The translations under genes and the position numbers were made by a program. This document shows, piece after piece, positions 1-64,000 of a stretch of DNA of 64,000 bases; positions within the stretch are counted from its first letter, which is position 1; every line of letters begins with the position of its first letter. The notes under the pieces are model-generated. The model was not told the DNA's origin. It worked only from the letters and a program-made list of their open reading frames with translations, and did no database searches. The DNA is taken from positions 435,212 to 499,211 of the forward strand of contig JBNGIO010006370.1 of NCBI GenBank assembly GCA_049999805.1, written 5' to 3'. Source of the DNA: Folioceros fuciformis (lineage: Eukaryota).

Positions 1-1524
1 CACAACTACTGGCTTCTTGAAAATGAATGGTCTTCATACACATTCTTCTTGTCAAAGAGAGAGCGGAAAAGTAAAAGTATAAGGACTGATCAATGCCTGT
101 TTAACACACCTTGAGAGTAATGCATGAAGTTGGCCCAATGGTTCCCTCAGTAGGATGTATAGAGAACACAGAGCTAGCACCAAACTGGTCATCATTTTCA
201 GCTCTACGAACCCAGAACATTGCCGAAACAATGGATGTATTTGTGACCACCATTTGCATGTCCTTGGACGAGTTAACAAGCACGTGTCCAAAGACGAGGG
301 CACCTGGTGAGAGCGAGAGAACGGGAAATTTTCCAATCCCTGTCATCCTCACCTCTGTCGTCGAGCCCACTGATGTTGTAACGAAAGCCTGGATGATGAA
401 TTCTAAGTGAGATACAATGTTCAGTATTTGCTGAATCCATCAAGTAGATCGCAAGTCTGCAGGTATCAAGACGAGAGACATGATTGACCGCCGTGGAACT
501 GGCCTGTTGCAACGATTACAGAGAGAAGCATCTAGTGAAACATCCTGGTGGAGCTGACAGTTGGTGTTAACCTTGGAGACGTACGCAGAGGCATCCTTTG
601 GGTTAAATCTGCAAACTAGACTGGTAGAGTCTTTGGGCAGTATGGTTCCAGCCTCTGGAATCATGTGAAACGGAAGCTTCACATTCCATTGATAGGCCAC
701 AGGCACGTCCCCATTGTTGGTAACTTGATATTTCTTGTCCGTAAACTCGTTCACAGTGCAGTAGCCAAAGTCGAAAGCCTTTGGAAAGCCGAGGTCAATT
801 TGAGGAAGCGAACCCTTCAGTATAAGAGTCCACTTCCACTGCCAAAACGACCACCCTCAGAGGAGTTTCTACAACTCTGGCCGTCGTATCAAAGGCTCGA
901 AACCAATGTGCACGCCTCAACATGCTTCCAGCACAGATCATTACCTTTGCCGTAACAAACTCTACACTGCTTTTATAGTTCACGAGGTGGGTGGGCCTGA
1001 AAACAATGTCCATCGTTGCACTAGTTCCTGGGCTCAGCCTGGCAGGCTCCTTGAACTCCATGAGAAAATGTGGCGATGCAGGAGGCTTCCACTGAAAGGT
1101 CTGTCGATCATTTGACAACACCGCCCCCCGTCCCCGCTATTACACAAATGGTCTTGAAGGCACAAAAATATACACAGTGCGAGCCTCTCAAAAGTGTTAG
1201 CAATACCAGCGTCCGCCTGCCCACGTTCTTAATCACAAAACTTTTCCTGTTCTTCTCTCCAGGGTACCAGTGCCGCCATTCTAAGTAAGTGGGGCATTCG
1301 ATGCCCAGCTGCATCCTTCTCAGGAACTTGGTGGGATAATTCAGTGCCTTCACGTACAAATGCCTCTTTGGCAGATACACAGTCTCCGTGGGCCCCAGGG
1401 GCGCATAAAACTTCTTGTCCTCCTCTTTCACTTGTGACATCCGTCTCCTGAGGTCCTCCAACTCCATGATCCCACTTTGCCTCTCCATCTCCCCTGACAA
1501 CGACTTCCTCCGCTCTGCCTCCAT
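1..1524 (-). CDS. CFAP65: Cilia/flagella-associated protein 65 (CFAP65/CCDC108)-like, 5' part; multi-exon, runs off the window start
   Basis: Successive minus-strand exons encode LGIECP..EWRHWYPGEKNRKSFVIKNV, FQWKPPASPHFLMEFKEPARLSPGTS, KKYQVTNNGDVPVAYQW..PF and GIGKFPVLSLSPGALVFGHVLV: tandem ASH/Ig-like modules resembling the CFAP65 N-terminus as recalled. ATG at 1524. Confidence 0.75.
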
Positions 1525-1986
1525 CTCTTAAAGATCCCGCCTCACGAAAACGTAAAAAAATGAATTTCCCCGCCACTGCTGGTCAGTCGTCAGCAGTCCA
1601 CAAGGGTGGAGCCAGTCCTTCCATGACAAGGCCCGTGTGCATCCATCTCCACAGACCTTAGCAAACTGAGGGCAGCAAACTGAGAACAGCAGTTGCATTC
1701 TTCATTGAAAAGGGACCAGGTGTCTGTCACAGCCAACCATATTCACATCAGATCATGAGCATGCGCCATGTGGTTGCTTGCTTGCTTGTCTGCTTGCTGC
1801 CGAACCGAACATCCATCGTGGAAGGGTGGCTGGTCTGCATATGCTCTGCCTTTCTCCTTGAACCCTAACAGTGTCTGGACTTTTAATTGGTCTGCCTATT
1901 GGTCCTGGTTTGGTCCTTTGTCTTCCAGCGCGCTCGTTTCAAGACAACACATACTCGCTCTAGACACCCAACTCGGTGGTGACGGG

Positions 1987-3169
1987 ATGGAATTTACTCA
2001 GGAGCAGAAAGACTATGTATCATGCATCATCAAAAAGAAGAACTGGAACGTGGCAGGCAAAGTGACTCAAAAGCACATCGGTCACACCATCTTCACACAC
2101 AAATGGCCCGAGCTATGGGACTACAATCAATACTGGTATTCTGCAGAGACTACAGCTATGATGCGCAAGGTTTGTTATACACGTAGACCATTATTTTACA
2201 AGCAATTCTTGATAATAAATACATCTTAATGATTATGTATCCATTTTGAAGACGTTTGTATAAATTCGTCTAATGAAATCAAAGAACTTTGTCTCATCCT
2301 TAATCTGGTGCCCTGCATTGGGTTGCTTCCCTCTTGTTTGTCTAGTAGGTGGATGGGTTGCCCATCTCTTTTTTTCTAGTGAAGTCTCCTCATTAATCAT
2401 TTTTCAGAAGATATAAATTAGTTCTTCTCTTAATTGTGAATGGATTGTCATGGAGGAATGTTCAGGAAATTGAAGAGCTAGCAACCAAGGCAGCATTCTT
2501 ATCTGTCCCAAGTGTTTATTTTTCGTTAGAAAAGAGAGCCTTAAGAGATAAGAGTCACTTTTTTGATGTAAGTACAATCTTGAACTTATGACTAAATCAT
2601 CTTAATGCTTCTCCTTCTTCTTGTTGCTTGTTGACACTGGTGATCTTCTTTCATGTGGCTCAACAGATTGATGAGAGGTGGAAGGGTTTTCCTGGATTTG
2701 TGAAATGGAACTTTAATGAACCAGATGAAATTCCATCTTCACATCTCCATCAATATGATTATGTAGTGATTGACCCACCTTATATTTCAAAGGATACATG
2801 GGAGAAATATAGTGAGGCAGCATTGTTGTTGCTTAAACCCAAAGGTGAAGTACTATCTTTGAATTGATGGCTGATTGTTTGATTTGCAAGATTAGGTTGT
2901 ACAGGTTGATTTTTCTTAGCTTACAAATGTTGGGATGGATTGGTGCAGGAAAGATCTTATTGAGTACTATAGCTGAGAATGATAAGATGTTGAAGAAGAT
3001 CTTGAATGTTGATCGTGTATTATATTTGCCGTCCATTCCAAGCCTTACTTATCAGTATGCATTCTTCACAAACTACCCTACCAAATACTTGAACGAGCCC
3101 AATCCTGAATTGTCTACCATCAATGGGCCAAGGGGATATCCTTCCAAGTTGGAAATGATAGATCCTTAG
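1987..3169 (+). CDS. N6-adenineMlase family (EEF1AKMT1/N6AMT2-like) protein-lysine methyltransferase, 4 exons
   Basis: Exons 1987-2169, 2466-2567, 2667-2844 and 2949-3169 splice in frame with GT-AG introns. Motifs EL-WDYNQYWYS, AFLSVPSVY, FFDIDERW, FNEP, VVIDPPY, ILLST and YAFFTNY. Confidence 0.85.
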
Positions 3170-3287
3170 TTGTTATGAATTCAGTTACTTATGAAGCCTA
3201 CTTTTAGAGCTCGGACTGTGGATGGTTGTGGAGCTTTGGGATGTGCATCTTGTAGTGGCTTTTGGGACAACAAATGAGCTCTTTTCA

Positions 3288-4560
3288 TCAGGAGACATGT
3301 CCCTCGATGATGAGGGGTGCAGATGTGGAACATTGGCATCTTTTGTTCATTTCACAAAGTTTAACAAGGTCCTTCACCTTTGCATATGCATGCTGTCCCA
3401 TCTCCACATTGCTGTCCGATTTCCTCAGGCACCCACAAGAGTGTGCAAAACTGCAGCATGAGACGGTACAGGCCAGGCCTCTACCATGTTCCCGTACCTT
3501 GCATATATGTGTTTCAGACTGATTTGCTTCAAGCACTTCAGCTTGAAGACCATGTTTCCAGTGTGTGAATTGAATCTGCCTTTCCAGGGACAGAGCTGCT
3601 GCATTTGAGCATGCCTGAAGGAGATCTGCTGGAAGCCCTCTCTGTTCGAGTTGTTTATGAAGCTGCTCCCGCTCTTCCAAAGCTGAAACTTCCACATTTT
3701 CCACATGCCTGCAGGAGGCACACGACTGTCAGCAAATCAGGCGCAGGGATGCCTTGATCTTGCATAGCTGTGCGAAGATGGAGTGCTTCATGACGTATGC
3801 CCTGTCAGTAGGGTTGACCATGTCACAGCACTTTCAGACTGGCAAACACTCCCTGGACATCATCTAGGCTGCCATACTTTGCCTACACCTCACTGCCCTT
3901 CTTCAAAGGTGGGTAGCTTGAGCATGCCCACAGGAAGCATACATGTGTCGCTGAATCAGGTGCAGCTATTCCTTCTTGTTGCACAACACTGTAAGGACAA
4001 AGGGACCTACTGCAGGATTCATGCATTGCAGAGAGTGTCCTTCTATCACGGCATCCCCACATGTTTTCTATGGAGTCTGTCACACACACTCTGAGCAGCT
4101 TCCACACTGCAATGCTTTGCATCATGTCCTCCAAGGCACTGCAAACAAATAGAACGAGCTCAACGCCGTTGGCCAGCACATGAGCCTGCACCTTCTGCCC
4201 TTGTCTTCGAGTCATTCCTCCTCGCGCAAGCCTACAGAGCTGCTACTACCACTTGGCTATCGTCTTCACATTAGACCACATGGCGAATCTGATCGTCCAG
4301 CTGTATACTTGCCCATGCTTGATGAGCCCGGAAGTTATGTCAGGCCAAGGGAAGGAATGGGGTTGAGCACATCCGTCCCATGTGATCCTTGCCATCTGGC
4401 ACGAGAAGCATACATTTGCAGCGTGCGATTGCACAAGACCTTGTCCAACTCGCACCCGACCGTGGAAGTCGTCAGTGTGTCTGTACCACAAGTTTCAGAT
4501 CCTGAACAGCCTTCTGATCAGAGAGCTGCCTTTCCCGACACAGTTCGCTCATCATTACAG
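3288..4560 (-). pseudogene. Decayed PLS-class PPR gene
   Basis: Fragments in shifting frames (GCELDKVLCNRTLQMYASR; VAAL*ACARRNDSKT/GQKVQAHVLANGVELVLFV; *AKYGSLDDVQGVF; PDLLTVVCLLQAC; VSALEEREQLHKQLEQRGL) are colinear with the PPR at 48808-51348, with stops and frameshifts. Ends approximate. Confidence 0.75.
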
Positions 4561-4917
4561 CCGCCAGGCAACAACAAGAACCAAACGACGGCCAATGGGC
4601 TCAGGAGACTCCCAGTCCCATCTTAGTACATGCAAGTCCCAGAGAACTTCAGACAACTAAATGCTACGACTAAACAGCCGGGAAAAAAACGAAAGAAGAA
4701 GAAGAAAAAAAAAGTCTATGCTACAGCAGGCACTGGCAGGAGGATGAGAGTTGTGTCCGCAGGCGGCGAGAAGGTGGTCGGGTAGCTCTTCCGTCAGCTG
4801 ATGACAAGGAAAATGAAAGACCATGCTGGAAATGCATCTGAGAGTGATACCGCACCGGCAGACTGAATCGATCAGAAGGAAGCCTTGTGCCATGTGAAGG
4901 TTCTGCCATGTACCAGT

Positions 4918-7173
4918 ATGGCAGCGGCATGGCAAAAGGATCATGTGTGGACCCAACAAATCGGTGGGTTGGCAAGCAATGATCTGGGAAGTGCCAGCGG
5001 ACAGCCGACTGTGAGGTTCGGGCGGGTGCCAAACAGCGAAGCCTGGAGGTGCAGCTGTTTCGCCAGGAGCCCAGCACGTTTGATAGAGCCTTCGGGTGGG
5101 GAAGGATTTTGCAACGATGGTCGTGGGAAGGAGCAGGAGCAAGAGCGGCTGTGGAGACAGTTTTTTCTGGATCCTAGCCTGTGGTGGGATAACAGGCGGG
5201 ACAGGAAGAGCTACCGGTCGCCTGACTTCAGGCACAAGGGGTCCGGCGATGTGGTCTGGTTGAATAACCTGTACAAGCCCGCTTGGGTGGACGAGCAGCT
5301 GGCTGCTCTAGACTTAGTGCAAATGAGTGGTGGTGGTGGTAAGACTCGCCTGCTGCAGTGCAGCCTGAGCAAGCTGTGTGACGAGGGAGAGCTAACACAA
5401 GCTGTTGATGCTTTGACTGTTAAGGTACAAGAGGAAGGTGGTGTGCCCACTTCTCTTTTGTACAGTGTCCTCAAAAGGTGTGTGGCTGAGAAGAACCTCG
5501 CTGTGGGGCGTCGAGTTCACGACCTCACTGCCACCCTTGGCTACGATCGTAGTTCTTTCCTAGGGAACCATATCTTGCGCATGTATGCATGTGCAGGTAA
5601 AATGCAGGAGGCTATGGATGTGTTCACCAAGGTTCGCAAACCAAATGCCTTCATGTGGTTTTCCATCATCGCTGCATATGCTAAGCATGGGAAATCGAAG
5701 GAGGCTATACTGCTGTACCGTGAGATGCGTCGCTCAGGCGTGAAGGCGAATGGTCACATATTTGCAGCTGCCCTGCAAGCTTGTGCAGCTGCCGGCGACC
5801 TGGAATCTGGCAGGCAGGTGCACACTGATGTGTTGCAGAGTCGCGTTCCTCCTGACTCGTTTGTTTGCACCTGCCTGGTGGACATGTATGCTAAGTGTGG
5901 GGAGATGGGAGACGCACGCAGAGTCTTTGATTGTCTGACCCAGAAGGACGTGGTGACATGGACAGCCCTCATAGCTGGGTATGCGACGCGCGGACTCGGT
6001 GAAGAGGCCCTTTCTCTGTATGTCGAAATGGAACAAGAGGGTTTGGTTCTGGCTGACGTCGTCACATTTGCTTGCCTTCTCAAGGCTTGTGCAAGCGCGG
6101 GTGCCTTACAGGTGGGCAGGCAGCTGCATTCACACATTTTGGAAAGCGGACAGCTAGAAGGCAACATTGTGGTCGGCACCTGCCTGGTGGACATGTATGC
6201 GAAGTGCGGAGAACTGGAAGATGCACGCAGAGTTTTCGACACGCTAGGCTCCAAGGATGTGGTGACATGGAACGTCCTGATAGCTGGGTGTGGGACTTGT
6301 GATGAAGGCCACGAAGCAGTAGCTTGCTTTGAGGAGATGTTGCTCGCTGGTATTCAGCCCGACGATGTCACCTTCACTTGCCTTCTGGGAGCGTGCAGCC
6401 ACGAGGGACTAGTAAGCGAGGGTCGTAAGCACTTCTATTACATGACCGAACAACACAACGTGAAGCCCAGCATCGAGCACTACAACGCCATGATTGATCT
6501 TCTCGGGCGAGCAGGGCATCTGGAAGAGGCCGAGACGATGTTGCTATCATGTGAGAGCCGAAATGACGTGGTCGGGCTGACTTCGTTGCTCAATGCCTGC
6601 AGAAGTCATGGAGACGTAGACAGAGCCACACGGTGCTTTCAGAGCCTTGTCAGACTGGACCCTCGGCACGCCTCTGCTTACGTGCAAGTAGCGAACATGT
6701 TTGCAGATGCAGGCAGGTGGACGGATGCACACAGGATTGAAAGCATGAGAAAGTCAGCAGGAGCTCAGAAGAAACCTGCAGTAGCTGGCATTGAAGTAAA
6801 CAGGCAGGTGCATACCTTTGTGGTAGGAGAAATTCGTGACGATATTTGGGTGAAGGTAGACACCACGCATGCTCGGCTGAAGGAAGAAGGGGGCCACATA
6901 CCGCACACAAAGTTGGTGATGAAACCGCTTTCTGAGAAAGAGAAGCAGGATGAGCTTTGTGGGCATGCTGAGAAACTGGCCCTGGCGTTTGGTCTCCTGA
7001 ACACTCCAAGTGGCAAACCTCTGCTGGTAACAAAAAACCTACGAATGTGCAGTGACTGCCACAGCTCCACCAAGATACTGTCAAGGATTGAAAAGAGAGA
7101 CATCGTCGTAAGAGATGCGTACCGCGTGCACAGATTTGCAGCTGGGTCTTGCAGTTGTAAGGATCGCCCATGA
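4918..7173 (+). CDS. PLS-class PPR protein with E1-E2 and DYW:KP deaminase-like domain (C-terminus DRP) plus an N-terminal OSB-like PDF motif; intronless; candidate U-to-C editing factor
   Basis: First ATG at 4918; about 11 PLS motifs; KKPAVAGIEV, HAEKLA, CSDC, SCSCKDRP*. Motif WRQFFLDPSLWWDNRRDRKSYRSPDFRHKGSGDVVWL starts at ~5150. Confidence 0.93.
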   Translation: MAAAWQKDHVWTQQIGGLASNDLGSASGQPTVRFGRVPNSEAWRCSCFARSPARLIEPSGGEGFCNDGRGKEQEQERLWRQFFLDPSLWWDNRRDRKSYRSPDFRHKGSGDVVWLNNLYKPAWVDEQLAALDLVQMSGGGGKTRLLQCSLSKLCDEGELTQAVDALTVKVQEEGGVPTSLLYSVLKRCVAEKNLAVGRRVHDLTATLGYDRSSFLGNHILRMYACAGKMQEAMDVFTKVRKPNAFMWFSIIAAYAKHGKSKEAILLYREMRRSGVKANGHIFAAALQACAAAGDLESGRQVHTDVLQSRVPPDSFVCTCLVDMYAKCGEMGDARRVFDCLTQKDVVTWTALIAGYATRGLGEEALSLYVEMEQEGLVLADVVTFACLLKACASAGALQVGRQLHSHILESGQLEGNIVVGTCLVDMYAKCGELEDARRVFDTLGSKDVVTWNVLIAGCGTCDEGHEAVACFEEMLLAGIQPDDVTFTCLLGACSHEGLVSEGRKHFYYMTEQHNVKPSIEHYNAMIDLLGRAGHLEEAETMLLSCESRNDVVGLTSLLNACRSHGDVDRATRCFQSLVRLDPRHASAYVQVANMFADAGRWTDAHRIESMRKSAGAQKKPAVAGIEVNRQVHTFVVGEIRDDIWVKVDTTHARLKEEGGHIPHTKLVMKPLSEKEKQDELCGHAEKLALAFGLLNTPSGKPLLVTKNLRMCSDCHSSTKILSRIEKRDIVVRDAYRVHRFAAGSCSCKDRP

Positions 7174-8034
7174 AAGTTCAGATGCATTCAACCAACACAT
7201 CAGAGATCACATGTCCCCACATCCACATCAGACGATGTTGGGGACAAGTCCAAGTCCCCGAGGAAGATAACTAACTGCAAGGGCTGTTCCCATTGCGCGC
7301 AGTGCGTTGCTCAAAGACATCTACCCAAGCTGTTCACATCGCGGGCAGTGCGTTGCTCAAAGACACCTTTTGGGTAGATGAGTTTTTCCATCTTATTTTT
7401 CTAAAATGAATAATTTTAATTATTTATGGACATAATATATACAGCCCAATAATTAAAATTTCGCCTTCTCCTTCCTTGTGCAACTTAGAAGCGGGAGCGA
7501 GTGATGTGGTGCAACTTAGAAGCGGGAGGAAGCACCTCACTCTTGCACTTCCTTGTCGTGGCTACTGGCCAGCACGCCCGATCGCTCCTCGTGCTTGAAT
7601 GAATCCGCCATCGTTGTTGCGATCGCTGCTGAGTCGCTCAAGAATTCTGACAAGTTCGAATCAGGAATAGTGCGGGGGCGACTTCTTCTCTTCCTCGATA
7701 GCCATGCACGGGGCAGGGAAATGGCATCTCCCCGGGGCACGGGGGGCTCAACGCCCATTCTACGCTCTGCAAGCGAATCAAGTGGCCACACATGGTGGCC
7801 ACTCATGGACCAATGGATGAACAATATGGGCTCACAAGTATTACGTCCAGCTCGTAGGAGTTCTTTCAAGGTATGCGGGGTACGCCGCCGTGAGCGCACT
7901 ACATCACTAAAAACGGCGAGGCCCAGGAGGCTCCCTACATCCCAAGCACGAGGCTCTACGCGCCTCAAGGCCCAGGATGATCCCAACATGCCAAGCACGA
8001 CGCTCCAAGGTGCATGCCTTGTGAGGGACTTCAT

Positions 8035-11000
8035 TCATGTGTCGATTGGTTGACCCGGCGTTGGAAACTGGCAAGGAGATCAAAACGAAATACGCCCAAT
8101 TTATTTGCGTAATACTTCCGGATCAGTATATCAAAATGCAGAGATGTAACGGAAATCACAGGGCCAGGTACCTTATCCAACCAGTCGTTGAACTTGTGCA
8201 ACTTATTATTACTAGCCCCACTTGCTACGCGTGCCCTCTTGATGGGGCGGTGGAACAGGTCTTCAGTATCCAACACATACGAAACCTGTGCAGGCCACGA
8301 TTTTGACTTAAACCCAGTACCATCTCAAGCTCTCCCGCATCAAGGTCATCTGAATCCATCCAAAACCGGAGACACAAACTTGGCAAATACCTTGAAACCA
8401 TTCGCTTGAATTTTGTACTCCAGACCATTTACCACCTGCACACCCTCCATAGCTTGCAAAGTAGCAGCACCCTCGTCAACCTCAGAAAACTTCCGTTTAT
8501 TCCTGAGAACAAAAACACCCTTCAATGATGAGCATGCTGCAAACATGGTTGTGAAATCTTCTCCACTCAGAGAGAAGCGCTTGTATCAAGATTTTCAACC
8601 TTGACAAGTACAAGTTTGATTTATTCGCGTCTGCTCCTGTGAGGAGAAACTCATTCAGGTACTCTGCAAACCCACGTTCCATGCCACAAGGGGGAACTTC
8701 CAACTTGTCTGCTCCACCGTCCATAAGCTGTATATGTAACTGAGTAGGATTCGATTTCTGCAGAGAGGACATCAATCCCATCAGACCGCCGTATTCAGCA
8801 CCGGCCATTGGCAGCTGCGATAAAGGAGGGGTCACATACGTCAGGACTAACCCGTTCAAATCTGTATATATTTTCATCATGCAACAGCACACACGCATTG
8901 GCAAAATAGATGGTATCACTTGAAAACCCAGGTTCTCGGGTCCTCTCATACGAATAAAGGGCCAGTAGTTTGGTGGCCATATCGTCAGTGGATATTGATT
9001 GAAGCTATGGAATCAAACAATTCAAACGTCAGTTGTACAACCCTGAGGAACCGTTAGCACTCTCGACAAATGTACGCACGTTCAACAAATCCACTTTCTG
9101 AGACACCTTTTCCCATCAAAACAAAACACTTTCAAACCTGTTTGGCAAATTTGTAGATTAGCTTATCCAAGGTAAACAGCACATACGACTGAGTTCCAAT
9201 AATTGTTCTGCACTCGTCCTCATATTTTGCACTGTCTGCAGAGCCATCCAGCAAGCTATACAGCACCCGCATAAACCTGGCCAAGACACACGCGAAGAGC
9301 GGTTAGAGCGAGGCACATTTTGACCTGCACTCTTCCGTACTGCATATACCTGACTCACCGTGCGTACAAATTTGGAGGGGCCGTGTCCTTCATGACTTTC
9401 CATTTGTGCTCAGCTGCTTGTGCATTTGTCTTGGCAGACAGAATGCGCTCGTACAAAATCTGGCAGGAAAATGCAACATGTTTTAGTACGCAGCCACTTG
9501 CAATCACTAGTAAATGACAACGAAATGTCGTTCCTTGTGCAAGAGCGGCAATCTGCCTCACCTGGTGCAATCTGAGGAGGATGCAAAAGCCATCGTTCCC
9601 ATAAAACGTTTCGGTGGGACCCAGCCCCGATGCGTCTACTGTTGCAGCTCGTGCCTCAAGAGGCTTGCACATTCCACATGACCTATCAGGCGATGCTAAA
9701 CGAAGATTCCCATCACCATCACCATCATCTGCATCTGCCATCCCCTCAGCTTCACCCTCACTCTCAGCTTTCCCTTCAAGATCATCGTCATCCTCCTCCT
9801 CCTCCTCATCATGTGATGGATCATCTCCATCCCCTGAATCACTACCTGTAACCTCTTCACCCGCTTCTGAGAGATTCTCACTGTCTTCGCTGGTCTTCTG
9901 GCCACTTTCCTCACCATCATCATCTGGATCGACATCATGCTCTCCCTCACCCTCGCCCTCTCCTTCACCATCACCATCCTCTTCTTCATCTTGCCGCTGA
10001 CTGGAATCTTTCACACCGTTGTCCTTGGCAGCGAGGTTACTTGCACACACATAAACATCACTTCGATAATCATCTCCTTCAGGAGAAGGTGACAACTCTC
10101 CTTCTTCTCGATCAACTCTTCCAGTAGGTCCGCCCAGAGACACATCAGGTTTGGTGCATTTTGCACCTGAAGACTCAGGCTTAAGAGCTTTCAACGCCTT
10201 GCTTTCCTGCATCCGAGAAAATTTTCAGCTGATTACATGGGCATCCCGTAGCTTGTAGTTTCAGAGCTCAAAAGTGCAAAAAATGCTTGAAACCGTGAGC
10301 CCCACCAAAAAGTAAAGGTGTAGATAACCTACCTTGTTCACCGCAGATGAAGAGTCTCCACCAGGGATGTTGACTGGGAGATTTCCTGCAGTTGATTCCC
10401 TTGCTGTAGCATCTGCTTGCCTACCATGCACAGGAGGCTGCTTTGATGCATCGCCAACTATTCCAGCATGCCCAACAGACCCCTCAGCACACAAAGCTCC
10501 CTCCTGAACTCCTTCCATTCCTTTCCTGGACCGTTGAGCAGCATCATGGGCAATGTCTCCAGAAACACATCCCATACGCTCACCATCTGGATTTGCTGCA
10601 GCTGACGAGTCACCAAATAATCCCTTGGGACAGCTTGAAGCTGTGGTACAGTCCTCAACAGTGGAAGTTCTCTCCTTATGGTCATTCCCCAATTCCATTG
10701 GGGCTACTGCCGCAATTTCAGCATTGTCACTATCTCCACTAGATGCACTTTCGCCACGACTTCTGCTGCTCTTTGAATCACTACCCTTTACCTTGACAGC
10801 CTCCTCGGCATCTTCCACACCTCGTGGTCGAGGTGGTACTCCATAAAATTTTTCAATAAAATCTGTCATGATCGACATTGTTTTGCTGCTATTCTCGGGT
10901 GAGAAAAGTTCATCACATGAGAATTTCACAATTTGGTACACGTCATTATGCACCGCTGGATCGGAGAACGTGAACTGCAAATCTGGAGCGATCCTTAGTG

Positions 11001-14000
11001 CATTCCCAGCTGCTATGGCAAATACTGTGTCATCTTCCCTCCTCTTTTTCTCACTGGTCTCTTTGATCTCGGCTAACATGCCTGGCAGTTTCAAGACGTC
11101 AGTCTCAAGGAATCCACGGCAAATCCCGAAATCATCAAGTCACTTTCTGGAACATAGGATAAATGAAGTCGGAAACCAAATTACCTTTCGTACTCAGATT
11201 CTTTTTGTCTTGCTGCTTGAAATAGAAGCTGCGATGGTCCAAAGACTTGTGGTAATTTTTGGCATACACTTCTGCCCAAACTTTGTTCATCTCAATGCGA
11301 GATTTCACCCATTCGTCTCGCTTCTCCTTGAGTCGACTGAGCACCACAGGCAATGACGTTGTAGAACTTTTCTTGAGAGAGTCAATGATGTCAAGGCCAT
11401 GATCGCCATACAGCCGCTCAATGCATCGCAAATTAATGGCTGCAAACCAACGTATCCCATGCCAATGAGAATCCTGTACGGTACCTGAGAAACTATGTCT
11501 GGTGTGCACCACGTCCGCAACAGGTTAGTATGCAATCATTCACAATACCTGACAAGTCTTCAAGTTGGAAGGATCCTTCCTCGTGAGCCCCTCCATCGTG
11601 AGCTCTCTGCATTAACTCTTCTATCCGATTTGCAGTAACTATTGTAGATTCCAGTAGCATGTCAAGCTCAAACCTGAACGCCACAACTACCATGAGGCAA
11701 CTATACAGCATAGCTCGCACCCAATGGACAAGCATGAAGTGGACATCCCCACACATACCTATCATCCTCACAGCGGAAAAGGCTCTCTTCATACTGGTTT
11801 TTACGCATGTGCTTGAAGGAGTAATCTTCACTCCCAGACGTGACAGAGACCCAGCTGTCATTCAAAACTGAATCTCCCAATTTTGTCCGATGACTTGTTC
11901 GGGGCTTTGGATACTGATTACAAAAATGCCATGTTAAGAACGAACATAGACAGTAATATCATACCTGAAGTGAGTGACAGGGGGATCCTTACACTCTTGG
12001 GCAGCAAACGATAACTTGGTGTGCAGCGATCACAGTTGGAAAGGTCAAGCTCAGATATTGGTTTGTTGAGGTACTTCTCTTTGCCAGACGACACAGTGCC
12101 TTTATGATTTTGTACCTCCTTCGATGCATGAAATGCAGGTCTGTCTCGGTCGCGATCCTTATCTCTCTCCCGTTCCCATTCTCGATCCTCCTTTTCTTTC
12201 TCACGAACTTTTTCTCGTTCCTTCTCCTTCTCCCGTTCTTTTTCCCTCTCTCTCTCTTTTTCTCTTTCTTTCTCCTTCTCCCTCTCCTTCTCCCTCTCTT
12301 TCTCCCGTTCACGCTTTTCCCGTTCTCGCTCACTCTCTTTCTCCTTCTCCCTCTTCTCCCTCTCCCTCTCTTTTTCCCGTTCCCTTTCCCGATCTTGCCT
12401 GTCCCTGTCTCTGTCTCGATCTCTTTCCCTGTCTCGATCCCTATCCTTGCTGTCCCGATCCCTGTCCCTGTCCCGATCCCTGTCTCTTTCCCGGTCCTTC
12501 ATATCCCTGTCCCTGTCCCTGTCCCGTTCACGATCCCTATCGCGATCCCTCTCTCGATCTCGATCTCTCTCCCAGTCCCTCAGTTCCCTTTCCCTATCAC
12601 GGTGACTATCCCTCTCGCGATGACCCTCCCTGTCCCGATCTCTGTCCGGTTTGTTCTTCAGAGGAACTCCTTCGGCACTTTCCAGCTCTGTGCAAGGAAA
12701 ACAATCCTTATAAGCAACTGCATTTGTAACTATCTTCACTATGATATCACCCACCCAAAATATGGCTTTTGAAAAGACGTTTCCAAACCATCACTTACTT
12801 CTGGAGACACCAGCCAGGTATCCTTCTGCAACACAAACATTTCTATGAGAAAAGTTACCATAAGCAACCACCATCTTGCCCAAAAACTTGATGACATAAT
12901 ACAAGAACAGGGGGCAGACAAGAGGTTCTAGTACCACCATTGCGGTCACAGCAAGAGAGGAAATCATTGAAGCCCTCGATCAGGTCTGAGTGCTTCCCCA
13001 ATATGTCTCCAACCTGCATAGAATGGTGAGGGCTTTAGAGTTCTATGCAGTCCCGAAGAGTCTCTGAGTGTTCCTTTTCTGACGTGTTTGCAATAATAAA
13101 ACCTACCCTAGACCCTATGCAAATACGTTTACAGTACAAAGGTTTACATATGGAGGAAAAACCTACCAAGCACAGCAGCTCCTGGCGGCTGATTATCTCT
13201 TGACTGAAAATATGCAAACACTTCAAGAATTCTTGGTACGTATCACGATTACGCAGCCTTGCCTTTACCCTGTCAAAGAAGGCGAGCTCCTTTTGATTAC
13301 TTGTACCTGCATGTGAAATCACTAAACCCTGTAAGATCTACTTTCCAAGAATGCAAAAGTTGGTATCAGCAGAAAAGGCGGGCAGGACAAATGCGAGCAC
13401 CGTTGATACAAAAATAATTGCATTTTAGCACTTCTTACTCTTAGATGCCGGCTTCTCATCTGCTGCACTTGACGGGCCAGGGGGGGATGGGAAGTTCTCA
13501 ACAGCGTCTCCAGCTTGAGACTGCTTGCGAATCAGTTCATCAGCCCTCCGAGCTGACTTCCGCTTATTGGGGAACCGCTGCATTTCCGAATCTCTCTGTT
13601 TATCCCGCTCGGCATCCTTCTCATCCCTATCCCTGTCCTTACGGTCATCTTTTCTCTCTCTTTCCTTATCAGTTCTTTTCCTTTGATCCTTGTCAGCACG
13701 TCCGCCAACTCGCTCAACATCTTTAACTTCCACCTTGTCAGGCCCTCGTTCTCGATCACCACTGGCAGCAGAGACCTTCTCCCTCTAAAGGAAAGACGGG
13801 TTATTAGGAGATAGAGAAGGAGAAATGGGTCAGACAGCATAGATTCGTAATCTCCCGAACCAAGAAAACTCTACAAGGAAACTAAGAGAGACATGGCACC
13901 AATAAACCACCCTAAGGAAACTTTCATGTAAAAACTTTCATGCTACCACATGCGAAAGCGAAATAATTATCAACATTCAACAAGAAGCCATTCCGAAAGA

Positions 14001-15241
14001 TTATCTGGTGCATATGACCCAATCAGGCAGACATAAGTCACACCAAAAACGAACAAGCATATTGCACAACATAAAGCTGGCCACGCCCTAATAACAAGCA
14101 CAAACCTTTATAGGCTTCTCAATCTGTCGGTGGCGGACAGCAGGGCCAGCAGCCTTTTCCTCCCGGCGTGCAGCGTGAGACACAGTTGATTTAGATGCAG
14201 AAGGAGGGAGTGGAGCAGCATAAGCGGGAGGTCCATTGGAGTCAGGGAGGAAGTAGGTGAACTCTTCTAGAAGATCAGAATGCTCGTTGAACAGTTGTGC
14301 GACCTGTTCACGAGTGGCAGTGTCCCAGTAAGCCAAGTCACAGCCTCCAAATATATCCGGTACATGCATTCAGTACAGAGTAAAGATAACCAACCTCTTG
14401 GTAGACCTCACCGATCGTTCTGTTTCCTTTGCGATACATGTTGAGTATCTCCAGGAAAGCTTTATAGACCTGCTCATCATTCTGGAAACGTGTCTGAGAA
14501 AAGACATAGAAAGAGCTTAGTCCATCATTGTCCCTATGTGCAGGTCCAACACATAGCCACGCATTCCATACATGCCAGACTGGTTTCAACGACCAAAAAA
14601 AAAAAAAACAGAAATAAAAACAGAACAAAGGAAAACCAAACTGACAACACTTTAAATCCCTCCACTCCGGCAAACCTAATGGCTGAAACACCTGAATTTT
14701 CCTCATGTAATTGAGGGCGTGGGATTCCACCTTGATTTTGTTCACGTAATTGATAGCCTGATCGAATTCCACTTTCTTAGGTGGTGGATCGTCCTCCAGA
14801 AGGGTGATCTCGTATCCCTTAGGGAGGAACGTATTGAAACCCAGAATGAGGGCCTTATGCCCTCTGAAGAGATCCTTAACCCTGGCTATAACGCCAGCGG
14901 TATCGATCCTGCCACAACCACGAAATCATCAGCCCAAGTTCATCAAACAGAAGCATTCCCCCTTTGCTCCTCATTTCCTCCCGCTCGCAGCTGGACGCGC
15001 CAAACAAATACTACCCACAGACACGATCCTCAAACAAGCAATCCCCAAGGAGGAAATGAGTGACAGACACGACGAACCTCTGAGCTTTGAAATCCTTCAT
15101 CACTTCAAGGAAGTCATCGTACTTGTCCTTGTCCTCTTTGAACATATCTTTTACATCCTTGAGGTACGACAATGCATCATCATGTGTAAGCTTCTGCGCG
15201 GCAGCTGGCACCGCTGCATCTGGTCGATCGCCGTCGTCCAT
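8035..15241 (-). CDS. SIN3: SIN3-like paired amphipathic helix co-repressor (SNL), multi-exon
   Basis: PAH1 ([13 protein letters not shown]...[12 protein letters not shown]), PAH2 ([16 protein letters not shown]), PAH3 ([10 protein letters not shown]), HDAC-interacting domain ([34 protein letters not shown]) and Sin3 C-terminus (YVLDTEDLF). Terminal exon inferred as [10 protein letters not shown]. Confidence 0.93.
12140..12645 (-). repeat. Coding low-complexity (RD)n/(RE/KE)n tract within SIN3
   Basis: About 160 codons of DRDRDR..., EREKEKER... in ORF 11918-12754. Confidence 0.9.
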
Positions 15242-15500
15242 TTGCAGCTTCAGAGGCAGCGAGAGGTTGCGCACCACGACGGGCGCGGCATGTAGCCCAC
15301 GCTGGTCGCCTTTTCCCCTTTGATCTAAACGCCCTTTATATATAGGCAAGTGGATGACATACCTCTGCTATAGGAACCAGGCACTGATCTCCGCACAATC
15401 GATATTAAATGGTCTAACTTGCCATTTTAGGGTTGTCATACAAATAAGGTAATTTTCCATCTCTGTCTCAACTCGAGTCGAGTCGAGCCTGCAGTCTTTC

Positions 15501-17859
<2,359 letters not shown>

Positions 17860-18242
17860 ACCTTCTCCCTCATGTCTACGTGCCTCGAAGTTTCTCAGTC
17901 TCAAGCCACAGCACTCTGGTCGCCAGCAACATCAGGTGACGTGTGAGTGGTACCACGACACTTCACGAGGTAAATCTCGCTCTCAGTCTGCCGTCTATGC
18001 GCAATAGCACTAACAGCATGTGTCATCTAAGCGCCCCCTACTCTCCCGAGGGTGCATTTGCATAAGCTGTTTTAAAGCTGGAGTAACAGCTGCGACTGTC
18101 TCCGGTTGTACACACAAGTTTTGGAATGGTAACTCTTCAGTTTCTGGAAATTTCGAAGATGTGTAGCTTGGGTGATGTTTGTTCCGTGGTTTGCTTCTTA
18201 GATCATGGTAAGCTCTCCCATCATAGTTGTGGTTTGGTGTGA

Positions 18243-18559
18243 CTCAAGGGTTCTTCAATACGGAGTTCCAAGGGGCGACATATTCATGAAACGAGAAACG
18301 AGGACTCACGTTCCTCTCCTAGCAAACTAGAGCTTACCATGATGAAGAAGCAAAGTGGGGAATGAACATGGTCCAAGCCCAATACCTCGAAGATTATTTG
18401 TATCCAACCTTAATCTTTACTTGTATAAAACTTCTATCCTCTTAATGTTTAGCAGAGGAACCTGACGTGTCCTGTGAGTCGTCGTTTTCGGAAATGACAC
18501 GCAGATCTTAGAGTCCCTTGGTCCGTTCCCTTGGAACTCCTTATTGAAGCACCCTTGAG
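18243..18559. mobile_element. MITE-like element (317 bp) with 32-bp terminal inverted repeats
   Basis: 18243-18274 CTCAAGGGTTCTTCAATACGGAGTTCCAAGGG matches the reverse complement of 18528-18559 (CTCAAGGGTGCTTCAATAAGGAGTTCCAAGGG) at 30/32; non-coding interior. Confidence 0.75.
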
Positions 18560-19129
18560 GCACCCACAGCCACATTCCTAACGTAAAAAGCCCTATGGTA
18601 AGAGACCATAATTGTAAGTTAAATTGTGTAAGAAATTTTTATTTCTTATTGCTTTGGGCCTAATGACTGCATAGGTGAAATTGTTTAGTTTTTCCAGTTT
18701 CCGTCCTACTACAACGGTAGAGGCAGGATTCACCATGTCGAATAGCGCTACGTTTAGTCGAGCCCTACTCACATTGCGTTAGGCCTCCGTCCGTCCGCAG
18801 CCCGCGTATAGCGGGCACCGCACGGAGCTGGAGCGCACAGTGCGCTGGGCTCCCTAAAAATGGGAGATTCGTTATATATAGGAATGGTGTTTAGAATTTC
18901 AGTTCGTTATATATAGGAATGGTGTTTAGAATTTCCCTTAGGAAGGACCCGTTATTCCATTCCAGGCAAACTCGAAGTAGCCTGGGTTTGCTCTTCTCTT
19001 CCTCCACTCTTGAACCCCATCTGGCTTCTCATTCTGGGACCTCCCAGCGCTAGGCACTTGGAAGGTCTTGTGGCTTCTCATTCTGGGACCTCCCAGCGCT
19101 GAGCACTTGGAAGGTCTTGAGAGATGAGA

Positions 19130-19963
19130 TAAGAATTGGCGTAGAGAATACCGAATGGCATATCCAACTTTCATGGTTCTCATTCAACAACTGCATCATT
19201 TCCTGATATGAACCTATACCATGTAATAAAGCTATTGCTCTAGTGTTGGCAAGGGTCTACCTTCTTTTGGCAGGGGTCTACCTTCCTTCACCGTTACTTC
19301 GAAATATGGTGTTGGTGATGCCACAGTTGTGGAGTATACTAAGCTCATTGTTTCCATCTTAAGTGACCCTGCCAAGCTATATTCTTCATTTATCACCATT
19401 CCATTAGTTCGTCGCCAGGGTGACATATCAACAGCATTTGAGCAGCGGACCCTATTGCCTAATATTGTTGGTGCTATAGATGGATCCCTTATCAAGTTTG
19501 CCACCAAACTAGCTGAGCAGTATACTCCAGCAGCTTATCACTGCAAACGATACAATATGTGGAGGGAATTCTAGTACCTCCTTACATCATTGGTGACTCT
19601 AGGTATCCTCTAAGGCCTTTTCTTATGAAAGGCTTCAAACTGCCTATGAATACAGAGCAAAGAGCATTCAACTCTTCCTTTTCTTCAAGGCGAGTTGTCA
19701 TTAAGAATGCTTTCTCCTTATTAAAGAACAGGTGGAGAATATTGAAGAACCTTAACATCCACGTGAAATATGCTGCGAAGACAATGACTGCTTGGTGTGT
19801 TTTGCACAACTTTTGCATTGTGGCTGATGAGTTAGAACCTTCGAAACCAGGGGTGGACGAGTATCCTCTACCACATGATATTCCTGTTATCTTGACAAGT
19901 GCGGAGGAAGAGGCTATGAAGAGTATTACACAGGTTCAACACAATGCCTTTGTCAAGCATTAG
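19130..19963 (+). pseudogene. PIF/Harbinger (HARBI1-like, DDE_Tnp_4) transposase remnant
   Basis: WRREYRMAYPTF, KAIALVL, YGVGDATV, IVGAIDG, YIIGDSRYPL, FNSSFSSRRVVIKNAFSLLKNRWRIL, CVLHNF. Stops and frameshifts, internal deletion between GAIDG and GDSxYP, and K at the expected catalytic E. Confidence 0.88.
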
Positions 19964-20485
19964 CGTAGACAAAGACAAGAACAATAGTGTTGCATTTATG
20001 TGCTTGAGTGATGTACTTTGTTGCACAAATAAGTGAATAAGGTAGCAAGTGCGTTTGTTGTTTTTGAAAGAAGTCTCTTATTAAAATCCAAAAGTGAGAA
20101 TACAAGCTTGTAGAGGTAAACAAGCTGATTCTAATGGTATATAATTCGTATCAAGATTAACCGTACACTAGGACTGAATGGCACTTGAAGTTTTGCTCAA
20201 AACTTTAAAAATTATCTAAAAGTTTGCTATTTTGGAGCTGTTTCATACGTCATCAATGATCCGAATCAAAAACTGACACCAGAAGCTTATAGTGAGAGGA
20301 TTCTAATGGTATATAGCTTGTTTCAAGATTAACCGTATACTGGGACTAAATAGCACTTGAAGTTTTGCTCAAAATATTTGCTCAAGTGTTGGAAACCCTT
20401 GATGTATCACTCCTCCTCCTGCCTTGGGCGCTTGGATGCTTGTACCAAGAGCTTGGCCATCTCTATTTGCGTGACATGTTGGAGT

Positions 20486-21121
20486 TCAACAACCTTCATG
20501 CTTTGCTTTAGGCCTTGTTTTCTCTGTGTTTTGAAAGCTCTCCAACCTTCCTCTCTCCATACTTTGGAGGTTCTCTTGTTTCACAGCTTCAACTTTTGCC
20601 CACACCTCTGCAAAGCTGTTGATTGATTCAGCTATCTTGTCTATCCCAACACCTGAGAGCTTTCTTTTGGCTTGCTTGGAGACCTTCTTCGCTGTAACAT
20701 CTTTAAGCTTTGTCATTTGAGTGAAAGGTGAATCACAAGAGTGATTGCTCTTGGATGTAGACGGAGGAGTAGGGCCCCTAGCAAGAGTTGTAGGGGGTGG
20801 GGATGTAGAACGAGGAGAAGAAGCAAGAGGGGAGCTTGCTGGTGGGTTGTGAGTGTGTGATGACTCACACACACCTTCAGACATCCTAGATGCCACACCT
20901 TCACAAACATGCGTTTCAATTAAATCTGCAAAGCCTGGGTCATGCGAGTTAGGCATTCCTACCACCTTTGGATTGTCTGACATGAAGGAATATAGAGCTT
21001 CCCAAAAAGCCCGCTCAAAAGCATACACTCTTGTGCCAAGCTTTTTGGTCTCTTGCTTATATTGCTTCTTGAGGGAGTCCATTTTGTTGCGACATTGTAG
21101 ACCTGTTGGCACCAATCCCAT
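20486..21121 (-). pseudogene. Harbinger Myb/SANT-like (trihelix) DNA-binding protein remnant
   Basis: TGLQCRNKMDSLKKQYK...FWEALYSFM, then a Ser/Pro-rich linker and a coiled-coil end; convergent with the transposase. Confidence 0.75.
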
Positions 21122-21911
21122 GCAAGAGGACGAAATCCTGAGTGCAATAGCGTCCTAGTGGTGGAAGGCAAGGTTCCCTTTGTGAAGATGGTTGACATAC
21201 ACCTCCTCGTACGCCAAGATGAGAGCATGAGTGCTGTCTCCTATCTATGCAACCACATTCTAGCCTATCTATGCAACCACATTCTAGCGCTAAAACTTGG
21301 AGCCCAACGCTTGGGGTAAGTGGTCGTTGTTGGCAGCCCAACGCTTGGGGTAAGTGGTAGTTGTGTTGCCAACATGCTGTATTGGGACAACGGATCCATG
21401 GGGAGCAGATTGCGCAACTTCACGAACAATGTCTAGCACAAACAGCGAAGAGCAAAGGAACTCTTTCCCAAGAAGATGAGCCGGTGGTCACATGCACCCG
21501 AGATATATCTCGGATGTTTAAAAATATATATATATCAACTGTTACGAAAAAGTCACCGTGACATATGTAGAGCTCCATCCATTAAAAGTACGGTTGCTCC
21601 TACTTTTATGAGAAGGAGCTCCTTTTTTTTTTTAAGATGATTCCATGAACTAGGCGTAAGTAGCCCTTAAGGACGGACGAAAGTGTTCCAATATTCAATG
21701 TAAGTAGCCCTTGAGGGAAGGCTGCGTCGTTGTATCCCCTCTTTCTGGGAAGGCTGCCTTGTTGTATCCCCTCTTTCTAGCTAACTTGTTGAAGAGTACA
21801 ATACACTACTCCTCTCGATCATCGCATACAATGCATTATAGGGTTGGTGATAACGCAAACCTCTTCTCCATCCCAGCTGAATCCAGAATCGACCCGTTTC
21901 CCTGATCGACC

Positions 21912-24306
<2,395 letters not shown>

Positions 24307-24570
24307 TAAAGCTTGTTTTCGTTGTCTGCTATCCATCCCTGCGCAAAAGCACTAACAGCCTGTATGTGTCACCTAAGAACTCCGTCCTCTCCCGAGGACG
24401 CGTTTGTGTAAGCTGTTACTAAGTCGGAGCAACAGCTGCTGCTGTCTTTGTACAAAAGTTTGGTAATGGTAACTCGTCAAGTTACCAAAACCTTAGCCTC
24501 GAGGCCTGTGTTCAGCCTTGCCCGTGTTTGTTTCTTGGGATCGTACGTAGTGAGCTGAGCGAAGCTTCAT

Positions 24571-25461
24571 TTATACATGGATGATGCCCGCATCGAGGGC
24601 AAGATCACAAGCCTGGCAGGGTACTTGGCGCAGTCCCTTACAAGCTTTGCAAACCAAGGCGAAGTCGTCGGCAGGACCCGGTTGCGTCATCTCGCTCTTC
24701 TGCAACCATCCCATGCTCCACCTCTCCCTGTCCTGTAGGAAGCAACAAGGCAGGGTCGGTTGTGACCATGGCGGGCTTGTCACTGCCAGATGCACAACTC
24801 GGCAATCCAGCTACATACCTTCAAGTTCCTAGAGTTCACCCAGAATCGAGAGTTCTGGTCGCAGGTTGCAACCATCTCCAGAAACCAGCCCTGTCCCTCG
24901 GTCCTGCGCTTGGAGGCCACCAGGAAGTGGCGCCACCCGAAGGTCCTCTCCATGGCTGTCCACTTGGACCCCACGATCCTCTCAATGGCCACAGGGTTGG
25001 AGGCGTGGTACCCGCCCTTGGCAAGCCTGCCCTGCCCCTTGCACGCCCGGCAAGCCACCTGACGCAACCCTGGATTCACACCACGCCCGAGGTGGAGTCA
25101 CATCGTTCAGTCAGGCTCGTTCACCAAGGGCTTATGGAAGCTCGCAGTCAAGCGTCAGGTGCAGAAGTCGCTTCCAACCTCTGCACTTGAGGCACCTGGC
25201 CTTGGGGTACATGTCATCCAGCCTTTTCACGAACTGGGAGCCAGACGCAGGGCCTTCTCCTTCTCCCATTCCCATTCCCACTCCTTCTCCATCCCCCTTC
25301 GCTGCTGCCAGTGCTCTGCAATCCGGTCTCATCGTCGCAGTGGAGCGTGAGATTTGAAGCACACATCCTGCTCCTGGGACACACACGCGCCTCAGCCTGG
25401 TGTAGGAATCCCATTCCAGGGACCGTCCAATACCGATTCCGGAACATCTCGACAGGGCCAT
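24571..25461 (-). CDS. Probably plastid-targeted DnaJ-type zinc-finger protein with a Trp-rich TIGR02450/DUF2389-like domain, 3 exons
   Basis: Exons 25461-25179, 25069-24819 and 24732-24571 splice in frame. CLKCRG and CRACKGQG, then GSKWTAMERTFGWRHFLV...FWVNSRNLKDRERWSMGW, then CKACKG and CQAC. Confidence 0.8.
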
Positions 25462-26292
25462 CACATCCCCCCGCCCAAATCGCTCGTCAGTCCTTTCACA
25501 AAGACCCTGTGGGCCGCCCGTCTTTCAGTTTGTTCAGTTAGGTCCCTGTTACAGGACCAATCACACCTCGAGTTTAAGACACCTAACATGAATTATGAGT
25601 TATGGCGGGTTCGAAATGGCCATGTCTCTACATCGAGTTCGCAAACCGAGAGAACAACCATTTCCGGATATGGTACCACACTATTTCTTGTATAGTGCAC
25701 ATACTCTACTTAACAACGTAGCAGTATGTGGTCTATGCAGAAAAACAACACGCTTCTCAGGGAAAGGACTAAGGAAATTTTTTACACACGACGACCTTCC
25801 TCTACCAAACCTAAACTCGCAACCTCTCTTTACATCACTCACGACCTATCCCTGAAATTATCTCTCAATGAAGAAAACCATAACGGCCAGCACCTGCATC
25901 ACAGAATGTGCACATCCGATCAGTGTTGGTCCAACAAGAGGACTCGGAGCCCTTTTCACAAAGCGGACGCCCCCAAAGACGGGACACCTACTGGGGAAAC
26001 AGTAAGTGCCACTTCGTTCCTTGAGATTGGCGCCCTCACGTTCACACCAAAGGCCTCCCCCTACGATAAAACAATCCTCAATGAGAAACTTGAACCAATG
26101 CGGCCTCATCAAACTGCAAATCTTCTGCACTTGGAATGGAATCCACACTAGACAGTACAAGCTCAAACCGGATTCGATACTTACAACAGCTGAAATAAGT
26201 ACATATGTTGCAGCCCATCTCAAGGGAACCAAGAACTGTGCTTGACATCCGGTAAGGGGGACGTCATGCATGGTCTTGGTACGCATAGAATA

Positions 26293-29200
26293 CTACATCA
26301 TTAGCTGCTGCAGCTGGCTAAGAATAGAAGGAGGGAGCCGAGCCATAGCAGCATTGAATGCAGCTTCACCATGCAAAGCTGCACAAGTGTTCAGTTTCTC
26401 CTTCAGCATAGGGGCCAAAGGTAAGCTTTTGACTGGATCTGTGTTGAACGCCTGCAGCCACAAAGGCAAGGCCACTGAGAAAAAGGCCATCACGAAAGCC
26501 CAAAGCCCTAGGATTTCTCGTGTCAGAAAAGAACCTGACTCTTCCTAGGATCTCCACTTTCTGCACTTCCAGATGTACTGTCACTGTCCTCGCTGTCACA
26601 ACAATGGGCAGTCACGTCAGGTCACATGCGGACTGCGGGCGGTAAATGCACAGGCATGAGCACCTAACGGTTCTTGGCCCACCTTGCAATAACCCCGTTC
26701 TGTTCTCTCTCGGTGTCACACAAGACACTTGTACAGACACTGCACAAGGCAACAAGCATAAAAAGCCAGTAATTATAATTTTCAGTCAAAGAGTAATCAA
26801 ACAGTAGCAACTTCGCACCTCAAAATTTGGTCGAGTCTATCCAAAATTTGCGGCTCCCTGAGTGTCAAAAGAATGCACAGAGCCAGAGCGCACACCTTCC
26901 TCTTGTCATTCGTTGTCAGCGAGTCAACCTTCACATGGACAAGGTAGACGAATGTGTTACCCTGGACGAGCCTGCTGAGAATAGACTCCATAACCCAGTT
27001 TGTCACAGAATCACTTACAAAAGAGGAGTATACAACCATAAGTGGTGATAGAAGTGGAAACAAGATTACCTTGTCCAGCCAGGCATCAATGAATGAGAAG
27101 AGTGTACTTTGACCAACTACAACCCCTGTCTGTTTCAGAGCAAGGGCGAGGGATGGTTTCGAGGTGAGTTGTGCAAAGAACAAGCTATTTTGCACAAGGA
27201 GTCTTCCCAGAACTGCTCCGGATAATGCCCTCACAGCGTCACTCTCGCTTTCACCAGTGATCACCAAGATTAAAAGCTTCTGCGATGCAGTAATTCAAGA
27301 AACAACTTTAGGTGCTGAACGCTGTTGACATAGCAGCGAGGCAGCTGAGCCACAGAAAGGCCAGATGTCAGTTACCTGGAGAACACCTTCCAGAAGGGGC
27401 GGAGCTTCGGCTGGAAACCACTGTACCACCCAACATTCCGCGTGAGCAACAGGTAACCGGATAATTCAAAAAATGCTATTCGACAAGGATGGATGGGTTC
27501 CAATTGCACCATCATGTGCATGCGCACCTGAATCAGAGTGTCAACGACGGGCAAGGTGCACATCATCCCCTTCTCTTTCACATTTCCAATAACAAGATCA
27601 AGGATCTTGACAACACCAGCTGCATGCTCTCGAAGGAAATCGGCCCCACCAAGGAGGATATAATTCGTAGTTATCTTCATAGCAACCTGAGCGCATGAAC
27701 TGAACATGAAGCCTTACCAATAACCAGCAAAAAATGCCATACCAACTTGCAAAGAGCAACCCCATTACTACCCGTTATAACAGAAAAACTGCATACCTCT
27801 ATATGGTCGAAGCTCTTCTCCATGGCCAAGACCAAGTGTGGATAGATATTGAGAAGCCGAGGCACCATAGTTGGAGCATGCTTTAGAGTGGTTTGCCACA
27901 GCTGCATTTGGTGGTAAGAGAGTGCAGTTACGAGCTTAATACTTCAGGTGACAACACAAGGCTGGCACAAAACAATTAGCACAACATATCATTACCTGTA
28001 AACCATCTTCCAGCATTGTCAGTTCGTCCGGTTGGTTGACATCGGTGCAAATTTCTAAGATCGGAAAGAGCAGCTCATAGCACATGGGCGAATTCGGACC
28101 AAGCGAGCTAAGGAGCCTTTGAAGACCTAAAATTGCTTGAATTCGCATCAAACTCTGTCCAGCTGAGTCTTGCCAAACCTGATGTTCATTGTCATCATTC
28201 AACAAATGAGTCCCTTAGCAACAATAGGCTGCACTCAATCCTAGCCCCTCCAAAGTATGAACACACAGGTAAGATGCTTATGCCTCCAAAACCTTTTCAA
28301 CTCTGCAGGCTGAAGCGTAGTCTCAACACTATGAGCATGCTGCTAAAGCCATAGACAGGTGACCATGCAGCAGGCCAGTGTCAGCACCAGACCTCACCTG
28401 GGGTAAAAATGCTAGAACTTTGTCCACGCAGCATATAACTTTCTCACCAAGGCGGTCAACTATCACTGATACAAGCTCAAAAATTTGAAGCTGTGAACAA
28501 AGCCAAAGAAATAATCATGATCGACAGAGCATAGTGAAAGAACATAACTAGAGTCAAACATCACAACTTAATTACCTTGGATTCAAACTCCTGGCATGCT
28601 TTCATCAGGTTGATAGAAAGTTGCAGACAATTTGGCACAAATTCGACAAAGTCGTCTTCATAGAATGAGCAATCATCTACTAAGTTTCTTAATGAATGAC
28701 AGGCAGCAAGCTGTGGCACAAAAAATCCATTAAGTTAAACATGTGGTAGCTGTCGCAGGTGCTGGCCCTACAGATGAGATTGGAATATTGAGGGCCTTAC
28801 TTGGACTGCCAAATCATTGTCTCCCAGAAGTCCTAACAGGGATGCATACACAGAGCGCCTCAACCCTTCCTTGATCTGTCGCAGTCTCATTTAGTTAGCT
28901 TCAACACACACTATGGCCTACAAGCTGCAACTTTTCATGACAACAATATATGCAACACAAGATGTTTCACAATCAATATACATTGCCAGATTCGTCAGTT
29001 CTCAGGGGACAACAGGTCCCTTCAGATGTCAGGCACCAGCTGGCAGACATAACCGCCCAAACTGCATAGGGTGACAAGTATTCCACAGTGTTACTTCTTG
29101 GAGGAAGTAAAGCTGCCATAACTTGTGCGTGGAAAGTACCTTGCTCACCCACTGGCCCAAAAGAATTGCCACCCTCCTCCGTAAAATACGATTATTTGGA

Positions 29201-32200
29201 TGCTGGTTGTAAATTTCCTGGGAAAGGGTATTCTCATACCTGCAGTTACAGTGCCATGCCAAGAGATTAAGAGCCTCCTCACTTAAGCAAGAAGCCATTC
29301 CTCGTCATCAAATGTGAAAATCAAGATCCAGAACTATCGTGATCTATTTTCACTTGAAAGCAAAGAGGCCAACATGGAGACAAACCATGATCTGAAGTCA
29401 ATATAGTCATAAAGGTCGTAGTTCGCTGTCCCAACTGCATTGTAAGCAGCTTCTTTGTACAGGAGAGCACCAGTTATAGGAATTTCTGCACCTTGAAGTT
29501 GAAGCGGGTACCCATCACATGACTGTTTGAGCATTTCCATCACCAGGTGTGCCAGGATCTGGAAAAGCAGGCCGCACATAACCCCAAAAACTTAAGCAAA
29601 TTCAAGATACAGCTAAGCTACTACGAGCCTGGCCAGTGATCCCAGCAGAGTTAGGCGAATGGATGTCACACCTCCCGGTACTTTTCAAACAGCACAAGAT
29701 ATAAAGCCTCTGCACAGGGCCGCAGCTTCTCCTTTTCCTGTACCACACCTTGCTCATGATGGAACGCCTCTGGATCCCTAGCCCATTCCTCCAGATCATC
29801 TGATGTGAGGACAACATATCTGCGTACCACGAAGAAGGGAATGAGAAACAGGGGATCGCCATAAGGAGACATTCACGCACTATTAGGATCTCAATCAGGC
29901 ACCATTAGGGCAATAGGCATCTCACCTCTTCACCAGACCTTCACACAAAAGCAGTAGGTTCTTCTCTGGCAGAAGTGACTTAACAGTCTCTTCAGCCTGC
30001 CTTGATAGAGCAGCCTTGGCATCTTCAATAGAATTTGAGGCCCCAACAACCCGCCCATATTTTGTGGGCCTATATGCATTACATTGAACTACAGCTTTGA
30101 TGAACATCATGCACCGTATGAGAAACTGATCAAAAGAACGGGGCTCCCAGTTCACTTCTGTGACCTGTGAAAAGCAGAATTGGAAAACAGGTGGCAGCAC
30201 AATTTTGTTGCTGAAAGAATAAGGATGGTTCTCCTGCATTTCAGTTAAGATCTTCATCAGCTTCAAGCAAGCCTTCTCGATGAACTCGTAGAAGGAATTA
30301 TCCTTGGGGGCAGCAGCTCCTGACCATAACAAGACGCAGCGAAGGCAATAAGCTTTCAAAGACTCGGTTGGCAATCCCACAAGCACCCAAAGAGGTCGTT
30401 ATACATATTGGAGGTGTCACTTACTGCAGAGCAGTAATGACTGCACAGCTTGCAGAAAGCGTGGTGCAACTTCCTTAACAGCAGAAACCTCCTACACGTC
30501 CAACAACAGCAGAGTGGAGCATAAGAATGGCAGTTATTCTTAAATTCGCACATAAGACAGGCCTAGACAGTACGACATACTTGAACTGAACTTGCATCGC
30601 TTTGGAACCCAAAAAGAATCATACGCCGCAGAGTCTTCAAACAAAGCAGCCATCGCCCACAAGTAAGCAGCAAAGCCTGCCCTTGGTCAGCTGTGATATG
30701 GCCACCTGCACCGCTGTAAAGGATCACTGAGAATTGTTGTAAAATACGCTGTGTGTCGCCGCACCAATGATGCCATGTCAAGTTAAATAGCTGAGATGTT
30801 ATCTGGGACGTGCAGAGCGTATGTCATGGAGTAGCTTGAGGTTAAACCTGACACTTCAGATTTTATAATAACGACAACAGACCAGCAGCAGCAGGTAGGC
30901 TGCGCAATTGATACATGACACTCGCATCTCAATATGCAGAACTGACAAGCCAGTTGAGATACCAACCTGAGCAAAGTTTTGTTGATCAACTGCTAACCGC
31001 TTGCTGGCGAGCTCCTTCAGAATTTGATTCAAAGCCATGTACACTCTGTGTGTGATCAACAAGTCGTCTGACTGCAGCTTTTGTAGCAAGTTTGGAAAGA
31101 GAGCCGGCCTGTAGGAGCAACCACAGAAACTACTTGAGAAGACGAGAAACCAGCAAGGCAATGATGGACCATACATGACCTCCTAGCGGTATACTCGGCT
31201 TAAACCCTAAACCCCTAGGCATCAACATTGAAGGTCTAAAGCGCCCTAACTCGACTTCCATCAGCCGTCCGTTTCAGAACTCCGTACCATTCTCTTGGGT
31301 AGTCGATTCGAGCAATTTTGGCAATAAGCAGAGACAGTTGGGCGGCCACCTATTCCAAGAAACAAAAATATGGAGTGAGTGAGCCTGACGAAGGGTCGAG
31401 CACTCACAATCAACAACACAGAATGAGGGCATGGAATTTATTTGTCAAAGCACATTTGCATATAACCAAGCATTCAGTCCTAAACCCCACCTGGTTGTTC
31501 TGTTCTCTTAGAAGCTCAAGGAGATTGTTCCGGAGATGAGGCTTTTCTGCATCACTTATTCCACTGATGACCATGTGTATCTTTCAGATCATTACCTAGC
31601 GAAAAAAATGAGGAAAACAAACTTGCTTGCGTGCTACCAACCCAAAATCTGAGCAGCACTCAATCTCAAGCCACACGAGTGCGAGCTCGGCCCCTCGAGC
31701 ACACAGAAAAGGGCAGGATGCAACAGAGGGGCAGCAGGACTGGACACACAACCCAACATCACAAGCAGAGTGTAGGAATTCAGCCAGTTGAGCTTCATGG
31801 ACGCACAATCATGTTCTCATGGACGAGAATCAAGGTTTCATGGACGAAGAATCATGGTTTCATGGACGCAGAATCGTGGCTTCATGGACGTAGAATCGAG
31901 GCTTCATGCACGCAGAATCGTGGCTTCATGGAGACGGCAGCGATGCACACGCAGCAACTTGAAATCATAAAAGGGGGAGGAAAGGCAGGCACTTACGGGG
32001 TGTCTCGCTTGACCCTCCAGTAGCGGGCGATACTGTTCTTGAAGTAGACAGACGCCAACCAGCGGGCACCACTGTCCGCCTCCAAATCCCGAGAAGCTAT
32101 AATCTCCTGCACGAAATGGATGGTGAGGGGGGCAGAATTGCATGGAAAAGGGCTGCGCAGCCCATGAGAGAGGGCTCACCAGAAGGCAGGAGCAAAACCC

Positions 32201-32320
32201 GGGTCTGTTCTCGCAGGCAGCCAGAGCTGCCTCGGCCGGCTTGCGCAAGCTCTCATCCTGCTGCAACGCGTTTTGTAGCAGAGAGTAGACGTAGGAACAA
32301 TCCGCCCGTGTAAGAGCCAT
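26293..32320 (-). CDS. IPO11: Importin-11 / KA120-like karyopherin beta, multi-exon
   Basis: MALTRADCSYVYSLLQNAL..RKPAEAALAACENRPGFCSCLL, RWLASVYFKNSIARYW, IARIDYPREW, DLEEWARDPEAFHHE, RILRRRVAILLGQWV, and C-terminal CAALHGEAAFNAAM. Confidence 0.92.
31792..31931. repeat. Intronic ~22-bp minisatellite, ~6 copies
   Basis: Unit ~GCTTCATGGACGCAGAATCGTG in importin intron 2. Confidence 0.85.
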
Positions 32321-32699
32321 GGCGAGTCCCGCTGAGAGTGGAATTGCGGGTCGTCTGTCATGTACATAACATAACAAGCAAGCCCAGGTGCTAGGCGGTC
32401 GGTCAGGTCATCTGCAAGCACAACAGCCTCTTCCTTTCAACATATTTCTACACATGTAGGTACTTAGGCTATGTTACATATGCTATATGCTCCCGGCTGT
32501 ACATCCATGCCATTGCCATTTTCATTGGATGCGTATGCACATTCAGAGTGTCGTGTCCTGGACCGAACGGCGGTGCGTGAACCTTCCTTGTCTCAGGTGC
32601 GCCTTACAAATTCCGCATCGACGAGTGCTCGCTTTGCTTCAACAAGGCGCTATTTGTGTATGTGTGTTGCATCGATCATCTCCTGTCTTGTTGCAGACT

Positions 32700-33265
32700 T
32701 AGAGCGTGTCTCAAAAGATTGCGCTTCGATTCTGCTCTACCGTGCGTGACCCTGAGCGCCACCGCGACCTCTATTAGAAGCTGCAGCAGGATCCGGTGAC
32801 TAGGAACTTCGAAATGCGGCTCGAATTCTTTGCTCCGGTTTTGAATGGAAAGAATTCTTGCACACCGAGGGACGACGCTGTCGCTACGCTTACCCGCATC
32901 CGCAAGTGCTGCTACTTGAGCTAAGCTCTGTGGACGATTGGGATTCCATCGATGCCTTCTCGCTTCGCGTCAACACGGCGTATGTGCGGCCGACTCACCT
33001 CCTGCCTCGGCGAACTTAGGGCATAGCGCACAAGAACTCGCTTGTTTCCCGACTCGCTCGCCGCCGGCCTGCAGGTGCAGAGAATCGCAGGAGAAGCCGG
33101 ACATTAACCTTTGAGTATGGCTCGCACGGTCTCCTTCTCTGCCTTGTTCCCCGTTCGGAGTGAAGGGAGCTCAGCATAGTCTACCGGGGGAAGATGCTGT
33201 CTACAGACTGCCCGCTTCTGCACTACGATTGTGAAACTCCTCATTGCAAACTGCACATCATGAAT
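32700..33265 (+). pseudogene. Possible decayed ubiquitin-like-domain gene
   Basis: Fragments DAFSLRVNT, VQRIAGEAG and ELSIVYRGKMLSTDCPLLHYD..KLHIM resemble a UBL fold; interrupted by stops. Confidence 0.3.
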
Positions 33266-34407
33266 TTCTTTCGTACGTCCCGAGGCGCACGCACAAACAT
33301 CCTACATACCTAGGGAGTCCCTTGGTGTTCCCTCTCACAAAAGGGTAAACTAATCCTTCAGGTGGTTCGAGTGCACAACAATGTAAACCACGGACGTAGC
33401 AATGATCGCGGCACAACGCAAGGCAAGAGGTACAGCATGTTGCAGGAGGTGTAAAAGCATTCCCATCACGGAGATACCTGTTCAAGCACTATAGTCATGC
33501 CTGAGTCAATGTACAACTGTTATACCGTAATATACTTATCACCATACCACAGAGTACAGAACGCAGAGACTGTCTACAGGTTTCTGGAGGTCAGTCGAAG
33601 CCACGAATCTAAGTCAGGGCCTCATCGGACTCCGGCTTGGGGAGAAGCTCGGTGTTAAGGTATATGCTAGGTGAGGTTTATGGACAACTCGGCTTTGTCT
33701 GAAGAAACGATACCGACCTACAAGTAGCAGTGGAGGACCAGATGTCCACTAAACTCCACCGCCACCCATGGAACAGTGGAGGGCAAGATGCCAAGAGACC
33801 TTCTCCTCTCAACAGGAACGGCATATCTACACCCGGCTCTCAGCCACGACCTCTCCCGCACTCATCGCACCCTTCCTTTCGTTGCTCACATGGGGAGGAC
33901 GCTCTTGACATATCTTCTATAACAGTGGGCAGATCCCCCTATGACACCGACATCGTGCAGAGGTTGAGGGAACCCCGCCTAATCGGGGGAAGATGGTGGG
34001 AAGGAGGAGGCCTGATGATGACTTGTGCGATGAAGGGTGTCACTACTGCCTACACAGAGACTACGCAGTTCCTAACTTTTGAGGCCACGCTTCGCTAAGC
34101 TGGCTGGCTAAGGTGTTGATCATACAACTAAGGTCTATTGCTAGAAGGAAGGCACCGTTTTTACCAGAGCCTGCCATGCTTCATGACTACCAAAACTCAG
34201 ATGGGTGCCCTCAAAGCAAGAGTGAGCTACCCGACCTATGTTGCACTGTTGTAGGAGAGCTGGAAACCATTTGAGGTCTGGGGCATGGCTTGCCCAGTGC
34301 AAGGGTGTTCCGTCGGTCTTCTCTCGTCTTGCAAACCTAGTTCAGCAGGAACCCTAAACATCGAGATCAGACAGCTCCGAATCCGACAAGGGCACCAGGT
34401 GCGCCTA

Positions 34408-36731
34408 CTAGGAGAGATATTCCCACCCACAAGGACGCGTGTCGGAACACACCTGGTCAGCACCAGTCTCAGGTTCGAGCGATTGACGAGGCTCCTGACT
34501 TGGTTTTGTCTCCACCTGCTGAGGCGTAGAACAGGATACGGGTCCGGCCGTGGGATCATGGCTGCCACTGCTCTGCGTTTCCCTCAACACCAGTGGCAGT
34601 TCACTTGCTGGAGCTTGACCATGCCTCACAGGCTCACCTGCACTGTCCAGAAGACCCAGATACTTAGCCACCTTCGCCTTCGTCCTGAATATTTGACTCC
34701 GACCATTCACAGGAGGAGAGTGGTAGCAAATGTGCATCCTCCCGCGATCATGTTTCCTGGGTACGACCTGTGCTGTCCACCCGTCTTCTAGAACCCCACC
34801 ACATTCCGCGACGTACACCTGCAGCTCCTCCACGGCCTTGAGGACTCTACTGCTACCCGAGGAGGGATTCGGAACGGGGCTGCCCGTTACCGCTTCTCGT
34901 TCTGCTTCTGGCGCTTGTCCTCGGCTGCTTTCCTTCAAAAGCCCAAGGTAGCGAGCCACCTGCACCCTGGATTGCAGCCTGTGTCCGGACGGTGACAAAT
35001 AATAAGGCTGCAGACATTTCTGCTGCTTCACCCTCATGCACCGAGCCCTCCATCCCTTCTCGAGGACGCCACTCCGATCAGTCACATACGCCTGCAGCTT
35101 CTTCATGGCTTGTTCACACCTCCTCTCGTAATCCTCCTGCGTATACTCCACGCCATCATCAGCACATGCAGTAGCGTCAGGGTCCACCGCGCTTTGGGCA
35201 ACATTCTTGAAAGCGCTCCTCAGTTCCATTCTTGGACTCTGCTGCTGGAAGTCCGACATGTGCTCATCCCTGAGGTGTCAGACAGAAGCGTTATGGTCAG
35301 AAGCAAGTTGCAGGGCTGATGCGTCACACTTGCCACAGGAGGCTGGGAGCCACTACTTGCCTTGCCACTTTGTGAGAGTCGTTTGCAGACTCCGGGGTGT
35401 TCATGCTTCTGCTCCTCTTCTGTTGAGACCCCTCTTCCTCATCTCCTTGCTGTGGAGTAGCAAGTCCCGAACTCCAAGTGTTGCTGCCTTTCCTTTTAAC
35501 AGGATACTTCTTCCGCGGCGAGTGTCGATAGACGGACGAAGTTTGAGCCACACCGGCCTTCACCCTCCCCAGCTGCCAAGTCCAGGTGCCCCCAACATCT
35601 GCACAGGAAGGGCATAACCACTCATCCAAACGACGAATCTCAGCTCTGTCCAAGGCCACACACGCCATGTGGTAGCTGGAGTCGCACCTGTCGCACAGTG
35701 CCGAAGTATAAGCTCCTTCGGGCTTCATACAGGACTTGCACAAGACAACATCGCCTGCTTGCCCCGGAAACGGCGCAGCGCCTCCGGGGAAATGCGCGGG
35801 TGCGCCCAGCAACTGCACGGCCAGTTCCAGCGTGGACAGCTGGGAAGTGGATCCATCCCTCTGAGTCGGCCCCACATCGTCAGATGCGGCTTCATCTCCC
35901 ACAGCATCCAAAGGCTCTCGCCTCTCGCCAGTCACAGCAACAGCAGCAGCAGCAGCGAAACCCGTGTATTCCAGCCCTCGCAAGTCTGCCGAAGCGATTT
36001 CCCTTCCATGTTGTCCGAGCTCGAAGCCGTCCCCACAGGCAGCCACTTCCTGCTGCTCATACACCTCTGCAACACCAGCAGTAGCCACAGGTGGAGCTTT
36101 CCCTTTTTCTCTCTCCCCGCCCTCCTTCACCTCATGCCCTTTTCCCTGCCCCTCCTCGCCCCGTCCCCTGTCCCGCTCGAGCTCGTCTGGCTCCTCATCC
36201 CGCTCGAACTCGTACTGCTCCCTATNNNNNNNNNNNNNNNNNNNNNNNNNNNNNNNNNNNNNNNNNNNNNNNNNNNNNNNNNNNNNNNNNNNNNNNNNNN
36301 NNNNNNNNNNNNNNNNNNNNNNNNNNNNNNNNNNNNNNNNNNNNNNNNNNNNNNNNNNNNNNNNNNNNNNNNNNNNNNNNNNNNNNNNNNNNNNNNNNNN
36401 NNNNNNNNNNNNNNNNNNNNNNNNNNNNNNNNNNNNNNNNNNNNNNNNNNNNNNNNNNNNNNNNNNNNNNNNNNNNNNNNNNNNNNNNNNNNNNNNNNNN
36501 NNNNNNNNNNNNNNNNNNNNNNNNNNNNNNNNNNNNNNNNNNNNNNNNNNNNNNNNNNNNNNNNNNNNNNNNNNNNNNNNNNNNNNNNNNNNNNNNNNNN
36601 NNNNNNNNNNNNNNNNNNNNNNNNNCCTCCTCCTCCTGCTTCACTGCCATTACCACCACGCTGACCCTGGGCAATGCGTGTTCCACCTGCCCACCTGCAG
36701 CAGCTCCCGCTTCCCCCTGCCCCTCGTCCAT
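34408..36731 (-). CDS. MBD9-related protein: acidic N-terminus, PHD finger, two tandem MBD-like domains (termini uncertain; spans an N-gap)
   Basis: PHD CKSC...CDRCDSSYHMAC...WLCPSC followed by WQLGRVK. Two repeats LQ(A/V)YVxxxxGVLExGW...Y(L/H)SP..G...VA(R/K)YLGLL resemble the MBD9 MBD. GC-AG intron 35270-35360 joins the exons in frame. Confidence 0.8.
36226..36625. other. Assembly gap (Ns) inside the acidic low-complexity exon
   Basis: Run of ~400 N flanked by Glu-rich coding sequence. Confidence 0.95.
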
Positions 36732-37109
36732 CAAAGCCTGGTAAGTGAGCCCCACCATCTCCAGCAGCTGCAGCAGCAGCAGAGAGGCTAATTGGGTGAC
36801 TTCCACCTACAACGACCTCTCACGGCCATCTTCATTGCCTGAACCACAGCGCCCAAACACAAAGCACCACCAAGAGAGCATGAGACCACATCAAGAAAAG
36901 GAGTCACAGACCTACAATGCCTCACACCTCCCCACCTCCAGCAACATCCAGCTCCACAGAAATCGCCTTGCTCGATTACAACGCCTACAAATGCAGCGGC
37001 GCAGGCAGGATCTTTCCCTCTCCCTCGGAATGGGACACACACGTCCCGCCGCCGACAACCAGCCACAATCGGGACAAACAGAGGGCAAGGAAGGAACACG
37101 AAGGCAACG

Positions 37110-37175
37110 GAAGGGCAAGCAAAGCAAAGCAAATCAAAGCAAAGCAAAAGCAAAGGAAGGCAAGGCAAGGCAAGA
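37110..37175. repeat. (AAAGC/AAGGC)n pentanucleotide microsatellite
   Basis: aagcaaagcaaagcaaatcaaagcaaagcaaaagc...aaggcaaggcaaggcaa. Confidence 0.8.
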
Positions 37176-37899
37176 GAAGTGATGCGATTGCGCGCCAACA
37201 GCGTAGTGCAGTGAGTGATTTGACCATAGGCCGTGCCGCTCATCACATGGCATGCCACTAGGATGAGATGGACACCGTCCCGTACCGTTCAATGCCTCGC
37301 CGCAATTCCTTTCTCTGTCAGTCATATTTAAACATATTAAAACATTCTAGCACTGAATCAACGTGTTATATATTTTATTGAAAAAGAGATGGAGAGATCT
37401 TCTGCCCGGAGCAACAACTCCAAGAGGGCTAAAGGCCAAAAGGGAGATTCCATAGCTGCTTTATTCAAAGAAGCTTGCCTTGCTGCAGCTTTTACAACAG
37501 GCGGCTCCCTAGAGCTAGCTAGCTCGAGGAAGGCGCCTGTTGTAGAAGAAGGAGAATTATATTAGAGTGCACTAAGGAAGGATTTTCGTCGTAGTACAGT
37601 ATGTGGTACAGAAAATGAATCCGAAGTATACTTTCCTGCACACTGCCTCAAAAGGTGAAAACAGCTACACAAGCAGAGATGAATTTCAAGACAGAATGAA
37701 CCAGCATTGTTAGTGACTCGTTTCCACCAGTGCCACTTTACCATTCAAAAGGTAAAGGCTTCTATATTTTGACTCCGCACTGCGGTGCTGCTCCTGCTTG
37801 ATCATATTGAGACCAAGCAGCATAGACGGTGCGTTGTCCAACGGACTTCGAAAGACCACCATCACCTGTCGAACAAGGTGCCGAATAGGCTTTTTTCCA

Positions 37900-39100
37900 T
37901 GGTTCTTCCACCGTAGACTAAAACCTGGTTGCATCCTATCAGAGGGTCTCTTTGGCTAGATCTTGGCGACCGTGATACAGTTAGTCTTCGGAAATGTCCA
38001 CTTGTTCTCCGCTGTATCGTACACGCTGCAAATAGATTGAAGACGAGGGTACTGTAATATCAAAGGGAAAAAAGAACCCAGTATCTTCTGAGAAGAAAAC
38101 AAAAGCCACACTTAAGGACTGCTGGCTCCAGCAGATGCTCAATAGGTCCCAACAGTGAACCTCAGAATGCCAGCAGATGTATCGTCAGTTTCTCCCTCAC
38201 CCCTGAAGAGGACAAGCTTTGTGGTAAAAGCCGTGAAGGTGTGATACCCTTGCTCACCTGGACCTTTCTCTGTGGCTGTTACCTCTTCCCTCACCAGGGA
38301 ATCTGAAATCAAAGGCAACTATCGCTTCAGCTAGACTACTCTCTGAGAACCGACCTTTCCACAAAATCAATAAGGAGGCAGTGAGTACATACCGCTGTAC
38401 AGAATTGCAAGGCCCTTCAACTCGTGCGGTTGCTGTGATTTTTGCAACCTTGTCCATCAAACCCAAAGGCTGACATTTTGGCGAACATGATGGTCGACGG
38501 CTGCATGGGCTCCACGCAGCGTTCGCAGTCGAGCCTTAACATGAACGACGTCATAAGCTATTGCAGGAGGCAAGTTAAATGCCAAACAAATACTGTCTCC
38601 CAATATTCGACCCGGAGCACACAGAATGTGTAACAACACGAATATCTTCAAACTTTCTTTCTTGCGGACATGAACATCTCCACGCATATCCTTCTGACCG
38701 GTACCTCTGATCACCACAGCTCGTTCTTGGCCACCAGAGTCGCAGTATGGCAGGCCCAAGGTGCAGAAGGAGCACATTGCAGCTGCTCCCAGACTTCCAG
38801 CTCCGTTTCATTTGGACACTGACAGGTCATTCGAATACCCCCTTTCCGCTGCAGCCGCCTGCAACAAAAATTTGGTTGCCGAACAGGGTGGCCGAGTGGC
38901 CAGCCATCCTGGCATGTTCTGCAGCATTGAAAAGGTTCCATCATCATTGTTAGGGTGCCACCAGTCAGTCTCCCTTCCACAGAGAGAAGAATTGGTCACA
39001 GCAACACATGCGGTACCTAGCGGAATTTGGTGTCCCCACCATACAAAATTCACGTCGTCAAAAACTGCCAAAATCTGGACGGGCACATTTGTGTCAATCC
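37900..39100 (-). pseudogene. Kelch-repeat (beta-propeller) pseudogene
   Basis: Blades in shifting frames: MAGHSATLFGNQIFVAGG/YSNDL, WEQL..ACHTATLVAKNELW/VIRG..GDVHV, RGAHAAV, GYHTFTAFTTKLVLFRG, VYDTAENKW, SPRSS; single-base frameshifts. Confidence 0.7.
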
Positions 39101-40194
39101 CACTGCAAGCTGGAGTCACCTGGAAGCTGTCCCCATTCGAGCTGTTAAGCGCATCCTGAGACTCAGCTATTTACGTGAGCCCTGCGCCCCGCGCTCCGCT
39201 CCTCTCCTCTGCCAAGCGAATTGAATAAATTGTTGTCGCTTCTGTACCTGCCAACATAAAAACAGCAGTCTTCCATGCCCCGCAATTGTGGTAGAGGATG
39301 CAGAGCGGGGAAGCCTCCGTTCCACGGAAATCACGGGCAGCCGGGCTTTCCCCAATGCGAAGGCACGCTAGGCCCGGACTGGAGGTCATGCCGTTATTGC
39401 TGTTGAAGTCTTGAACTTGCGAATCGCGAATTACACAGTCCTTTCCTTCGTGCTTCCCTTCGCCCCGATCTGGCTCTGTACACAGGTTAATTGCTTGGCT
39501 TCTTCCCTGGTAAGCCATGAGGCCATGAACTCTATGGACAGTCATTTGAACGCCTCTTACCAAATGGTTTTGTCGGCGGCTGAGCTCCCTCTGTGAGCGC
39601 ACCATTCCAGTCTTGACAGGTGCACAACTAGATTCAACGGAACTGGGCTACGCGCTTTAAAATTGGATCAACGAAGTTGTGAGGTCCATGGCTTAGGCTC
39701 AAGAGGGAATTTGTAAGTTGGCCATCTGAGAACGAGAGTGCAAGGCCTTCGTTATTGGAGCACTTCTTCCGGGACTGAGCTTTTCATGTCTGGTATAGCA
39801 AGCAGCACAAGTGCCAATGGCAAGCCCTACCGGATCAACCTCGTCGGGTCGAGGAAGCGGAAATGCCTGTACGGCTCACTCCGCTGACATCAGTCCTCAT
39901 CGTGTTTGATGCGGTGTTACAACCGCAGAGATCATGCCAGTGGTGCCGTACATTGTATGTACTGACTGGCTCGATTTCTAGATTGCAGCAGCAGGCGCCG
40001 CGTGAGCCGAAGGAAGCGGGCCCGGCTGAGGTGGCGGGCGAGTTAGGGCAAGTTCAGGAGCAGGAACCTTTCCCATGTGGGAAGGAATTTTCAGAAGCAT
40101 CCCTCTGGTGACCAGGCTGCAGGCTACGTGCGCTGTTGGGGAGACAAATCCTGGACAAGAGGATGGCTTATAGGGACGAGCCACAGCAAGTGGA

Positions 40195-40597
40195 CCTGCC
40201 GGACCCGACTGCGGCAATGGTGAAGGCCCAGGCAGACATGCCGGGCCCGACTGCGGCAATGGTGAAGGCCCAGGCAGACATGCCGGGCCCGACTGCGGCA
40301 ATGGTGAAGGCCCAGGCAGACATGCCGGGCTCGACTGCGGCAATGGTGAAGGCCCAGGCAGACATGCCGGGCCCGACTGCGGCAATGGTGAAGGCCTAGG
40401 CAGACATGTTGGACCAAGGTCCAGGCAGACATGTTGCACCAAGGCCCAGGCAGACATGTTGGACCAANNNNNNNNNNCCAGGCAGACATGTTGCACCAAG
40501 GCCCAGGCAGACATGTTGGACCAAGGCCCAGGCAGACATGTTGGACCAAGGCCCAGGCAGACATGTTGGACCAAGGCCTAGGCAGACATGTTGGACC
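40195..40597. repeat. Composite minisatellite: ~5 x 42 bp followed by at least 7 x 25 bp, with a small N-gap
   Basis: 42-mer GGCCCAGGCAGACATGCCGGGCCCGACTGCGGCAATGGTGAA; 25-mer GGCCCAGGCAGACATGTTGGACCAA. Confidence 0.92.
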
Positions 40598-41967
40598 AGG
40601 CTACCAGGGCACTAACTTGGTTGTAGGGACAGAAGGAGGTAGAAGTACAAGAGAAGCTGGTAGAGCAACTGGAATGGTCGAGGTCGAAGCGAGTCGGCAG
40701 CAACTGGAAGAAAGTCTGTAAACCCTGAGTGCAGCCAAGGAGCAAGCAGAAGAGGAAGCCCGTCGAGCTCGAGAGAGAAAGTGTAAATGCTCGAGGAGGG
40801 AGCTCGAGAGGAAGTGCAGATGCTGAAGGAGCTACAGGAACTACTTCTGGCTCAGGTGGGCTTCTCTCACCTGGGGCTTCTGGCTCAGGTGAGAGAAGCC
40901 CATAGGACAGGAATTATTGAAGGCTGAGGAACAGGAAGCGTCTGCTGTGGAGAGAGTGCAAACGCTTGTGGACAGGTACAAGCGGGAATAGGACGAAGAC
41001 CGGAGCCGAGTGAAAAAAGGAAGGGCAGGAGGCCAGGTAGTCGAGTTGCAGCGGAGGCAACCGAAGAGGCTATTAGTGGGTTTGCAGAGGGTAGGGAGGC
41101 CGGAATAAGCCCACGGGAGGTAAGCTTGACTGTACATGAGGAGGGAGTTAAGCTTGACTGTACATGAGGAGGGAGTAAGCTTGACTGCACATGTGCGTGT
41201 GGGACTAGGAGGGCTTAGAACCCGCAGGGGTCTTCTACCACGAGTGTGGGGACTGCCTCCCTACTATTCAGAGGGAGATCCTGGAAGAGTTGACGGAGGA
41301 CGAGGCGTAGAGAGAAAGGGGAGCCGTGCTCATCCTCAGCAGCAGCGGACGGAGGAGAGAAGGAGTTAGTCTAATGCCAGTCCCGGCGGATATGCGTGGA
41401 GGCCCTACGAGCCAGCGCTCACGCTTGCATGGACGCGATTATTCAACCAATACGCCAGAAGATGGCCAACTTCACTGAGCAGGTCCGTAAAGCCTCCACG
41501 CCTTATGATTAATGGAGGTGCATCGGAGCGTCCCTGCTGTGACAGGATTCCTGACGCTTGTAAACCATACTGTCAGACGGTTGCACGTGTTGTTGAGAAA
41601 AGACTTTTTTAGCATCGTCATCAAGACTCCAACGCAACCAACACGACTGCTGATGCGTCTGCTCGAACCCGGCCACCATGACGTGACGATTCCGGCAACC
41701 ATCGTCACCAGGTTGCATCAAAGTGAAATGAGATGAAAAGCCTATGGAAGGGATGGGGGACAGCCTTGAAAACACCACTCGAGATGTACTGTACTGGGGA
41801 GTGATGCTGTCTGTTCGAGAACAGCCGAGCTGTTACAACGAACGGTGAAACGCCTTGAAGATGTCTGGAGAGCAAGCGTTCGAAGCCAACCAACTCTGGC
41901 AAGTGCATGGGAATGGGCCACGCACGTTTCGACACTGGAAGCACTGGACTTCACGAAAGGGGAGAAT

Positions 41968-43224
41968 TTAACTTTCACGTTGTCTCTTCCTCGCTAAGTA
42001 CCTTTCTCTGGCAGACAATATTTGGCTGTCTCTGTTCATCTCCTGAGGAGGCTTTTGCTCCGTGTTTGCCACGGATGCTCCGTCCTTGGCAACTACCTTT
42101 TCCCCTTCCGAGGCCGCATCGTCAGCTACTGACGCTCTTTCAATTTTAAGTTCAGTCCCAGCGGCAGCGTCTTCCCGTTTCTCTGGACCACCCTGCTCCG
42201 TATTTTCTTCGACAGGCCTGCTGGGTGAAGGTGAGGGAGCCCGATCAGCAGATTCTGCTCCTACCCCTGCTCTAGTTTTGCCAGCCTCCAGTCTCTCAGC
42301 CTCGGAAGGTGTGGGGACCTTCTCACCACTTTCACTCCTTCCTGCTCCGAAGGCCACGTTCTTCCCCATCAAATTTCGGTAGAAATCACTAAGGTCAGAC
42401 TTTTTCGTAACCTGCCACAATTTCCAAATCGCAACAGCAACATGGTCAGATAACATGGCTCCCAGCTTCCATCCACCACACAACCATTTCGTGAACAGCC
42501 AACCGCTCTACCTCTTCTGCTTGATCACGAAGCTCTCTCCGCCGTTCCTCTTCCACCCACTTCGCCTGCTCAGCCAACTTCTTCTTGTAAGCACTTGTCA
42601 CAAATTTTTCCTTGTCCCTGTACAAGTCATCTTCCTTCATGCGCTCCTTGAGAAGAATTTTCTCGCGCACGATCTCCTGCTCTTGTGCACGGGCTTTTGC
42701 CTTCTCCACAAGCTTCCCGATGTACTTGGACTATTCGTCAACAAAACAACAGCTGCAGGTAAGTCAACCAGCTCTCCCACAGGACCTCAATCAAAGTGAC
42801 ATCACCGGGTAAGGTGAAGCACACAAGCTTACTTCTCGCTGCGCCCGGTCCTGCAAAATTGGCCGAACTTGCTGATCCTTCATGCTGTCGTAGACAGCAT
42901 CGTAGTCGAACACATTTGGATCCTCCTCCAGAGCGCGCTTCTGCTGCTCCTCAGCCTGATCACGAAGACCAAAACACTCAGCTACGCGGCATCACTGCAG
43001 GAAGCTTCCCTGAGTGCATCCATTAGGACAAGCACAGAACTCCATACCTCCCGAACGGATCTCTTCTTGAGAGCTTGACGAAGCTGTTCCTCCTCCACCG
43101 TATCCTCGTCATCCTCACCAAAGACAGAAGGTAAAGCCACGGGTTTCTTGACAGGCTTCTTGCTCTGTGCAGCAACGGGCGCCCGCAGATGCAATCCATA
43201 CTTTTTCCCTCCTGTAAACTCCAT
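41968..43224 (-). CDS. NSRP1: Nuclear speckle splicing regulatory protein 1 (NSRP1/CCDC55, DUF2040), multi-exon
   Basis: KKYGLHLR, ALEEDPNVFDYDAVYDSM, SKYIGKL, DKEKFVTSAYKKKL, DLSDFYRNL, SARERYLARK. Confidence 0.9.
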
Positions 43225-43532
43225 GGCACTGGCTTAGGGTTCCCTTCTCCTGTCAAATGTGAAAGCTATTGCATATGGGTATAGAAACGAGAAGAATTTT
43301 ACACAATGTATCACAAAAAAAAAGTAGATAGCTTTATCCCTTTCCTGAGATAAGAAATCCAATGAACTAAGAACTTCGTATAGGACAACTCATACCATGG
43401 TATTCTAGCTACTGGCACCATGCGGGGGACCCATTCAAGTATCGATCCAAACGCACGAGGCTCTTAGATTCTCAGAAACTTGAGCCCATTCGGCCAAAGC
43501 CATTGGGAAGCACATTGGTGTATGGAGGTTTG

Positions 43533-46118
43533 ATGTTGTGGACAGCTGCTGGATTTCGCAGCGTCCCGCGAGAGGAAATGCACCAGCTTCACTTAAGGGC
43601 GTGGCGCACAAGATCACCTTGGTCCACTACAGACAGGAGCACGAGATGCCCATGCAGCTGTGCGGCCCGTTACGGAGACGGGTAGTTTGACATTCCTAAG
43701 CGATCCGTCTACAATTTCTCGTCATGAACGATGTGCTGATGCTGACTTTCTTCTGATTCTCATTGGGTGACCTATCCTCCTTGCAGGAATGATTCTGCAT
43801 ATGTCCATGGCTTGAACGTCCTCTGCCAGGAGGAAGGGCTTGACCCGGGATTTGCTGCCCAGCAGCAAGGAAGTGTGCTCTTGTACAGGAATCTTTTGCA
43901 GTTGTGCACCAGAAACAAGGACCTTTTAAAGGCCAAGCAGGTACATGCTCATTTGGCAAAGCATGGGTGGGAATCCAACATTTTCCTCAGCGACTTGCTA
44001 GTCACAACATTGGTGAATTGTGGGGGCCTTGCAGATGGGCTTCCACTGTTTCAAAGGTTGTCACACCGCAACGTTTTCTCCTGGACTGCCATCATTTCAG
44101 GCTTCATCGATGCTGGACGATGCCAGGATGCTCTCATGTGCTATGAGCAGATGCAAGGGGAGGGTGTGCAGCCCAACAGTTATACATTCGTCGTTTTACT
44201 GAAAGCCTGCAGCAAGTTACAAGACCTGGAGGGGGGGAAGCGGATCCATGCAGATGTGTGCAGACATGGGGCTGAAAGTGATGTGTTCGTGGCCAGTAGC
44301 TTGGTTAGTATGTATTCAAAGTGCGGGAGCATCATGGATGCACGGCAGGTCTTCGATGGGTTGCCCTACCCTGATGTTGTGGCCTGGAATTCCATGCTCG
44401 CCGCATATGCTCAACAGGATCGAGGAGAGGAGGCCCTCAACATATTTTGGGGAATGATTGAACAAGGGTTCACTCCACAGGCGAGGACGTTTGTCAATGC
44501 TATTCAAGCTTGTGGCAGTCTCAAAGCCGAGGAGGACAGTGTTCTTGTGGATGGCCACATCGCCAGCGTGAAGGTACTGCATGTCGGAAAGGTAATACAT
44601 ACGCTGGCTGCTGCGCACGAGTTCGAGTCAAATATTTTCATTGGCAACAGCTTGGTCAGCATGTATGCAAAATGTGGGAGCATCAAGGATGCGGAAAACG
44701 TGTTTCACAGATTGTCTCGACGCAATGTGGTGTCATGGTCTGCAATGATCGCAGCCTATGCCCACCTGGACCAAGCAGATGACGCGCTGAGGATGTATAG
44801 GCAAATGCAGAATAAAGGAGTGAGAGCAGGTGCAAGGACATTTGTCAGCGCTCTCCAAGCATGTGGCAGCCTAGCAGAACAAGAGGCTATCGCACTTGTG
44901 GATGGGCGGAAGGTGAAGATAGGGTGCTTGCAAATGGGGAAGGAGATCCATGTTGCAGCCAGTGATCGGGGGTTCGGTTCAGATGTGTTTGTTGGTAGCA
45001 CTCTAGTCAGTATGTACGCAAAGTGTGGGAGCATTAGGGATGCCGATGCTGCCTTTGCGACCTTGTCAGGTCGCAATCTGGTGACATGGAATGCCATTAT
45101 TTCAGCTCATGCTCAGGAGGAGGATGGGGGAAAGGCTTTGCAACTGTATGCCCAGATGCAAGCCGAGGGTGTGAAGCCGGATGAGGGTACATTTGTCTCT
45201 GTCCTGGAAGCATGCAGTAACTCAGGAGCCTTAGGCATGTCTACGCGCATCCACGAGAAAATCGTGGAAAGTGGATTGCAGTACAATCGCCGTGTGGCAA
45301 ACTGCCTGATTCATGCATACAGCAAATGTGGAAGCATGGTGGAAGCGCAGCAGGTGTTCAATTCAGTGCCTCACCCAGATGTCGTATCATGGAGTGCAAT
45401 GATTTCTGGGTATGCTGGGGCAGGAAAGTGGGAGGTGTGTGTGGAACTCTTTGATGAGATGCGTAGAGCAGGCGTGCAAGCAAATGGCGTTACATTTCTG
45501 GCACTTCTTTCAGCATGCAATCATGCTGGCATGGTGGACAAGGGGCTGGAGTACTTTGAAAGCATGAGTAGAATTCATGGCATTTGCGCTGGCCTTGAGC
45601 ACTATTCTTGTGTGATTGATCTCCTGGGACGTTCAGGACGGCTCCGCGAAGCAGAGGAACTGCTTGCCCAAATGCCGATGCAGCCTGATTTACCCGTTTG
45701 GTCCTCTTTACTAGCTTCCTGTAGAAAGCACGGTGATGTGACTCTAGGACTGCGAGCATTTCTGGGTGCTGTGGAGTTGGAACCCGGACATGCTGCGGCC
45801 TATGCGATCATGTCAAACATCTTGGCTGATGCCGGCATGTGTGAGTGTGCGAAGATGGTGGATGACTTAAGGGAGCAGGCCTTTGCACGGAAGAGGAAGG
45901 CTGGCATGACCTGGATAGAGCACGAGAAGGAGGTGCATACATTCAAGGTGGAAGACCGCAGGCATCATCAATATCCCTTGCTGTGTGGAATCCTTGCAGG
46001 TTTGACATCAGCGCTAGAGGAGGCTGGCAACATCCCGGAAGCGAGCTTGCTTACATATCCACGGGCATCCGAGGCTGCTGATGTACAGAGGCACACGAAA
46101 ATGTCGGTCTTCAGGTGA
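43533..46118 (+). CDS. PLS-class PPR protein with LL-type extended L motifs, E1-E2-E+, no catalytic DYW; 2 exons
   Basis: Exon 43533-43681 (transit-peptide-like) splices via a GT-AG intron 43682-43786 into ORF 43767-46118. Ends KAGMTWIE...AGNIP with no HxE/CxxC. Confidence 0.88.
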
Positions 46119-46139
46119 AAGGACGGTGATCGGTGATCA

Positions 46140-46335
46140 CAGATGCAGCCCTCCCCGATGCAGCAGCGTGTTAGCCAGCCTGCACCATGTGTGCACTGCG
46201 TGTCGTGGATTTGAAACCAGACAGGCTGCCGATTGGATCGTTTCTGTTCATGAGCGTTGTGAATTTGAAACTAGACCGGGTGCGGCCTATGTGGTCATGT
46301 CAGACATCTTCGGCGATGCCGGCTGTAAATGCACG
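46140..46335 (+). pseudogene. Degenerate second copy of a PPR E1/E2 segment
   Basis: GAAYVVMSDIFGDAGCKC versus AAAYAIMSNILADAGMCEC in the upstream gene; frameshifted. Confidence 0.55.
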
Positions 46336-46550
46336 GTGGAACATCAAAAGGAATCATCGAGAGCCATTGCAGTATGGGACGCTGGCAGGTGTGAAATCAG
46401 AGGTAAAGGAGGCTGGACATTCTACTGGCTGCCAAAATCTGGTCCCTTTCACATGGTTCTCACACCATGTAACGCCTAGGTAACGTGTGCTGGCGGTCTA
46501 CGAACTATCGGCCAGCAGCTAGCATGATCCGCTGATTGCTGGTTGACAAG

Positions 46551-48539
46551 TTACCTGCTCCCTCTGTATTCGTCGCCGCAGTCACCAATGACTGTCAAAA
46601 GGTCCTTGCCTTTAGCTGTCACGGCTTCTATCCTCTGACGGTCCTCATCATCCAACTGCAGGCTAAAAATTGCCTGAGAGTCCTTGATGTGCTCCGAAAG
46701 ACCCAGCCTTACACCCACCATAGATCCCGCAACAGCAGGCTGCAAAGCAACAGACGATGTTTCTTTTCACATTTTTCTGTCCAGAAGCACGATGATATGG
46801 AGACAACAAGGCCCTCGAAATCCACAGGCTGTTGTGGTAAAGAGATTACCTGGTCAAGAATGTACCGGACAGCAACAGTAGCAATGGGAACTCCATGCTT
46901 GCTACCAATATCTTTGCAAGTGCGCAAAAGCTCTTGAAACAACTTCCAACCTCCCCAAGCATCCACCATCTGCTAATGCAAAGATGTGAACTTAATGCAA
47001 CCTCATCAGAGACACGTGGAAGTAATTGACCTGGTTAGGAAGAAACGCACTCTCTTGTACTTGTTCAAGGAGGGAGTGTCAAGAGCAGGTCCGGCAAACG
47101 GGATAGAAATGTTGGCATCCAGGAACTTGTCAGAGAGAAGACCACCCATCACAGTGCCATATCTGCGTGCATGAGGAGGTGTGGGTGTTGAAATCGGAAT
47201 GACCACCTAGTACATGAACTTGACTCTTATCTGCAGTTACGTACGTGATGAGCTTGACGCCAGTGACATTGCAGAGCTCTGCCATCGCCCTCTGCGGTCT
47301 CATGTCTACCAGCGAGTGTTGTACCTGCGGGATCAAGTGAACAGCAACGCACACCCAGTCAGAAGCATTTTCCTTGTCCAGTAGTACTCAGCCAAACGAG
47401 CAACAGTCGTCTGGACTCCACATCCTAACCTGATTGCTAACGATGGGAATGCCATTCTCCAGAATAATCTGCAGTCTTTTGGTGTCGAAGTTTGTCAAAG
47501 CCACCGTCTTGATTTTGCCTGCAAAGACAATTGTCAGCATAGTCACTGGATTGTAAGAGATGCCCATATACTCAGTGCAAGCAAATACTCGACGTGGAGG
47601 AGAAGAATAAGTCACCTTCCTCTTTGAGATCGGTCAGATGTTTTAATGCATCCAGGTATCCGGGATTTGCGTAGTCCCACCTGCAATGCCAGACACATGC
47701 CATGATTTGAGCATTCCACATTAAGCGTCCTCTGTAGACCTATGAGCGAGTCAGCAAACGTGATGCTGACAACAAGTACCAGTGAAATTGCAACATATCC
47801 AGGCACTGCACGTCCATACGTTTACGAGACCTATCGATATTGGCCTCCACGAGGTTCCTGGTCATCCTCCCTGGAGGAGGCACCCACTTAGTGAGCCTGT
47901 GAAACCAGAAGGATGGACGAAGTGTTGAAGAATCGCAGGTGAGAAAAGGCATGCATCCATTGAGGAACTTGGAGACGACAAGAGGGGACGATTTAAGAAA
48001 GGAGCATACCCCTGGACACTTGCTGCCACATCTTCTCCTCGCTCTCTTCGAACTCTGTTGATGAGGACTCCATACAGATCCTCAGCCGGGCCATCTGCTC
48101 TCTCAGAAGAATACGACCCCGATGATCAGGCACAGCATCTACAACGATGAATTCCAACACCGAGCCATGATCCACCAGGAGACATACAGTGATCTGCCAT
48201 GTCGAAAGTGGTGAAACCCGCATCCACGTGCCGGAGCATGGCATCTACAGCCTTTGGAGGATCGATTTTGCCCCAGCCCCCGCTTGTCTGCCACAGTCCA
48301 TTGATCACTCGGCATATTTCCAGCTTGTCCTCCCCGCTGCTCACAGCAATCCGCCTGGGGTCGACAGGAGCATTGGCTGGAAGAACCTCAGACGCTTGCT
48401 GCACCTGGCTCCTAGCTGCCAACCTTCTCATCCCCGCACAACGTGCTGAAGGAAAATTCACCTTCCACATCATCGTGCCCGACGTGGAGGAATGCAGCCA
48501 GGATAAGGGCACCGACGACCCACAAGAGCAGGAAGCCAT
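46551..48539 (-). CDS. Plastid-type aldo-keto reductase (At2g27680/RSP5-like subfamily), multi-exon
   Basis: ICRVINGLWQTSGGWG, AGFTTFDMADH, LTKWVP, LDMLQFHW, GKIKTVALTNFDT, YGTVMGGLLSDKFL, IGDCGDEYR. Confidence 0.9.
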
Positions 48540-48807
48540 CGTCTTCGATGTTGTTTGGAGCGGATAGCACAGAAAGGCTTCTAATAGATACACTGCCAGG
48601 AAGGCAGCGTGACGAGGCAAGCGACTGTGTGGACGGGTCTCGTCACACTAGACAGGATTTGCTCTCGCCTTTCTGACTACCACCATGGCGGTGCATTCGT
48701 ATCTTTCGATTATCCGTGTGCTTGCTGCTTTCCAGGCTATTAGGCAGAGACATCCTTCCTCGCCAGACTCAAACCTGTTGTGTGTGGCAAGTGACCAGTG
48801 GTTTCAT

Positions 48808-51348
48808 TTACAGTTCATTTTGCAAATTTGTGGGTGCAGGGTTTGAATGATTTGTCATGGAAGAAGTGGCGAGCTTTGGGACATACCCTGCGCTCTCCAA
48901 TACAGGAAGAAGCTGCTTCAGCATTGCATGTATAACGTCGGTTTCGGGGTGGCTTGTACCTCCAGCCTCAAAGGTATGCACCAGCCCCTGCATGTCTGTC
49001 CACCAGCTCTGGCCTGGCTGCTTCAATGCACCGATTTCCATTCTCTTTCCTTGCACCTCTTGTGCCTCTTCCTGCATCTGGGCACTCGTATATATGCTGG
49101 ACATCAAGACGTATGCTGCAGCATCTCTTTCGTCCAGCTTCAATGCCTCATGGAAAGCCTGGCGTCCCACCTCCACGTTGTTCCACTTCCGGCAGGCACC
49201 CAACAGGGCGTGCCAGACTGCATCATATGGCTTTACGGGCATTGTGCTCACCAACGATAGTGCCTCATCTACTTGGCCTGCACGACCCAGAAGGTCTGTC
49301 ATGCATGAAAAGTGTTCGGGAGTGGGAGTGACGCAGTAGTGATAGCTCATAGCCTCGAAGTACTCTCGCCCTGCGTTTACTAGACCCCCATGGCTACACA
49401 CTGTTAGAACATTGAGGAATGTGATGTCGTCCGGCTGTATGCCATCCTGTGTCATTCTGTGAAACAAATCAAAGACCACTGCACTGTCCCCTTGCCGGGT
49501 GTATCCTGCAATGAGAGCATTCCAACCTACGATGTCTCGTTCTGGCAATACATCAAACACCTGCTGTGCATCCAGCATACTCCCAGACTTTGCGTACATG
49601 TTTATTAGACTATTCAGTACAGTCACATCAGTTTGAAGCCCTTGTTCCTCAATCTGGGCGTGAAGCTGTCGCCCTAAATGCAAAGCTGCCACACCTGCGC
49701 AAGCTTGCAGGAGGCACACAAATGTCACAACAGACAAACGTGCAGCCATGCCTTCTTGGTGCATAGCACCGTAGAGACCGAGGGCTTCCTGACCCATGCC
49801 CATCTGGGAATATCCAGCTATAAGAGCTGTCCAGGTTACCACATCCTTTTGAGGAAGCCTGACAAACACGCTATGAGCCTCGTGTAGGCTACCGCACTTG
49901 GCATACATGTTCACCAGGCTGCAACCTACCACCACATCAAACTGAAGACCTCTGGCTCTAATCAGAGAATGAAGCTGCTTCCCTGTTTCCAAAGCCGGTG
50001 TACCAAGACTTGCACATGCCTGCAAGAGGCACACAAATGTCACGGAATCGGGTGCAACGAGGCCTCGTTCTTGCATGACACTGTACAGGTGAAGGGCTTC
50101 CTGACCCATGCCCTGCTGAGAATATCCTGCTATCAGGGCATTCCAGGTAATAACATCTTTCTCACCAAGTCCATCAAACACGTGCTGAGCATCCTGGAGG
50201 CTGCCACACTTGGCGTACATGTTCACCAGGCTGCAGCCTACAACTACATCAACACGAAGTCCTCGTTCTCCAATCAGTGCATGAAACTCCTTCCCCTTCT
50301 CCAAAGCTGAGACACCCAGGCTTGCACAGGCGTGCAGAAGGCCCGCAAACGTCACACAGTCAGGTGCAGTCATGCCCTCTTTTTGCATCACAGCGAAAAG
50401 ATGGAGAGCTTCTTGGCCCATGCCCTGCTTGGAATACGCTGTTATCATGGCATTCCATGTCACAACATCTTTTTGCCTCAGTCCCAAAAACACTCTTTCA
50501 GCATCGTCCAAGCTCCCACACTTCGCATACATGTCCACCAGGCAATTACCAACAAATAAATCCGACTCAACTCCACTGGCCACCACATCAGCATGCACCA
50601 ACTGCCCCGTTTTCAAATCTGCTCCTTTTGCACAAGCCTGCAGACCTGCCACAAAAACATGCGCATCCGGCTTCACACCTGATTTGCGCATTTGCTGGTA
50701 GAGTTGTATGGCCTCCTTAGTCCTTGCACGCTTAACCAACGCAGAGATCATGGAGGACCACATGAAGGCATCTGGTTCGGCAACCATGGTGAACACATCC
50801 ATCGCTTCTTGCAACCTGCCATGAGAAGCATACATCCTGAGGATGTGGTTGCCCAACAGGGTGTTGGACTCGTACCCCTTCTTCACGGTGAGGGCATGGA
50901 CACGGCGACCCAAAACCAGATCCCCTTTCACCACACATTCTTTGAGCACACTATAGAATCGAGTGTGGGAGACAGGACAGTCTGTGTCCACCAGAACGCC
51001 GAGAGCCTCAACGGCCTGCATGCGCTTCCGCTGCTGACATAGTCTAGTCACGGTCTCCTCTGTTGCGCTTCCTTCGGATCTTACAAGCCTACGAGAGCCC
51101 GAATCATTCACCCTTGCTGGATTGCGCATATACAACCAGAGGACGTTGTCAGGCTCCAGGTGGCGGGATGTCACGTTTGCAGGGTTGGTGCAATGGGTGT
51201 CGTTCTCTGCCCACGCCACCCGCCTAAAAGCCAGATGACCAGGAGGCGTTTCTGGAACATATACTTGTTGGATGCAGCAGAAATGTGTCCCCATTACATC
51301 GTGCTGGCCAGTGCGAGGGTAGTATTGTGTTACGCTCCAGGCAGCCAT
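48808..51348 (-). CDS. PLS-class PPR protein with E1-E2 and a truncated WW-type PG-box/E+ (no catalytic site); intronless
   Basis: ATG at 51348 (MAAWSV); about 17 PLS motifs; KQPGQSWWTD...SHP...GYVP, then stop before HxE. Confidence 0.9.
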   Translation of the reverse strand: MAAWSVTQYYPRTGQHDVMGTHFCCIQQVYVPETPPGHLAFRRVAWAENDTHCTNPANVTSRHLEPDNVLWLYMRNPARVNDSGSRRLVRSEGSATEETVTRLCQQRKRMQAVEALGVLVDTDCPVSHTRFYSVLKECVVKGDLVLGRRVHALTVKKGYESNTLLGNHILRMYASHGRLQEAMDVFTMVAEPDAFMWSSMISALVKRARTKEAIQLYQQMRKSGVKPDAHVFVAGLQACAKGADLKTGQLVHADVVASGVESDLFVGNCLVDMYAKCGSLDDAERVFLGLRQKDVVTWNAMITAYSKQGMGQEALHLFAVMQKEGMTAPDCVTFAGLLHACASLGVSALEKGKEFHALIGERGLRVDVVVGCSLVNMYAKCGSLQDAQHVFDGLGEKDVITWNALIAGYSQQGMGQEALHLYSVMQERGLVAPDSVTFVCLLQACASLGTPALETGKQLHSLIRARGLQFDVVVGCSLVNMYAKCGSLHEAHSVFVRLPQKDVVTWTALIAGYSQMGMGQEALGLYGAMHQEGMAARLSVVTFVCLLQACAGVAALHLGRQLHAQIEEQGLQTDVTVLNSLINMYAKSGSMLDAQQVFDVLPERDIVGWNALIAGYTRQGDSAVVFDLFHRMTQDGIQPDDITFLNVLTVCSHGGLVNAGREYFEAMSYHYCVTPTPEHFSCMTDLLGRAGQVDEALSLVSTMPVKPYDAVWHALLGACRKWNNVEVGRQAFHEALKLDERDAAAYVLMSSIYTSAQMQEEAQEVQGKRMEIGALKQPGQSWWTDMQGLVHTFEAGGTSHPETDVIHAMLKQLLPVLESAGYVPKLATSSMTNHSNPAPTNLQNEL

Positions 51349-52117
51349 GACAACTCTTAAAACATATGGAAAGGCCAGGAAGACTTGCCAGATCTGATGG
51401 GACACCGAGCTGCCCAGCAAATCAAACACCCCTTTTGTACTTTCTGAGCTACAAATCTGCTAGTACAACGAAAAATGTGCAGATGGTTCTGCCTGGAGCT
51501 GTCTCAAGCGCAAGTACTTAGGCTCATGAGATGAATTCGATTTGCATTGAACCTGGGAAACCTTGGACTCTGAGTGCCGGGGTACTGCTGTCAGTCTATG
51601 CAAGACTCTGACTGTAAATAGTTGTCCGCAACTCATTATCAAGTACTTCGCAAACGCTTTTGTCTACAATCCTTGCCCCTTCCTCAGCTAGATAATTCAA
51701 TGCTCAGTAATGGAGACAATGTCCAGTTTTTCAAATGTCCAGAGTTCGTGAATTTCTCACATCAGCCACCGAAGCTCTTGCCATCCTCATACAAGGAGGA
51801 GCTCAGAAGCCAGTTCTCTGGAAACAATGCCTCCATGGGCGTGTGGGACTTCCACCTAAACCCATCATTGAAGGTTTTGCCATCCTGCAGACATGGATGG
51901 TATCCCAAGCTTTTCTTGGAACTCACCATACTTGGGCCCTGGGGGTTTTGGAAGATTTCTTACGTCTGTCATTGGAGCTCGTGCAATTCCCACGCAGACA
52001 AAGAATCAATGATGTTCAGCATGCTGAGGTGCAGGGATGGCACGTAAGGATTTCGCGACTCTGCATGTAGCCGATGAGCCTGGACGCCCTCAAGGTACAT
52101 ATATTACCAAAACATTG

Positions 52118-54523
52118 TCAACGGCGATCCCCACATGAACAAGAGCCATCGACGAACCTATGCACTTGATGCGCATCTCTGACTATAATATGTCGCTTCT
52201 CAAGCCGTGACATGACCTTGGTGCTACTGTGGCAATCAGTGCACATCCGAAGATTTTTAGTGACGAGCAAAGTCGTGCCATCCGGTGTATTGAGCAGACC
52301 ATATGCCAAAGCCAGTTTTTCAGCATGTCCACAAAGGGCATCTTCTTTGTCCTGCTCAGACACCGCCTTGAGTACCAACTCAGTTCGTGGCACATGGCCA
52401 CCTTCCTCCGTCAACCTCGTGTTCACGCCCCTCAGCTTTGGCAATATGTCAGACCTTTCTTCTCCTACCGTGAACTCATGAACCTCATTCCTCACTTCAA
52501 TGGTGGCCCTTGCAGGCTTCTTCAAAGCACCTGCTGACTTCCGCAAGCTTTCAATCCTATCCACCTCATCCCAACTGCCTGCATTTGCATAGATGTTCCC
52601 CAACAGCACGTACGAACTTGCATTGTCAGGTTCCAGTTCCACGAGACGGTCAAAGCATCGCCTTCCACGCTCGACATCGCCATAGTTCTTGCAGGCACTC
52701 AACAAAGCTTTCCATGCCGAGACATCCTTCTCGAACGACATGGTATGCAAAAAACACTCTGCCTCATCCAGATGACCCGACCGGCCAAGAAGATCCACAA
52801 TGCAGCTGTAGTGGGAATCTGTGGGCAGTATCCCATGGTCCTCGATCATCCTCCTGAAATAGCGCTGGCCTTCATACACGAGGCCCGCACGACTGCAGGC
52901 CACAAAGAGACACAAAAAACTCGTCTCATCAGGCTGCAAACCCTGCTCAAGCATGTCCTGAAAACACAGGATGGCCATGCGACCGTCACCGTATTCAGCA
53001 TACCCATTGAGCATGGCTGTCCATGTGACCAGATTTCTGGAGGGCAGCCTGTCAAACACTTTCCGTGCATCCTCCAAGCTGCCACACTTGGAATACATGT
53101 CCACCAGGCAGCTGCCAATGGCCACGTTAGCTTCCAAGCCAGCTTGATGGATGCGGCCATGAAGCTGCTTCCCTTGGTGCAGAGCTCCTGCACTCGCACA
53201 TGCTTGAAGGAGGCACACGAAAGTGAGCTGGTCCGGCACAGTGGTGCCCTCGTGTTGCATGCATGCATACAAAGCCAGGGCTTGCCGAGCCAGACCCTGC
53301 TCCGTGTAGCCTGTGATCATGGCAGTCCATGTAACCACATCTTTGGAGGGCAAACTGTCAAACATTGTCCTCGCATCCTCCAAGCTCCCGCATCTCACAT
53401 ACATGGTGACCAGGCAGTTGGCCATGACTGCATCATCTTGAAACCCTCGTTCCCGTATCTGACAGTGCAGCTGCTTCCCCTGCTGCAGCGCTCCGACACT
53501 GGCGCATGCCTGGACGAGGCACACAAATGTGACATAGTCGGCTGGAGCCAAGCCCTCCTCATGCATCCGGTCATACAGAGCGAGGGCTTGAAGGCCCAGC
53601 CCCCGCCGACCATATCCTGCGATCATGGCATTCCACGTGGCCACGTTCCTTGTGGGCAAGCAGTCGAACACCTGACGGGCATCCTCCAAGCTGCCGCATT
53701 TGACATACATGTCCACCAAGCTGGTGCTCACAAACACATCGGCCCTGGCATCACCACTGGCCTGAATTTCAGCGTGCACATGTTTCCCCGAGACCAGGTC
53801 CTCTGCTGAGGCACACGCCTTAAGGACTGCGACGAAGATGTAATTGTCTGGCTTCAAGCCTGACTGGCGCATCGTTTCATACAGGGTGACAGCATGCCTG
53901 GGCTGTCCATGACGAACATGAGCCAGGATAATGGTACACCACATGTGCACATCGGGGATGGAGACCTTGTCGAAGGCGTGCACTGCATCCTCCAATTTGC
54001 CGAGAGAAGCATACATGGCGATGATGTGGTTGGCCAAGAAGGCGTCTGACTCGTGCCCACACTTGACCACAAGAGCATGAAGGCGCCTGGCGGACACGAG
54101 ATCCTTGTGAGCCATGCATTTCTTCAGAACAAGATAGAGAAGGGAGTGCGATAGATAACATACTGAATGCTCCTGCTGCTGCTGCTGCAGAAGGTCCAAA
54201 ACCTGACTCAGTCTCCCATGCTCACACCACCTGGTCACCCAGGCTTTAAGCGAAGCTGCGTCCCAGGCAGCAGCAGGAGCAGGGACCCTACCGTGTTGTG
54301 CATTGGGCGCTCTGTGCCTGAAGTCGGGATAGCATGAACTCTTGTCCAGGCCATTGTCCTCCCGCCTCCGAGAAGGCTTAGCCCAGAGCTCCTGCACTGA
54401 GACGGTCCCTCCTGCAGCGGCAGAAGCAGAAGCAGCAGGGCTTGACACGGAGAGGCGAAGCTGCTCCCTCGACAGCTGCTGCCGCGGTAGCAACAACGTG
54501 GACAGCTCCAGCAACGTCGCCAT
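52118..54523 (-). CDS. PLS-class PPR protein with DYW:KP domain (C-terminus DRR); intronless; candidate U-to-C editing factor
   Basis: Ser/Ala-rich transit-peptide-like N-terminus; about 14 PLS motifs; KKPARATIEV, HAEKLA, CTDC, SCSCGDRR*. Confidence 0.93.
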   Translation of the reverse strand: MATLLELSTLLLPRQQLSREQLRLSVSSPAASASAAAGGTVSVQELWAKPSRRREDNGLDKSSCYPDFRHRAPNAQHGRVPAPAAAWDAASLKAWVTRWCEHGRLSQVLDLLQQQQQEHSVCYLSHSLLYLVLKKCMAHKDLVSARRLHALVVKCGHESDAFLANHIIAMYASLGKLEDAVHAFDKVSIPDVHMWCTIILAHVRHGQPRHAVTLYETMRQSGLKPDNYIFVAVLKACASAEDLVSGKHVHAEIQASGDARADVFVSTSLVDMYVKCGSLEDARQVFDCLPTRNVATWNAMIAGYGRRGLGLQALALYDRMHEEGLAPADYVTFVCLVQACASVGALQQGKQLHCQIRERGFQDDAVMANCLVTMYVRCGSLEDARTMFDSLPSKDVVTWTAMITGYTEQGLARQALALYACMQHEGTTVPDQLTFVCLLQACASAGALHQGKQLHGRIHQAGLEANVAIGSCLVDMYSKCGSLEDARKVFDRLPSRNLVTWTAMLNGYAEYGDGRMAILCFQDMLEQGLQPDETSFLCLFVACSRAGLVYEGQRYFRRMIEDHGILPTDSHYSCIVDLLGRSGHLDEAECFLHTMSFEKDVSAWKALLSACKNYGDVERGRRCFDRLVELEPDNASSYVLLGNIYANAGSWDEVDRIESLRKSAGALKKPARATIEVRNEVHEFTVGEERSDILPKLRGVNTRLTEEGGHVPRTELVLKAVSEQDKEDALCGHAEKLALAYGLLNTPDGTTLLVTKNLRMCTDCHSSTKVMSRLEKRHIIVRDAHQVHRFVDGSCSCGDRR

Positions 54524-56507
54524 CTCATCCTACCTGCCTCATCTCTTCCACTACTTGGCCAGATTGCTGGACTGGAAAGTGAGAAATCTACGCATGGAGC
54601 ATCCAAATTGCGAAATTTTCACGGCCGATGTCCGTAAGTGGCAATGCGGGACACACAGCCTTTCCTCACTAATTCATCGTCGTTTGCTGTTGCTAGTCTC
54701 ACTGCTTCCTGCTCACAGTATTGGATAGATCCTTTTCGGTATGCTTCGTTCGCTGTTAATTTGTTATCTCCATTTTATCTTGCTCGAGGTCGTGTTTTTT
54801 TGCAGTAGGATGGAGGCTTTATTGGAAAACCCTGATGAAAAATCGTCTTCCTCGAGGGAGACAAGAGAAAATTGCAAAGGCAACTCACATCATGTAGCAT
54901 GATCCGTGAGTCGCTAACACTGCCTTCTCTCCGCTAGCCATGGTTCTGGAATTCGTGTTGCTTTTGTTACGTGAATCGTGTTTGTGGGCACCTTCGGACA
55001 AGCGATGGAAACAGCGGCCTACACATGAGTTGCTAATGCCGCCTACCCTGCGCGGACTATCATTATGTATTCTATATTTGTCAGCCTTGCCTTTCTTTGA
55101 AGAGCACTCAACATTTGTTTGTCAACATTTGTTTGTCAAAAGGTTAATGTATGAGACAAAAGGAGATCAATTCCAACTATGATCTTCTTGCTGCAAATTG
55201 GCCAAGGGGAGAGTCACTAGTTCTTCCTACTATTGTACTATGTTCCACTGATGTGCCAAGGGAAGACCTGCTCATTCTTTCCACCAATGTGCCAAGGAAA
55301 GACCTACTCATTCTTTCCGCTATTGTTCTGTATTCCTTATTTGTCAGCTTCTTTTGAAGAACACTAAAAAGTTGTCTTCAAAAGAAGTCACAATATGAGA
55401 ACGCTAAAAAGTTGTCTTCAAAAGAAATCACAAATATGAGACAGGGAAGCAACTCCAATTCCGCTCTTCTTGCGGAGGAAACCTACTCCAATTCCGCTCT
55501 TCTTGCGAAGGAAACCTACTTCGCTCTTCCCGCTATGGTATGTCTTGGCATAGGTCTTGAAGGAACTTGGAGAATGCAATGCATTGCATGTGGCCTTATA
55601 GGTCTTAATACCAAGGGGGATGAAGGTATGCACAACTTGCATAGGCTATAAATGTGCATTTGGGCCAATGCAAACTTCTGGGGTGATCTTGGCCAATGTA
55701 CATCCTGTCACTCTCCAACTAGAAGTGTTGAGCTTGACATACTTATAGATTTGAGTCCTCATGCGATTTGTTGCCATCACACAAGTATCAAGACCTAGTC
55801 CCTCGAATGCAAAGGATATGATTTGGAAGGGAAACATCATGTAGGATGCCCTAAATGAGCAAGAAGCTACCCTCCTCGACCAAAGATATCTGGCACTGCA
55901 AAAGGTGTTGGTGTGAGCTAGAAGAAAGTTAGGGGTGTGATTATGGAAGCCTCTAGTGGATTCATGGTCCAAGCTAAGACTGGGAGCCTGCGACTTTGCT
56001 GAGGAAGAGCGATTGCAAGCTACAATCAACATTTTCACCTATTTTAATAAAAACTTTTAGTGTTAATAGAGGAAGGGATGGATTATATTCCAAGTAACCT
56101 CGTAAGACAATTTAGCACCAACGGGCACGACCTTTAGAATATTTTTTTGTTCAAGGGTAAACTTTAAGGAGTTGGAGCGAAGGTGAATCAGCGGGTCTCC
56201 CAAAAGTCCGGGCAAAGCTACTGCAGGTAAGGCTTCGGCCCTTCGATCGATCGGGTCGCTGAGAAAAGTTCATTCGCCTCAGTGTGCGAACAATCGAAGG
56301 TGGAGGGAATGCGTCCACGAGTGTTCTGCGTCGCTGCTTCCTTGGAGTGAAGCTCTCTTGCTCCTGCTGACGGCGTTGTTCTGCAGGCGCATCCAAGAAA
56401 TTTGGCAGCTGAGCGAACGGGCTGTAGGGGTCAGGGTGCGGGCAGCTTCCCCCTCGCCTCGCTGTTGTGGTGCAGATGCAGTTCCCGTCCCAGCAGACTG
56501 ACTGACA

Positions 56508-59405
56508 ATGGACAGCTCCAAGCCCTACGCTCCGGTTGCATGGCAGCTCGGGCAGCACTCGGTGCAGCCGGGAGCACCTGTTGCGCAGCAGCAGGCACCC
56601 GTGGTGGCCAGCGCTAACGTTGCAGCCGTAGGTGTGGCGTTCCCGTCCGCCACGGCCGCCGCTGCCTCGTCCTCGGCGTTTCACACTGCCCGAGACGGAG
56701 GTGCACTTCGCGAAAGTCACCTGGAAGACGAGAGGGAATGGAAGTGCCTTACATGTGGCAACAGTGAACGAGTCCGGTCAGTCAGTTTTTCAGCTTATTT
56801 CGCTTTCTTTACTCATGCCTGCCTTCCTGTACAATTACGGATGATGATGTCTTGGACGGTGGCTCCAGTGTCTGGCTAGTGACCGGATTGCACTTCCTAG
56901 CTGGTGGGATGGAAGCTCTTGTGCCGCCCCCGCCCATCGCGCGGCGGATGTCATATGACCGACGGAATCTGGATGCAGGTGCCCTTTTCGTCTGTGCAGG
57001 ACTTGCTGTGTGAAGTCCAACAAGTCGTGCTACGTCCATGGTAAATTTCCAGGAGGCCGCCAGCTGGCTCTGCTCTGACTTCAGGTGTCATCACCTCTTC
57101 TCTTGGGTGTGCAAACCATGACCCTGGACGTGATTGTTGTTGCAGTGTTGAAGCACGGGAGGCCTGAGGTTATGCCGAATGGTTCGATCGTGATGGGGAC
57201 GTCTTTCGATCCGCGATACCAATCGCCGGTGAGCATGTATGTTCTTGCCCTTATTACTTGTCTGAATTTCACCGTAATTTCCGGGACTCTTGTGTTATTG
57301 TTCCGTGGAATGTGTCTTTCAAGTCATCTGCTCATCCGTAGGTTTAAATACCCTGCCTGCAGGACGATGGGGCATGTGTCGCCTCAGTTCAGAAAGCAGC
57401 CGCCCCCCCCAACCCAAGTGCTCCCCGGATCTGGTGTTCCCACGAGATACCCTACTCCAGCCCCAGGGATGACATCTGACCCTCAGTTCTACAGACCTGC
57501 CGCCCCTGGAGCACAGGTCCCGACCAACTGGTCGAAGGTTACCCCTGGTCCACAAGTGACTCCCCAGACAAGAGAGAAGATGCAAAACATGCGACTCAAG
57601 AGTCAGCGGGCTGCTATACAAGCCAGGCAGAAGGTTATTGCCACTCAAGTTCAGCTAGCTGTCGTGTTTTGTGTTGACCTCGATTCTCTGCCTGTGTATC
57701 CTTCTATTTCACAATCCAGGTCCTAGACCCTTTCTGATCCACTCTGTTCCTGTTTCTCTGGTCTTAGGAGGCTAGTGTGCTCAATGCTTGGAGGCTTCGC
57801 AAGTTAAGAGAATATGATGAAAGTGAGGAGTCCCTGGAGGACGAAGCATTTGACCGTTATGCAAAGAGAATGTCTTGGCTGGAGGAAGTGTTCTCTTTTG
57901 AAGGACCGGCATCGGATGGACTTTCAGATGATGGACATCTATTGGTGGAAGGTGTCGAGGTGCAAAACATCAGTGGAAATGAAGGAACTCTAGTAGATGG
58001 CTCAACTTTGGCAGATGGCTTCCGAGTGAGGTCAGCTCTGAACTCCAAAACGAAGGAAGGGGGCAGGCAAAGATTGAAAAGAGCAATTGACGGCAAGTTA
58101 CAACAGCTGAACGCGAAGGACGAACGTGTGGAGCGCTGGAAGGACGGTGATGACTACAATTTGTCGGTCTTACCAGGTAGTTCCTTTTCAAAAAAATTAA
58201 AAACTACTAGCAAAGAAGGCAGAGATTGCATCAAAAGAATGCATGCTTTTGACTCTGTGGTCCAAAAATTAAATGACATCAAAACTCGAGATGAGATTTG
58301 GAGGTCTTTTGGTATTTACAAGGATAGCTTCGGTCCGGGAATTGGCCGAATTCTACCTCATCGAACTCAAATGGCGGAGGATTTCTTAGGCTGTGACGCT
58401 GCTACATGCAACAATGTGGGGAGTGCGAAGGAGCCAGAGTGGATGGGCATTGCAGAACGCTTAACGGATTTTTTTAAGGGATCTAGCCATGGTGATTGCG
58501 CAGCCGAAAATGGGCAGCGTTCAACGGCTGTTCCTGCTGAAGAAAGGGCTGGCCCATCTAAGATAGGTGTTGAAGAAGGCATTATGGAGGCTTGTGTGAA
58601 GCCAGGCACTTTCACCGGTAAATGGACAATTGCAAACATGCCTTCGGAGTTAAGGAAGGAAGGAGATACCTGCTTCAGGAGTTTTGAGGGATATGATGTG
58701 GAGAACATTCAAATAACAGATGTTGCTCCGCTTGCAATAGACGACTTTGGAACTGCTGATGTTCTCCAAGGAGGAGGAGTCAGCATTGAGGAAGGAGCGC
58801 CTACTCCAGGCCCTACTAATGAGGCTGCAGTCCCGACAGATGCGTTTCGAGAAGCTGTAGCGGTTGGATGTGAGCTAACTACTCATGGTGAACCAGAGTC
58901 AGTGCAATCCAATCAGCATGGAGATGGTTCTGGCCTCCATGAGAGGTATGTGCAGGTCGAAGTTCAAAATTCAGACGCTGCAGAGATTGCAAGAGACGAC
59001 AATAGAAACGCTGATCCTCACGGGGTGGAAACATCAGGCATTGTGCACGCAGCACCTGTTGTTGGCCCTTCTGGGGCTCCTGCAGCTTCGAAGGGCGTGT
59101 TGCAACATGACGTAGCGATCTGTGAAACACAGGGACCAAGCATGAACGTCCGCGTATTTGGTCCTCAAAATCTCCAAACCCAGGTTGCCTCGAAGGTGAA
59201 ACCCTTGGAGAACTTTGAGGGGTTCAACGGCCCTGAATTAGCGAAACCTAGTTCCAATCTACTCACTGAGAGTGGCCTTGTACAGCCCCAAAATATTTTC
59301 CCTGCCATCTGTGTTTGTGCCTGGAGGAGAGTGGATATGAACGTGCAAATTGCGGATACCGTCTTGCGATACTTAATTCAAATGGAGGGTTCGGAGGAGT
59401 TGTAA
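56508..59405 (+). CDS. Plant zinc-finger protein of the At1g32730-like family (SHI/STY-like Cys cluster), multi-exon
   Basis: Spliced CLTCGNSERVR/CPFRLCRTCCVKSNKSCYVH/VLK, and conserved block LNAWRLRKLREY..EDEAFDRY..MSWLEEVFS. Confidence 0.8.
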
Positions 59406-61221
59406 ATTGTATCCTTTTTTTAATCCGAAAATCATTGCGGTTTTAAATTTTGTTACTATTATCCGAGTGATTGAGAATTTCTCGTTATGTGTAATGAAAT
59501 GAGTCAACAATATCAATCATACCGCCTTTTACATCCACCGGAATATAATTTATATGCAAATATGTTGCAGAAATCTTAAAATGATATGCTTATATGTTGC
59601 TGAAATCTTAAAATGATGCACAACTTTGAAGCTACTTTTGATTATTGAGCATAATCCATTTCAGACAATGTATCCAATAAGTTATTTTTTACCACTGTAA
59701 TGAGATTTTGCTCATGGGCAGTCTGTATACATTGCGCAAGAGAGTTTTACTTAGAGCCAACCTTTTTATCACTAAGGACAACATGTTTCTATCGATGATA
59801 TCCTTATCATGGATTTCACATTTGATTTGCAAGCACGTCGTCATCCACCTCCCTAGATGGGCAGCAAAGGGTTGTGCAAGTGCTTAAGTCCATAATTATT
59901 CTCCCCTACAAAATAGGCATGTTTTTATCCCCCTTACTCTTGACACAAGTAGGGCAATGACTTTTAAAGGTTGAGCAAGGAGTGTGCAAAGGTGTGTTAC
60001 CATCATAGGATCGAGGTTATTCCTCTTTCTAAGTGGTGGCCTTCTCTGATAACATGTCTCTATTCCTTTGCAAAGTGCATTAGCCAAAGTGGTCTTTAGA
60101 AGCACAACAATTACAGGTTCGTAGCTTCTCGGCACCACTGATAAGTAGGTCACTTCTTATTTTGCATCATCACAAGAATCGCAATACTTGTAATACATAC
60201 TGTTAACAAAGAACAAAGCAATATTGAACAAGAAAGTAGCAGCACTATAGCTTCTTAAATTAATGGTTTATGTAAATCAGTTAAACATAACAAATCCCCT
60301 AAGTAAAAAAGTACATTAATTATCTATGTAGTCAAGAAAAGGACTTAAAACATACATTATTATCAAAACTAAAAGTAGACCCTAACTTAATCCATTTCTG
60401 AAAGACATGACTCTAGTTCTGGGTAGACTTGTAACTCTAATAAACAAGAGTGCCATTTTTAGTTTTCCACTAATTAGATATTAAAACATACTATGTCATC
60501 CATAACTGGGCATAACCCTAATTTGTAGTAGCCAATATATAAGTGAATGTGTTATAGTTTGTCATAGCTTGCTCACACCATAAATATTCACCACCATTGC
60601 TATGTGCAAAGTCAAGTTACATTGATGTCATGCTTCTTCTTTATCAACCCAACCCTACTACCCCTTACTTTGCCCTCAACACTATAAGTTAGATCCTTTT
60701 ATGTCTCTTGTCAAAAGGTCATAGGAGTATAAAAAATATAAATTTAATCCTTAAGTTTTTCAACCCTTCACTATAATCTTTAGGAACATTTTTTTCTTCC
60801 ATATCGTAAAGTAGATTTATGTTAAGTATTGATTGAAGTGGTTGTATTTTATATCTAGCCAAAGTATTAAAACCATTACAAATATTCAAAGATTACTAAG
60901 AGTATAAGCATAAGAGTATTGGACTTACTTTCTTACTATGTGCGATATAAATCTTCAAATAATGATCAGCGAGCTCAAGAATTCTTCTATCGATATATTA
61001 TGGTTCCATAATTCTATATATGTGTGGTAAGGATGCATTATGTTTAGGCATATTGTTTTGGACTCCTAGAACATTACTTGTAAGTAATTAATGTCTTAGT
61101 AGTTCTAGACTTGTATGTAAGTAGTGGAAAAAGTGACTTGTATGAAGTGACAAAAGTTGAAGTTATCATATTTCAAGTATTCATGATTTTGCATTGGTTT
61201 TGTAGTTATTTGTCTGAAGAA

Positions 61222-62227
61222 ATGTTTGCCAAGCTGGGAACTCTCGCTGAGCTCATATGGTGCCAACCTGATTGGTTACCAATATTTATTGGGTATGATT
61301 ATCATAAGGTGTGCCCATTGCACCCTCACATGGCAAAGTCAGGGTGCAACAAGTTTTGCATTGAATGTCAGGTTGCCCCATTTTGTGGCGAATGTAGCAA
61401 AACCTCTCATGCAGGACATGAAGTACTAACTGTTAGAAAAGTGAATCGACGTTATGGTATCTACACTTCAGAGATTCAATCTCTTGTAGGACCTATGCTT
61501 TATATTGGGGATGTTACTACTTTCAAGTGTAACGACAAGGAGCACACAATTTTATCTCCCAAAATACAAGATTCAACATGTACGACTTCGACATCTGAAT
61601 TAACGTATCACTCTTTTGTTGATTCCGAAGGATGTAAGAGCTTAAAGACTTATTGTAGCCTTAATTGTAAGTTAATGCATCTTGGATTAGACGGGTTTAG
61701 ATTGCATTGCAACGTGCCAAAGAAAAGGCGATGTTGTTGCACAAATTCTTATCAAAATAATACAACAATGAAGAATGCGATGTCTGACAATGTTATTGGT
61801 ATCACAGGTAACAATTTCAATTTTTTGCTTTTTGCTATCATTATGAGACGTCTAGAAGATGTTTAACAAAAAGCTTATATGACTATGTGATGTGCACTTA
61901 TTCATGTTTGTGGGTATAATGTAAAAAACAGGAAACGTGGAAGCTTGTGACTTGAATAGATCTGGCAAGGAAAAGGAGAATGAGCCATCCCAAGTAGAAG
62001 CTAATGACCCTAACAAGCCCATGAGTGAGGATGAATTATCCCATCCAAAAGATTATGGACCTAACGAACCTATGGATGAGGCAAGTTTAAGCAAACTTGA
62101 AGAAGAAGCTTTAAATGGCCTTCATTTAGCAAGGATGAGTGACAATAGTCATGATCAAGAAGCCTTTAATAGTGGATGTAGAAGTTTAGATGAATTGAAG
62201 GCTCTACTTAGAGGTTACAACAAATAA
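61222..62227 (+). CDS. Divergent PLATZ zinc-binding transcription-factor-like protein, 2 exons
   Basis: PDWL..CPLH...CNKFCIEC...FCGEC...HAGHEVLTVRK and YCSLNCK. Exons 61222-61807 and 61932-62227 join in frame (phase 1). Confidence 0.72.
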
Positions 62228-63434
62228 ATTTTGGTTGTGAACTTCACATATCAAATGTTTAGAGATAAAAATAGCAAGAACGCGTTCCTCTCTAGAATTT
62301 TATGGTAGTTTTAGACGTATAGTGTTTTTTTTATTGTTTTAGAGCTATAGGGTAGGTTTTAGATTTTTGATCCACAACATATAGTTTAAGGTTTACACTC
62401 TATAGCAAAACAGTGTGTTATCAAGTTGTGCTTTCATCCTCTGACTCCTTGATATGTGAATGCGGAAACATTATTTAAAACCGAGATACAAAAACTCATT
62501 TATCTTGAAAAAGGGGAAAAAATGGCTACAAAAAGTCGGTACGGCTGGAGAGGACTAAAGCCCAAGGCCTTCTAGTCTCAAGCTATTCTTTGCACCTAAA
62601 ACAACATTATTAGGAAGGTGGAAGAGTTTGCATCGAAGCCATGAAGCCACGTTACTTGTGGTGGTCGTTATTTTGTAAATCGTATTGCTAAACACGATGG
62701 GCGCGTGTTATCAACAAAGGGCCGTCTTTCCTATGCCCTATGTTAACTAATATTAGGACAAATGTAGGCTATAGTTCTCAATTCTTCACTAGGCGAAAGC
62801 AACATCACAGCGGAGGTTCATGGAAAGAGTCTTAGCTATTGCATTTCTTCTCCTTGGTCCACGAACGCCATAGACTACACAATTCTAGAGAGTACCATAT
62901 TGGGGCGTTAAATTGCACAGTGGCTACTACACCACTACATTTGAGAGTAGTTTGACACATGTTTTGTAACATTTTTGTAATGATATTTGTCACAAGTTGT
63001 AACATAATGCAACGCTTTTCTAATGACCTAGGTTCGGGTTCTAATGACCTAGGTTCGGGGCCTGTAACCTTGGGTGGGTCTATCCCTTATACTAATTTGC
63101 ACCTCCCCTTCCAAAACTCCAACATAATGTAGCAAAGTACATTACATGGTATTACCACCAAAGAGTCATTACCCGTTACAAACAAGTTTGTACCACTGGT
63201 TGTTACACATTTCTAGGTTTGGTGCGAAACCTGTTAATCATGTTTTACCATGGTTTACATCCTTTCTCTTGTCCTCAATGCACTTTCAACAAGGCCTGAT
63301 CAAAACGGTCGGATTTCGTCATTTCTAGCTTTGTTGGATTTGGATGTTTAAATTTTGTGTCATGTATCCACATTTATGTACATTTATTTCTGGTGTTGCG
63401 TAAACCTGTAGAAAAAACACGTCTCGTACTAAAC

Positions 63435-63585
63435 ACATGTATCTACCTTTCTTGCACATTAACACACTTGCGTATCTACCTTTATTGCACATGTATCTAC
63501 CTTTATTGCACATGTATCTACCTTTATTGCACATCAACACACTTGTGTTTTTGCCTTTATTGCAAATCAACACACTTGCGTATTT
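63435..63585. repeat. Mixed 21/33-bp tandem repeat
   Basis: ACATGTATCTACCTTTATTGC units interspersed with longer units containing CAACACACTTG. Confidence 0.8.
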
Positions 63586-64000
63586 GCCTCTGGTCAGAGA
63601 GTGCCGGTCTACTAGCACACTCGGAACGGACTACTCAAATGTCTATTTTTTCATCAGCTATCGTAATTTCCTCAAGAGAGACTAACGGGTTCAATTCGAA
63701 ATGCAGAAACCAGTGGAGATTATGGACTTGGAGTCCTTACCGAAACCCTTATAGGATTTTGTTTATTCGGCGAAGAATTGGAAAAGGATGGAAGAAAAGA
63801 AGCAAAAATTGGCCGACGCAGATATGGACGCGAGCTTATCTAACTTTAGAGTATTGGCCAATAACACGAAGTTAAATAGCAAGTTATTCAACGAAATGTT
63901 CTAGAAATGAAGGCATTTCTAGTGAAACTCCCGTACACGCTATTATTTGCAGACTTGCCTCGTGGGGTTCAGCGACATGAGTATGATAAGCATATGAATA

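Follow-up and report, generated by a model that had tools for sequence, protein, structure and literature searches.

An OSB-type PDF domain precedes the PPR tract of a PPR-DYW:KP protein from Folioceros fuciformis

The PDF domain of the organellar protein OSB1 has been reported to be both responsible and sufficient for its binding to single-stranded DNA (ssDNA) (PMC6963530, PMC6451138, PMC4166229). According to a review, recombinant OSB1 and OSB2 prefer ssDNA over dsDNA or RNA (PMC4166229). Moreover, OSB1 is tied genetically to R-loop control (PMC8330923), and AtOSB2 is reported to form a tetramer (PMC6963530). A second group of described proteins, the PPR-DYW editing factors, has been much studied and is being engineered as programmable RNA editors for C-to-U and U-to-C changes. 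The N-termini of these factors are usually regarded as targeting sequence only. In the DYW:KP type, the PG box is one of the regions that differ and the Ala of the HAE motif is highly conserved (PMC9478123), while Lys88 and a domain of 132-133 amino acids are given as further features (PMC11845758). U-to-C activity is reported for designer KP proteins only (PMC9478123). Here, we analysed a 64,000-nucleotide stretch of DNA from Folioceros fuciformis, hereafter the window, in which a preliminary description had placed an OSB-type PDF motif inside a PPR-DYW:KP protein.

The open reading frame (ORF) list of the window includes an intronless ORF of 751 amino acids plus stop, which is one unbroken frame with zero N in its sequence. 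An in-frame TGA (4864-4866) lies upstream and the first ATG is at 4918. The 51 residues quoted in the preliminary description are an exact, in-frame translation of 5149-5301 and are identical to residues 78-128 of this ORF. The ORF matches the Pfam families PPR, PPR_1, PPR_2, PPR_3, E_motif and DYW_deaminase, the last over residues 659-749 (E 1.8e-32). In the self-profile motif map, the PPR motifs alternate in length, and tandem P, L and S motifs are followed by E1/E2, as in the PLS class. The segment K-K-P-A-V-A-G (residues 618-624) has K-P instead of a PG box; it was located with what we take to be the exact KP consensus. The register is our own assignment, counted from K619. It gives a domain of 133 amino acids with HAE at positions 65-67, Lys at 88 and CSDCH at 93-97, so that HAE and CSDCH make up the HAE(x)nCxxC active site, in which Ala replaces Ser. 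The protein ends in DRP rather than DYW, and DRP differs from both named hornwort variants, DRH and GRP. The region before the PDF core contains nine K+R and nine D+E residues. By homology, the product is a PLS-class PPR protein of organelle type that carries E1/E2 and a DYW:KP domain of the U-to-C type.

Table 1 Features of the PDF-PPR gene and related features in the window.
Feature	Position	Strand	Remarks
ORF, 751 aa	4918..7173	+	N-terminal region, PDF, hinge, PLS PPR tract, E1/E2, DYW:KP
Variable N-terminal region, residues 1-77	4918..5148	+	Presumed organelle targeting peptide
PDF domain core, residues 78-128	5149..5301	+	HMM alignment spans residues 71-133 (5128-5316)
Gly-rich hinge, residues 133-144	5314..5349	+	Joins PDF to first PPR-like motif; low pLDDT
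PLS-class PPR tract, about 11-12 motifs, residues about 149-563	5362..6606	+	Pfam PPR, self-profile motif map
E motif (E1/E2), residues 564-626	6607..6795	+	Pfam PF20431, E 3.5e-14
DYW:KP-type domain, 133 aa from K-P box (residue 619)	6772..7170	+	Pfam, residue counting
One exact 864-nt contig, run X1	4727..5590		Spans start codon, PDF and first PPR motifs; no joint
Paralogous 846-aa PPR-E protein without deaminase	48808..51348	-	Possible relic, PDF C-terminal half and linker
Paralogous 801-aa PPR-E-DYW:KP gene (HAE, ends DRR)	52118..54523	-	PDF relic only

The claimed homology to the OSB PDF motif was borne out by three kinds of search. A phmmer search of 1,835,955,588 representative proteins with residues 70-134 gave 612 matches at E<=1e-3, 163 at E<=1e-10 and 15 at E<=1e-30, and OSB1, OSB2, OSB3 and OSB4 proteins are among the named phmmer and profile matches. 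In BLASTP, the segment aligned with both PDFs of the Populus nigra 'protein OSB1, mitochondrial-like' (44% identity, E 1e-17, and 47%, E 2e-15). Furthermore, an HMM made from 359 PDF segments of proteins without a phmmer-detected PPR region found the ORF at E 4.9e-22 and 73.8 bits among the 1319 six-frame ORFs of the window. The segment has about 50 residues with the P-D-F signature and the W/D/R/K core. In the alignment of PPR-linked PDFs, 16 columns are invariant or nearly so; the segment keeps 14 of these and has conservative changes in the other two, K to R and L to V. Pfam lacks a model for the PDF: its families gave no match over the motif in the search of the ORF, and a search with the motif returned 0 families at E<=10. 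A word-indexed search with residues 66-136 yielded 11 candidates, none of which was scored, a result that reflects the limits of the index, and the ESM Atlas returned no usable match. Pfam and the motif map agree with the preliminary description in placing the PDF after a variable N-terminus and ahead of the first PPR-like motif. From these comparisons, residues 78-128 are a genuine OSB-type PDF domain, present as one complete copy. One more PDF-like match in the window (60521-60616, minus strand; E 0.017 over 16 HMM columns, with stops all round) was taken as chance.

The AlphaFold2 model of residues 70-134 has a mean pLDDT of 92.5 and consists of a helix, three short strands and a second helix. 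In a model of residues 60-330, the PDF and the PPR helices reach a pLDDT of about 90 or more, while the hinge (model residues 74-85) falls below 50. The models suggest that the PDF is a small alpha/beta domain, independently folded and flexibly tethered. The PDF profile found no match among PDB sequences. Foldseek gave 0 matches of the PDF model to the PDB at E<=0.001, and the best Z score in a wide VIA-align comparison with 48,161 chains was 3.8, with none at or above 5; a missing or weak match is no proof of a new fold. As no solved structure clearly resembles the predicted fold, the structure adds no independent support for nucleic-acid binding. A predicted complex of the PDF homodimer scored 0.01 and so lent no support to a dimer, a result that counts neither for nor against one.

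The combination of PDF and PPR could in principle be an artefact, in which parts of separate genes or exons were joined by a wrong gene model, by an assembly error or by chance. Some database entries do resemble merged gene models: the PDF fused to a kinesin in Coptis, the PDF fused to ICR2 in Striga, and P0190, which has its PDFs in mid-protein. All three were set aside as probable merged models. Against such an origin here stand the uninterrupted, N-free ORF and an exact contig from another data set, run X1 (the kind of run is our guess), which bridges the start codon and the PDF with 0 other letters and 0 gaps and supports the earlier claim that the ORF is intronless. Bins without run X1 cover (2500-2967 and 7414-7647) were kept out of the evidence. 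The same layout also occurs in independent contiguous ORFs of other assemblies and in Pteridium transcripts, and the phmmer and HMM E-values rule out chance. As far as the tools used allow, the artefact reading is already refuted, and we give it almost no weight. Another contig of run X1 is spliced: short CT..AC introns of the neighbouring gene are missing from it.

PPR proteins with an N-terminal PDF made up 16 of the 150 representative matches listed, and PPR Pfam families were found in 50 of the 120 profile matches listed, 46 of them from Diphasiastrum complanatum. Eight of these 50 PPR-carrying proteins end in GDYW. Named sources are Sphagnum, Selaginella, Diphasiastrum, Adiantum, Ceratopteris and Pteridium, and no seed-plant PPR protein with a PDF is named among the matches listed. 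A PDF was present in 13 of 115 full-length PPR relatives, including a protein of Calypogeia fissa. It was carried by three of the 17 HAE-type (KP) relatives retrieved, namely P0275 (ending GRP), P0312 (ending DRH) and P0107, and by five of the 43 HSE-type DYW relatives retrieved; the PDF is dispensable for many relatives. The class spans liverwort, moss, lycophyte, fern and hornwort-type sequences and includes ordinary DYW:PG and E-type proteins. The PDF-PPR architecture put forward in the preliminary description therefore stands for this DYW:KP gene, but not as a peculiarity of the gene or of the DYW:KP type. A typical member has a variable N-terminus of about 80 residues, one to three PDFs, a hinge of about 20 residues and the PPR tract, with up to two or three PDF copies in lycophytes. 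Of 64 PDF-PPR proteins that look full-length, 63 have every PDF N-terminal of the PPR tract; in this set, the median start of the first PDF is residue 77.5 (78 in our ORF), and a median of 21 residues lies before the first PPR match. PDF-PPR proteins are a recurrent class of seed-free land plants, and apparently an ancient one.

PPR-linked PDFs behave as one lineage. On a tree of 318 rows, the PPR label requires 6 changes, compared with about 93 after shuffling, and 0 of 500 shuffles were as low. The PDF of our ORF groups with PPR-linked PDFs only, in a clade of 16 rows that has an SH-like support of 95. On a tree of 84 rows, constraining the 38 PPR-linked PDFs together gave a log-likelihood 13.7 above that of the free tree (p-AU 0.72). 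One set of 14 core columns reaches a conservation of 80% or more both in the 114 PPR-linked PDFs and in the 204 others, and the PPR-linked PDFs have a signature of their own, with a segment of F-F-S-D-P-S-Q type, Ala at column 60 and two extra residues in a loop. An earlier suggestion, that an OSB fragment was recruited together with its targeting peptide, fared poorly: the ORF has no OB-fold or SSB-like domain, its residues 1-77 bear no similarity to the OSB tested, and the PPR-linked PDFs form their own lineage.

Constraint was gauged by protein identity region by region instead of dN/dS; a search for metagenome loci for dN/dS gave 185 pattern matches, 0 of them confirmed. Between the ORF and its closest relative, P0107, the PDF is 61% identical, the flanks 26% (residues 1-77) and 22%, the PPR tract 57%, the E motif 63% and the DYW domain 72%. 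The PDF is thus conserved like the catalytic parts in this pair, although the P0107 copy lacks the Pro of P-D-F and one Trp. Both in-window paralogues are different, and in both of them the PDF appears to have decayed. In the 801-residue paralogue, a relic at about residues 44-95 (54239-54394) reaches only E 0.9 with the PDF HMM, and BLASTP of the two N-termini gave a 12-residue match (E 0.036); identity to the ORF is 24% in the PDF region and 50-72% elsewhere. In the 846-residue paralogue, a possible relic at about residues 40-115 was found by BLASTP of the N-termini (E 0.001) and by alignment. PDF relics also occur in P0336 and P0315.

A PPR tract and the RNA that it binds run in the same direction, so that the N-terminal motif lies on the 5' nucleotides. 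Since the PDF is hinged to the first PPR motif, its place would be on this strand, directly 5' of the stretch covered by the PPR motifs. In that position, the hinged module would bind single-stranded nucleic acid without sequence specificity, and it could add affinity, keep the target single-stranded and help the editor to find or hold its site. Homology and this geometry suggest that the PDF is probably an accessory non-specific binder of single strands, whichever the ligand. As to the ligand, we lean tentatively towards RNA; the reported ssDNA preference of OSB1 and OSB2 favours DNA. If DNA is the ligand, the PDF may instead bind ssDNA of the organelle nucleoid, such as replication or recombination intermediates, transcription bubbles or the displaced strand of R-loops, and so concentrate the editor where RNA is made, with co-transcriptional editing as the outcome. 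Besides the ssDNA binding of OSB PDFs (PMC6963530, PMC6451138, PMC4166229), the fully kept PDF core, the genetic link of OSB1 to R-loops (PMC8330923) and the flexible hinge of the model are in keeping with such a tether. However, the separate lineage of the PPR-linked PDFs, with its signature residues and longer loop, means that their ligand preference may have shifted, and most editing factors, close KP relatives included, work without a PDF. Such a tether was the leading idea of the preliminary description, which also raised possible action on ssDNA. We regard a nucleoid tether as unlikely, yet worth keeping in mind.

The PDF could also act on proteins instead of nucleic acid, by oligomerising or by recruiting a partner such as OSB, Whirly or parts of the editosome. 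Small tethered domains are often adaptors, MORF partners are absent from seed-free plants (PMC13386178), and AtOSB2 is a reported tetramer, but the available text of that source does not name the part of OSB behind it (PMC6963530). No function other than ssDNA binding has been reported for the PDF, and its conserved positions are aromatic or basic (W, F, R, K), which we take as typical of nucleic-acid surfaces; we find a protein-binding role improbable. A further alternative is a functionless leftover, in which the PDF joined an ancestral PPR gene and was spread by retroposition-driven expansion. The relics in the two paralogues, P0336 and P0315, the minority of relatives with a PDF and the partly degenerate copy of P0107 would fit this history. 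Yet the PDF visibly decays where constraint is lost, and that of our ORF has not: 14 of 16 conserved columns are intact and the other two show conservative changes, and it is far closer to P0107 than its flanks are. In addition, the core is conserved across PPR proteins of liverworts, mosses, lycophytes and ferns, with two to three copies in lycophytes. A leftover is, in our judgement, quite improbable for this gene. We return to the accessory binder: the identity of the domain and the architecture of the protein are very likely correct, and the explanation as a whole, with the single-strand binding role included, we consider evenly poised between right and wrong.

In agreement with the preliminary description, we found no prior account of this protein type and no paper linking PDF and PPR in the searchable literature; a mention in Zaegel 2006, Gerke 2020, Gutmann 2020 or the supplements is possible. 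The words PDF and OSB are absent from the available text of a survey of fusions (PMC13386178). Dozens to hundreds of PPR proteins carry one to three PDFs, in all seed-free land-plant lineages sampled. A PDF on PPR editors points to an overlooked accessory role, in substrate capture or in nucleoid coupling, and offers a testable handle on editing without MORF proteins. It would also widen the known roles of this domain, and the PDF may serve as a small natural add-on for engineered PPR editors.

Compared with OSB proteins, the ORF shares the PDF itself (44-47% identity to both Populus OSB1-like PDFs), the 14 core columns and the organelle-type character. The layout is different. OSB proteins have a central OB-fold or SSB-like domain followed by a C-terminal PDF, whereas in the ORF, of 751 residues, the PDF occupies residues 78-128 and PPR-E-DYW comes after it. 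Neither PF00436 nor another OB-fold family matched the ORF in Pfam at E<=1, bearing in mind that the OSB OB-fold is poorly conserved (PMC13393729), and residues 1-77 had no similarity to the one OSB compared, the Populus OSB1-like protein. The ORF lacks the two marks of the OSB family, the OB-fold or SSB-like domain and the C-terminal position of the PDF.

With the hornwort-type PPR-DYW:KP proteins (GRP and DRH variants, on which the designer U-to-C editors KP1-KP3 are based), the ORF shares the PLS tract, E1/E2, the 133-residue KP domain, the K-P box, HAE, CxxCH and Lys88 (PMC9478123, PMC11845758). Its closest relatives end in GRP or DRH, whereas the ORF ends in DRP and has an N-terminal PDF, a feature of 3 of the 17 HAE-type relatives retrieved. 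RRM-PPR fusions and ORRM-type editing factors resemble PDF-PPR proteins in having a general single-strand-binding domain in cis (PMC13386178), but this domain is an RRM and not a PDF. The MORF/RIP proteins of seed plants are an analogy only, and a speculative one, as accessory factors: they act in trans through an unrelated domain with no homology to the PDF. The title of a study cited in PMC9478123 states that MORF raises RNA binding by PLS-PPR editors, and MORF is described as confined to seed plants (PMC13386178). The two distributions look complementary, with MORF in seed plants only and PDF-PPR proteins seen here in seed-free plants only. A bolder reading, which we hold to be doubtful, is that PDF-PPR proteins are an ancient, single-origin and undescribed class of editing factors, in which the PDF fills the role of MORF in cis, docks the editor at the nucleoid, or both. 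If docking on ssDNA at the transcribing nucleoid were true, it would couple C-to-U and U-to-C editing to transcription. If the PDF raises or stabilises binding of the single-stranded substrate, a task for which seed plants later used MORF in trans, the apparent lack of PDF-PPR proteins in seed plants and the lack of MORF in seed-free plants would be one replacement.

The 51 residues that the preliminary description took for a PDF, the ssDNA-binding motif of organellar OSB proteins, are the exact translation of 5149-5301 (+). They correspond to residues 78-128 of an uninterrupted ORF of 751 amino acids, which has its first ATG at 4918, downstream of an in-frame TGA at 4864-4866. Pfam gave no match over this stretch because it has no PDF model. 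A set of 1.84 billion representative proteins, searched by phmmer for residues 70-134, gave 612 matches at E ≤ 1e-3, 163 of them at E ≤ 1e-10; among the matches listed, the named ones are OSB1, OSB2, OSB3 and OSB4 of many seed plants, together with algal relatives. By BLASTP, both PDF motifs of the Populus nigra 'protein OSB1, mitochondrial-like' align with the stretch (44%, E 1e-17; 47%, E 2e-15). The HMM comparison proposed earlier was made with a model of 359 PDF segments, all from proteins without a PPR region, and it matched ORF 4918-7173 with an E-value of 4.9e-22 among the 1319 six-frame ORFs of the window. The resemblance to PDF motifs is judged to be far beyond chance, and the window protein does contain a true PDF domain.

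DYW:KP proteins are distinguished from DYW:PG proteins by features named in the available text of PMC9478123 and PMC11845758. The C-terminal domain of the window protein has a K-P box at the position of the PG box of DYW:PG, HAE and not HSE, a CxxCH motif and, counting the domain as 133 residues from K619, a lysine at position 88. The protein ends in DRP, not DYW. Hornwort KP proteins are described as DRH and GRP variants in the accessible part of PMC9478123, and these are also the C-termini of the closest relatives retrieved: GRP in P0107 and P0275, DRH in P0312. By every sequence feature tested, the window protein belongs to the DYW:KP subgroup of PLS-PPR proteins. The 64 kb hold four PLS-class PPR genes, two of which are of the DYW:KP type. 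These features, with the deaminase-less E-type paralogue and the short introns of the neighbouring gene, suggest a hornwort-like source.

Features of the window and of the PDF-PPR protein
Feature	Position	Strand	Remarks
Purine-rich (A/G) low-complexity run	4682-4718		Interrupts the X1 contigs; lies ~200 nt 5' of the PPR start codon
PDF-PPR gene, DYW:KP	4918-7173	+	751 aa; ends DRP
PDF	5149-5301	+	Residues 78-128
PPR repeats	residues ~149-563	+	About 11-12 PLS-type motifs; Pfam, self-profile search
E1/E2 motif	residues 564-626	+	Pfam E motif
DYW_deaminase	residues 659-749	+	Pfam
Neighbouring gene	7659-9500	-	Matched by a 2051-nt X1 contig
Large acidic ORFs	9355-10212; 10261-11079	-	No Pfam match; may be part of the 7659-9500 gene
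MBD ORF	34408-35259	-	283 aa; methyl-CpG-binding domain, Pfam MBD, E 6e-13; by eye, a second stretch resembles a repeat of the MBD-like segment
Assembly gaps	36226-36625; 40468-40477		400 N; 10 N
PPR ORF	44136-46118	+	660 aa; PPRs only; start looks truncated
Paralogue, E-type PPR	48808-51348	-	846 aa; E motif and PG-box-like stretch, no deaminase
Paralogue, DYW:KP	52118-54523	-	801 aa; ends DRR
Low-G+C segment	60001-64000		G+C 0.36, against 0.45-0.55 elsewhere
PDF-like match	60521-60616	-	E 0.017, 16 columns; taken as chance, flanked by stops all round

The fusion of the PDF to the PPR tract, as it had been described from the DNA, is real: the ORF is continuous, the gene has no N, and a contig from X1, a sequencing run whose contigs match the window, runs through the PDF into the first PPR motifs. 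This contig of 864 nt, possibly RNA-derived, is identical to 4727-5590, where it includes the start codon and has no internal joint; within this interval, no joint by which the motif would be lost is listed among the X1 contigs. An artefactual fusion is thus extremely improbable. X1 includes spliced, RNA-derived contigs, since the 2051-nt contig on the neighbouring minus-strand gene (depth 267) omits at least 6 short segments of 82-133 nt with CT..AC ends, which read as GT..AG introns on that strand. The summed X1 depth is 208 in the bin that contains the PDF (5074-5307) versus 12 and 27 in the adjacent bins, so that other contigs must be at least 90% alike on the PDF-coding stretch; this hints at more PDF-bearing transcripts in the organism of the run. 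An upstream X1 contig, 4206-4628, is only possibly part of the same transcript as the PPR gene, given the break at the purine-rich run.

The structure of the PDF was predicted with AlphaFold2 from 46 aligned PDFs over residues 70-134. The model is confident (mean pLDDT 92.5, pTM 0.76) and comprises a helix at 71-84, short strands at W-W-D, F-R-H and V-V-W, and a helix at 123-133. In a model of residues 60-330, pLDDT is about 90 or more in the PDF and in the PPR helices and below 50 in the Gly-rich hinge 133-144, as would be expected if the PDF were a separate, flexibly tethered module and not a cap packed against the solenoid. Among solved structures, the PDF had no sequence match and no Foldseek match at E ≤ 0.001, and the best VIA-align Z was 3.8; so weak a structural match is no proof of a new fold.

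PDF-PPR proteins are not a one-off. A PDF lies N-terminal of the PPR tract in 16 of the 150 representative matches listed, and among 115 full-length PPR proteins related to the window protein, 13 have one. With a profile built on 17 PPR-linked PDFs, 577 proteins were retrieved at E ≤ 1e-5; PPR Pfam families occur in 50 of the 120 listed, 46 of them lycophyte proteins (Diphasiastrum complanatum) and 4 from other sources, and 8 of these 50 have a GDYW C-terminus. These lists give the best-ranked matches and are no census. The named sources comprise a liverwort (Calypogeia fissa), a moss (Sphagnum compactum), lycophytes (Selaginella, Diphasiastrum) and ferns (Adiantum, Ceratopteris and Pteridium, the last as transcript ORFs). 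Some PDF-PPR proteins, namely that of Sphagnum and the DYW proteins of Diphasiastrum, are ordinary DYW:PG types (HSE, DYW), so the PDF is not confined to U-to-C enzymes. Only a minority have it: of the DYW relatives retrieved, 3 of the 17 HAE-type and 5 of the 43 HSE-type ones. No PDF was found in the 6 named seed-plant PPR entries (Cryptomeria 4, Telopea 1, Macleaya 1) or in 19 'Gb_' PPR entries, taken as Ginkgo, and the named seed-plant proteins among the 120 listed profile matches are all OSB-like, with no PPR domains.

The layout was compared in 64 full-length-looking PDF-PPR proteins among the stored matches. All PDFs are N-terminal of the PPR tract in 63 of them; the first PDF starts at a median residue of 77.5 (78 in the window protein), with a median gap of 21 residues from the PDF to the first PPR match. 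One copy is found in 16 proteins, two in 39, three in 8 and four in 1. The sole exception, P0190, has its four copies in the middle of the protein and seems to be two gene models merged into one. On a FastTree phylogeny of 318 PDF segments (114 PPR-linked and 204 others), the PPR label changes 6 times versus about 93 times when shuffled, and none of 500 shuffles was as low. The window PDF falls in a 16-member clade composed entirely of PPR-linked PDFs (SH-like support 95), with P0107, P0275, P0312 and fern PPR proteins. An IQ-TREE analysis used 84 segments, 38 of the 114 PPR-linked ones and 46 of the 204 others, the latter a random sample of those with 55 residues or more in proteins of 250 residues or more. 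Holding the PPR-linked PDFs together scored 13.7 log-likelihood units above the free quick tree (p-AU 0.72); a single origin is not rejected and appears even favoured, at the low power of 65 columns. All 14 core columns are common to PPR-linked and OSB PDFs. The PPR-linked ones have a signature of their own, which the window PDF carries: an F-F-S-D-P-S-Q type, a loop longer by two residues, and alanine at column 60. The architecture is stereotyped and looks ancient.

Compared with P0107 (753 aa, GRP type), the closest relative retrieved, the window protein has identities of 26% before the PDF (residues 1-77), 61% in the PDF, 22% in the linker, 57% in the PPR tract, 63% in the E motif and 72% in the DYW domain. 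Thus conservation of the PDF resembles that of the functional domains and not that of its flanks. In the two in-window paralogues, identity to the window protein is 50-54% over the PPR tract and 22-24% in the PDF region, where only collinear relics can be found: a 12-residue match around P-D-F-R-H in the DYW:KP one (E 0.036), and the C-terminal half of the PDF with the linker in the E-type one (E 0.001). Relics also occur in two retrieved proteins, P0336 and P0315. The PDF is therefore ancestral to the group, kept in some lineages and decayed in others.

In the available text of PMC6963530, PMC6451138 and PMC4166229, the PDF is responsible for ssDNA binding and in OSB1 is sufficient for it; the last also reports that OSB1 and OSB2 favour ssDNA over dsDNA or RNA. 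We infer that in PDF-PPR proteins it would play an accessory role and bind single-stranded nucleic acid irrespective of sequence. When a PPR tract binds RNA, its N-terminal motif is on the 5' side, so that a PDF hinged about 20 residues before the first PPR motif would occupy the same strand immediately 5' of the PPR footprint. There it could provide extra affinity or keep the site single-stranded. This role as an RNA-side helper of the editor is the one we tentatively prefer, at somewhat less than an even chance. A less firm reading, nearly as likely because of the reported ssDNA preference, is that the PDF binds nucleoid ssDNA and would tether the protein for co-transcriptional editing. That a domain shared with ssDNA-binding proteins serves here for protein interaction is unlikely, and a functionless leftover, akin to the relics of the paralogues, is slightly more so, set beside the identity retained with P0107.

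The window protein should not be counted in the OSB family, having neither an OB-fold nor the C-terminal PDF of that family. The suggestion that an OSB fragment was co-opted along with a targeting peptide is not supported: besides the missing OB-fold, the PPR-linked PDFs form their own lineage, and residues 1-77 bear no resemblance to the OSB tested, which is a weak test as targeting peptides diverge fast. PDFs occur in other contexts as well. P0002, an angiosperm protein of 1160 aa from Kingdonia uniflora, has them in arrays of up to 13 copies, and a PDF is joined to a kinesin motor in P0038 (Coptis chinensis) and to an ICR2-like protein in P0029 (Striga hermonthica), each possibly a merged gene model. 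PDF-bearing chlorophyte proteins were retrieved from Chlamydomonas incerta (P0192), Ulva (P0210) and Scenedesmus ('OSB4', P0258). On Chlamydomonas reinhardtii the available texts disagree: PMC13393729 gives it no OSB genes, whereas PMC4166229 includes it among the green plants in which PDF motifs are conserved.

A full-text literature search found no earlier description of a PDF combined with PPRs, in agreement with the preliminary description, and a remark in papers or supplements outside the search is possible. In the accessible text of a 2026 survey of the OSB family, which required both OB-fold and PDF, 'PPR' is absent (PMC13393729); a 2026 kingdom-wide survey of editing factors reports RRM, MORF and OZ fusions, and 'PDF' and 'OSB' are absent from its accessible text (PMC13386178). 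What is new is that an editor class and a domain, each already known, occur together recurrently, a combination hitherto undescribed as far as the literature was searched. MORF proteins, which help PLS-PPR editors, are reported from seed plants only in the available part of PMC13386178, whereas PDF-PPR proteins were found here, in incomplete lists, in seed-free plants only. This complementary distribution is suggestive, and for editing in plants without MORF the PDF offers an accessory module that is concrete and testable.

Follow-up and report, generated by a model that had tools for sequence, protein, structure and literature searches.

Apparent exchange of parts between RNA-editing factor families of opposite direction in an intact PLS-class PPR gene

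The usual view of PPR editing factors is that they evolve when genes duplicate, undergo point changes or lose the DYW domain, and clusters of restorer-of-fertility-like, P-class PPR genes are said to diversify through unequal crossing-over and gene conversion. For the editing factors of angiosperms that belong to the E+ type, the E2 motif and the PG box complete the pocket of a separate DYW protein (PMC11897456, accessible text). DYW:WW is a hornwort subclade, and its consensus domain (RECODE-WW) edits C-to-U in human cells, according to the accessible part of PMC12684383. No description of an exchange between KP- and WW-type factors was found by full-text searches of the literature or within PMC13386178, a scope that excluded Gutmann et al. 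2020 and Gerke et al. 2020. The gene analyzed here (the target) appears to be a patchwork of two related families of opposite editing direction, which suggests from sequence that such families trade parts; the trade seems to be old, and its effect on editing is putative.

The target was found as an intact ORF of the PLS class, 846 aa long from its ATG, within the window (the whole 64-kb stretch of DNA that was analyzed; Table 1). Tandem P-L-S motifs were matched by Pfam (PPR_2, 1.1e-78; PPR, 7.2e-69), and the layout was read from the sequence as a leader, a P-like motif, an L-S cap, four P-L-S triplets, P2-L2-S2-E1-E2 and the first ~46 aa of a DYW:WW domain. The E1/E2 motifs that follow P2-L2-S2 were matched by Pfam E_motif (PF20431, aa 722-782, E 1.2e-9). 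When aligned, the leader was a degenerate copy of W..F..P..WWDNR...PDF[RK]HK...W....P.WV, which is intact in KP4918, P0060, P0125 and P0245; this leader motif was matched by no Pfam family up to E 10, and the Atlas gave no usable match. The two DYW:KP genes of the window end in -DRP or -DRR, resembling the GRP variant of hornworts, which marks the organism as hornwort-like. No free-standing DYW gene was found within the 64-kb window.

Table 1. Positions in the window of the target gene, its parts and the two DYW:KP genes.
Feature	Residues (aa)	Position	Strand	Remarks
Target, whole ORF		48808-51348	-	846 codons + stop at 48808-48810; no intron required
Leader	1-97	51058-51348	-	Degenerate motif copy (alignment; motif in text)
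P-like motif + first L motif	98-160	50869-51057	-	Without KPa affinity
KPa-like tract	~161-281	50506-50868	-	First S, first P + L motifs, start of next S; left edge uncertain
Middle array	282-575	49624-50505	-	Three P-L-S triplets, mutual identity 57-68%
Last S1 motif	576-607	49528-49623	-	..GSMLDAQQVFD..; WW cassette start
P2-L2-S2-E1-E2	608-779	49012-49527	-	WW-type
PG/WW box + first ~46 DYW:WW residues	780-825	48874-49011	-	Ends AGYVPK
C-terminal tail	21 residues, then stop	48811-48873	-	Unrelated to DYW
KP52118, DYW:KP gene		52118-54523	-	KPc subclade; ends GDRR; 769 bp upstream of target, same strand
KP4918, DYW:KP gene		4918-7173	+	KPa subclade; ends KDRP; comparison gene of the first-pass annotation

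The target C-terminus reads ...KQPGQSWWTD..AGYVPK, is extended by the unrelated tail, and stops ~45 residues past the box. Using tblastn against WW DYW domains, only domain aa 1-53 were matched (57% identity to the beginnings of the P0122 and P0121 domains, over 51-53 aa). DYW_deaminase (PF14432) had no Pfam match in the target, and scored 1.8e-32 and 3.1e-34 in the two DYW:KP genes of the window. The deaminase core has been lost through a deletion, since a frameshifted core beyond the stop was ruled out by tblastn and by the three downstream frames, none of which held an HxE/CxxC remnant. The lack of HxE reported in the first-pass annotation was thereby confirmed.

That annotation had also called the N-terminus very close to that of KP4918 and the C-terminal region different from it. 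All N-terminal motifs quoted for the likeness were found in both proteins upon reading their sequences, and the first L and S motifs (aa 131-197) agree at 42 of 67 residues. The closeness was nonetheless overstated, as the N-terminal cap is common to all 47 cap-bearing KP and WW proteins that were compared (39-58% identity), and likeness to the KP4918 subclade in excess of this was found only in aa ~161-281. The difference at the other end stood, the C module (P2 to box) being only 34% identical to that of KP4918 and 30-39% identical to those of KP proteins. Four PPR genes of the source organism were compared, and comparators besides the three window genes were predicted proteins of other assemblies, sampled from mixed species.

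Cap-bearing WW proteins were represented by the target and nine database relatives, with a full DYW domain in three (P0122, P0127 and P0128). On the N-module tree (47 proteins), the nine other WW proteins were mixed with 10 KP proteins in one clade (98/88*), itself nested inside a KP backbone with starred nodes. On the C-module tree, all KP proteins fell in one clade (25/25; 100/100*) and all WW proteins, target included, in another (10/10; 100/99*). Identical KP subclades were recovered by both trees, which indicates that the N module holds real phylogenetic signal. When the 25 KP proteins were constrained to one clade on the N module, the likelihood was worse by a dlnL of 107 (p-AU 2.7e-7; constrained search run with a shortened stop rule, -nstop 40). 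The N tree and this rejection place the N-terminal array of the target within the KP radiation.

The change from KP-like to WW-like sequence was located at the last L1/S1 motif in the target, P0122, P0128 and P0107. From about the last S1 motif onward, scores are high for every WW protein, even one with an unrelated 'long-L' array, and drop for KP proteins. WW cassettes from cap and non-cap proteins, Selaginella P0134 among them, formed one clade, within which the two kinds interleave with weak support. Truncated WW relatives with the architecture of the target were found in other assemblies (P0088, P0125, P0049, P0099, P0107 and P0148). Because the join of array and cassette is common to the whole subfamily, intact DYW:WW members included, the pairing of a KP-type array with a WW end is old and shared; the cassette swap that had been claimed for this particular gene was not borne out as a private event. 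Separate phylogenies of the N-terminal motifs and the P2-to-box region had been predicted to disagree, and did so. Given this incongruence, the best reading of the sequences is that genes of the KP and WW types recombined within the repeat array. The location inside the array, as first proposed, was thus upheld; exchange of a C-terminal module was not, and the tract in the target resembles gene conversion instead.

At the level of the single gene, the target grouped with four KP proteins by its N module (98/90*) and was sister to P0088 and P0125 by its C module (100/97*). Identities to these WW proteins and to the KPa subclade (KP4918, P0097, P0060 and P0234) were compared along the array. Over aa 98-160, the target was 41-51% identical to P0088/P0125 and 37-44% to KPa, whose members are 55% identical to one another. 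Over the tract, it was 59-65% identical to KPa and 51% to P0088 (KPa vs KPa, 0.61), and over aa 282-575 it was 67% identical to P0088 and 50-52% to KPa. Outside the tract, the target is closest to P0088 and P0125, in its middle array as well as its C-terminus. Within the tract, P0088 and P0125 are both nearer to KP52118 (58%) than to KP4918 (50%), a trend reversed in the target (50% and 59%, respectively).

Region trees agreed with this pattern. The target was placed with KPa over aa 131-272 (98% UFBoot; region chosen once the sliding-window profile was known) and with P0088/P0125 over aa 297-402 (98%) and aa 500-607 (83%); aa 98-130, too short for a tree, were inspected only. In AU tests on the N module as defined a priori, a single clade of all WW proteins and the target gave p 0.0186 and a clade of the target, P0088 and P0125 gave p 0.0256; AU tests on aa 131-272 gave p 0.028 and 0.010. 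For the whole N module with 28 sequences under LG+G4, p was 0.053, because aa 112-124 pull the opposite way. The triplet maximum-chi-square test was run with three KPa references and returned aa 161-281 (or 167-278) as the best window, in which 22-27 of 32-37 informative sites favored KPa, as against 35-37 of 169-180 outside. This result was matched by 0-1 of 1000 permutations, which allow for the window search, and likewise in the test limited to the array.

The breakpoint tests asked for by the first-pass annotation hence supported a tract in all three triplets, with a weak left edge. The right-hand breakpoint was well supported. For the left edge, the inside/outside contrast within the N module reached significance only when P0088 served as reference, and did not with P0125 or the seven other WW proteins (p 0.03-0.67). 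A single crossover is compatible with such edges: everything from the start codon to ~aa 281 would have come from a KP4918-type gene and the rest from a WW gene, with the leader and the first L motif evolving fast, and the leader alignment does show clear affinity to neither group. This reading is nevertheless unlikely, as aa 98-160 fall below the level at which KPa members resemble one another and reach 52% to P0088, and per-site likelihoods at aa 112-124 favor the WW topology by ~19 units.

An account with no recombination at all, in which cap and array are an ancestral chassis and the conflicts arise from unequal rates, selection on RNA binding, misaligned repeats and sparse, mixed-species sampling, is slightly less probable still. 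The presence of the cap in every KP and WW protein compared is in keeping with it, as are the moderate AU values at the gene level (one of them 0.053), the lack of a high-identity DNA tract and the internal triplets, whose mutual likeness makes the repeat alignment delicate. Rate differences or selection on the array may cause the tract pattern. Against this account, the N and C trees share their KP subclades, KP monophyly on the N module was rejected, and the permutation test covers the window search. In addition, the per-site KPa signal is spread across aa 141-272, beyond a few code residues, and the 73% identity between P0088 and P0125 in the tract shows that these two do not evolve fast in that stretch.

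An assembly collapse of two PPR paralogues or a decaying pseudogene is very improbable. In favor of such readings, the region is rich in k-mers shared between paralogues, DNA-run contigs break inside the gene, summed depths are high, and the target has lost its DYW core and has a degenerate PDF-like leader. Against them, the 846-codon frame is open, the tract reaches no more than 59-65% identity with any KP protein sampled, which is not what a fresh assembly chimera would show, the 50868 edge is spanned without difference by a DNA contig of run X1 (possibly the assembly's own sample), and truncated WW relatives of like architecture occur in other assemblies. Run X3 (its RNA label is a guess) yielded a 3669-nt contig with pieces covering 48188-49020 and 46500-46739; the 668 contig letters that remain for 1448 genomic bases suggest splicing. 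The same run covers the intergenic 51340-52117, and is without cover at 50932-51339. Runs X4 and X5, from other organisms, held only short conserved PPR words.

At the DNA level, the target was 67.8% identical to KP4918 over 549 nt and at most ~75% identical per 35-codon block. Recent conversion between the PPR genes of the window was ruled out, the identity to either KP gene being no higher than ~75%, and no recent exchange was seen. Among the sampled genes, no donor with high nucleotide identity confined to the tract was found; together with the low DNA identity, this means that there is no direct trace of conversion. Identity at third codon positions between the target and KP4918 varied along the alignment and pointed to KP4918 no more than to KP52118, and was therefore left out as evidence. 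A wider protein search with the full target as query returned mostly long PPR proteins among its best 150; from 131 new proteins, two entered the top 25 for the middle array (~50% identity) and none did so for the tract.

Taken together, the target is probably, if by no great measure, a two-level mosaic: an intact nuclear PLS PPR gene of the E+ type in which a join at the level of the family is combined with a tract at the level of the gene. For the family, a PPR array from within the DYW:KP radiation would have been joined at the last L1/S1 to a DYW:WW cassette (S1-P2-L2-S2-E1-E2-box), the same type of cassette also occurring on the unrelated 'long-L' array type. For the gene, the ~120 residues near the N-terminus (aa ~161-281) would derive from the KP subclade of KP4918, and the candidate event that fits the tract best is old ectopic gene conversion, with a KPa-type paralogue outside the sample as donor. 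The most likely route in both cases would be non-allelic homologous recombination, with paralogous arrays paired in P-L-S triplet register. The first interpretation of this locus is in sum partly supported.

In the resulting protein, binding of an organellar transcript would fall to the array, and presentation of the target C to E1-E2 and the PG/WW box. Since the deaminase core is deleted, a DYW protein would have to supply catalysis in trans, the situation known from angiosperm E+ proteins; such an E+-type function can be inferred only, by analogy. A broader view, held somewhat tentatively, is that in hornwort-type genomes the WW and KP editing-factor genes form one recombining pool, in which the join founded the subfamily and array tracts kept moving between the classes, aa 161-281 of the target being an example. 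Recombination of this kind might also turn over forward and reverse editors.

Natural KP/WW chimeras would show that array and editing cassette are exchangeable in vivo, with a junction at the last L1/S1, and that recognition tracts cross from one editing direction to the other. If this is true, enzymes that edit in opposite directions draw on a common, reshuffled set of RNA-recognition modules, with a bearing on the origin of new specificities in hyper-editing lineages. For protein engineers, it would offer naturally tested junctions for the fusion of arrays to C-to-U or U-to-C cassettes.

Several known systems resemble parts of the target. As in CRR4, which works with DYW1, and SLO2/CLB19, with DYW2 (PMC11897456, accessible text), there is a PLS array, E1-E2 and a PG-box piece and no HxE(x)nCxxC core, the features of the E+ subgroup. 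It differs from these angiosperm factors by its WW-type box, its hornwort-like organism, its KP-derived array and the absence of a free-standing DYW gene from the window. With hornwort DYW:WW domains it has in common the PGxSWWTD box, a WW-type P2-L2-S2-E1-E2 region and the grouping with WW proteins, which assign it to the DYW:WW lineage, although only ~46 of the ~137 residues of a complete consensus domain are kept; the box is not limited to hornworts, as Selaginella P0134 carries PGKSWWTD. With the DYW:KP (GRP-type) candidate U-to-C factors of hornworts it shares the N-terminal cap and the compact P-L-S array, and its aa 161-281 group inside the KP4918 subclade of these factors. Unlike them, it has no KPAxAxIE box, KP-type E motifs, DYW:KP domain or GRP/DRH-type end. 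Finally, paralogous arrays recombining in repeat register, among genes that lie close together, recall the restorer-of-fertility-like clusters; those genes, however, are of the P class and carry no editing domains, and the present case concerns PLS genes with opposite editing modules.

Four PLS-class PPR genes were identified by open reading frames and Pfam in the window, which is plant nuclear DNA (see table). The target, a WW-type gene, is the tandem neighbour of KP52118, a DYW:KP gene 769 bp upstream on the same strand. It encodes a leader, one P-like motif, an L-S cap, four P-L-S triplets, P2-L2-S2-E1-E2 and the box KQPGQSWWTD, after which about 45 more DYW-like residues run to AGYVPK and a 21-residue unrelated tail precedes the stop. 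PPR and E motifs were found in it by Pfam, with no match to a DYW deaminase, and tblastn of WW and KP DYW domains against the target matched only WW-domain residues 1-53. No DYW-like sequence was detected downstream in any frame, and tblastn with the same domains recovered no free-standing DYW gene within the window. Open frame, Pfam and tblastn bear out the first-pass annotation, which had described KP-like first motifs, a WW box and no HxE core; the first L and S motifs are identical at 42 of 67 residues to those of KP4918, a further DYW:KP gene. The three internal triplets of the target share 57-68% mutual identity and are 38-44% identical to its first triplet, which suggests, from sequence, triplet duplication or intragenic homogenisation and fits arrays pairing and recombining in register.

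Features of the window, in window coordinates
Feature	Position	Strand	Description
PPR-like fragment	3688-3993	-	3 stops
KP4918	4918-7173	+	DYW:KP gene, C-terminal end KDRP
KP4918 leader motif	5150-5330	+	aa ~80-138
Assembly gap	36226-36625		run of N
Assembly gap	40468-40477		run of N
Matches before E44136	from 43923		tblastn
E44136	44136-46118	+	PPR gene truncated after E2-like end
X3 contig	46500-49020	-	3669 nt
Target	48808-51348	-	WW-type PPR gene, open frame of 846 codons
Target internal triplets	49624-50460	-	aa 297-607
Target KPa-like tract	50506-50868		aa ~161-281
Target leader	51058-51348	-	
KP52118	52118-54523	-	DYW:KP gene, C-terminal end GDRR

E44136 has 'long-L' motifs, ends ..KAGMTWIEHEKEVHTF.. 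without a deaminase core and clusters with PGQSWIE-type truncated proteins; tblastn matches upstream of its ATG indicate that it may start earlier. The fragment immediately upstream of KP4918 (37% by tblastn over 134 aa) probably represents the remnant of a decayed PPR gene. Beyond the target stop, after ~190 bp, come the exons of an aldo/keto-reductase-like gene (Pfam PF00248, E 7.9e-6). A contig from X3, a sequencing run tentatively labelled RNA, spans the target 3' coding end, the stop and the ~190-bp spacer and extends into the reductase-like gene, beyond which about 780 bases seem to be skipped; it would represent either a reductase transcript starting inside the PPR gene or read-through. 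N-terminal of the PPR array, a conserved leader motif (LW..FF.DP..WWDNR..K....PDF[RK]HK.....WL.....P.WVD.QLA.LD) is present in KP (KP4918, P0060, P0234, P0245) and WW (P0125, P0088) proteins and degenerate in the target and KP52118; it had no Pfam match at E 10 and no Atlas match. It may be similar to the 'PDF motif' of plant OSB proteins, a 50-aa element that binds ssDNA. The existence of that OSB motif is confirmed in PMC6963530.

Relatives (predicted proteins from other assemblies, P numbers) were collected by word-indexed searches with target aa 115-300 (959 matches among 1710 candidates; best 120 of 959 used), target aa 645-846 (1128 among 2033; best 120 of 1128 used) and KP4918 aa 540-751 (80 among 729). 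The matches listed comprised at least 305 proteins when combined; no window protein has an identical counterpart among the 305, and the organism's own proteome is therefore absent from the collection. Among the matches listed, the family defined by the WW box has two forms, one with a full DYW domain (P0121, P0122, P0127, P0128, P0130 and Selaginella P0134) and one truncated at varying points after the box (P0088, P0125, P0126, P0129, P0132, P0135, P0137, P0148, P0206, P0049, P0099, P0107); 9 WW proteins have a KP-type N-terminal cap and compact array, and 8 others an unrelated array of long L motifs. In PMC12684383, DYW:WW is the name of a hornwort subclade, and its consensus carries out C-to-U editing. 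The box of P0134 from Selaginella moellendorffii (PGKSWWTD) is of WW type, so that the type is not confined to hornworts. P0127 (WW-cap) and P0251 (KP), each with a longest contig of 20337 bases, may come from another pair of adjoining WW and KP genes.

Separate trees were built for the N module (aa 98-296) and C module (aa 608-825) from proteins that also have the C module and whose best BLAST match to the target N module covered at least 150 residues with a score of 150 bits or more. This left 48 of 309, and 47 after removal of the synthetic construct P0131: 25 hornwort-type KP (7 assigned by eye from the box alignment), 10 fern/lycophyte-type KP, 9 WW plus the target, 1 PG and 1 other. Across these 47, target identity left the classes unseparated in the N module (44-54% to WW vs 39-58% to KP) and separated them in the C module (50-61% vs 30-39%). 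The C tree resolved KP as a single clade (100/100, starred), WW plus target as another (100/99, starred) and P0088+P0125 as sister of the target (100/97, starred). The N tree kept the same KP backbone and subclades, with the WW arrays nested within the KP crown: nine WW arrays joined 10 KP proteins including KP52118 (KPc group; 98/88, starred), and the target joined KP4918, P0097, P0060 and P0234 (KPa group; 98/90, starred). The separate phylogenies proposed in the first-pass annotation are thus incongruent, placing the target with KPa by its N part and with WW by its C part. For the N module, forcing the 25 KP proteins into one clade cost dlnL 107 (p-AU 2.7e-7; constrained search shortened); p-AU was 0.0186 with all WW and the target together and 0.0256 with target+P0088+P0125. 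When non-cap WW proteins were added, all WW cassettes formed one clade with P0134 as sister to the hornwort-type cassettes, and cap and non-cap cassettes interleaved with weak support.

The join was mapped by 50-residue sliding comparison of the target with five groups. Over aa 91-150 there was no preference or a slight P0088/P0125 lean; KPa was best over aa ~150-260 (aa 161-210: KPa 159, KPc 130, P0088/P0125 122, other WW 127), and P0088/P0125 over aa 261-580, with KP lower and low scores for non-cap WW. At the last S1 motif (from aa ~575-590 on), every WW scored high and KP dropped. P0122, P0128 and P0107 likewise change from KP to WW at the last L1/S1 motif, so 'KP-type array plus WW cassette' is a shared, old architecture. 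An apparent KP preference over the deaminase core in that second comparison is an artefact, because among the 8 non-cap WW proteins only 2 possess the core.

Within the N module, per-site likelihoods (28 sequences) gave an advantage of about 19 units to the P0088/P0125 topology at aa 112-124 and of about 55 units to the KPa topology at aa 141-272, and were neutral at aa 273-296; this internal conflict accounts for the whole-module AU of 0.053 under LG+G4 (28 sequences). In a tree of aa 131-272, a region picked after the sliding-window profile was seen, the target grouped with the four KPa proteins (98% UFBoot), and AU rejected a clade of target+P0088+P0125 (dlnL 37.3, p 0.028) as well as one uniting the target with all WW (dlnL 41.0, p 0.010). 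The target grouped with P0088 (98%) and then P0125 (98%) at aa 297-402, and with P0088+P0125 (83%) at aa 500-607. Breakpoints were sought by triplet maximum-chi-square with each KPa reference (1000 permutations) in an end-to-end alignment of the target, P0088, P0073, P0060 and P0097, whose arrays are of equal length (306-311 residues). The KPa-rich stretch was aa 161-281 (or 167-278), with 22-27 of 32-37 informative sites favouring KPa inside vs 35-37 of 169-180 outside, a signal reached by 0-1 of 1000 permutations and kept with the array alone (aa 98-575). Target identity to P0088 and to KPa was 0.52 and 0.43-0.45 at aa 98-160, 0.51 and 0.60-0.65 at aa 161-281 (KPa vs KPa, 0.61), 0.67 and 0.50-0.52 at aa 282-575, and 0.62 and 0.38-0.40 at aa 576-800. 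Over the tract P0088 and P0125 are 73% identical; P0088 is 58% identical to KP52118 vs 50% to KP4918, and the target 50% vs 59%, so the likeness is not simply one that this genome's KP genes have in common. Support for the left edge is weak, the N-module-only contrast being significant solely with P0088 as reference, and a single crossover near aa 281 may therefore have produced the pattern instead.

The interpretation in the first-pass annotation is partly supported: the data are best explained by recombination inside the array, between genes of KP type and of WW type. It would comprise an old join of a KP-type array to a WW cassette, founding the subfamily, and a separate KPa-type tract of ~120 residues in the target gene. 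Target DNA is 67.8% identical to KP4918 over 549 nt (no 35-codon block above 75%) and 64-67% to KP52118, and no recent exchange among these genes of the window is visible in the alignments; at this divergence, either the exchange would be old or its donor an unsampled paralogue. The exchange within the array proposed in the first-pass annotation is retained, but as two separate events, neither of them a recent swap of the editing module. No published account of such KP/WW exchange was found in a literature search whose scope lay outside Gutmann et al. 2020 and Gerke et al. 2020.

The C-terminal ends of the window's KP genes are of the -GRP/-DRP type, a variant described for hornworts in PMC9478123. 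By architecture, the target is an E+ protein. In angiosperms, DYW1 or DYW2 is recruited by E+ proteins, which complete the deaminase pocket with their E2 and PG box (PMC11897456); the target would likewise recruit a DYW protein, its E2 and box completing the pocket.
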